A program made the position numbers and the translations under genes. A stretch of DNA of 30,562 bases, taken from NCBI GenBank assembly GCA_963657025.1, contig CAVKLS010000001.1:2529-33090 (forward strand). The letters run 5' to 3'. Below the pieces are notes generated by a model. That model saw only the letters and a list, made by a program, of their open reading frames with translations, made no database searches and was not told the DNA's origin. The DNA comes from a bacterium (lineage in GTDB: Bacteria > Bacillota > Clostridia > Oscillospirales > Acutalibacteraceae). Positions 1-30,562 of this stretch are shown in pieces (position 1 is the stretch's first letter; every line of letters begins with the position of its first letter).

Positions 1-2
1 CT

Positions 3-716
3 CTATCGAATGATAGCATTTACGTCGGTTTTAATTCCAAGCATTATGACCAGTTCATTATCAAGGCTATAGTCGGTAACTTGTCTCCTGAGGAAATCAA
101 ACAGGTCAATGATTACATTGTAGGCGGCGGTCAAGGTTGGCAGTGCTCACTTCTCGAGGGTATCTATTTCAAATTCAATAATGTTGACATTCGAGACGAC
201 ACTCAACAAGGCTTATCGCTCAAAGCGATTGAGGGACATTTAGGGATGCCAATCAAAGAGTCAAGCGTATCGTTTGACCTTAACAGACCGTTGACAGCAG
301 CGGAGAGAGCAGAAACCGAGTTCTATTGTAAGCACGATGTTGACACTACAGAGAAGCTTGTTGATATCCGCAAAAACTATCTCAAAAACAAGATTAATCT
401 CGGAAGACTTGCAGGACTGGACGAAGTTAAAGCTTTGAGTATGACCAATGCCAAGTTGACGGCGGCAATGCTGCAAGCACAGCTTAAGCCTCACGATGAT
501 GAACGTGAGTATGTGTATCCGTCAAATCTCAAGCGTGAATACATACCGACAGAAGTGTTTGAATTTTTCGACAGATTAAATGATAAAAGCATTCCTGACG
601 AGGAAGTGTTCAAAGGCAAGCGTAATCTGATGATTGGCGAGTGCCCTGTTACTCTCGGATACGGCGGTATTCACGGTGCTATACCTAATTATTTTTGGAG
701 TGAGGGCGACCGATGA
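3..716 (+). CDS. Family-B DNA polymerase, N-terminal 3'-5' exonuclease part (5'-truncated by window)
   Basis: The frame of the 81..716 ORF is open from base 3: LSNDSIYVGFNSKHYDQF (ExoII-like GFNxxxYD), later YCKHDV (ExoIII-like), ending just after GYGGIHG, which normally precedes PolB motif A. Confidence 0.85.
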   Translation, partial: LSNDSIYVGFNSKHYDQFIIKAIVGNLSPEEIKQVNDYIVGGGQGWQCSLLEGIYFKFNNVDIRDDTQQGLSLKAIEGHLGMPIKESSVSFDLNRPLTAAERAETEFYCKHDVDTTEKLVDIRKNYLKNKINLGRLAGLDEVKALSMTNAKLTAAMLQAQLKPHDDEREYVYPSNLKREYIPTEVFEFFDRLNDKSIPDEEVFKGKRNLMIGECPVTLGYGGIHGAIPNYFWSEGDR

Positions 717-2389
717 GAATTATCCGCAATTTTGACGTTTCAAGCTACTACCCGCACTTAATGACCGTCAACGGTTACACTTCCCGTAACATTCCGAGCC
801 CTAAAATATATGAAGACGTTCTCGAACGAAGAATGAGAGCGAAAGCGGCGGGAGACAAAGCGACCGCAAACGCACTTAAGCTTGTATGCAACACCACATA
901 CGGTTGTCTTCTTAATCAATACAACAACCTCTACGACCCTTTAATGGGGCGTTCGGTGTGTATCTCAGGACAGCTGTATTTACTTGAACTGGCGATGCAC
1001 TTATATCGAGATGTCGAAGAACTTAAAATCATTCAGCTCAACACTGACGGTATAATGATTGAATTTGACGATTCGCAGTATAGCGTAGTCAATGATATTG
1101 TAACTGAATGGCAGAGGAGAACGGGCTTTGACCTCGAGGAGGATAAAATCTCTAAAATCGTTCAAAAGGATGTTAACAATTACATTGAAATCCAAGCCGA
1201 CGGAACAGCCAAAGCGAAAGGTGGATATCTTGTAAAAGGTGTTGCACCGGCGGGCGCATTCAATGTGAATAATTCTTGCGTGATTGTTGCAACTGCTCTA
1301 AAAGAATTCTTTGTGAAGTGTATACCAGTCGAGGACACTATTAACAACTGCAATGACATTTTAAAGTTTCAAATCATCGCAAAAGCGGGAGCAAAGTACA
1401 AGGAAGCTTATCACCTGATTGACGGAGTCAAACACTCTGTTCAAAAGGTAAATCGAGTTTACGCCACCGCTGACAAGCGATACGGAAAAATCTACAAAGT
1501 CAAAGCTGAGAACGACTCCGAAGCTAAGATAGATTCACTTCCTGAACATTGCATAATCGATAACAACAACGAGCTAACTATAGACGATATCGACAAGACT
1601 TTTTATATCGATATGGCTAAAAAGCGAGTTGACGATTTTAAGGGCATAAAGCCCGAAAAGAAAACAAGGAGGAACAAACAAATGGCAAATCCAACCAAAC
1701 AGCAGAATGTGTATCAGAAGCTGATTGAAGCAAGAGAGAGGTTTCTCATCTCGGACATCAATCAGAGCGGAAAGAACATGCAGCTCTCATTTAAATATTT
1801 TGAGTTGAAAGACATTGTACCGACTGTCACACATATCTTTAATGACATGGGGCTTGTCGCAATAGCAAGCTTCACTGACACCGTGGCAACTCTTACAGTT
1901 GTAAACACCGAAAAGCCCGAAGAAAGAATAGATTTTCCTGTCCCATTCAATCAGATTCAGCCGATAGTTTCTAACGCTGGAAAACAGGTCACGAACGACA
2001 TGCAGGCACTCGGTAGCTCTATTACTTACATGAGACGATACTTGTATCTCATTGCTATGGACATCTGCGTTAATGACGATATCGAGCCGACGATTGACAA
2101 GAGCACAAACAATCAGGCATCTGTTCCTACCGTGACAGAGCGTAAGCTTCCCGCTACACCAGAGCAGAGAAAAGAAGTCAAAGAGACTTTGACCGCACCG
2201 TCTGATAATGCAACACCGTTACAGATTAAGGGGCTTAAAAACGTGCTCAAGAAGCTCAGAGAAGCAGACCCAAGCAAGGAAGAGATGATTAATAATCTTG
2301 CTGTTCAGACCACAGGCTTTACCGTTATTTCAAAGGCGGACTGCGAGACTTTGATTCAGAAAATAACCGCAATGTTGGAGGGTAAATAA
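713..2389 (+). CDS. Family-B DNA polymerase catalytic part fused in frame to an ERF-family ssDNA-annealing domain
   Basis: Motifs A DVSSYYP, B KLVCNTTYG, C NTDG; PolB-like C-terminus IDKTFYIDMAKKRVDDF; no stop before ERF-like sequence (QALGSSITYMRRY). ATGA overlap with upstream ORF, GGAGTGAGG upstream. Confidence 0.88.
   Translation: MRIIRNFDVSSYYPHLMTVNGYTSRNIPSPKIYEDVLERRMRAKAAGDKATANALKLVCNTTYGCLLNQYNNLYDPLMGRSVCISGQLYLLELAMHLYRDVEELKIIQLNTDGIMIEFDDSQYSVVNDIVTEWQRRTGFDLEEDKISKIVQKDVNNYIEIQADGTAKAKGGYLVKGVAPAGAFNVNNSCVIVATALKEFFVKCIPVEDTINNCNDILKFQIIAKAGAKYKEAYHLIDGVKHSVQKVNRVYATADKRYGKIYKVKAENDSEAKIDSLPEHCIIDNNNELTIDDIDKTFYIDMAKKRVDDFKGIKPEKKTRRNKQMANPTKQQNVYQKLIEARERFLISDINQSGKNMQLSFKYFELKDIVPTVTHIFNDMGLVAIASFTDTVATLTVVNTEKPEERIDFPVPFNQIQPIVSNAGKQVTNDMQALGSSITYMRRYLYLIAMDICVNDDIEPTIDKSTNNQASVPTVTERKLPATPEQRKEVKETLTAPSDNATPLQIKGLKNVLKKLREADPSKEEMINNLAVQTTGFTVISKADCETLIQKITAMLEGK
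1682..2389 (+). CDS. erf: ERF-family single-strand annealing protein from an internal in-frame start (235 aa)
   Basis: AAGGAGG at 1666-1672, 9 nt before in-frame ATG 1682; MANPTKQQNVYQKL...FKYFELKDI...GSSITYMRRY matches ERF family signature. Confidence 0.8.
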   Translation: MANPTKQQNVYQKLIEARERFLISDINQSGKNMQLSFKYFELKDIVPTVTHIFNDMGLVAIASFTDTVATLTVVNTEKPEERIDFPVPFNQIQPIVSNAGKQVTNDMQALGSSITYMRRYLYLIAMDICVNDDIEPTIDKSTNNQASVPTVTERKLPATPEQRKEVKETLTAPSDNATPLQIKGLKNVLKKLREADPSKEEMINNLAVQTTGFTVISKADCETLIQKITAMLEGK

Positions 2390-3424
2390 ATGAAAGAAAT
2401 CAAATGGTTAGAGGGTAATCGTATTCAGATTGAGCCGCCGAAAAAAACGAAGAAAGTGACAGGAACACGCTTTGCAACAATCCTCGGACTTAATCCGTGG
2501 AGCACCGCTTTTGAGATGTGGTGTGCCATCACCAAAACTTACGAAAAGCCTTTTGAGGATACTATCTATACTGTAGCAGGTAAGACAATCGAGCCGAAAC
2601 AGGCTAAGTACATGGAGCAGTCTTACGGTATGGACATTGTAAGACCGTCTGATGTATGGGGCGAAGATTATTTTAGTAAGACATGGGGCGACTTCTTCCC
2701 TGAGAACAAGCACCTCGGCGGTATGTGGGACTACCTCATGAAGAGCGAAGACGGAGAACACATTGAAGCCGTTCTTGAGATGAAGACAACCAAGCGTGCC
2801 GAAGATTGGAGCAAGGATGTTCCCGAGTACTACGCTTTACAGGCGGCGTTATATGCATATCTCTACGGTGTAGATGATGTAATAATGGTTGCTTCATTCC
2901 TCGAAGACAAAGACTATGAGCACCCTGAAGACTACACGCCGAACGCAAACAACACTATTACCGTAGAATTTAAGGTCTCAGAACGCTATCCTGATTTTGC
3001 CGGCAAGGTAGCAACTGTTGAGAAGTGGTGGGCAGATTACGTTGATACTGGAATCTCTCCTGAATACGACGAAAAGAAAGACGCTGAAATCCTTGCGGCA
3101 CTCAGAACGAACACTCTATCCCCTGAGACTGACCTTGAAGCACTTATTGCAGAAGCCGAAAGCCTAAAATCCGAATTGGACGAAGCGGCGGCAAGCACAG
3201 CCGAGAAGGAGAAAAGACTCAAGACCATTACCGACATAATCAAGGAACACGCTTTATCACAGTTTCGAGAGGGTGACAAGAAGGTTGAGGTCAAGGGCAA
3301 CACTTACACATGGACTGTCTCTCGTTCAGAGACAACTACGGTTGACAAGACCGCTCTAAAGGCAGACGGACTTTTGGATAAATATTCAAAAAAGTCTGAA
3401 ACATACAGAATAACAGTCAAATAA
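2390..3424 (+). CDS. YqaJ-like (lambda-exonuclease family) recombination nuclease
   Basis: TGTRFATILGLNPWSTAFEMW, GKTIEP, EMKTT and PEYYALQ motifs; adjacent to annealing protein. Confidence 0.88.
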   Translation: MKEIKWLEGNRIQIEPPKKTKKVTGTRFATILGLNPWSTAFEMWCAITKTYEKPFEDTIYTVAGKTIEPKQAKYMEQSYGMDIVRPSDVWGEDYFSKTWGDFFPENKHLGGMWDYLMKSEDGEHIEAVLEMKTTKRAEDWSKDVPEYYALQAALYAYLYGVDDVIMVASFLEDKDYEHPEDYTPNANNTITVEFKVSERYPDFAGKVATVEKWWADYVDTGISPEYDEKKDAEILAALRTNTLSPETDLEALIAEAESLKSELDEAAASTAEKEKRLKTITDIIKEHALSQFREGDKKVEVKGNTYTWTVSRSETTTVDKTALKADGLLDKYSKKSETYRITVK

Positions 3425-3438
3425 GGAGGATTGACAAC

Positions 3439-3912
3439 ATGGCACGAATACCAATGACAAGCGGATTTACTCTCATTCCTGAAGGTGGATATGTGTTCAG
3501 GATTTACGACGCACATTATGACGAGGATTTTGGACGAATTGAAATCAAACTCGTCACAGCTAAAGGGCAGACTCACACAGAGCGTTTTTCTATCAAAGAC
3601 AAGGACGACAATTTCAACGAGAAAGCACTCGGAGCGTTCTCTTACTTTGCTAAAACAGCAATGAATGATTTTGAGTTGGAAGACATAGATGTGAAGGAGC
3701 TTGTAGACCATTATATCTGGGCGGAAATTAAGCACACGAAGCATCCGAACCGCAACGACCCGACTAAGACTGTCACATTCGCTAACTTAGGTGAGAAAGC
3801 ACCTGTCGACGGATTCGACACTACGCCGACACCGAAAGCACTTAACTTAGGACCTGAAGACGCACCGAAAACCGCAAGCACAGGACTCAACATTGACGCA
3901 CTTTTAGGTTGA
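3439..3912 (+). CDS. Putative phage single-stranded DNA-binding protein (DUF669-like)
   Basis: FTLIPEGGYVFRI N-terminal motif, flexible C-terminal tail, position after exonuclease/annealase, AAGGAGG RBS. Confidence 0.65.
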   Translation: MARIPMTSGFTLIPEGGYVFRIYDAHYDEDFGRIEIKLVTAKGQTHTERFSIKDKDDNFNEKALGAFSYFAKTAMNDFELEDIDVKELVDHYIWAEIKHTKHPNRNDPTKTVTFANLGEKAPVDGFDTTPTPKALNLGPEDAPKTASTGLNIDALLG

Positions 3913-3931
3913 GAGAGTTAACTCTCTCAAC
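3908..3931. repeat. Perfect 24-bp palindrome GTTGAGAGAGTTAACTCTCTCAAC (hairpin; weak terminator or mRNA-stabilising stem)
   Basis: Sequence equals its own reverse complement; overlaps the SSB stop; no long U-tract. Confidence 0.75.
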
Positions 3932-3949
3932 TTCCTGAAGGAGGTAAAC

Positions 3950-4396
3950 ATGATATATCACACTAACGACAAATGGGCGACATTCACTCGATACGACAAG
4001 CACCGCTACACGATAAGCTTAACGCCCGCAATGCTCAAAACCGCCTATTTATGGAGTGGCAAAGAATACATAAGACCGGAAATCGAAGACAACACGGTTC
4101 GTTTCTATCTCGAAGATACCAATATTTCAAAGATGGCAAAGCTGATCAGGGCCCGCAACGGCGTAACAGGTGAAGACTCTGACAGAGAAAAGCCACTGGA
4201 TTTTCTCTACACCTTTCCAAACGAGAAAACGGCTTCGTTCTACGAACCGCTTTTACAAGACAAGTTTTTCTTCACCAAGGACTTTTGCGCTCGCCGAAGC
4301 AACAAAAGAGGCTTGCCGTTAGATGTGCCTTACATAGCTTTAAAATTTAACGACGATTACACGCAGTGGGAAGTGGGAAGGTGTGTGCAAAAATGA
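3950..4396 (+). CDS. Hypothetical protein (148 aa)
   Basis: AAGGAGGT RBS directly upstream; first gene of a chain of coupled ORFs. Confidence 0.8.
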   Translation: MIYHTNDKWATFTRYDKHRYTISLTPAMLKTAYLWSGKEYIRPEIEDNTVRFYLEDTNISKMAKLIRARNGVTGEDSDREKPLDFLYTFPNEKTASFYEPLLQDKFFFTKDFCARRSNKRGLPLDVPYIALKFNDDYTQWEVGRCVQK

Positions 4397-5028
4397 AATG
4401 CAATATAAAACAAAGATACAAGGACAGAATGGTCGGCGGCGCAATGGACGAAGGTTGCAACTTCGGAATCCTTGCAGTAACAATCAAAGTTCACGAATTG
4501 TACGGAATCGGTATCGGACGAATCCATAAGCTTGAAGACTCTATCAGACGAGAAATCGCAAAGGTCAAAGGCGGTAACAGAGAATGTTCGGCTGAAATGT
4601 CATTTGCCGTTGAGTCGTGGATAATGAAGACCGACAGAGACTATCAGGACATCTACAAATCATACAATCACAAATATCGCCGTTATCCCGATAAGCAAGT
4701 GACTTATTTGTTCGCAGACGATTACAAGAAGCAGCTTGCCAATGTCGGAACTGATAATTACGCAGACAATGTTTTCGATGCGGGCGTCTGGATTGGAATC
4801 AAAACAACACTCAAGCATCTCAATTACTGTCTCCAAATAGGCGCGCCGAGACTTTCAAAGCTTGAGGTCGAAGTTATGGAATACGTCAAAAACTTGCGCA
4901 AGTATAACCTCGATGTAGCGTGCAAAGAGCTTTGGAATGAGTACTTGAAAATCGACAGGGAAGCACTAAAACGCACGGCTAAAGCAATGGGTGCAAACAA
5001 CGCCCTTGCGGCACTTCAGAGCCTATGA
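4393..5028 (+). CDS. Hypothetical protein with internal two-fold repeat
   Basis: ATGA overlap gives start at 4393; two similar segments (ELYGIGIGRIHKLE / YCLQIGAPRLSKLE). Confidence 0.75.
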   Translation: MKCNIKQRYKDRMVGGAMDEGCNFGILAVTIKVHELYGIGIGRIHKLEDSIRREIAKVKGGNRECSAEMSFAVESWIMKTDRDYQDIYKSYNHKYRRYPDKQVTYLFADDYKKQLANVGTDNYADNVFDAGVWIGIKTTLKHLNYCLQIGAPRLSKLEVEVMEYVKNLRKYNLDVACKELWNEYLKIDREALKRTAKAMGANNALAALQSL

Positions 5029-5237
5029 TTAACCCGTGCAAATGTAAAGACTGCCCTGACCGCAGTGACGGATGTCACTCGAGATGCACAAGCTATCAGG
5101 CGTTCAGGGCGGAACTTAACGAAATTAACAGGCTGATACACGCCGAAAAAGACAAAAGCGAGTTTAATTTTGCCGTATCGAAAAGGCTTAGAATTGAAAA
5201 ATTAAAAGACAAAAAGAGGTACAGAAATGATAGATGA
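5025..5237 (+). CDS. Small Cys/His-rich hypothetical protein
   Basis: CKDCPDRSDGCHSRCTSY motif; ATGA overlap. Confidence 0.75.
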   Translation: MINPCKCKDCPDRSDGCHSRCTSYQAFRAELNEINRLIHAEKDKSEFNFAVSKRLRIEKLKDKKRYRNDR

Positions 5238-5418
5238 ATCTACAATTGACATCATTTTGCGAAAACTCAACGAATGGGGAGCAAACAACCAAAACAACTC
5301 ACAGAAATGTTCTCCATCCTCGCAGACTTACAAACACGGATACCGTGAAGGTTACAGCGACTGCATCGCAGACCTTACCGACTGGCTAAACGACTTAGTA
5401 TATTCTGATGAGTATTAA
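5227..5418 (+). CDS. Hypothetical protein (63 aa)
   Basis: AGAGGT RBS; overlaps neighbours in operon fashion. Confidence 0.7.
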   Translation: MIDESTIDIILRKLNEWGANNQNNSQKCSPSSQTYKHGYREGYSDCIADLTDWLNDLVYSDEY

Positions 5419-5590
5419 AATTGTAAACCGCAAACAAGCCCGTAAAATCATCCGCTACCACTTGCCGAGGGGGCTGTATCTGTTCCCTTACGGCAAGTAC
5501 TGGGCGGCACTCGATAATTCGACGGGTGATGCTTGGACAAGAACTTTTGACACTTTAGACAAAGCTAAGCAATGGCTTATGAGGTATTAA
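5408..5590 (+). CDS. Hypothetical protein (60 aa)
   Basis: Fits operon tiling; ALDNSTGDAWT motif reminiscent of small phage proteins. Confidence 0.7.
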   Translation: MSIKIVNRKQARKIIRYHLPRGLYLFPYGKYWAALDNSTGDAWTRTFDTLDKAKQWLMRY

Positions 5591-5591
5591 A

Positions 5592-5804
5592 ATGACTACA
5601 CCACAATCAATAATGCTCGTTTTAGCGTTCTGCTTCATTCAGTTTCAGTTTCTATTCCTACTCGGAGAAATCAAAATTGCCGAGAAAAGAGAACACAAAA
5701 TCTTAGACTTGCTGGAGCAAACACACGAAAATTTGAACAGAGTTTTGGACGCATGGCACAAAATCAGAGCGGCGGCAGAAAAAGCAAAGGAGAAAGCAAA
5801 TTGA
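5592..5804 (+). CDS. Small membrane-anchored hypothetical protein
   Basis: GAGGT RBS; hydrophobic N-terminus IMLVLAFCFIQFQFLFLL followed by charged helical region. Confidence 0.7.
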   Translation: MTTPQSIMLVLAFCFIQFQFLFLLGEIKIAEKREHKILDLLEQTHENLNRVLDAWHKIRAAAEKAKEKAN

Positions 5805-6088
5805 GACAATTCTATCAGGACTATGTGTATCACATGCTGAGGTTTTACTTCTCTTTCGACAAAGAGCCGTCTCACTTCAAACGGCACACCGACAAGCTCA
5901 ACTACCGCGTTTGCCGCCAAGTGATGAAGAAGAAAGACAAGCGTGAGACACAACTCATCAAGGAAGCAACCTGTTACGGCTTATGGATACCCACAGTCGC
6001 ACAGCTTCACGGTCTCGACAAGAACACCGTGTACAGCTTAATTAACAAGACTATCAGAGAAATAGCCAAGAAAAGGGGCTTGATATGA
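5801..6088 (+). CDS. Hypothetical protein, possible C-terminal HTH-like region
   Basis: TTG start at 5801 overlapping upstream stop, AAGGAG upstream; VAQLHGLDKNTVYSLINK resembles an HTH. Confidence 0.65.
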   Translation: MRQFYQDYVYHMLRFYFSFDKEPSHFKRHTDKLNYRVCRQVMKKKDKRETQLIKEATCYGLWIPTVAQLHGLDKNTVYSLINKTIREIAKKRGLI

Positions 6089-6258
6089 TGTGCCCTTACA
6101 TAATTAAATCCGAAGTAACACGGCAGAAAGAAGACGATATCACAGTTACCGCCACTCAATATTTTCAAGCTGAATGCAAGAAAGAGCACTGCGGAGCGTG
6201 GTATAACGGGCATTGCGATTACAACGGGTTTGCAAAAATAAAGCAGAACGTATCATAA
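6085..6258 (+). CDS. Small Cys-rich hypothetical protein (57 aa; not in ORF track)
   Basis: ATGA overlap, AAGGGG upstream; MMCPYIIK...CKKEHCGAWYNGHCDY...NVS*. Confidence 0.65.
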   Translation: MMCPYIIKSEVTRQKEDDITVTATQYFQAECKKEHCGAWYNGHCDYNGFAKIKQNVS

Positions 6259-6366
6259 AATCGATTTTAAGGCACATGCACGGCATTTTGAGCGCTAAGT
6301 AATGAATTTACATTCCTAAAATTAAAACGCCGTGTATGCCCTTTAAAACGCTCACATGAGCACATC
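6247..6366 (+). repeat. ~120-bp structured element, copy A (diverged inverted copy at 12022-12139)
   Basis: Internal imperfect inverted repeat TTTTAAGGCACATGCACGGCATTTT / AAAACGCCGTGTATGCCCTTTAAAA; shares conserved blocks with reverse complement of copy B. Confidence 0.75.
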
Positions 6367-6384
6367 TAAAACGAGGTGAATAAA

Positions 6385-6585
6385 ATGAACAATTACAACG
6401 AACTTGAGAGACTGATGAAACTAAAAGCGGAAGAACTCGAAAAAGAACTAAAATATCGCGATAATGCCAAAGAGCTTCACGCCATGTATAAGACTTATTG
6501 CAAGGTTGGTTTTACCGAACAACAGGCGTTTGAGCTGGTTAAAGTCGGATTGTATAGCGCAACATTTGCTACTTTAGGAAAATGA
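6385..6585 (+). CDS. Hypothetical protein
   Basis: GAGGTG RBS favours ATG 6385; GFTEQQAFELV motif; ATGA overlap with primase. Confidence 0.75.
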   Translation: MNNYNELERLMKLKAEELEKELKYRDNAKELHAMYKTYCKVGFTEQQAFELVKVGLYSATFATLGK

Positions 6586-7370
6586 ACTACAAAAACATCC
6601 CCAAAGAGCTCCAAGAGCTGAATCAATGGGTATGCGCCACTGCGCACAGTAAAGTTCCGATGAAAGCATGGGAGAATGCGGCGGCATCTTCCACAGACTA
6701 CAAAACGTGGGCAAGCTTTGACGAAGCCCTTGAAGCTTATAATTTGTGGCACTACGACTACTGCGGTTTTGTCTTTGCCGATAACGGACTTGTCGGCATT
6801 GACATTGACTGCGGATTTGATGAAGACGGCTTTATGTCTCCGCTGGCGGCAGACATAATCGGTAAATGCAAAAGCTACACTGAGAAGTCAAGAAGCGGAC
6901 GAGGGTTTCACATTGTCCTCAAAGGTGATTTACCGTTTAAGGGTAAAAACAATCTTAAAGGCGTTGAGATTTATAAATCTGCGAGATACTTCATTATGAC
7001 AGGTGACACACTTCTCTATCAAGACATTTCAGAAAATCAGGAAGCTATCGATTATGTTATTTCAACCTATTTCCCTGAAGAAAGAGAAACGGGCGGCGGG
7101 CATCAGACCGGCAATGTCATTTACGCTCCTAGGTGGGATGAAGCGGTCAATGATTCACATATCAGACTCAGACCGACTTATCCTGAGATAACCAACGGAA
7201 GCCGTAACTTGTCACTTACTTCTCTTGCGGGAGCTCTTCACAACCAAGGATACAGCAAGAACCAAATTTATGATGAGCTTACTTATGTTAATTCCGTCGC
7301 TTGCAATCCGCCGCTTGACAAGTATGAAATTCAGAGCATTTGCAACAGCGTTACAAAATACAAAAGATAG
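6582..7370 (+). CDS. Prim-Pol (AEP-family) primase with PriCT-like C-terminal domain
   Basis: IPKELQELNQWV, GIDID, EKSRSGRGFHI, C-terminal GSRNLSLTSLAG...PPL. Confidence 0.88.
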   Translation: MNYKNIPKELQELNQWVCATAHSKVPMKAWENAAASSTDYKTWASFDEALEAYNLWHYDYCGFVFADNGLVGIDIDCGFDEDGFMSPLAADIIGKCKSYTEKSRSGRGFHIVLKGDLPFKGKNNLKGVEIYKSARYFIMTGDTLLYQDISENQEAIDYVISTYFPEERETGGGHQTGNVIYAPRWDEAVNDSHIRLRPTYPEITNGSRNLSLTSLAGALHNQGYSKNQIYDELTYVNSVACNPPLDKYEIQSICNSVTKYKR

Positions 7371-7381
7371 GAGGAACACCA

Positions 7382-8860
7382 ATGCAGGAGTTTTTCGAAC
7401 TGCGGAACGGTCGCTGTATAATGGATGAAGATTTATCGGCGAAAATGTACTTGATTAAACAAAATCATCCTGAGAAGTCAGACGAGACATCAAGTGGCTT
7501 TGAATGGTCGGAAATGGGCATGGCTAATCTTTTCGGTTTGCTGTACTCACAGGAAGCGAGATACTGCCCCGAACACAAAAGCTGGTTTACGTATCACGAA
7601 GGAGCATGGAGACGGGACGAGGGGGCTATCCTCGTCTCGGAAAAGATAAAGGACTTTGTCCGACTGATGATTTTATATTGCGGTGAAATTGAAGACGACG
7701 ACATCCGTAAATCTTATACGACTTTCGTAAACAAGATGGGTGACAGACGGATGAGGGACAGAATCCTCAAGGACGCAACAGGAGAGCTGCGTATAGCTGC
7801 TAACGAATTCGACAGCAATCCGTATCTCATCAACTGCCTTAATGGGACGTACAACCTTGAAGACTTTACTTTCAGAGAACACAAATGGGACGACTTTCTG
7901 ACAATGCAGACTGCGTTTAAACACACGATATCACGAGATGTAAAATGCGAACGCTGGGAGACTTTCATTGACGAGGTCACACAGGGAGACAAAAACAAAG
8001 CTGACTTCTTACAGCGTGCCCTCGGTTATTCTCTTCTCGGAATGAGCAATGAGGAATGTATGTTTATTCTGCACGGCAAGACTACGAGAAACGGCAAGTC
8101 AACGTTGCTCAACACGATTGAAATAATGCTCGGCGACTACGCCAAGGTTGCGCCTGTTGGGATGATATGCAGAGGAGACAGACAGAAGGATGCAGAAGCA
8201 GCTTCCCCTACTCTTGTAGGGCTTAAGGGCAAACGCTTTGTAACAATGTCCGAAAGTAACGAGTACGGCAAGCTGGACGAGGAGAAAATCAAGCAGCTTA
8301 CAGGCGGCGAGGAGATATCAGCGAGGGCTCTGTATCAGTCGGCTATCACTTTCAAACCTCAATTCACGTTGTGGCTAAGCTGTAATGACTTGCCAATGGT
8401 CACGGATAAATCCCTTTTTGCTTCCGAGAGAATCAAGGTGGTTGAATTTAACCGCCACTTCTCACCTGAGGAACAGGACACGCACCTAAAAGACGAACTC
8501 ACTTCACCTGAAGCCATGAGCGGTATCTTTATGTGGCTGGTCCGGGGGTACATTCACTACAAAGAGCGAGGTCTCACAATGACCAAGGAGCTCAGAAAAG
8601 TTGTTATCGACTACGAAAAAGATAATGATTTGGTTCTCCAGTTCCTCGAGGCACGCTGTGAGAGAGCGGACGACACGGCGATCAAGGCTAAAGACCTTTA
8701 TTCGGCGTACAAGATTTGGGCGAAGTCAGAGGGCGCATTCATTCTATCGGCGAGAAAATTTTACTCAGAGCTTGAAAGGCATCCTGAGTGGTTCGACAGG
8801 AAATTCAAAGGACATGGTCAAATGAGTTATGAAGGACTAAAATTAACGGAGGTAATTTAA
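7382..8860 (+). CDS. D5/P4-family SF3 helicase
   Basis: INCLNGTYNL, LQRALGYSL, Walker A GKTTRNGKST, IKQLTGGEEISARALY; AGGAGG RBS supports ATG 7382. Confidence 0.92.
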   Translation: MQEFFELRNGRCIMDEDLSAKMYLIKQNHPEKSDETSSGFEWSEMGMANLFGLLYSQEARYCPEHKSWFTYHEGAWRRDEGAILVSEKIKDFVRLMILYCGEIEDDDIRKSYTTFVNKMGDRRMRDRILKDATGELRIAANEFDSNPYLINCLNGTYNLEDFTFREHKWDDFLTMQTAFKHTISRDVKCERWETFIDEVTQGDKNKADFLQRALGYSLLGMSNEECMFILHGKTTRNGKSTLLNTIEIMLGDYAKVAPVGMICRGDRQKDAEAASPTLVGLKGKRFVTMSESNEYGKLDEEKIKQLTGGEEISARALYQSAITFKPQFTLWLSCNDLPMVTDKSLFASERIKVVEFNRHFSPEEQDTHLKDELTSPEAMSGIFMWLVRGYIHYKERGLTMTKELRKVVIDYEKDNDLVLQFLEARCERADDTAIKAKDLYSAYKIWAKSEGAFILSARKFYSELERHPEWFDRKFKGHGQMSYEGLKLTEVI

Positions 8861-8861
8861 A

Positions 8862-9059
8862 ATGACACTTTTTAAGAAATGGTTTAAGAAAGAAGTAAGA
8901 CCTAGTTTTGGTCAGTGTGATGAATGCCACAGATGGGTTGAATCACCATCTTATGTTAAACACTACACGGCAAGCCGTTATACAGTACGCCAGCTATGCC
9001 CAGAGTGTGCCGTCAAAGCTATAAAAGATTTTGGAGTGCCCGAGGAGGATTTAAAATGA
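8862..9059 (+). CDS. Small zinc-finger-like protein
   Basis: CDEC...LCPEC pair; GGAGGT RBS. Confidence 0.7.
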   Translation: MTLFKKWFKKEVRPSFGQCDECHRWVESPSYVKHYTASRYTVRQLCPECAVKAIKDFGVPEEDLK

Positions 9060-9361
9060 AAACAGCATTTATATCACAGCCGATGGCGAATAAGTCCCAC
9101 GAAGAAATCAAAGAAACAAGACAGCTTGCAGAGAATGATTTAAAAATTTACGGATATACAGTTGTAGATTCATTGCTCTATACACCGATTGAAACCACTA
9201 AACATAAATCTTTAAGATGTCTTGCGGAATCTTTATCCCTGATGAGCAAATGCGACACTGTTTACTTCTGCAAAGGTTGGAAACAAGCAAGAGGTTGCAA
9301 GATAGAACACGAAGCGGCGAAAGCTTACGGATTGGAAATAATTTATGAGGAGGATAAATAA
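9056..9361 (+). CDS. DUF4406-like / nucleoside 2-deoxyribosyltransferase-fold protein
   Basis: FISQPM...CDTVYFCKGWKQARGCKIEH; GAGGAGG RBS and ATGA overlap support start 9056. Confidence 0.8.
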   Translation: MKTAFISQPMANKSHEEIKETRQLAENDLKIYGYTVVDSLLYTPIETTKHKSLRCLAESLSLMSKCDTVYFCKGWKQARGCKIEHEAAKAYGLEIIYEEDK

Positions 9362-9513
9362 TGCAGTTGTCAGAAAAACAGGTAATTTATATACAAACTT
9401 GTATGAAGTGCTTTGAACATGAGAACTTTATCATTGATACCGATGAAATCAAAACAATTTCTGCCGAGAAGTTTGTCAACAGATTAAAGGAAATTGTAGA
9501 GAAAGACCAGTAG
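9361..9513 (+). CDS. Hypothetical protein (50 aa; not in ORF track)
   Basis: GAGGAGG RBS, TAATG overlap; MQLSEKQVIYIQTCMKCFEHENF...EKDQ*. Confidence 0.65.
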   Translation: MQLSEKQVIYIQTCMKCFEHENFIIDTDEIKTISAEKFVNRLKEIVEKDQ

Positions 9514-9515
9514 CC

Positions 9516-9624
9516 GGGTAGACGGGGTAGACGAAAATCACTTTTTGCGTGTAACTTCTCTTAGTACGCGCGTATTATGCAAAAGTTATACGAAAAAACC
9601 GTATTTCATCTACCCTATCTACCC
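9516..9624. repeat. Large imperfect inverted repeat, candidate replication origin
   Basis: 42-bp arms 9516-9557 and 9583-9624 (33/42 identical), each with two GGGTAGA units; central palindrome TACGCGCGTA 9565-9574; downstream of primase-helicase. Confidence 0.7.
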
Positions 9625-9672
9625 ACTAAAACAATTGTTCGTTTATTGTGATATATCAAACACGATGTAAAA

Positions 9673-9718
9673 TAGGAGTCTGTGTGGGCGTATTTTTGTA
9701 GGAGTCTGTACGGGCGCA
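9673..9718 (+). repeat. Two 20-bp direct repeats upstream of terS
   Basis: TAGGAGTCTGTGTGGGCGTA (9673-9692) and TAGGAGTCTGTACGGGCGCA (9699-9718). Confidence 0.75.
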
Positions 9719-9739
9719 CGCAGGAGAGGAGGTGAGACA

Positions 9740-10306
9740 ATGGCTAGACAAAAAGACATGAGAAAAAATAATAATCCGACTGGTAGTAAGACTATGAACA
9801 TTGAAAAAGCGTTCAAAGGTGATAGGTCTGAAATCGGTAAAATTTTGAATAATTCTTTTTATTGGTTCAATTATCCTATCGTCAAGACTGATGAAGAGTG
9901 TGCAGAAAGACTTAACGAATTCTTCAAAAGATGTGCTGATAACAACGAGTTACCGACTGTCGAGAAGATGTGTCTTGCTTTGGGAACGGTTAGAAATACT
10001 GTGTGGCAATGGGAGACAGGAGTCATAAATGTATCGCAAGAGAGGAAGAACCTAATCAAAAAAGCGAAGGAAATAATCTCTGCAATGGACGCCGAATTAG
10101 CCGCCACAGGCAAGATTCCAGTGCCGACATATATCTTCCGAGCTAAGAACTACTACGGCATGAGAGACGACCCACAGGTAGTTGTTCAAGTCAACGATAA
10201 TTCGGAGAAGGTGGATATCGAGGATATCAAAAAACGATATCTGACAGACTCACCGCCAACGACTATTGAAACGACTGCAACCGAGACGAAAGAGACAAAA
10301 GAATAA
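9740..10306 (+). CDS. terS: Terminase small subunit
   Basis: PTVEKMCLALGTVRNTVWQWE HTH and IFRAKNYYGMRD motif typical of one TerS family; GGAGGTG RBS. Confidence 0.8.
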   Translation: MARQKDMRKNNNPTGSKTMNIEKAFKGDRSEIGKILNNSFYWFNYPIVKTDEECAERLNEFFKRCADNNELPTVEKMCLALGTVRNTVWQWETGVINVSQERKNLIKKAKEIISAMDAELAATGKIPVPTYIFRAKNYYGMRDDPQVVVQVNDNSEKVDIEDIKKRYLTDSPPTTIETTATETKETKE

Positions 10307-10444
10307 GAGAATAGCCCTCACGACTTTTGAGCCGTGGGGGCTTTCTTTTTGCGTACATACGACTTTGAGACTTTCTGCCGAAGCGAACGACTCTACGACT
10401 TTCAGCGACTATCAAACGACTTTCGACTATCGACTTTTACGACT
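10260..10444. repeat. Cluster of 11 CGACT pentamers
   Basis: CGACT starts at 10260, 10272, 10321, 10360, 10388, 10396, 10406, 10417, 10424, 10431, 10440. Confidence 0.85.
10313..10350 (+). terminator. Intrinsic terminator after terS
   Basis: AGCCCTCACG...CGTGGGGGCT stem followed by TTCTTTTT. Confidence 0.8.
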
Positions 10445-10652
10445 GCTGTTCGTCTGGTTCATAGCGGAGGAAATCCCCGGGCTGGCACTCGAGAAGTCGA
10501 CACACCGTTTGAATGTTCGTCCAGCTGATGGGTTTGTTGTGTCTGAAGGCTTGTAGTGTGCTTTCAGATAATAGCTTCTCTGTTCTTATTCGATTTGTGT
10601 TGTATCCCTTATCTTTAAGGGCTTGTAAAACATTAATAGTATATATAAGCAT
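10437..10652 (-). CDS. Cro/C1-type (XRE-like) HTH regulator
   Basis: LLSESTLQAFRHNKPISWTNIQTVCRLLECQPGDFL; GAGGTGG RBS on minus strand. Confidence 0.85.
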   Translation of the reverse strand: MLIYTINVLQALKDKGYNTNRIRTEKLLSESTLQAFRHNKPISWTNIQTVCRLLECQPGDFLRYEPDEQQS

Positions 10653-10684
10653 TGTACCACCTCAATATTAAATGTAATCGATTA

Positions 10685-10718
10685 ATAATATCATATTGTT
10701 TACACGATATCAAGAGTA
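10685..10718 (-). promoter_or_regulatory. Leftward sigma-A promoter for the HTH gene with overlapping operator
   Basis: Minus strand TTGATA-N17-TATTAT (10713..10685); operator-like TACACGA-N4-AAGAGTA at 10701-10718. Confidence 0.65.
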
Positions 10719-10782
10719 AAACTATACAAAAATATCGCATTTGCTTTGTTTATTGTTACACGAAAAATAATTCAAAAAGTTA

Positions 10783-10811
10783 TTGACACTACTCGAATAA
10801 TCGTGTACAAT
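10783..10811 (+). promoter_or_regulatory. Rightward sigma-A promoter with operator in spacer
   Basis: TTGACA-N17-TACAAT; palindrome TACTCGA-ATAA-TCGTGTA at 10790-10807. Confidence 0.8.
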
Positions 10812-10895
10812 ATAATCACAGTCAAGGACAAACACCTTGATAACGAACACGGCGGCAACAAAAGCAAGTAAAAACCGAGTGGGAAAGGAGTTATA

Positions 10896-11018
10896 ATGTT
10901 TGATATGCTACGAACTGAAATTAAAGTTATTCTTAAATCGTGGATTGAATTAATCAAACGGTGTGAGAGTATAGAAAAAGCCGTTGAATTATTAGAAACA
11001 ATCTTAGAAGTACTCTAA
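10896..11018 (+). CDS. 40-aa amphipathic micro-protein (not in ORF track)
   Basis: GAAAGGAG RBS; MFDMLRTEIKVILKSWIELIKRCESIEKAVELLETILEVL*; own promoter. Confidence 0.75.
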   Translation: MFDMLRTEIKVILKSWIELIKRCESIEKAVELLETILEVL

Positions 11019-11085
11019 CAATCCAACGACAACGGGATAATATAGCCGTTATATCTTGCTTGCCCACGGTTATGTTATCACCGAT

Positions 11086-11114
11086 ATAATATCATCAAGG
11101 CAAGAGAAAAGCAA
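11086..11114 (-). promoter_or_regulatory. Convergent (antisense) promoter facing the 40-aa ORF
   Basis: Minus strand TTGCTT-N17-TATTAT with TG extension; no convincing minus-strand gene follows closely. Confidence 0.5.
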
Positions 11115-11187
11115 TAGGCAAGCGGAAATAATTTCAAGTGTGTAAATACTTAAAAGTAAATACACACTGAAAAAAGATGGATTAAAG

Positions 11188-11263
11188 ACTAAAAATATTT
11201 TGTGAAAAGGTATTGACAACTAAAAATAATTAGTATATAATGAAGTCACAAAAGAAATTTAGT
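11188..11263 (+). promoter_or_regulatory. Consensus sigma-A promoter with three operator-like palindromes
   Basis: TTGACA-N17-TATAAT (11213-11241); ACWAA-N6-TTWGT at 11188, 11219, 11248. Confidence 0.85.
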
Positions 11264-11302
11264 GCTAAATTAAACAATAAACAATAAAGTGAGGTAACCA
11301 TT

Positions 11303-11833
11303 ATGAAAAATTATTTAGAGAAGTACAATTATAGTAGGGTAGAAATGGAAAAAATAATTGAAAGGGATGACCGGCGCTATAAAGAAGCTTTGGCAGCTAT
11401 CCCGGTTATAATTAACGAATTCGGCAAATATACCGGCAGACGATACGGCGCTAGAACTAAAGAAAAAATAGCCGAGTCTATCAAAGAAAAAACAGGATTG
11501 ACAATGTATATTGACCAATGGACTTATAATGATGATATAATTGTTTATAATTACGATTGGCACAATTATAATGATAAGGTCATTATACAGCTTAAAAACC
11601 CACTAGTAGGTGGCGGCGCTCACGTGTTGATTGATAACGTTATTCAAGACTTGTCAGATGTATATTTTGATATTGCTAATGTTCACATGACAGCCGCAAC
11701 CGACGAGACCTTAGACGGGCTGGAACACCTGTTACATCGATACGCCGAACTTGAAGAGTCTATTAGAAGCGTATGCAAGGCGTATAATGAATTGAAGCCG
11801 TCCAGCGCTAGAGGATTATATTATAACGGCTAA
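11303..11833 (+). CDS. Hypothetical protein (176 aa), AT-rich accessory gene
   Basis: GAGGT RBS, dedicated consensus promoter; no recognised domain. Confidence 0.8.
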   Translation: MKNYLEKYNYSRVEMEKIIERDDRRYKEALAAIPVIINEFGKYTGRRYGARTKEKIAESIKEKTGLTMYIDQWTYNDDIIVYNYDWHNYNDKVIIQLKNPLVGGGAHVLIDNVIQDLSDVYFDIANVHMTAATDETLDGLEHLLHRYAELEESIRSVCKAYNELKPSSARGLYYNG

Positions 11834-11846
11834 AACAAAATAAAGC

Positions 11847-11875
11847 TTGACATTTTCCATCGTTCTATCTATCAT
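11847..11875 (+). promoter_or_regulatory. Sigma-A promoter for the 26-aa peptide gene
   Basis: TTGACA-N17-TATCAT. Confidence 0.7.
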
Positions 11876-11895
11876 CAAATAAAGGGGGCTTATAT

Positions 11896-11976
11896 ATGTG
11901 CTTTTTAAAATTAATGTTCGGTGGTCCGCTGTTGCTTCTGGGTATCATCTTCAACAGCTCAAAAAAATATAAATGA
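11896..11976 (+). CDS. 26-aa hydrophobic peptide with basic tail (not in ORF track)
   Basis: AAAGGGGG RBS; MCFLKLMFGGPLLLLGIIFNSSKKYK*; flanked by promoter and terminator. Confidence 0.65.
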   Translation: MCFLKLMFGGPLLLLGIIFNSSKKYK

Positions 11977-11982
11977 GATTAA

Positions 11983-12010
11983 AGCCCCGATTTTATCGGG
12001 GCTCTTTTTT
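11983..12010 (+). terminator. Intrinsic terminator
   Basis: AGCCCCGA-TTTTA-TCGGGGCT followed by CTTTTTT. Confidence 0.9.
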
Positions 12011-12021
12011 GCCCTTTTCCC

Positions 12022-12139
12022 GATATGCTGTTTACAAGCGTTTTAAAGCCCTTTAAGGGCTTTTCTTTTTGCCTATGAAAACTCATTGCTTAAAGTCTAA
12101 CCGCTCTAAAAACCGCCTTAAAATCAAAGTATGAACGTT
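12022..12139 (-). repeat. ~120-bp structured element, copy B (inverted relative to 6247-6366)
   Basis: Reverse complement shares GATTTTAAGGC, TAAGYAATGARTTTWCAT and CTTTAAAACGCT blocks at near-identical spacing with copy A. Confidence 0.75.
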
Positions 12140-12152
12140 TCAAATGGTTTAC

Positions 12153-12275
12153 ACCGCCACGGGGTACAGATTGAGAACGGCGGGGCGGCGGTCTTCCGTG
12201 TCTGAAGCCGTCCGAGGGGATACCCCCCGGAGGGGGAAACGGGCACCCGCTCAGGCGGTCGGAATACCTGTCTGA
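12153..12275. other. GC-rich non-coding patch, candidate packaging (pac/end) signal
   Basis: Abrupt GC-rich stretch with GGGGATACCCCCCGGAGGGGG inside an AT-rich island between terS and terL. Confidence 0.35.
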
Positions 12276-12304
12276 ATATCTGAAAAAATAAAAAAGATTG
12301 GCTA

Positions 12305-12333
12305 TTGACATTTCATTAAAAACAGACTATACT
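12305..12333 (+). promoter_or_regulatory. Sigma-A promoter of HTH-resolvase operon
   Basis: TTGACA-N17-TATACT. Confidence 0.8.
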
Positions 12334-12368
12334 GTTATTAACAGGTAAACATGTTAGGAGAAAACACA

Positions 12369-12620
12369 ATGACAGCTAAAGAAATAATCGTCGAAGCAAT
12401 GAAAGTAAGAGGATACAATCAGACAATGCTTGCAAAAGAAGCGGGACTGAAAAGACAGTCTAATGTCAGTGAAATGCTCAGAGGTAAGAGTATGCGAGTC
12501 GATAACTTTGTATTGTTGCTTGACAGCATGAATTTTGATATAATAATAAAAGACCGAAACGGAGCTAACAGCACAAAGTGGGTGCTTGAAAACGCTGTGT
12601 CCGAGGACGAACCGAAATGA
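12369..12620 (+). CDS. XRE-family HTH protein
   Basis: GYNQTMLAKEAGLKRQSNVSEMLR; AGGAG RBS favours ATG 12369. Confidence 0.8.
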   Translation: MTAKEIIVEAMKVRGYNQTMLAKEAGLKRQSNVSEMLRGKSMRVDNFVLLLDSMNFDIIIKDRNGANSTKWVLENAVSEDEPK

Positions 12621-13195
12621 TTTACGGTTACGCAAGAGTGAGCACCAAAGGACAGGCGAAAGACGGAAACAGTCTCGAGTATCAAACGAGGGTGTTGGAG
12701 GAAGCAGGAGCGGAGAGAATATTCTGTGACAGCTTTACGGGAACGAAGATAGACAGACCCGAGTTTGATAAGCTGAAATCTTGTTTGGTAAGCGGAGACA
12801 AGCTGATAGTGACGAAGCTTGACCGACTGGCAAGGAGTGCGGCACAGGGCAGTGAATTAATCGAGAGCCTGATTAAAGACGGTGTAACGGTGCACATACT
12901 CAATATGGGAGTGATGGATAATACGCCGACAGGAAAGTTAATAAGAACAATAATGTTAGGATTTGCCGAGTTCGAGAGGGATATGATAGTCCAAAGAACG
13001 CAAGAGGGCAAAGAGGTTGCAAGGAGCAAAGGTATCAGAGTAGACGGAAGACCGAAGCTGAAAATACAAAAAGAGCTTGCCGAAAAAATTCTCGAAAAAC
13101 AAAAAAGGGGAGAAATGACGGTAGACGATTGTATCAAGCAGTTGGGAGTAAGTCGGAGTTACTGGTACAAGGTTGTTGCAAAAGGATTGATGTAA
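12617..13195 (+). CDS. Small serine recombinase (resolvase/invertase family)
   Basis: YGYARVSTKGQ catalytic Ser motif, VTKLDRLARS, FAEFERDMIVQRTQEG, GRP and C-terminal HTH. Confidence 0.95.
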   Translation: MIYGYARVSTKGQAKDGNSLEYQTRVLEEAGAERIFCDSFTGTKIDRPEFDKLKSCLVSGDKLIVTKLDRLARSAAQGSELIESLIKDGVTVHILNMGVMDNTPTGKLIRTIMLGFAEFERDMIVQRTQEGKEVARSKGIRVDGRPKLKIQKELAEKILEKQKRGEMTVDDCIKQLGVSRSYWYKVVAKGLM

Positions 13196-13236
13196 AGTGC
13201 GTTATCGCAAGTAAAAAGGCGGTAGCGTGCTTTTTT
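13194..13236 (+). terminator. G:U-rich terminator-like hairpin directly before terL
   Basis: AAAGTGCGTTATCGC / GCGGTAGCGTGCTTT stem running into TTTTTT. Confidence 0.65.
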
Positions 13237-13251
13237 GTTATGGAGGTTTAT

Positions 13252-14895
13252 ATGAATTTAACAGACGAGATAATGAGTAAAATCAAGGTTGGGAATGAGA
13301 TATATTTTGATTTTCAGCCGTACGAGGATATGTATTTAATTGCAAAGGAGAAAATAAAAGAGGGCGATAAATACGCATTTGAGAGATTGAAAGAAGTCTC
13401 GGAGATAATAATCAACCACATAGGGGAGTTTAAGGACGGCGATATAAGAAGAGTATGGGAGCTGCACAAGAAGATTTTGCTAACACTGGCGAGAAATGAT
13501 TTTGACAGTTTTCTCTTGTATATCGAGTGGAACAGAGAGCCGAAGTCAAAGTTTTATGTTCCGAGAAGAAAGCAGCTGTTGCCGCTGGTGGAAGCACTGC
13601 AAGACTTAGAGGACGATAACTTAGACTTGCTTGCAATATCAATGCCACCCGGAACAGGAAAGAGTACGCTTGCGATATTTTATTTAACTTGGATATCGGG
13701 AAGGCATCCGAACGAGCCGAACTTAGGCGGTTCTCACTCCAACAGCTTTTTGAGGGGCGTATATGATGAGTGCTTGAGAATAATCACGGGAAACGGCGGC
13801 GAATATCTGTGGGGAGATGTTTTTCCTGAGGTGAAGCTGAAGAACACAAACGCAAAGGACATGAGAATAGACCTTGATAAGCCGCAGAGATTTGAAACGC
13901 TGGAGTTTTCATCTATCGGTTCGGGCAATGCGGGTAAAGTGCGTGCAATGAGATTGCTTTATTGTGATGACTTGGTAGACGGAATAGAAACGGCGATGTC
14001 GGCGGAAAGATTAAATAAACTCTGGCAGCAGTACACAACGGATTTAAGACAGAGAAAGATAGGCAAGTGTAAAGAGCTGCATATCGCCACAAGGTGGAGC
14101 GTGCACGATGTTATCGGAAGACTCGAAAGACAGTACCGAGACAATCCGAGGTGTAAGTTTATTGTTTGTGCGGCACTGGATGAGAATGACGAAAGCAATT
14201 TTGACTATCCTTGCGAGGGCGGATTCACCACGCAGATGCTGAGAGAACAGCGTGACATTATGGACGAAGTCTCTTGGAGAGCCCTGTTTATGAATGAGCC
14301 GATAGAAAGAGAAGGCTTGCTGTATCACGAGGACGAATTAAGAAGATACTTTGAATTGCCTGATTCAGAGCCCGACGCCGTTATAGCAGTGTGCGATACC
14401 AAAGACCGAGGAAGCGACTACTGCGTTTTGCCTGTTGCATACGTTTACGGCAATGATTATTACATTGCCGATTGTATATGCGATAACGGAAATCCTGAAA
14501 TAATAGATGTGAGGATATGGCAGGCACTTGTAAACAACCGTGTGCAGATGGCAAGGTTTGAGTCTAACTCAGCGGGCGGCAGAGTGGCAAAGGATGCACA
14601 GACAGCGGTAAACGAACACGGCGGTATCTGTAAAATCACAACCAAATTCACAACGGCAAACAAGGAAACTAAGATTGTTACCAACTCACCGTTTGTCAAA
14701 GAACATTTTCTTTTCAAGGACAAGAGTCTGTATAAGCCAAACACGGACTACGGAAAGATGATGACAATGCTGTGTGGTTACACAATGGCGGGTAAAAACA
14801 AGCACGATGACGTCCCTGATGCAATGGCAATGTTATCAGATTATGCTCAGAGTTTCGGCAGACAGGAAGTCAGAGTATTTAACAGACCTTTTTGA
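13252..14895 (+). CDS. terL: Terminase large subunit
   Basis: Walker A SMPPGTGKS, Walker B LLYCDD, ATRW coupling motif, nuclease HDDVPDA; GGAGGT RBS supports ATG 13252. Confidence 0.95.
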   Translation: MNLTDEIMSKIKVGNEIYFDFQPYEDMYLIAKEKIKEGDKYAFERLKEVSEIIINHIGEFKDGDIRRVWELHKKILLTLARNDFDSFLLYIEWNREPKSKFYVPRRKQLLPLVEALQDLEDDNLDLLAISMPPGTGKSTLAIFYLTWISGRHPNEPNLGGSHSNSFLRGVYDECLRIITGNGGEYLWGDVFPEVKLKNTNAKDMRIDLDKPQRFETLEFSSIGSGNAGKVRAMRLLYCDDLVDGIETAMSAERLNKLWQQYTTDLRQRKIGKCKELHIATRWSVHDVIGRLERQYRDNPRCKFIVCAALDENDESNFDYPCEGGFTTQMLREQRDIMDEVSWRALFMNEPIEREGLLYHEDELRRYFELPDSEPDAVIAVCDTKDRGSDYCVLPVAYVYGNDYYIADCICDNGNPEIIDVRIWQALVNNRVQMARFESNSAGGRVAKDAQTAVNEHGGICKITTKFTTANKETKIVTNSPFVKEHFLFKDKSLYKPNTDYGKMMTMLCGYTMAGKNKHDDVPDAMAMLSDYAQSFGRQEVRVFNRPF

Positions 14896-14904
14896 CAAGA
14901 TAAT

Positions 14905-14933
14905 TTGACAAGTGATGACAAATATGGTATAAT
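14905..14933 (+). promoter_or_regulatory. Consensus sigma-A promoter with extended -10
   Basis: TTGACA-N17-TATAAT with TG; embedded among four GACAA repeats. Confidence 0.85.
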
Positions 14934-14939
14934 TAAGAC

Positions 14940-15076
14940 AAAGTTAATATGTGATATATTATATAGCAGCATGTTTACCTCATGTTTGTTTTGGGCGGGT
15001 TTCGCACTCGTTCGTTGATTGTTTAGAGAAAGACACTTTTGTGTAGTAGTTATACAAGGGGTCTTTCTCTTTTTTT
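14940..15076 (+). ncRNA. Candidate ~135-nt trans-acting antisense sRNA
   Basis: Bounded by consensus promoter and terminator; no sense gene with RBS; 5' part complementary to 3941-3962; G:U-rich hairpin 14993-15013. Confidence 0.6.
15025..15076 (+). terminator. Intrinsic terminator upstream of portal
   Basis: AGAGAAAGAC...GTCTTTCTCT stem with inner pairing, followed by TTTTTT. Confidence 0.8.
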
Positions 15077-15101
15077 ATGTGAAAGAAAGGGAGTGAGTGA
15101 A

Positions 15102-16547
15102 ATGGGCAATCAGATTGATGATACAAAAGGGCTTGAAAATACAAGGTTTATGCACGGCAGACGGATTATTAAGTCAAGTGAGAAGGAAATCACCGATGAG
15201 AACATAATGAGAGTGCTGTGGAAAGCTTTAGAAACTCACTACCTCAACCGAGGCGAGATTGATTATCTTTACAAATACTATCGAGGAGACCAGCCGATAG
15301 TACACAGGACAAAGGAAATTCGTTCTGAGATATGCAATAAGATAGTTGAAAACAGAGCAAATGAGATTGTTTCTTTCAAGGTGGGTTATCTCTGCGGAGA
15401 GCCGATACAGTATGTGAGCCGAAACGGAGACGAAAACACCGTAGCAGAGGTTAATCTTCTCAACGAGTACATGTTTGCAGAGGATAAATCAGCGCAAGAC
15501 CAGAGCATAGTCGAGTGGCAGATGATTTGCGGCACGGCGTACAGACTTGTACTTCCTGACCCGATAGGGGAAGAAGACGAAGCACCTTTTGAGATGTACA
15601 CGCTTGACCCACGAGATACATTCGTTGTTTACTCGAATGAAATCGGCAATAAGCCGCTTATGGCGGTAAAGTATGCAATGGATGACGACACAATCACACA
15701 TTATTCGGTGTACACGAAAGACAAGTACTATCTTATCAGCAATGATTTGATGATAGAGTCAAGACCGCACGCACTCGGGATGATACCGATAATCGAGTAT
15801 CCCGCAAATAACGCAAGGCTTGGTTCATTTGAGATTGTAATGCCGCTCTTGGATGCGATTAACAATGTCGAGAGTAACAGAATGGACGGTATCGAGCAGT
15901 TCGTTCAAGCGTATTGGAAGTTCGTTGGATGTGATATCGATATGGACAAGTTCAACGAGTTTAAGGAAGCGGGCGCAATTCTCGTTCCGCCGTCAACAAG
16001 CGGCGGCAATGTGGATGTAGACCTTATTGTTAAGGAGCTCAATCAGTCTCAGTCGCAGACCTACAAGGACGATTTGTACAGTGCAGTTTTGACAATCTGC
16101 GGAATGCCGAACAGAAACGGCGGGTCCTCAACGAGTGACACAGGTTCGGCGGTTTTACTGCGAGACGGATGGTCGGATGCCGAAGCGAGAGCGAAGGACA
16201 GCGAAAATGTTTTCAAGCGTGCCGAAAAGCAGATGTTGAAGCTTGTACTCAAAATATGCCGAGAGCTTGGCGATAGCACATTAAAGCTCAGCGACATTGA
16301 TATGAAGTTCACACGCCGCAACTATGAAGCAATTCAGAGCAAGTCACAGGTTCTTATTTCAATGCTGCAAGAGCCGAAGATACACCCACAGCTTGCGTTC
16401 CAACACAGCGGTATGTTCTCGGATGCCGAGAGTGCTTACTCAATGAGTATGAAGTACTACGAAGAGCAGAAAGACAACTGGAGACCGATAAGTCTTGAGG
16501 AAGAGGTAGAGAATGTCGACGAAAAGGCAGATGTACAGCAGAGCTGA
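15102..16547 (+). CDS. Portal protein, SPP1 gp6-like
   Basis: YYRGDQPI...NKIVENRANEIV...GYLCGEPI, IPIIEY; position after terL; AAGGGAG RBS favours ATG 15102. Confidence 0.92.
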   Translation: MGNQIDDTKGLENTRFMHGRRIIKSSEKEITDENIMRVLWKALETHYLNRGEIDYLYKYYRGDQPIVHRTKEIRSEICNKIVENRANEIVSFKVGYLCGEPIQYVSRNGDENTVAEVNLLNEYMFAEDKSAQDQSIVEWQMICGTAYRLVLPDPIGEEDEAPFEMYTLDPRDTFVVYSNEIGNKPLMAVKYAMDDDTITHYSVYTKDKYYLISNDLMIESRPHALGMIPIIEYPANNARLGSFEIVMPLLDAINNVESNRMDGIEQFVQAYWKFVGCDIDMDKFNEFKEAGAILVPPSTSGGNVDVDLIVKELNQSQSQTYKDDLYSAVLTICGMPNRNGGSSTSDTGSAVLLRDGWSDAEARAKDSENVFKRAEKQMLKLVLKICRELGDSTLKLSDIDMKFTRRNYEAIQSKSQVLISMLQEPKIHPQLAFQHSGMFSDAESAYSMSMKYYEEQKDNWRPISLEEEVENVDEKADVQQS

Positions 16548-17301
16548 TGAGCTGATAGTTTACCTTAAGAAATATGTCAAAAACGAATTTAATCAAATGG
16601 GGAATGTCGGATTTGACGAATTAAATGTACTCAATGCGAAAACAAAGGTCGAAACGCTGTACACAAGACTTCAAAACGAGAACTTGAAGATTTACAAAGA
16701 CGCCGCTCAGAGTGCGGAAAAATTCGCACTAATGCTTATCGAATTGATGAAACAGGGATATCCTGAGTCTTCACTCGACGGGCTTGTAGGATTAACCACG
16801 CTTGCACTGAGCCGAAGAATTAAGAAAAGCACAATAGACACGGCAGATGTCGAAGAGTATATCAAAAAGAACGCAAAGAGCGTGAAAGCGGACGGCAAAA
16901 GCGGTATCGGTTCGGATAAATGGGTTAAGCATTATTTAGGCTTATACAACAAAACAACGGGCTATCTTTACGAGTCGGAAGCAGACCGAAAGAGAATGAG
17001 ATACACCGAGCAGATACTCACAGCTAAAGAGTACTCAGACCGCAAGATGTACAATGACAGCACAAATAAAAGTGCTTCACTGTGGTACTTGCAATCAGAG
17101 CAGTATCTGATAGGTGCAGTTGATGAAGCAACAATTGATACCTACAAAGCAAACGGAGTTAAAGAGGTTATGTGGCTAACCGAGATGGACGACAGAGTTT
17201 GCAAGAGCTGCAACGAATTGCACGGCAAAGTTTATAAAATCGGCAATGTACCGCCGAAGCCACATATACGATGCAGATGTTACCTTATACCGATAGGGTA
17301 A
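16513..17301 (+). CDS. Minor head protein (SPP1 gp7 / Mu F-like)
   Basis: WLTEMDDRVCKSCNELHGK...PPKPHIRCRC. Confidence 0.88.
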   Translation: MSTKRQMYSRADELIVYLKKYVKNEFNQMGNVGFDELNVLNAKTKVETLYTRLQNENLKIYKDAAQSAEKFALMLIELMKQGYPESSLDGLVGLTTLALSRRIKKSTIDTADVEEYIKKNAKSVKADGKSGIGSDKWVKHYLGLYNKTTGYLYESEADRKRMRYTEQILTAKEYSDRKMYNDSTNKSASLWYLQSEQYLIGAVDEATIDTYKANGVKEVMWLTEMDDRVCKSCNELHGKVYKIGNVPPKPHIRCRCYLIPIG

Positions 17302-17311
17302 TTGAGATATA

Positions 17312-17394
17312 GGTCAGAGAAGACCGTAAAACGCAGACAACAGACAGAGAAGTCTAAAATCGCAAACAAAGTCACAGAAGACACTAAAAGACAA
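17312..17394 (+). promoter_or_regulatory. Three tandem mini-hairpins with A(G/C)AGAA loops in scaffold leader
   Basis: GGTC-AGAGAA-GACC, AGAC-AGAGAA-GTCT, GTC-ACAGAA-GAC at ~29-nt period. Confidence 0.6.
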
Positions 17395-17406
17395 GGAGAA
17401 ACTCAG

Positions 17407-18000
17407 ATGAAAATTGACATTTCAAAAATCAAAGGTTATAGGGATATGACCGATGAGGAGAAGATAAAAGCACTCGAAGCATACGAAACAGAGGTTGATT
17501 ATTCAGGATATGTTCGTAAAGAAGTGTTTGACAAGACAGCTTCCGAGTTGGCGGCAAAGAAGAAAGAGCTTAACGAGAAGTTATCTGAAGACGAAAAGGC
17601 AAAGCAGAAAGAGAAAGAAGAGCTTGAAAATCTTCAGACAGCGTACGAGAAACTTCTCAGAGAGAGCGAAGTCTCTAAGTATAAGGCTAATTTCCTCGGT
17701 ATGGGTTATGAGGACAAGCTGGCAGAGGCAACCGCCGTAGCAATGGTGGACGGAGACACCGAAGCAGTGTTTGCCAATCAGAAGAAGCACCTTGAAAATG
17801 TCAAGAAGAGTATGAGGGCAGAGCTCCTAAAAGATACACCAAAACCCACAGGGGACGGAGACTCAAAGACAATGACGCTTGATAAGTTTAGAAAGCTCTC
17901 ACCACTCGAGCGTGAAAGTTGGTCGAGAAAGAACCCTGAGGAATATAAAACACTTTACACAGAGAAAAATACAGACAAAGGAGAAATGAATAATGGCTAA
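17407..18000 (+). CDS. Capsid scaffold protein
   Basis: Charged coiled-coil, directly before major capsid; AAGGAG RBS supports ATG 17407. Confidence 0.8.
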   Translation: MKIDISKIKGYRDMTDEEKIKALEAYETEVDYSGYVRKEVFDKTASELAAKKKELNEKLSEDEKAKQKEKEELENLQTAYEKLLRESEVSKYKANFLGMGYEDKLAEATAVAMVDGDTEAVFANQKKHLENVKKSMRAELLKDTPKPTGDGDSKTMTLDKFRKLSPLERESWSRKNPEEYKTLYTEKNTDKGEMNNG

Positions 18001-18793
18001 TAAGGTCTATGATAACTTTTATCTCTCAAATGAGATTGAAGACCAGTACAATTCACACCTTGATTTACAGAACTTTTGCACTGTTGATAACTCACTTGTG
18101 GGCACAGCGGGAATGATTCGCAAGATTAATGTTTACAAGGCAACAAACGGCACAGAGAAGCTTGACATGGGCGAGGGTAACACAAAGTCAATCGAGGTAT
18201 CTTACAGCCCTGAGGAGTACAAGATTCTTCTTGCACAGAACAGATTTAAGTACTATGACGAGCAGGATATGACAGACCCAATGCTTGTACCGGTCGGTGT
18301 AAGACACATGGGTACAGACATGTTCAATACTGTTAATGCTGATATCTTTGCAGAGTTCAATAAGGCAACTCAGACTGTATCCGTTACAAAGATTGATTTT
18401 GGCGCATTTGCAGACGCCGTAGCTACACTTAATATCGACGGCACAGATAATGAGCCTGAGTCCACAGCACCGCAGTGCTTTGCGTTTGTTTGCCCAGCGG
18501 ATATGGCAACACTCAGAAAGAGCCTTAACGAAGACCTCAAGTATGTTGAATCATTCGCAAGAACAGGCTATGTCGGCACAGTTGCGGGTGTAAACCTTTA
18601 CACAAAGAAGGACGCAGTGAGCGGTACAATCGTCGTTGCAACAAAGGATGCTGTTACACTCTTCAACAAGAAGGGCACAGAGGTTGAGCAGGAGAGAGAC
18701 GCAGATACCCGTGAGAACAGCATTTGGTCGAGAAAGTACTATATCGCCGCACTCACAGACGACACTAAGGCAGTAAAGATTGTAAAGTCTTAA
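17993..18793 (+). CDS. Major capsid protein
   Basis: Position, size (266 aa), VDNSLVGTAG and VEQERD motifs. Confidence 0.88.
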   Translation: MANKVYDNFYLSNEIEDQYNSHLDLQNFCTVDNSLVGTAGMIRKINVYKATNGTEKLDMGEGNTKSIEVSYSPEEYKILLAQNRFKYYDEQDMTDPMLVPVGVRHMGTDMFNTVNADIFAEFNKATQTVSVTKIDFGAFADAVATLNIDGTDNEPESTAPQCFAFVCPADMATLRKSLNEDLKYVESFARTGYVGTVAGVNLYTKKDAVSGTIVVATKDAVTLFNKKGTEVEQERDADTRENSIWSRKYYIAALTDDTKAVKIVKS

Positions 18794-18812
18794 GAGAATG
18801 TAGGAGGACAAC

Positions 18813-19130
18813 ATGACGGAAGATGAAAAGTTAATTACGCTTGAAGCAATGGTTGACGGTTCGGAAAGCACTGAAGTGTTGTCCGTATACTTAAAAATAG
18901 CGGGACGAAAGATAATTGCGAGAGCGTATCCGTACGATTCGAGCGTAACGGAAGTACCGACAAGGTACGATATGTTACAGTGTGAGATAGCCGCCTATCT
19001 TCTGAATAAAAGAGGAGCAGAGGGACAGACGAGTCACACAGAGAACGGTATCACACGAGCCTATGGCGGCGCAGATGTGCCCGAAGCAATGTTATCGGCA
19101 GTTGTTCCCAGAGTGGGGATGATGTCATGA
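18813..19130 (+). CDS. Head-tail connector (SPP1 gp15-like)
   Basis: NKRGAEGQTSHTENG motif; position. Confidence 0.8.
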   Translation: MTEDEKLITLEAMVDGSESTEVLSVYLKIAGRKIIARAYPYDSSVTEVPTRYDMLQCEIAAYLLNKRGAEGQTSHTENGITRAYGGADVPEAMLSAVVPRVGMMS

Positions 19131-19519
19131 GAACATTGAAGCGAAACAGAGTTAAGTGTTATTACTCTTGCTATGAGGGTGAGAAGCTTGTGACCAATGC
19201 CGAGGGATATTATACGGGAGAAAAGGAACTCACATATTCTAAGCCCGTTATGCTTATGGCTAATATCTCACAGGCGACAGGTTTATCGTCAACAGAGCAG
19301 TTCGGCGGCAATTTGGATTATGACAAGTCTATAGTGCTTGACAGATGTCCTAAAGGCTTTGACGAGTACAGCAGACTATGGATAGATACAATGCCGACGC
19401 TTAACAAAGACGGAACAACGGACACGCCCCACGATTATACTGTAAAGCGAATAGCGAGAAGCTTAAACAGCATATCGATAGCCGTAGCAAAGGTGAATAT
19501 TCAGAATGAAAGAAATTGA
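19127..19519 (+). CDS. Putative head-closure protein
   Basis: Position and size in neck module; ATGA overlap. Confidence 0.6.
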   Translation: MRTLKRNRVKCYYSCYEGEKLVTNAEGYYTGEKELTYSKPVMLMANISQATGLSSTEQFGGNLDYDKSIVLDRCPKGFDEYSRLWIDTMPTLNKDGTTDTPHDYTVKRIARSLNSISIAVAKVNIQNERN

Positions 19520-20030
19520 AATCACACTCGATACGAAGTCGATAACAGAAGCAATCAAAGAGATAGAACGCTATAAGCAGTCACTTGACACGAAATCGGA
19601 GAAATTGAGAGTCAGAATAGCGGAGCTTGTAAAAGAGAAAGCACAGAGCGGTTTTGACGGTTCTGTAGTCAGTGTGAATAAATATACAGGAGACGGATAC
19701 ACTTCTGATATTGAAGTCACTTGGGAAGACGAGGACGAAAAATCCGTGCTTGTAGTGGCAAGAGGTGACGAAGTAGCTTTTATCGAGTTTGGCGCAGGTA
19801 TTCACTTCAATGGGACGGGTTCGCCGCACCCTGACGGTGAGAGACTGGGGCTTACAATCGGTTCTTACGGCGAGGGCAAGGGCAATCGAGATTTTTGGGT
19901 ATACTACAACGGCGAAGACAAAAAGGAATATACATACGGTACACAATCAACAATGCCGCTTTACAGAGCGTTGTGTGATGTGGCAGACGATATAGTGGCG
20001 ATAGCAAGGGAGGTGTTCGGCAGTGATTGA
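19506..20030 (+). CDS. Putative neck/tail-completion protein (HK97 gp10-like)
   Basis: AFIEFGAG motif; position. Confidence 0.65.
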   Translation: MKEIEITLDTKSITEAIKEIERYKQSLDTKSEKLRVRIAELVKEKAQSGFDGSVVSVNKYTGDGYTSDIEVTWEDEDEKSVLVVARGDEVAFIEFGAGIHFNGTGSPHPDGERLGLTIGSYGEGKGNRDFWVYYNGEDKKEYTYGTQSTMPLYRALCDVADDIVAIAREVFGSD

Positions 20031-20421
20031 CTTAGAAGCAAAGATTTTTACAGGCTGTTATGAAGCAATCAACAAAGAATATCCGAATTGTGATGTCACG
20101 AGTGAATATGTGAGTTCTCCGAGCAAAATGCCGCACGTCAGCATAGTTGAGAAAGACAATGCAGTGTGGAGAAACACTTCGGACGAGATTACAGAAAATC
20201 ACGTAACACTCACTTATGAAGTCAATGTGTATTCCAACAAAACAACGGGAAAGAAAACTGAAGCAAAGGCGATATTCGCAGTCGCTGATAAAGCTTTGGA
20301 AGAAATGGGACTCAGAAGAACATCACTGAACGAGTCACCGAATTTATACGACACGTCAATATACAGGCTAACGGCACGGTACAGGTGCGTAGCCGACAAC
20401 GATTATGTTTACAGGAGGTAA
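20023..20421 (+). CDS. Putative tail terminator protein
   Basis: MPHVSIVE, YEVNVYSNK motifs; immediately before tail tube gene. Confidence 0.7.
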   Translation: MIDLEAKIFTGCYEAINKEYPNCDVTSEYVSSPSKMPHVSIVEKDNAVWRNTSDEITENHVTLTYEVNVYSNKTTGKKTEAKAIFAVADKALEEMGLRRTSLNESPNLYDTSIYRLTARYRCVADNDYVYRR

Positions 20422-20427
20422 ATCATT

Positions 20428-20958
20428 ATGGGTAAGGGAATGAACTCATATTCAACACAGCTTGCTTATGCAGATGTTACAGGTAAGGCACTCGATCCAA
20501 CTGATTTTAAGAGAGTTATCCGTATCAAGGACTACGGTGACCTTATGGGCGCACCTGAAAGCCTTGAGACAACAGACCTTGAGGATGCAATGACCACCAA
20601 CACACAGGGTATCAAGCAGTCCGATGCACTCGAGTTTACATACAACTACACTAAGGCGAATTACACCGCCGCAAAGAAGCTTGAGGACGGCAAGGAGCAC
20701 GCTTTTGCGCTTCACTTTAACGGCACATTTGCAAGCACCGCCGCAGATGCAGCAGTAACGGCAGAGGGTTCTGACGGAGTGTTCTACTTCTTAGGAACTC
20801 TTTCAGTCGGTATCTCAGGGGCAGGAGTAAACGAGGTTCGAGAGGGCACAATCACTATTTCACAGTCAACCGAGGTGTATGGATGTGACCCTGTTACAAC
20901 AGAGGGCACAGGTGCGCTTGGCGCGCTTAACGCTGCGCAGGGCTGGTCTAAGGGCTAA
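20428..20958 (+). CDS. Major tail tube protein
   Basis: DLMGAPESLETTDL...GIK...LEFTYNY; AGGAGGT RBS; position. Confidence 0.85.
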   Translation: MGKGMNSYSTQLAYADVTGKALDPTDFKRVIRIKDYGDLMGAPESLETTDLEDAMTTNTQGIKQSDALEFTYNYTKANYTAAKKLEDGKEHAFALHFNGTFASTAADAAVTAEGSDGVFYFLGTLSVGISGAGVNEVREGTITISQSTEVYGCDPVTTEGTGALGALNAAQGWSKG

Positions 20959-20999
20959 AAATTAATAAAAGTTGCTTATCAATAAGGAGGAATAAGGAT

Positions 21000-21329
21000 A
21001 TGGCAAAGACACTTGGATTTACATATAAGGGAGTAGATTATACTCTCGAGTTCACAAGAAAGACCGTAGCGAGAATGGAGCAGGACGGTTTTGCAATCTC
21101 CGATATCGGAGAGAAGCCTATGACACTTTTACCCGAGTTATTCGCTGGTGCATTCAAGGCTAATCACCCGTTTATTCGCAAGGAGCTTGTAGACGAGATT
21201 TTCGGCAAGTTTACAAACAAGTCGGAGCTCATCGCAAAGCTTGCTGAGATGTATAACGAGCCGATAGCGGCACTTGTGGAAGAGCCTGAGGACGACGAGG
21301 GAAACATAGCTTGGACTCTGAATTGGTAA
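21000..21329 (+). CDS. Tail assembly chaperone (lambda gpG-like)
   Basis: Between tail tube and tape measure; slippery G GGA AAC at 21299-21305. Confidence 0.82.
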   Translation: MAKTLGFTYKGVDYTLEFTRKTVARMEQDGFAISDIGEKPMTLLPELFAGAFKANHPFIRKELVDEIFGKFTNKSELIAKLAEMYNEPIAALVEEPEDDEGNIAWTLNW

Positions 21330-21784
21330 GCGACTCAGACAATCCGAAAGAAGAGAAGGGGGAAGACGAGTCTAATATTGATTCATCTTCCCTTTTAGCT
21401 TACACAAACACGTTTAACAAAAGTTTTCCGTACTATCTTTCAATCGGAATGAGTTATGAAGAATACTGGGAGAAGGACGCCGATTTGGTGATAGCTTATC
21501 GCAGAGCGGACGAATATAGGAGAGAAAGAAAAAATCAGGAATTATGGTTGCAAGGCTTGTATGTTTATACGGCAATGGCTAATCTCTCTCCGATATTTCA
21601 CGATTTTGCGAAAAAGGGCACAAAAGCAGAGCCTTATCCCGATAAGCCGTATCCGATAACTCCGAAAGAAGCGAGAGAAGAAAAAGAGAGAAAAGAACGG
21701 GAAAGATTTAACAGACTTATGTCTTATATGAAGGGAAAACAGGGGATAAAAACAGAAGAGGAGGTGACGGAAGATGTCGATTAA
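21311..21784 (+). CDS. Tail assembly chaperone extension (gpT-like), probably made as a -1 frameshift fusion
   Basis: Lies in the -1 frame relative to 21000..21329 and is open from the slippery site; YLSIGMSYEEYW motif. Confidence 0.78.
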   Translation: MDSELVSDSDNPKEEKGEDESNIDSSSLLAYTNTFNKSFPYYLSIGMSYEEYWEKDADLVIAYRRADEYRRERKNQELWLQGLYVYTAMANLSPIFHDFAKKGTKAEPYPDKPYPITPKEAREEKERKERERFNRLMSYMKGKQGIKTEEEVTEDVD

Positions 21785-24700
21785 CATTGATGAATTAAGC
21801 GTAAAGATATCATCGGATGCCGACAAAGCTTCAAGTGGGCTTGACAGCTTGGTGGGTTCTCTTGAAAAGCTAAAAAGCGGAGTAAACGGCGTTCGGAAAT
21901 TAAGCAACACGGCTAAGCAGATTGAGGCAATCGCAACGGCTGTTAATAAAATAAGCGGTGGCACAGGAGCAAAGATAACCGAACTTGCAAACGGATTGAA
22001 AGCATTATCGAGCGTGGGAAGCATCGGGAACATTTCTTCAAGCCTCAATAAGATAGCAGATGCCGTAGGCACTTTGGAAAATAAAGATGTGTCTTCCTTA
22101 ACGAGACTTAGCACAAGCTTGCAGTCACTCAGCGGTTTGTCACTTCCTAATCTGTCTTCTGTCGGAAATGGTTTAAAGAGCATTCAGACAGCGGTTGACT
22201 CACTCGGCACGGCATCGGACAGCAAGCTTGAGCAGACCTCAAATGCTATCAAGAAGATAGCCGAAGCTTCAAAGTCATTCTCAGGAATATCAAGCAGCGG
22301 TTTTTCTTCCGTAGCGAGAACTTTAAAGTCAATTCCTGAATTAACAAGCAATCTGAACGACGATAATGTAAATGCATTTGCCGACGCTTGCAAGAGAGTA
22401 GCGGATGCCGTTAGCCCTTTGACAAGCAAATTAAACTCAGTGTCTCCTGCCGTGGCGACATTGATGTTAAAGCTATCGAGTGCTACCAACACGGAGAACA
22501 CGACAACGAGAGCAACCAATCTGTTAGAAGACGCTGTAGCGAGCCTTAAGGCAGAATTGCTTGCGATTGTCCCGGGCTTTGGAACGGTGCTATCCGTAGC
22601 TAAGACGATAACGGAAACATTCCAAAAGGTAATCAGGGCGGTTAAGAATGTTATCAATACTATCAAAAACATTTGGAATACCGTCAAGAATGTTTTCAAT
22701 AAGATAAAGGAAGTTATCGGCAAAATCGGTAGCGTAATCGGAAAGATAGGAAGCGTGTTCTATCAAGCGTTCGCCGGCATTGCGAGTGCAACAAAGACGG
22801 TTGTATCTACGATTTATGAAAAGGTTTCGAGTCTTTTTAAAGGTTTCGGAAGCACAAGCGGACTGATTACGAATTTCACCGATTTATATAACGCTGTTCA
22901 GTCTGTTTATTCGGTTGTCACAACGCTTCAATCCACTTTGGGCGGATTTGTCAACAAGTCAGCGGATTACGAAGAACTGCTTAACATGTACGCCGTTGCA
23001 ATGGGCAATGCCGCAGAAGCTGGGGTTGAATATGCGCAGGTTATACAGGACGCACTCGGTATCAATGCAGCCGACTGGATGGAAAACGAAGCTATCTTCA
23101 TGAACATTGTTCACGGTTACGGTGTAGCGAGCGACAGAGCGGCGGTTATCTCACAGCAGTTAACGCAGATAGGCTATGATTTATCGTCCATTTGGAATGA
23201 AGATGTGTCCACGGCAATGGAGAAGCTGCAGTCGGGTATCGCTGGCGAAATCGAGCCGCTCAGACGCTGGGGTGTTGATTTATCACAGGCACGACTTGAA
23301 CAGGAAGCTTTGACTCTCGGAATTAACGAGTCTGTATCTTCAATGACACAGGCGGAGAAAGCACAGCTTAGATACATTGCTATCTTCAATCAGGTATCCG
23401 AACAGGGCGTACTGGGTGATATGGCTAAGACAATCAACTCGTCCGCTAACCAAATGAGAGTATTTGCGGCGCAGATAGAGCTTGTCGGTAGGTCAATCGG
23501 TAACGTGCTCATCCCTATAATCAATCAGGTTTTGCCGTATGTCACAGCACTTGTTAAAGCTATCAGAATGGTTGTCGATACAATAGCGGGATTTTTCGGA
23601 TACACATTGCCGACAGTCGGAGATTATTCCATAAGCTCATCCATTGGCGATACAATCGGAGACTTGACAGACGATACTCAGGGCTTGGCAGACGCAACAG
23701 GAAGTGCGGCAGAGAGTGCCGAAGAGTACAAGAACACAATTCTCGGAATTGACGAGCTCAATGTGCTTAATGACACTACAAGCAGTGGGTCAGGCGGAAG
23801 CGGAGGCGGTTCAAGCGGTAGCGGCGGTTCGGGCAGTGGTTGGGATTTTGATATTCCTACTTATGACTTCCTTGAAAAGCTGTTAGATGCGGGAACGGAC
23901 AACATTTTGAAAAACCTCACAAAGCTTGATGAATTTAACTGGGTAGGTCTCAGAACGAAAATTCACACGGCTATGGTCGCCATTGCTAAATCGTTCAACA
24001 AGGTCGTTGAGGAAGTGCCGTGGGAGACAATCGGCAACTTTGGAGCAGAAGCTTTTAACACCTTTAATCAGGCACTCAATACATTTTGGTACGAAACTAA
24101 CAAGCTTGGAAGCGACGGTTTGACAACCTGGCAGAGACTGGGAAGAAACATCTCAAAGGGCGTAAAGAAGTTTGTCAATGCTGTTGACTGGACAGCGGTC
24201 GGAATGCGTTTTAAATATAAAATGCACTCGGTTCTTGATATGTTGTCCGAAGCAGTTACAGAGTTTAGTAAAAAGGGCAGTAACGGTATAAGCGGATTTG
24301 AGGCGGTCGGTGTTGCAATCGCTGATTATCTTGAAGCAGCGTTTAGTTCCGATAAGCAAGGAAAGAGCATATTCAAGAAAGCGGCAACAGCTTTATCAAC
24401 TACGATTAAGGGTATAGCAGAATCAACCTATACTGCAATTAACGAGCTTAACAACAGTCTTGACCGCAACGGCAGAAACTGGTTTCAGAGAACAGGCGAA
24501 AGCCTCGGAGAAGCATTAGCAAGCGTTTTCAGCGACACACAGCTTTTCAGCAAGGCAACGAAAGCTCTTACAAGCCTAATCGGAGACGATAAAAACGGAC
24601 TTCTCGGCGGTATATCATCTGCGGTAAACGCAATGAGTAAGAAAGACAGCGTGACAGGCTTGAGCAGTTGGGAGGCACTCGGTCAGAATGTCGCAAAGGG

Positions 24701-26690
24701 CGTTGAGAGCATTTTTTCTGCAACCAACTTTAAGACCGCGGCAAGTGCATTAAGCACAGCGTTCAAGGGTGTTTTAGGCGGACTCAGAACGGCACTAACG
24801 GAGCTCAATAACTCCAATTACTTCAGTGAAATCGGTTCTACAATCGCAGAAATGCTTGTTGGGGCATTTAGCGACGGAGGTTTGTTTAACGAAGCTTCAA
24901 AGGCAATCGGAACAGCTTTAACATCTTCCTTGCAATTGCTTGACGGTTTCCTTGCTTCAATGAACGCAGTCGATTACAGCTCAGGCTTGACAGGCTGGCA
25001 ACAGTTCGGACGAGGCATAGCAAATGCGTTTAATAACATCTTTACGGATGATAATGTAAATTCAATAGTCGGCAGTCTTGACGGAATGGCAACGGGCATT
25101 GTCTCGGCACTCGAGGAGTCTCTCGGTAACGAGGATGTACAGAGAAAAATCAGAACTGTTATAACATCGGTTACTGACGGAATCGCAAAGGTTATTAAGT
25201 CTGACGAGGTTCAGGGCGTACTCAAAGAAGCATGGGGAACGGTTCTCACAACTCTGACAGATATGATTACAGAGCAAAGCCCTATTATCGAATGGGTATA
25301 CAAAGTTGTCAACGGGGCTAAACTTAACTGGTCAATACTGGGTGCAACTTTTGGAACAATGGGTGACGGTATTGAGAGTTGGTTCACGGGCGGTGACAGC
25401 ACCTCTGATACAATTGACACTTCTTCCGATGGACAAACTGTCAAAACCAACACAGTTATGTCTCTTTCCGAAATCAAAACGCAGAGAGAAGCAATGAAGA
25501 AAGCGTACTCGAACGCTTTGTCCGCTTACAATGCTTTAACAACTAATCCGTTTGCGGCGGGAACAGGCTTTACAACAAAAAAGACTACCACCTCAACACC
25601 GACTGCTTCAACAGGAAGTGTAACAAGCTCATTACCGAGCGGAACACTGTCGATAGCCGCTGAAATTCAGCCTGGCGCAGGAACGGCGATTATCAAGAAA
25701 CTTCAGAGTGCAATAACAGGGCAGTCTGTCACGGTTGAAACCTCAAACACCGACGCTAAGTCAACAGGCTTAACAATCCACAACACTTTACAAAAGACCG
25801 CTTCAAAGAATGCAATAGGCTTTGCGAGCGTGAACACAACAAAGGGCTCAGACTTTTTAAGTCAGTTGCAGAGCAACATTAAGGCAGCTAAGAAGGCTGT
25901 TTCAATAGGTTCACAGTCAGACGGCGACGCATACGGCTATATTAACTCCTTGCAGAAGTATGTAACACAGGCTAACAACGCTAACTATAAACCGCTGGTT
26001 GGAGCGAAATCTAACGGAGATGGATACGGATATATTAACTCTTTGAATAGCGACATAAAGGCGATTAACAGCAATTACAAGCCGCAAGTTGGGGCAATGT
26101 CTAATGGTGACGGCAAGGGTTATATCAATTCTCTAGACAGTGATATCAAGGCTGTTAATAGTAATTATAAACCACGGGTTGGTGCAAGGTCTAACGAGGA
26201 CGGATGGAGCTATATTACTTCTTTGCAAGCCGATATCAACAGCACGGGTTGGAAGGTCGAAATCCCCGCTAAAGTCACAGGCTTGGCGGCGTCAATCAAG
26301 AACGAGCTTGAAAGTCAGGTCGCTAAATTTTCTTTCACGAACAAGAGTGGTCAAACAATCACGAACTGGGCAGCAATTAATCTATCGGTTCAAGGTAGGG
26401 CGAGCGGCGGTTATGTTACCGAAGGTCAGATGTTCGTCGCACGAGAGGCAGGTCCTGAGTTGGTCGGTACAATCGGCAGACGAACAGCTGTTGTCAACAA
26501 CGAACAGATTGTTGCTTCCGTTGCACGAGGTGTTGAGAGTGCCAACGCAGAAGAGGCGGCTTTACTCAGAGAGCAGAACAGACTTTTAAGGGCAATTCTT
26601 GCAAAGGACAGTACGGTCACAGTCTCAACTTCACAGATTGTAAACGGACTAAACAGAGCAAGCAGAAGAACAGGAACAGCAACTATTTAA
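21774..26690 (+). CDS. Tape measure protein (1638 aa)
   Basis: Very long Ala/Ser/Gly-rich helical protein with periodic aromatic repeats; C-terminal ASGG...AREAGPELV; position. Confidence 0.95.
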   Translation: MSINIDELSVKISSDADKASSGLDSLVGSLEKLKSGVNGVRKLSNTAKQIEAIATAVNKISGGTGAKITELANGLKALSSVGSIGNISSSLNKIADAVGTLENKDVSSLTRLSTSLQSLSGLSLPNLSSVGNGLKSIQTAVDSLGTASDSKLEQTSNAIKKIAEASKSFSGISSSGFSSVARTLKSIPELTSNLNDDNVNAFADACKRVADAVSPLTSKLNSVSPAVATLMLKLSSATNTENTTTRATNLLEDAVASLKAELLAIVPGFGTVLSVAKTITETFQKVIRAVKNVINTIKNIWNTVKNVFNKIKEVIGKIGSVIGKIGSVFYQAFAGIASATKTVVSTIYEKVSSLFKGFGSTSGLITNFTDLYNAVQSVYSVVTTLQSTLGGFVNKSADYEELLNMYAVAMGNAAEAGVEYAQVIQDALGINAADWMENEAIFMNIVHGYGVASDRAAVISQQLTQIGYDLSSIWNEDVSTAMEKLQSGIAGEIEPLRRWGVDLSQARLEQEALTLGINESVSSMTQAEKAQLRYIAIFNQVSEQGVLGDMAKTINSSANQMRVFAAQIELVGRSIGNVLIPIINQVLPYVTALVKAIRMVVDTIAGFFGYTLPTVGDYSISSSIGDTIGDLTDDTQGLADATGSAAESAEEYKNTILGIDELNVLNDTTSSGSGGSGGGSSGSGGSGSGWDFDIPTYDFLEKLLDAGTDNILKNLTKLDEFNWVGLRTKIHTAMVAIAKSFNKVVEEVPWETIGNFGAEAFNTFNQALNTFWYETNKLGSDGLTTWQRLGRNISKGVKKFVNAVDWTAVGMRFKYKMHSVLDMLSEAVTEFSKKGSNGISGFEAVGVAIADYLEAAFSSDKQGKSIFKKAATALSTTIKGIAESTYTAINELNNSLDRNGRNWFQRTGESLGEALASVFSDTQLFSKATKALTSLIGDDKNGLLGGISSAVNAMSKKDSVTGLSSWEALGQNVAKGVESIFSATNFKTAASALSTAFKGVLGGLRTALTELNNSNYFSEIGSTIAEMLVGAFSDGGLFNEASKAIGTALTSSLQLLDGFLASMNAVDYSSGLTGWQQFGRGIANAFNNIFTDDNVNSIVGSLDGMATGIVSALEESLGNEDVQRKIRTVITSVTDGIAKVIKSDEVQGVLKEAWGTVLTTLTDMITEQSPIIEWVYKVVNGAKLNWSILGATFGTMGDGIESWFTGGDSTSDTIDTSSDGQTVKTNTVMSLSEIKTQREAMKKAYSNALSAYNALTTNPFAAGTGFTTKKTTTSTPTASTGSVTSSLPSGTLSIAAEIQPGAGTAIIKKLQSAITGQSVTVETSNTDAKSTGLTIHNTLQKTASKNAIGFASVNTTKGSDFLSQLQSNIKAAKKAVSIGSQSDGDAYGYINSLQKYVTQANNANYKPLVGAKSNGDGYGYINSLNSDIKAINSNYKPQVGAMSNGDGKGYINSLDSDIKAVNSNYKPRVGARSNEDGWSYITSLQADINSTGWKVEIPAKVTGLAASIKNELESQVAKFSFTNKSGQTITNWAAINLSVQGRASGGYVTEGQMFVAREAGPELVGTIGRRTAVVNNEQIVASVARGVESANAEEAALLREQNRLLRAILAKDSTVTVSTSQIVNGLNRASRRTGTATI
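25908..26240 (+). repeat. 90-nt (30-aa) tandem repeats in TMP C-terminal region
   Basis: Units start 25983, 26073, 26163 (NYKPxVGAxSNxDG..YI.SL), plus an upstream partial unit. Confidence 0.9.
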
Positions 26691-26728
26691 CGGTGTGCGG
26701 TGTGCTTTAGGGTGCACCGCAAATGCCG
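26691..26728 (+). other. Intergenic stem-loop without U-tract
   Basis: TGCGGTGTGC / GTGCACCGCA stem with G:U pairs between TMP stop and next RBS. Confidence 0.55.
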
Positions 26729-26743
26729 ATAAAGGAGATTAGA

Positions 26744-27187
26744 ATGTCAGTTAGAATTGACGACAGCGAAAATAATCCGCTTCCGTATATAGCGTTTTAT
26801 AACTCTACAACGGGGGCTTGGGACGATAAAGTGCCTATGTATGTGCCACACACATACAGCGAGACACTCGAAGATATATCCGAAAGTTCGGCAGGACGAA
26901 CAGAGGACGGAACGCTTTACAAGAAGACAATAGCAAGAGGCGTTAATGTCAGAAGCTTGTCTTTAGGTTGGAAGAACATACCACTTAATGTAGCGGCGTA
27001 CATTCTGAAAACATTCACGAGCGCAGAGTATTTCAAGCCGAAATTCTTTGATATGGCAACAAACGCATTTGTGACGGACAAGGAATTTTATGTAGGCAAC
27101 AGAACGGTCGGAATGTACAACTTCAACAAGCAAATATGCGAAAGCTTGTCTTTTAACATCATACAGAGAATAGGAGACAGTTATTAA
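26744..27187 (+). CDS. Putative distal tail / tail-tip protein
   Basis: First gene after TMP; SAGRTEDG and FYVGNRT motifs; AAGGAG RBS favours ATG 26744. Confidence 0.65.
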   Translation: MSVRIDDSENNPLPYIAFYNSTTGAWDDKVPMYVPHTYSETLEDISESSAGRTEDGTLYKKTIARGVNVRSLSLGWKNIPLNVAAYILKTFTSAEYFKPKFFDMATNAFVTDKEFYVGNRTVGMYNFNKQICESLSFNIIQRIGDSY

Positions 27188-29370
27188 TGTTAGTTTGTTC
27201 GACAAAAGCGAAAGCGGCAATATTAAAAGGCGGCAGTTCGGCGCATCAGTATCCGACTGTTAACATCACAGTTTATCCAGATGATGAAGATAAGAGAAAT
27301 ACGGTTACTGTTCAAGAGTCTGACATCGTACAGGGCGGTATGATAATAGACCGTTCTTGCGTGAGCGGTAATGCAATGGAGCTTGGTTCAACGGTTGCAA
27401 GTGAGTTGACGCTTAAAATCGATAACACAAGCGGAAAATTCAGCGGCTTGTCTTGGGCGGGTGCTTATGTTTATCCCGCTATCGGAATGATACTTGATGA
27501 CGGCACGACTGAAAGCATAGATTTAGGCGTGTTTATGGTTGACGAAACAAGCTACAGCGGAAAGATAATCACGCTTACTTGTCTTGACAGAATGACTTGG
27601 TTTGACAAGACTGTACCGAGTTACAGCGACGATACAGTCATTGATTGGACAATGGCTGAATTTGTAAAGCAGATATGCCGTGAGTGCAGTGTAGATTATT
27701 CGGCAAACATTGATGAGTATTTCCCATATCGTCCAAATGCAAGCTATGCCAATTTTCGTTACTGGCTCAGCGACAAAAGTTCAAATCCGTCAGGAAACAC
27801 CTACAGAAATCTTCTGCACCAAATAGGAGTAATCACAGGGGTTAACTGGCATATGAACCAACAGGGCAAGCTTGACTACCGCCGCCTTCCGTATGTTACG
27901 GAAACTTGGGCAACTAACTACATAAGACCGAGTATGAGATGGTCAAGCACTCGAGAAACAAAGCCTGTTATCATCCAAAGTGCAAAATACACTTACAACG
28001 GCAAGGAGTATGTTATTAAATACAAATCAGGTCAGACAAGACTCGATTTAGGTACTTTTACGCTTTTGAGGTCGTCCAATAAAGTGTCGGTTGTACAAGG
28101 ATATTTCAACAGACTTAAGAACGGAATGAAGATTTTCACAGCGGATGCATCCCTTACTTACTATCCGTTCACAGCGTCTTGCGTACCGATGTTTTGGTAT
28201 ATGCCTATGGACCAGGTGCGATTTGTTAACGAAAACGGCAAGGAATACAATTCTATCATAACTTCTTGCACTTATACGGTCAACGGTACAATGGAATTAC
28301 AGAGCGTGGGAGAAGCGGCTTATAAAGACGGTTACGCAACCAAATACCGTTGGAAAGGAGCGTCGGACAGGGACGCTGAAGTCGGCTCATATCTTACAAG
28401 TTCGGTTTATACGAATTTATCTAAAATTCATTCCAATTTGAACGGTTTACACGCTGGCACGATAAGTGGCGAAATGATGTTGTGGGTGGAAAGCAATTTT
28501 GAAACAACAAGTGCTTCCGCAGTGTCCACGGCTTCCGAAGAGAACGCAATTATGCTTGCCGATACGACAGACGATGAGATAACAATCGACACAGAAGATA
28601 CCATAGAAGCGGCGGATAACGATACCGAAGACGAAGAAGAGGAAGAAGTAATTGAAGTTCCCGCCGAGGGCACTTCCGTGTGGAGAGTGGACGAAGACGG
28701 CACCGTTTGGTGCACAAGCGACTGGCAAGGCGATATTGAAAGCTCAACTTGGACGAGCGGAGTGGATGCCGCAAGCGATTTGTATGTTAAAAATCTTTTT
28801 GCGAAAACCATAACGGCGAGCGGAGAAATCAAGTATCAGAGTGACGACGGAACGGCAATCACCGTAATTAACAGCGGTGGTATTGCAACAAAAAGCGGAA
28901 ACAAAGACATTTATATTCAGAACGGCTTGGTTGAAGCAAACGCAGTCAGAGCGAGTGAGTTTTACGGAGTCGGCGGGAAGCTTGTACAGCTTATCCATAA
29001 CAGCACGACAACTACAGCAAGCGTTACTTCGAACTCTTGGAATAAGGTTTTGACAACAGATACTTTATCCCCGGGTTATTACACTGGCTCAGTTTGCTGT
29101 ACTTTTGCGAAAAGTTCGGCTAAGTCTTTGAGAGTCGGAGTCACAGCTACATCTTCTTCACCGACAAGCTCCGACTTCATTCAGGACGGAGTGGCGAACA
29201 CTCTTTGCACTGATTGTATCAATCTTCCTGTTACCTTTGCTATTACAACTGCGAGACCTATGTACATATGGGCGAGACAAACATCGGGAGCGAATTTAGA
29301 TGTCACTGTTACATATAATTTAACTTATATCACACAGACTCCAACAATTGGGGAGGTGGCGCAAGGATGA
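27187..29370 (+). CDS. Tail-tip/baseplate hub (Tal-like) protein with beta-rich C-terminal domain
   Basis: ELGSTVASELTL, LGVFMVD, TCLDRM motifs; position; acidic linker. Confidence 0.7.
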   Translation: MLVCSTKAKAAILKGGSSAHQYPTVNITVYPDDEDKRNTVTVQESDIVQGGMIIDRSCVSGNAMELGSTVASELTLKIDNTSGKFSGLSWAGAYVYPAIGMILDDGTTESIDLGVFMVDETSYSGKIITLTCLDRMTWFDKTVPSYSDDTVIDWTMAEFVKQICRECSVDYSANIDEYFPYRPNASYANFRYWLSDKSSNPSGNTYRNLLHQIGVITGVNWHMNQQGKLDYRRLPYVTETWATNYIRPSMRWSSTRETKPVIIQSAKYTYNGKEYVIKYKSGQTRLDLGTFTLLRSSNKVSVVQGYFNRLKNGMKIFTADASLTYYPFTASCVPMFWYMPMDQVRFVNENGKEYNSIITSCTYTVNGTMELQSVGEAAYKDGYATKYRWKGASDRDAEVGSYLTSSVYTNLSKIHSNLNGLHAGTISGEMMLWVESNFETTSASAVSTASEENAIMLADTTDDEITIDTEDTIEAADNDTEDEEEEEVIEVPAEGTSVWRVDEDGTVWCTSDWQGDIESSTWTSGVDAASDLYVKNLFAKTITASGEIKYQSDDGTAITVINSGGIATKSGNKDIYIQNGLVEANAVRASEFYGVGGKLVQLIHNSTTTTASVTSNSWNKVLTTDTLSPGYYTGSVCCTFAKSSAKSLRVGVTATSSSPTSSDFIQDGVANTLCTDCINLPVTFAITTARPMYIWARQTSGANLDVTVTYNLTYITQTPTIGEVAQG

Positions 29371-29699
29371 TTGAAATACTTCCCTACATCGGCATTCCCT
29401 CAATTCTATCGGCAATCGTACTCGGCTTGATGAAAGCTTTGCACAAATATTGCAAGCAGCATTTCGCAATCGCTCAGGTTGAGAACGAAGCACTGAAAAA
29501 CGGAATGCAAGCACTTTTGAGGGACAGACTATTAAGGAATTACCGTGAGTTTGTGGAGCGTGGACACGCTTATCCCGAAGAAAAAGAGAACTGGAAGCTT
29601 CTCTATGACCAGTATCACGCTTTGGGCGGTAACGGTGTTATCACTTCAATATATGCGAAAGTTCTTAACATTCCCGAATACAAAGAGAAAGGAGACTAA
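29367..29699 (+). CDS. Holin-like single-TM protein
   Basis: N-terminal TM segment, GMQALLRDRL...YHALGGNG motif seen in phage proteins commonly labelled holin. Confidence 0.55.
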   Translation: MIEILPYIGIPSILSAIVLGLMKALHKYCKQHFAIAQVENEALKNGMQALLRDRLLRNYREFVERGHAYPEEKENWKLLYDQYHALGGNGVITSIYAKVLNIPEYKEKGD

Positions 29700-29702
29700 C
29701 CA

Positions 29703-30562
29703 ATGATTATTGATGTTATCGGTCAGAAGCTGATTTTAGACGACAAGCAGACGATTATATCTAAGTCACAGGAGTTTGTTGAGTTTGAATTTAATCTGTC
29801 GGACGAGTGGAAAGAGTTACTTGTTTTCGCTCAGTTCCGACAGGGTGATGAGAGCTACAACATTTATCTTGACGAGAATAACAAGTGTTTTCTTCCGTCT
29901 GAAATCAAAGACGGCTCAATGCTTTTGACTCTCTGCGGCTCTAAGGATGATATTTTTGCAACGACTTCAAGTCTTGGCTTTGTTGTCCGCAAGTGCGGTT
30001 TAGCCGAGGACGGCAAGAGTACCGTCATATCCCAAACCCTTTACGAACAGCTTGTAAACCGTATCGAGTGGGGCGATGCACTGGGCATTGACCGCATAGA
30101 GCAGACGGAAAAGAGCGAAGAGGACGAGGGCGAGAATGTAATCACGGTCTACTTCACGGACGAAACCGAGAAAAGCTTCACCATTCGCAACGGCTCAAAA
30201 GGTCTCAAGGGAGACAAAGGAGAACAGGGCGAAAAGGGCGAGCAAGGCATTCAGGGCGTTCAGGGTGAAAAAGGTGACAAAGGTGAAAAAGGCGATAAAG
30301 GAGACACTGGAGCTCAGGGCTTGCAAGGAGAAAAGGGTCAAGACGGAAAAGACGGTGCTGACGGATACTCACCTACAGTAAGCATTAGTAAAGTTGATAA
30401 GACAACCACAGTCACCATTACCGATAAAGAGGGCACTAAAACAGCAACCATTAATGACGGTTCTGACGGTGTTAAAGGCGATAAGGGCGACACTGGCGAG
30501 AAAGGCTCAGACGGTTATTCCCCTACGGTCGCAGTCTCTAAGTCAGACGGCGTTACAACCGT
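29703..30562 (+). CDS. Collagen-repeat tail fibre / baseplate-upper-like protein (3'-truncated; not in ORF track)
   Basis: AAGGAG RBS, MIIDVIGQKL...FEFNLSDEW; about 19 consecutive G-X-Y triplets 30192-30362; repeated DGYSPTV motif; no stop before window end. Confidence 0.88.
   Translation, partial: MIIDVIGQKLILDDKQTIISKSQEFVEFEFNLSDEWKELLVFAQFRQGDESYNIYLDENNKCFLPSEIKDGSMLLTLCGSKDDIFATTSSLGFVVRKCGLAEDGKSTVISQTLYEQLVNRIEWGDALGIDRIEQTEKSEEDEGENVITVYFTDETEKSFTIRNGSKGLKGDKGEQGEKGEQGIQGVQGEKGDKGEKGDKGDTGAQGLQGEKGQDGKDGADGYSPTVSISKVDKTTTVTITDKEGTKTATINDGSDGVKGDKGDTGEKGSDGYSPTVAVSKSDGVTT

Follow-up and report, generated by a model that had tools for sequence, protein, structure and literature searches.

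In the window (the whole 30,562-nucleotide stretch of DNA analysed), one open frame encodes the catalytic part of a family-B DNA polymerase followed by an ERF annealase. It is probably a nested gene, conserved among relatives and carried by a temperate siphovirus-type phage that infects gut anaerobes, in which a single frame gives both a polymerase–annealase protein (Pol-ERF) and a free ERF. Transient protein contacts are the usual explanation for how phages pass annealed recombination intermediates on to a polymerase. With a covalent link between polymerase and annealase, long kept in many gut phages and prophages, one cloned gene would be enough to test this hand-off directly. The gene and its surroundings contain the following features.

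Positions 3..716, + strand: exonuclease (N-terminal) half of the same family-B polymerase as a separate open reading frame (ORF), matching PHROG 1252 positions 100-343, its 5' side cut by a gap
Positions 697..715, + strand: Shine-Dalgarno(SD)-like GGAGTGAGGG (697-706) and start ATG 713 of Pol-ERF, SD duplex -8.4 kcal/mol
Positions 713..2389, + strand: Pol-ERF ORF, a single open frame of 558 aa
Positions 713..1663, + strand: polymerase palm, fingers and thumb, aa 1-317, recognized by DVSSYYP, KLVCNTTYG and NTDG, PHROG 1252 and the structural model
Positions 1664..1705, + strand: flexible linker rich in K, R and T, aa 318-331, with pLDDT <50 for aa 318-328, holding the internal translation-initiation region
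Positions 1666..1672, + strand: internal SD AAGGAGG, -11.2 kcal/mol, conserved among relatives
Positions 1682..1684, + strand: internal in-frame ATG, start of the free ERF (235 aa), a conserved start column with the SD 9 nt upstream
Positions 1682..2389, + strand: ERF annealase, aa 324-558, recognized by PF04404, PHROG 155 and the structural model, stop TAA 2387-2389
Positions 2390..3424, + strand: YqaJ/lambda-exonuclease-type (RecE-like) exonuclease, PF09588 and PHROG 434, starting one base after the ERF stop
Positions 3439..3912, + strand: probable OB-fold ssDNA-binding protein, from its predicted fold, with an acidic C-terminal tail LDxDxLLG

An earlier note on this DNA described the polymerase C-terminus as running into MANPTKQ without a stop, and this is borne out, with KKRVDDFKGIKPEKKTRRNKQ-MANPTKQ continuous in ORF 713..2389. 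Its other measurements of the junction are equally accurate: AAGGAGG lies 9 nt ahead of ATG 1682 (spacer 1673-1681), and the two proteins would be 558 aa (Pol-ERF) and 235 aa (ERF, from ATG 1682 to the stop at 2387-2389) long. Residues 4-317 of Pol-ERF match positions 351-659 of the 663 positions of PHROG 1252, 'DNA polymerase' (E 3e-88). Three family-B polymerase motifs can be read there in order: DVSSYYP corresponds to motif A (DxxSLYPS-like) and KLVCNTTYG to motif B (Kx3NSxYG-like), and motif C (DTD-like) takes the variant form NTDG and not DTD. Across 48 aligned relatives, residues K56, N60, G64, N110, T111, D112 and G113 show conservation of at least 90%. The AlphaFold model of Pol-ERF has a pLDDT of 85, which exceeds 90 across most of aa 1-317. 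With the whole model as query, Foldseek returns polymerase matches only, with archaeal PolB and Pol alpha as the best (E 6e-9, probability 1.00); TM on the Pol-ERF query is ~0.35-0.41 because the ERF part is unaligned. Pfam PolB models give no match to the polymerase part at E up to 0.01, the NCBIfam Pol II model matches at E 1e-5, which is far under its cut-off, and PDB sequence matches to Pol II and Pol alpha are weak (E 0.09-0.6). These properties have consequences for annotation: Pol-ERF genes are now unnamed, called 'ERF' alone or 'hypothetical', Pfam PolB misses the polymerase, and gene callers cannot report the nested ERF.

Linker length spans 16-43 aa in the 142 unique fused genes, and a GIKPEKK motif is conserved: 137 of these genes have the G, 128 the I, 125 the K and 124 the P. 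A dnaX-like programmed frameshift in the linker was ruled out because the junctions inspected share no in-frame slippery heptamer. Read-through of TGA 714-716 or an alternative genetic code was also ruled out because the polymerase resumes in another frame and not past the stop.

Conservation of both the frame and the internal ribosome-binding site and start indicates that the gene very likely yields two products, Pol-ERF and free ERF. Joint conservation, which the earlier note had proposed as a check, is found in all 142 unique fused genes, each of which carries the start and an SD. The start column holds M (ATG) in 138, V (GTG) in 3 and T (ACA) in 1; the lone ACA gene, in L124, has AGGAGG and an ATG a few codons downstream. 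Among representatives at 90% identity, all 51 have the start codon and SD, with SD energies of -8 kcal/mol or below in 47. That energy is reached by 95% of junctions versus 2.6% of 1705 other in-frame ATGs in the same genes, and the strength of the internal SD in this phage (-11.2 kcal/mol) equals that at its undisputed gene starts. The spacer between SD and start is 8-10 nt among relatives. mRNA around the internal start is A-rich and unstructured; in 73% of representatives it ranks within the 10% of windows with the least structure. A consensus scan for an internal promoter before ERF (+ strand, 1-4000) found none, with 4 sites versus 6.0 expected.

The same region could be viewed as encoding a fusion protein only, in which the Met and purine-rich stretch are mere linker and ERF is a cis ssDNA-binding or primer-annealing domain. 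The frame is indeed continuous, so that ribosomes on Pol must enter ERF, and the basic linker could bind DNA. Nevertheless, this is very improbable: GGAGG is kept in codon phases 0, 1 and 2 in 6, 24 and 10 of the 51 representatives under 46 distinct hexapeptides, which shows that the nucleotide signal itself is under selection. The three genes with GTG have Val at the start position, and rare AGG and GGA codons precede the start (Arg codons there are AGG in 53 of 69 cases versus 114 of 1042 elsewhere). Furthermore, the second residue of the free ERF is Ala in 46 of the 51; protein-level constraint accounts for none of these features. The ERF of unfused relatives begins at the homologous Met. 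For a gene with two products, ribosomes from the polymerase start would read through to make Pol-ERF and those loading at the internal site would make free ERF, probably in excess here because the internal SD is stronger than that of the Pol-ERF start.

Related loci with an ERF match, 247 in all and sampled mainly via the ERF part alone, comprise 178 with Pol and ERF fused in one stop-free frame, 32 with adjacent genes, 18 with genes apart and 19 without Pol. Where ERF is at least 50% identical and Pol is present, the junction is fused in every locus and has no linker stop. Metagenome loci are fused in 77 of 80 cases, and the remaining three are two contig ends and L228, which has a frameshift within Pol only and a fused junction. 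All seven IMG/VR relatives retrieved by the whole protein have a single open frame (7/7). Cultured isolates that carry the fused gene include Dorea, Criibacterium, Lacrimispora, Catenibacterium and Adlercreutzia. Among long ERF relatives, 115 of the best 120 of 2,286 measure about 517-570 aa or 827-846 aa, and the whole polymerase, not just its catalytic half, is joined to ERF in most relatives. A Pol domain occurs in 45 of the best 150 ERF representatives (50% identity). Linker stops or random frames in relatives had been named in the earlier note as evidence that would count against the fusion; instead, the frame is open in 178 of the 247 loci and linkers are all in frame. Database entries for a 'free ERF' were rejected as proof of stops in relatives where they could be checked. 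At least three such entries are pieces of fused frames: P0150 and P0200 correspond exactly to parts of open ones, and the presumed contig of P0130 opens 59 nt ahead of the ERF ATG and still includes the Pol tail in frame. The entry P0138 comes from a contig edge, and P0143 has 225 aa and a contig of up to 156-kb, with a 532-aa fused member in its 90% cluster.

This distribution bears on the possibility that the open junction, or the frame change between exonuclease and polymerase, reflects faulty assembly or sequencing, or a stop lost very recently in this genome alone. The genome is a fragmented scaffolded MAG with 379 contigs and 61 N runs, of which a 44-N run lies within the same polymerase gene (C1:2485-2528, just before the window). 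Even so, the chance of an artefact is negligible. The open junction is common to 178 independently assembled loci, relatives with at least 50% ERF identity lack a linker stop, and L099 (the closest relative, 87% identical), L005, L007, L024 and L255 have the exonuclease/polymerase split at this very position too, each with a start codon of its own.

Fused and separate states have interchanged during the history of these genes. The Pol tree requires at least six changes of state, at least three of them on well-supported branches, and a large clade of relatives keeps Pol and ERF as separate genes. Where the genes are adjacent, the final Pol codons contain the ERF SD, and the Pol stop comes 2-6 nt ahead of the ERF start, in some cases in the same frame, so one change is enough to fuse the genes. 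Comparison of relatives shows that the fusion arose from this adjacent layout through loss of the Pol stop codon. Such ease of fusion, together with the repeated changes of state, favors tolerated read-through, in which only the free ERF and the polymerase domain are functional and loss of a vulnerable stop between the ERF SD and ATG leaves a C-terminal ERF appendage on the polymerase, or on whichever other enzyme is upstream. A flexible linker and continued internal production of free ERF would keep this appendage harmless. Similar fusions with PAPS-reductase-like, radical-SAM and methyltransferase genes fit this account, as does the conserved internal start, which shows a need for free ERF throughout. 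If the fusion is neutral, it would be a clean natural case of tightly coupled genes that fuse while a nested start saves the downstream product. We consider tolerated read-through possible but on balance unlikely. In several deep clades the fused frame persists between Pol sequences that have diverged as far as about 40-50% identity, the GIKPEKK motif is conserved, and fused genes have 20 distinct linker lengths, every one in frame, with 178 loci stop-free although each linker has 8.2 one-step paths to a stop. With a third-position tree length of ~36 substitutions per site (51 fused representatives), dozens of stop gains would be expected under neutrality, against only six changes of state in all on the Pol tree; the expectation is a rough estimate since third positions are saturated and A-to-T rates are left out. 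From these rates, loss of the fused state appears to have been much less frequent than expected from neutral stop gain, and the fused frame hence to be kept by selection; a stop ahead of the SD could impair ERF expression in some other way, which would weaken the neutral estimate.

Polymerase is not the only enzyme joined to ERF in this way. In relatives, the ERF frame also continues from upstream genes for PAPS-reductase-like, radical SAM or DNA methyltransferase enzymes, and three-part frames exist (methyltransferase-Pol-ERF and radical-SAM-Pol-ERF). This weakens a polymerase-specific reading, and fusion may reflect a fusion-tolerant ERF N-terminus instead of a function tied to the polymerase. 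The PAPS-reductase-like/ERF fusion (loci L119 and L141) is a shallow minority, found in 16 of the best 120 relatives of the PAPS-reductase-like enzyme, whereas the Pol fusion is the majority state at ≥50% ERF identity, which also argues against tolerated read-through. A doubtful but broader idea is that the ERF ring serves as a docking platform, made mostly of free ERF with a few subunits that carry a covalent enzyme, such as polymerase here and PAPS-reductase-like PP-loop, radical-SAM or DNA methyltransferase enzymes in relatives. If true, a ring on resected ssDNA would deliver synthesis or DNA modification where strands anneal, and its polymerase case would be a minimal coupled annealing-and-extension machine for circularisation and recombination-dependent replication.

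The ERF part itself is readily recognized. Pfam ERF (PF04404) matches aa 334-472 with 34.8 bits against a cut-off of 25, and matches to PHROG 155 (E 2e-21) and PHROG 2324 (E 3e-17) agree. In the model, a core (aa 332-448) is followed by a disordered stretch (458-481) and a helical C-terminal domain (483-556). P22 Erf is a ring-forming member of this family. The ERF resembles P22 Erf and SEC-phi27 Gp77: its PF04404 match is above the cut-off, its profile matches the ring-forming Erf homologue Gp77 (9y6u, E 1.8e-4), and its neighbors are an exonuclease and a probable ssDNA-binding protein. Known Erf proteins are free-standing, whereas here and in 178 related loci the ERF frame extends upstream into a polymerase. 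According to PMC13017515, Gp77 assembles into 24-fold rings. A complex prediction with four ERF cores scored 0.68 versus 0.00 for the best of 3 controls, which may reflect likeness to the Erf-like ring (Gp77) already solved; the run used its own alignment and four copies, unlike the calibration set-up, in which 20 of 30 proteins with solved structures of one-chain pairs passed the mark, as did 1 of 23 solved as single chains. At least 55% of contacts agree between runs, partner pLDDT is at least 64, and contacts are head-to-tail through two faces.

The ERF of Pol-ERF might co-assemble with free ERF in the oligomeric rings typical of the family. We infer such mixed rings from knowledge of the ERF family and from one complex prediction, which concerns self-association only. 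A mixed ring would keep a small number of polymerase molecules on the ssDNA that the neighboring YqaJ exonuclease has resected, and annealed 3' ends could be extended at once in genome circularisation, gap filling or recombination-dependent replication. This tethering of polymerase to annealed 3' ends is plausible rather than probable. The N-terminal helix of ERF, 8 residues past its start, sits in the predicted subunit interface, where a bulky polymerase could hinder ring assembly instead of joining it. The same phage encodes a primase, so its DNA synthesis need not depend on annealing. Should the fusion prove functional, a polymerase-tethered annealase might interest developers of recombineering tools.

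The two genes downstream are assigned with different degrees of certainty. The earlier note placed a YqaJ exonuclease and an SSB directly downstream. The YqaJ assignment is secure (PF09588, E 2.8e-11, 44.3 bits versus a cut-off of 22; PHROG 434, E 6e-27), and the SSB is plausible but weaker because ORF 3439-3912 has no match in family searches, including Pfam and PHROG, and was recognized from an OB-fold model. That model has a pLDDT of 76.5, and its best Foldseek match is PrgE (8s4t; E 5.8e-4, TM ~0.5); classical SSBs match at E of only about 0.01-0.08. The acidic tail LDxDxLLG is conserved in 25 aligned relatives.

Nested genes with an internal in-frame SD and start are known, including T7 gene 4 (gp4A/gp4B), phiX174 A/A* and E. 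coli ClpB long/short. As in the T7 gene 4 type, Pol-ERF would be a long protein with a shorter C-terminal form that contains an oligomerisation module, and T7-type forms can share a ring. In contrast, the nested unit here is a complete, ancestrally independent ERF gene that was captured by loss of the Pol stop, its parts come from two pathways (replication and recombination), and co-assembly is only proposed. Recombinases and replisomes are coupled non-covalently by lambda Red-beta/SSB, by SPP1 G35P with helicase and SSB, and by T4 UvsX/gp32 in recombination-dependent replication. The proposed logic is similar, in that annealing or strand-exchange products are brought to the replication machinery, but those couplings are protein-protein contacts whereas the link here is covalent and to the polymerase itself. 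The earlier note knew of no described system with this architecture, and none was found in literature searches or in 50,697 deposited phage records. The words 'polymerase', 'fused' and 'fusion' are absent from the main text of a survey of 10,280 SSAPs (PMC11783212), and neither 'fused' nor 'fusion' occurs in Lopes et al. 2010 (PMC2896510).

Upstream of Pol-ERF, the stop TGA 714-716 of the exonuclease half overlaps ATG 713 as ATGA. The 3'-5' exonuclease motifs ExoI-III are represented by YDCEV, upstream of the N gap, and by GFNSKHYDQF and YCKHDVD, in ORF 3-716. The detachable proofreading subunit envisaged earlier is thus a separate ORF in this genome, but this is a minority state and not a conserved design, since the split between exonuclease and polymerase at this site, just ahead of motif A, occurs in 18 of 212 loci. 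Split family-B polymerases are known elsewhere, as gp43A/gp43B of some T4-related phages and as split archaeal PolB. They also consist of exonuclease-bearing and catalytic polypeptides with a fixed break site, and mobile genes occur at the break site in relatives here as they do there. Unlike those splits, the one here falls just before motif A, is polymorphic in one phage group, and leaves a catalytic half that carries an annealase. The overlap takes the form ATGA in L005 and GTGA in L007 and L255, each with its own SD. Inserts are present at the split site in L008, L118 and L152, and that in L118 is an HNH_3 endonuclease (E 2.4e-9).

The window lies at C1:2529-33090 (C1, contig CAVKLS010000001.1) in a fragmented MAG (379 contigs, 61 runs of N), and its content reads as a siphovirus-type phage genome, with matches to phage protein family profiles (PHROGs) for primase (two ORFs), small and large terminase, portal, major head protein, tail tube, tape measure and tail fibre. 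An SF2 helicase gene, recognised by a PHROG match, sits just outside the upstream end of the window. The Pol-ERF ORF (713-2389, + strand) runs for 558 codons without a stop. Its residues 4-317 align with PHROG 1252 'DNA polymerase' at E 3e-88 over positions 351-659 of 663, Erf-like PHROGs cover residues 313-556, and Pfam ERF (PF04404) scores above its gathering cut-off on residues 334-472. The upstream ORF (3-716), whose TGA overlaps ATG 713, matches PHROG 1252 positions 100-343; because the two ORFs match successive parts of one profile, the polymerase is divided between them: the first holds the exonuclease half and the second the catalytic half, which continues into ERF. AAGGAGG at 1666-1672 stands 9 nt 5' of in-frame ATG 1682, from which ERF has 235 aa, and a YqaJ-type exonuclease gene begins one base after the ERF stop. 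ORF, domain and SD/ATG checks recovered, each in its place, all elements that the earlier note had observed at this locus.

Pfam PolB models do not match the polymerase part of the fusion, and solved PolBs give marginal sequence matches to it (E 0.09 or weaker). The assignment is supported by a confident AlphaFold model (alignment of 48 relatives, mean pLDDT 85), whose fold most resembles archaeal family-B polymerases and Pol alpha (E 6e-9, probability 1.00). DVSSYYP, KLVCNTTYG and NTDG, corresponding to polymerase motifs A, B and C, are conserved among relatives. The model comprises a polymerase fold (1-317), the ERF core (333-448) and a helical C-terminal domain (483-556), separated by disordered stretches at 318-328 and 458-481, with the internal Met (residue 324) mid-way in a flexible tether.

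Judged from related sequences, the open Pol-ERF junction is not an artefact. An IMG/VR search with the whole protein returned 7 loci (56-74% identity), and Pol and ERF share one frame in 7/7. Three collections were then sampled by ERF alone, so as not to select for fusion, which gave 80 viral loci, 78 loci from species-representative genomes and 80 metagenome loci (query, a database 'free ERF'). Leaving out copies of the window itself (L001, L009) and two duplicates (L018, L066) gives 247 loci in which ERF is matched, and the frame, whose conservation the earlier note had proposed to check, is open in most of them.

State of the Pol-ERF junction in 247 loci
Pol and ERF in one frame, no stop between: 178
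Pol immediately upstream of ERF, separate: 32
Pol further upstream of ERF: 18
No Pol (several at contig ends): 19

A linker stop in relatives, which would have spoken for recent stop loss, was not found where Pol is present and ERF is at least 50% identical to that of the window: all such loci are fused at the junction, and in the sole apparent exception (L228) a frameshift lies inside Pol, with the Pol tail still continuous with ERF. A further 16 loci, retrieved with another 'free ERF', are all fused or interrupted by a contig end, and cultured-isolate genomes also carry fused genes. Among the best 120 of 2,286 long ERF relatives, 115 have the length of the split form, about 517-570 aa, or that of ERF joined to the whole polymerase, 827-846 aa, and a Pol domain is present in 45 of the best 150 representatives at 50% identity (1.84 billion proteins searched). 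In a complete genome from the same bacterial family, an 848-aa Pol has a more divergent Erf-like domain as its fusion partner. Databases also hold many ERFs of about 225-245 aa (57-86% identity) that start exactly at the conserved Met. As evidence of a stop, those checked were rejected: P0150 and P0200 each match part of a fused frame exactly, P0138 is at a contig edge, and the putative contig of P0130 begins 59 nt ahead of the ERF start codon and carries the Pol tail in frame.

The ribosome-binding site and start proposed inside the fusion are conserved as well. Across 142 unique complete fused proteins and their genes, the Met324 column holds Met in 138 (ATG), Val in 3 (GTG) and Thr in 1 (ACA), and adjacent columns vary freely; the ACA case (L124) has CAGGAGGAAAAT-ATG a few codons downstream. 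Anti-SD duplex energy is ≤-8 kcal/mol at 95% of junctions vs 2.6% of 1705 other in-frame ATGs in the same genes. In a reduced set of 51 representatives at 90% identity, a start codon is present in 51/51, an SD of ≤-8 in 47/51, a spacer of 8-10 nt in 42 and Ala as second residue in 46. In 6, 24 and 10 of these genes GGAGG falls in codon phase 0, 1 and 2, respectively, and at the junction it encodes RR, GG, KE, LEV or EEV within 46 different hexapeptides. Before the start, Arg is written AGG in 53/69 cases (114/1042 elsewhere) and Gly is written GGA in 16/18 (381/1456 elsewhere). The surrounding RNA is A-rich (58% vs 32%) and, in 73% of representatives, falls at the start within the least structured tenth of windows. 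At -11.2, the internal SD of the window is level with the SDs of uncontested gene starts in the same phage. These patterns indicate that the internal start is under selection, explicable by a working initiation site and not by protein-level constraint, and the production of both Pol-ERF and free ERF is very likely.

Both nested in-frame starts and split PolBs have precedents. The earlier note knew of no described system with this architecture; no match spanning the junction was found in 50,697 deposited phage records, and the literature searched, including SSAP surveys (terms in the main text), yielded no description of a polymerase-ERF fusion. The only label that the sources searched give to the fusion proteins is 'hypothetical protein', once. 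What appears to be new is a widespread fusion of polymerase and annealase in which a nested ERF start is conserved.

The origin of the fusion may be read from relatives in which the two genes are adjacent. There the final codons of the polymerase gene (...LEV) contain the ERF SD, and the gene ends 2-6 nt short of the ERF ATG, in some cases in the ERF frame; a single substitution that removes this stop then fuses the two. A FastTree Pol tree of 83 representatives (54 fused, 29 separate) requires 6 fused/separate changes, at least 3 of them imposed by branches with good support. Fusion is found in several deep clades, and in one large clade the genes are separate; with the tree unrooted, gain and loss of fusion look alike. 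Linkers in fused genes have 20 different lengths (16-43 aa), all in frame, begin with a conserved GIKPEKK motif and offer on average 8.2 single-base routes to a stop. With a third-position tree length of ~36 substitutions per site (51 fused representatives), neutrality predicts roughly 50-100 stop gains, or ~24 from the SD-to-ATG codons alone, against ≤6 state changes of any kind seen, an estimate made rough by saturated sites, unequal rates and possible effects of stops on ERF expression. This points to purifying selection on the open frame, and the fused product itself is likely to be selected.

Polymerase is not the only partner. PAPS-reductase-like PP-loop proteins (L119, L141, P0244), radical SAM enzymes and DNA methyltransferases are also fused in frame upstream of ERF relatives, and three-part open frames join C5 methyltransferase, PolB and ERF (1181 and 1158 aa) or radical SAM, PolB and ERF (1179 aa).

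Other in-frame fusions to ERF
L119:2966-4711: non-Pol ERF fusion
L141:2399-4078: non-Pol ERF fusion
P0244, P0268, P0248, P0372: non-Pol ERF fusion proteins
L070:1133-4678: three-part frame
L142:15-3554: three-part frame
P0242: three-part frame (protein)

L141 again keeps AAGGAGG and ATG at the ERF boundary. In L070, Ile stands where the polymerase normally has its start Met, and Pol may thus be made there only as a fusion. The PAPS-reductase-like fusion is a shallow minority (16 of that enzyme's best 120 relatives), and among closer ERF relatives Pol fusion is the majority state. The non-Pol fusions weaken a polymerase-specific reading, as does the phage primase, since annealing is then not the sole route to primers. 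ERF would be either tolerant of any N-terminal cargo or a general platform for DNA enzymes.

Large rings are typical of Erf-family proteins, and the earlier note envisaged mixed ones that tether the polymerase. The ERF profile matches Gp77 of SEC-phi27 (E 1.8e-4), which assembles into 24-fold rings (PMC13017515). A complex prediction for four ERF cores scored 0.68 (best of 3 controls, 0.00), with contact agreement between runs of at least 55% and partner pLDDT of at least 64; the calibration mark was reached by 20/30 proteins solved as one-chain pairs and 1/23 solved as single chains, from which this prediction differs in its own alignment and four copies, and its pass may reflect likeness to a ring already solved. 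The prediction supports self-association of ERF cores. Two distinct faces take part in the predicted contacts, a pattern of rings and open-ended oligomers, and the first ERF helix, which starts 8 residues after the internal Met, is among the contact regions. With so short a tether, an all-Pol-ERF ring looks crowded, which would fit a need for free ERF. Mixed-ring tethering of the polymerase is plausible, if less likely than not.

The proofreading half, proposed earlier as a detachable subunit, is a separate ORF in the window; the split is real but lies outside the conserved design: at 212 loci the polymerase is unsplit in 194 and split in 18, at one common site just before motif A. An ATGA or GTGA overlap with its own SD marks the split in the window, L005, L007 and L255, and L008, L118 and L152 carry inserted genes.

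Inserts at the exonuclease/polymerase split
L118:2490-2990: HNH_3 homing-type endonuclease (E 2.4e-9)
L008:3206-3949 and L152:1685-2981: proteins of no assigned family, one with a faint C5-methylase match

The site looks like a mobile-gene insertion hotspot that left a two-subunit polymerase behind, as in some T4-related phages. Directly ahead of window base 1, the exonuclease half is interrupted by a scaffold gap of 44 N (C1:2485-2528) with different frames to either side, so this genome does not show how long the complete exonuclease subunit is.

Several other genes of the window merit mention.

Further features of the window
3439-3912: small, probable OB-fold protein without a family match, fold from a predicted model
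6582-7370 and 7340-8860: primase/primase-helicase, two overlapping ORFs in different frames (PHROG 1829 positions 1-193 and 312-756 of 772)
8996-9361: nucleoside 2-deoxyribosyltransferase-like gene, after the primase (PHROG 355, E 2e-21)
12617-13195: serine recombinase/DNA invertase (PHROG 125, E 4e-52)

The two-ORF primase may be a second split replication gene of the same phage, or a frameshift. The best structural match of the modelled OB-fold protein is PrgE, a plasmid ssDNA-binding protein, and not a classical SSB; its conserved LDxDxLLG tail may be a partner-binding tip. The 2-deoxyribosyltransferase-like gene hints at nucleotide or DNA-base modification, and the serine recombinase lies between the small terminase (9740-10306) and the large terminase (13129-14895), overlapping the listed start of the latter.

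Follow-up and report, generated by a model that had tools for sequence, protein, structure and literature searches.

A promoter-leader-terminator cassette ahead of the portal operon in Firmicute phages, with a predicted short RNA complementary to the start of an early gene

In phage lambda, and likewise in phages 21, 82, phi80 and P22, the late control region PR'-6S-tR' consists of a strong late promoter with a terminator within about 100-200 nt. In lambda this arrangement precedes a long late operon in a temperate phage, and by default it yields a short terminated RNA. Two further phage RNAs are relevant to the locus described here. The c4 antisense RNA of P1 and P7, which is cut from the same transcript as its target and serves immunity, blocks an RBS through two short, separate blocks of complementarity. 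The put RNA of HK022, which forms two stem-loops, acts only in cis, on RNA polymerase. A trans-acting by-product of late transcription has been described in Stx phages: in the study concerned (PMC7547250), StxS is an Hfq-binding sRNA processed from the terminated PR' transcript, which represses stx1B at its RBS and activates rpoS, and lambda 6S RNA is said to be made in the same way. The same study treats short RNAs from the terminators of late promoters as known in lambdoid coliphages, and gives StxS as the only one to which a function has been assigned (PMC7547250).

The locus that we compare with these systems lies in a stretch of 30,562 nucleotides, called the window here, which comprises bases 2529-33090 of a 33,090-bp phage contig; the source assembly holds 2.08 Mb in 379 contigs and is 79.65% complete. 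The resemblance to lambda PR' is in architecture, position ahead of a long late operon, predicted default product and probable temperate lifestyle. Unlike the lambda region, which follows Q and precedes the lysis genes, the cassette stands between the genes for large terminase and portal, in a phage with a Firmicute host; no Q-type antiterminator was found here, and read-through is a prediction. As in the published account of StxS, a terminated by-product of the late leader would act in trans, including at the RBS of a phage gene. That account differs from the present case in that StxS is proteobacterial, Hfq-dependent and RNase E-processed and acts on host rpoS and a late toxin gene, whereas the candidate targets here, by predicted pairing, are the early phage gene 3950 and the gene for an HTH regulator. 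With c4, the locus would share two-block RBS pairing in a phage RNA; with put it shares a structured leader downstream of a phage promoter and upstream of terminators, with no Rfam similarity. A narrow literature search returned no report of a Firmicute-phage counterpart of the cassette, from which we claim no absence. As read from sequence, it makes a solid case for a late control region that is shared across the family and so far undescribed.

The cassette between the large-terminase and portal genes

Gene calls and PHROG and Pfam matches place all genes of the window in the rightward direction. On the left are genes for DNA polymerase, Erf and a RecE-like exonuclease, a chain of small genes of no assigned role that begins at 3950, and a primase/helicase; the middle holds the small terminase (9740) and three small inserted units, each with its own consensus promoter. 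There follow an HTH gene (12369), a serine invertase (12617), the large terminase (to 14895), the leader element, the portal gene (15102) and the head and tail genes. A tRNA/tmRNA scan gave no hits. SD sequences are used in the remainder of the assembly and SusD is absent from it, and Firmicutes are the hosts of the cultured phages with related portals in every case; judged by SD usage and the hosts of these cultured relatives, this phage has a Firmicute host. On the contigs of the two closest relatives, L082 and L083, a tyrosine integrase is found about 7 kb past the end of the early genes, one of these contigs being 628 kb long, and this makes the phage group probably temperate.

Right after the stop codon of the large terminase stands P1 (14905..14933, plus strand), a consensus sigma-A promoter of the form TTGACA-17 nt-TATAAT, with TG before the -10, which scores 12/12 and has its predicted start near 14940. 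The leader alignment shows P1 to be kept in both L083 and L082; a -10-like string at about +11 to +21 of P1, TGTGATATATT, which would be a candidate for the pause element of lambda-type late leaders, is present in the window only and absent from these two. From P1, fold predictions give a leader or short RNA (14940..15076, plus strand) of ~135 nt, or ~108 nt if it starts at P2, a candidate second promoter considered below. The stretch 14940-15078 folds with z = -4.57, and 0/200 shuffles fold equally well. Within it, hairpin 2 (14992..15014, plus strand) has 8-9 bp, a UUCGC loop and a U-rich tail (15015-15024), and may be a first, weak terminator. Folds and covariation identify the main intrinsic terminator (15025..15076, plus strand), a 20-bp hairpin (15025-15070) followed by a T-run. 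Because hairpin 2 with its tail UUGAUUGUUU also scored terminator-like in our scan, the cassette probably has two intrinsic terminators in tandem. Between the end of the main terminator and the portal ATG there are 25 nt. The portal SD GGGAGTGAG and the ATG at 15102 occupy 15089..15104 (plus strand), and the gene itself (15102-16547) matches the portal family phrog_64 at 1.3e-74.

A preliminary description of this DNA had proposed a unit of ~135 nt bounded by a consensus promoter and a terminator and doubling as the leader of the portal operon. The full promoter score with TG, the hairpin with T-run and the fold z score bear out the first part, and the second holds as well, the promoter-to-terminator unit directly preceding the portal RBS. 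On the plus strand from 15000 to 30562, the best promoter site scores 10/12, none reaches 11/12 or more, and the counts of sites are at the level of shuffles. With no other promoter-like plus-strand site over the next 15.5 kb, the late genes would be reached by read-through of the terminators; on this prediction, transcription of the portal, head and tail genes must begin at P1, or at some point further upstream, and pass the terminator.

Besides the window, the only leaders that can be aligned are those of L083 (terminase 96% identical) and L082 (93%), both from the genome collection. Common to all three are the promoter, UUUACCU(C/U)AU, an 8-bp hairpin, a U-rich linker, the terminator and the portal SD. 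In RNAalifold analysis of these three sequences, three of the eight pairs of hairpin 2 are changed on both sides, another three on one side and none is broken, and the UUCGC loop is conserved; of the 20 pairs of the main terminator, one is double-changed, five are single-changed and two are broken. The three leaders fold alike, with z from -4.6 to -5.8 (L083 -5.0, L082 -4.6), and the seed described in the next section is unpaired or in a loop.

The covariation of hairpin 2 and its conserved loop would also suit a put-like antiterminator acting in cis. On such a reading, RNA polymerase that had initiated at P1 would be made resistant to the terminator. The latter would stop only transcripts from upstream, shielding the late operon from terminase-operon transcription, and there would be no build-up of a short RNA. 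However, there is one hairpin here against the two of put, and no Rfam match at E<=1 supports the likeness (the window gave 0 matches at the gathering score, and 9400-15300 gave chance-level ones only at E<=1). The distant relatives, moreover, have only a single large hairpin, and hairpin 2 carries its own U-rich tail and a terminator-like score. We consider a put-like role improbable.

The layout of the cassette extends well beyond the alignable leaders. We found 68 IMG/VR loci with the portal protein and examined the 63 for which 260 nt or more of upstream sequence was available. A hairpin of -10 kcal/mol or below with a T-run stands ahead of the portal gene in 43/63; most of these hairpins lie between -22 and -41 kcal/mol and end 22-37 nt before the portal start. 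A promoter scoring at least 10/12 is found upstream of the portal gene in 40/63, and promoter and terminator occur in the right order in 32/63. Seven further loci (L026-L028, L030-L033) combine a TATAAT preceded by TGG with a terminator, giving 39/63 overall. Among loci found through the terminase, reading by eye shows a promoter followed by a leader and a hairpin with T-run, all ahead of the next gene, in 10/13. The layout is mostly missing from loci whose portals are at most 57% identical, and distant relatives show the single large hairpin only; it is present also where the intergenic DNA of relatives cannot be aligned to the window.

Searches for the leader sequence itself found few matches. 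Blastn of the intergenic region against the 68 IMG/VR loci returned only the window's own copy, and scans of IMG/VR with exact or degenerate leader patterns gave 0 matches. Among 400 genomes of the same family there were only short promoter-like matches to the leader, a metagenome scan yielded 7 loci at 65-74% terminase identity with the leader in none, and the phage collection held no DNA relative of the element. In the Clostridium phage Maintenon, whose portal is 43% identical, a small ORF and a short hairpin precede the portal gene; on reading the sequence upstream of that gene, no consensus promoter was seen.

We think it very likely that the element is a control cassette of the late (portal, head and tail) operon, similar to lambda PR'/6S/tR'. 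Its anatomy, its conservation and the covariation of its hairpins are established, and we infer its transcript ends, termination and read-through. A search for Q antiterminators with Pfam PF06530 and PF03589 gave no match in the assembly (79.65% complete, phage contig included), and comparison of the window genes with PHROGs and Pfam returned no antiterminator. The gene just upstream of the cassette encodes the large terminase, not a regulator. We also considered the ORF at 11303-11833 as an antiterminator and rejected it: it has no Pfam, PHROG, PDB-sequence or Atlas match, its only homologue is itself, and blastn homology to L083 and L082 extends no further than its start codon, so that it does not qualify as a core regulator. 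Read-through could also be mere leakiness.

Two-block complementarity to the start of gene 3950

The leader carries two blocks that are complementary to the beginning of gene 3950-4396. The seed CATGTTTACCTC (14970..14981, plus strand), which is anti-SD and anti-AUG and whose core UUUACCU is invariant in the three leaders, is the exact reverse complement of GAGGTAAACATG (3941-3952), the SD and ATG of the gene. The 5' block TGTGATATAT (14950..14959, plus strand) is the exact reverse complement of the adjoining ATATATCACA (3953-3962), and the two blocks lie 10 nt apart in the leader. Target 1 (3941..3962, plus strand) comprises the SD, the ATG and codons 2-4, and the pairing would span -9 to +13 around the AUG. 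All strings and coordinates that the preliminary description had given for this match are correct, including the 22 contiguous nucleotides of the target and the 10-nt bulge in the leader. The predicted fold places the core of the seed (14974-14980) in a 7-nt loop, and this core has an opening energy of 0.03 kcal/mol.

The product of gene 3950 has 148 aa and belongs to no known family, and the gene is the first in a chain of overlapping small genes. Among 5.8 billion proteins it has one relative (96% identical), and it has no Pfam, PHROG or Atlas match. The L083 orthologue is also 148 aa long, with roughly a third of its residues identical. Just upstream of target 1, a perfect palindromic hairpin (3909..3930, plus strand) can be read from the sequence, and the alignment shows compensatory changes in its L083 counterpart.

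We then asked how readily such complementarity arises by chance. The 12-mer alone is at chance level: 404/1000 dinucleotide shuffles of the 5' part of the leader give a contiguous helix of equal score in the window, and 12-13-mer matches are expected across the 2-Mb assembly at E of about 1-5. The two blocks together are another matter. When the window was compared with itself, all against all, for inverted pairs in two blocks, with each block at least 8 nt and one gap of at most 15, two pairs came out, that between the leader and gene 3950 (22 nt) and another of 16 nt. Among 2000 leaders shuffled with their dinucleotides preserved, none reached 22 nt (mean 13.0, sd 1.5, maximum 19), and on both strands of the 379 contigs the two-block match ranks top, the next being 18, 17 and 17. 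The 12+10-nt match is beyond chance, far above the shuffled controls against which the preliminary description had proposed to measure it.

Ranking start regions by duplexfold duplex energies, with opening energies computed separately, gave a more divided answer to its other proposal, that the target should stand out among phage and host start regions. The raw duplex energy of gene 3950, -37.1 kcal/mol, is the best among 38 phage start regions and is matched by 5/300 shuffles, but over the 5414 candidate start regions of the assembly it comes no higher than 8th. The duplex proper contributes -25.3 kcal/mol, from which opening takes 9.2 for the leader and 3.2 for the target, leaving a net of about -13. 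The top host match by duplex energy, on contig C158, was set aside as chance; this is a chromosomal contig with a two-component system and has no significant DNA similarity to the leader.

The same pairing was sought in relatives. The L083 leader does not pair with its own 3950 orthologue beyond chance (58/500 shuffles); the L082 leader does not keep the pairing with target 1 either (49/500) and has no significant partner (857/1000). None of seven distant leaders, for each of which 4-21 kb was searched, pairs significantly, 76 to 279 of 300 shuffles matching their scores. The statistics of the complementarity in the window are established; pairing in the cell we infer. A trans-acting anti-RBS RNA that silences the early gene chain, as first proposed, accords with the open seed and the beyond-shuffle match to gene 3950, but the pairing is not kept in the relatives compared.

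The HTH start region, the 5' block and the origin of the match

A second candidate partner lies at the head of the HTH/invertase/large-terminase operon. Target 2, AGGTAAACATGTT (12343..12355, plus strand), would form nt +3 to +16 of the mRNA from a promoter at 12305-12333, and is separated by two bases from the downstream SD of the HTH gene (12369-12620). The 13-bp pairing with the seed already reported for it, with one G:U (12343-12355 with 14969-14981), is confirmed as a string; on its own, this helix is not significant. In L083, the leader forms an 18-bp helix with 2 G:U on the SD and AUG of the HTH gene, which 3/1000 shuffles equal (1/500 by alignment) and which is the best in the 21.5-kb locus, with a score of 36 against 24 for the next. 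In none of the three phages does another contiguous partner of the leader surpass the HTH start region, which ranks best or joint-best in each, yet the HTH proteins of the window and L083 share 25/75 residues, and their 5'UTRs do not align.

Leader and targets also differ in step between these two phages. Before AUGUUUACC, the leader has GC in the window and AU in L083; at both targets, the CAUG of the window corresponds to CAUAU in L083. A leader C (window) or U (L083) faces G or A, respectively, in both targets, a change from C-G to U-A. This seed-target covariation is suggestive; it involves two phages, in a set of three alignable leaders from two of which the 5' block is absent.

The position of target 2 raises the possibility of pairing within one message. 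An mRNA that starts near 12340 and meets no terminator before 15014-15076 would have the seed in its 3'UTR, and pairing of its two ends (12343-12355 with 14969-14981) might tune HTH translation or the stability of the HTH/invertase/terminase mRNA. No terminator-like site stands between the terminase stop codon and P1, the complementary site of the window falls at the very start of the predicted HTH mRNA, that of L083 falls on the SD and AUG, and the L083 helix is significant. Set against this, the 13-bp helix of the window is not significant alone, pairing at a distance of 2.6 kb would compete poorly with an abundant short RNA from P1, and the far stronger match to gene 3950 is left unexplained. 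We give such cis pairing a slight chance.

The same repeats might matter as DNA or as coding sequence. In the Salmonella H segment, inverted repeats flank an invertase gene and an outward-facing promoter, and here too inverted repeats flank the invertase gene and an outward-facing promoter, so that 12343-12353 and 14970-14980 could be crossover sites of the serine invertase. The exact inverted repeat, however, is only 11 bp long, lacks dyad symmetry and belongs to a set of 17 comparable pairs within 3 kb, and the orientation is the same in all three phages. A Hin/Gin-type invertible segment, which would have dyad sites of ~26 bp and occur in both orientations, was rejected on these grounds. 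Two small ORFs are the coding alternative, one of 43 aa on the minus strand behind GAGGTAAACATG, with a perfect SD and ATG, and one of 15 aa on the plus strand from the ATG at 14971, which is in frame in L083; but the minus-strand ATG is lost in L083 and L082, and the plus-strand ORF has no SD and loses its ATG in L082. Neither crossover sites nor ORFs are at all probable explanations.

These observations bear directly on whether the unit is a dedicated gene for a trans-acting anti-RBS sRNA that shuts the coupled early chain, with the leader role secondary. In its favour are the two-block match, top in window and assembly and unequalled in 2000 shuffles, the open seed and a pairing at -9 to +13, the usual window for blocking the 30S subunit. 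The significant 18-bp HTH helix of L083 (3/1000) and the rank of the HTH start in the three phages point the same way, and StxS offers a precedent (PMC7547250). On the other side, the 5' block is confined to one lineage, neither L083 (58/500) nor L082 (49/500) keeps the pairing with target 1, and significant pairing occurs in 0/7 distant leaders. Because the space after the terminator is too short for a separate portal promoter, the unit cannot be an sRNA gene alone. Nor does late silencing of early genes, as the preliminary description had it, fit well with target 2, which heads the operon that carries the large terminase; this enzyme is needed late, and silencing its operon late would be counter-productive. 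A dedicated sRNA gene is possible, but we lean against it.

The 5' block has a history of its own. It lies, together with the 10-nt bulge, in a 22-nt stretch (14949..14970, plus strand) that only the window has, a gap in the alignment with L083 and L082. The block overlaps the candidate promoter P2 (14933..14960, plus strand), which consists of TTAAGA, 16 nt and TATATT preceded by TGTG (a TRTG extended -10) and scores 9/12 with TG. TGTGATATATTATA is exactly the TRTG and -10 region of the post-terminase promoter in L078, and it recurs after the terminase with one mismatch in L079 and with two mismatches each in L080, L086 and L004. Since the letters of the 5' block are those of a promoter -10 region in relatives and stand 16 nt after TTAAGA, the block may be, or may once have been, a second promoter. 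The TGTGATATAT motif, with at most one mismatch, occurs 9 times in the window against 1.67 expected; we dropped an operator reading of it, its placement being inconsistent in L083 and L082, and kept that of a -10 element. The target's ATATCACA is older than the 22-nt stretch of the leader: the L083 orthologue starts ATGACATATCACA.

The seed region, in turn, resembles DNA of another phage. The reverse complement of the window leader at 14970-14997 aligns at 24/28 positions with the 5'UTR and SD of the L083 orthologue of gene 3950, a score that 4/5000 dinucleotide shuffles reach; among about 950 natural L083 tiles, one unrelated AT-rich tile scores the same. The resemblance hints that the seed region arose through inverted duplication of the start of gene 3950, an origin that would fit an antisense regulator or a relic alike.

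If it is a relic, the complementarity would be historical, at the level of DNA and without pairing function: the seed would be left from the inverted duplication, the RNA would be a leader only, and the 5' block would be the TRTG and -10 of a second promoter acquired through recombination with an L078-type phage. The occurrence of TGTGATATATTATA as the post-terminase -10 region in L078 and its kin agrees with this, as does the lack of maintained pairing in L082 and in distant relatives, and the 24/28 similarity, being between different phages, is inexplicable by pairing inside one phage (4/5000). Several observations oppose it. All 22 paired positions are perfect while the flanks are unrelated, and they are perfect although leader and target each differ from L083 at several positions; a neutral relic should have decayed in the window too, so that such pairing is unexpected and, as far as the alignments can indicate, unlike a decaying relic. 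For a promoter element to match the 10 bases beside the seed target by chance has a probability of about 1e-5, and shuffles never reach the match; the equal-scoring tile in L083 makes the evidence for duplication itself modest. We regard a relic without function as a serious contender, not quite an even chance.

A possible role for the released RNA

Taken as a whole, the best explanation in our judgement, and a fairly probable one, is a late cassette with conditional termination and a possible trans role for its RNA. Strong or constitutive initiation at P1, perhaps also at P2, would produce a leader of about 110-135 nt. By default, transcription would stop at 15014-15076 and release a short RNA of 75-135 nt, and some factor would allow conditional read-through into the portal gene. 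The released RNA would be sRNA-like in form, with an AU-rich, unpaired 5' part presenting UUUACCUC, a covarying hairpin and a terminator. It would be the counterpart of lambda 6S and, if it pairs with RBSs, the counterpart of StxS. That it does pair in trans in an StxS-like manner, blocking initiation at the RBS of gene 3950 and at the 5' end of the HTH mRNA, is a suggestion that we make tentatively, as something short of probable.

The timing of this RNA need not be late. P1 requires no activator and the phage is probably temperate; for these reasons we consider production in lysogens no less likely than the late timing first proposed, and by analogy with lambda 6S and StxS the short RNA may be made in lysogens. 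An extension of the model, which we think unlikely though worth stating, is that the terminated late leader is a working anti-RBS RNA derived from an inverted duplication, with contacts that are still changing between phages, and that it forms an RNA layer of prophage maintenance in lysogens. The window lineage would then have added the 10-nt block through the 22-nt insertion, and L083 would have extended the pairing to its HTH gene. In lysogens, the RNA would hold down leaky early messages and those of the recombinase operon, and would be tied to the late antitermination switch.

Overall, a large clade of uncultured Firmicute phages from gut and rumen has a cassette of this design, and for the annotation of such phages it offers a practical mark of the start of the late operon. 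So widespread a cassette in the gap between terminase and portal genes suggests conditional termination of the late genes by way of a factor other than Q. If the short RNA does act at RBSs, the use of an antitermination by-product as a regulator would extend to Gram-positive phages and, if this is true, the differences between the window and its close relatives would give a rare view of an sRNA-target pair being rebuilt.

A repeated motif and the start of the HTH gene

The 5' block of the predicted leader RNA between the large-terminase and portal genes carries a motif, TGTGATATAT, that recurs through the phage. Allowing at most one mismatch, we counted nine copies in the whole window, against 1.67 expected, and none of 100 shuffles reached nine. 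Exact copies lie at 14950-14959 (plus strand, the leader copy), at 3953-3962 (minus strand) and, on the plus strand, at 9647-9656, which is intergenic and ahead of the small terminase gene. The motif is in part a promoter element, an identity that accounts for some of the copies only. Besides the 12+10-nt pairing of the leader with 3941-3962, the window holds one other inverted two-block pair, in which 9540-9555 and 10755-10780 join two intergenic regions; its gap is also 10 nt, and its blocks, of 8+8 nt, are of chance-level size.

The leader-complementary site near the HTH gene (12343-12355) is that gene's upstream pseudo-start region. In the region 12351-12369, an in-frame ATG preceded by AGGTAAAC is found upstream of the gene start, lying 18 nt 5' of the start ATG at 12369; the latter follows AGGAG and aligns with the start in L083, a close relative.

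Small units and split genes

Between the terminase genes, the segment 11847-12072 has a consensus-like promoter (TTGACA, 17 nt, TATCAT) that drives a 26-aa hydrophobic ORF with its ATG at 11887 (reading MCFLKLMFGGPLLLLGIIFNSSKKYK; SD AAAGGGGG), followed by two terminators that both carry a T-run (11983-12003 and 12045-12063). The segment is a putative small membrane-peptide insert. Another promoter, at 10783-10811, scores 11/12 and has downstream a 40-aa ORF (10897-11019; SD GGAAAGGAG) that is absent from the default ORF list.

Two replication genes are split. The DNA polymerase (3-2389) occupies two overlapping ORFs, 3-716 and 713-2389, with an Erf-like annealing domain fused to the C-terminal half of the second, where domain matches are to phrog_1252 (residues 4-317) and phrog_155 (residues 313-556). 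The primase is also in two pieces, 6582-7370 and 7340-8860.

Regions after the terminase gene or ahead of the portal gene in relatives

In four relative loci (L078, L079, L080, L086), the terminase gene is followed by a promoter and leader and then by a small zinc-ribbon gene, whose product (CPxC ... CRYC, ~43 aa) resembles Mu Com. Their leaders contain CCUUCC or ACCUCC stretches, paired with GGAGG-like stretches.

Upstream of the portal gene in L026-L033, a 17-nt direct repeat, GTACCCTTATAGTGGTA, is present in two copies, one over the -10 and the other ~20 nt downstream. The two copies form a tandem -10-like arrangement, resembling the window's consensus promoter P1 and candidate second promoter P2.

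Loci whose portals match the window portal at ~70-78% (L001-L039, L062, L065, L075, L085) share a terminator-like hairpin of conserved sequence, GGGTGCATGATTGCACGAGG ... CCTC ... GTCATGCACCC, ahead of the portal gene. Its flanks differ among these loci, and the T-run varies from 4 to 14. The extension of sequence conservation past the stem suggests recognition of the hairpin by a protein.
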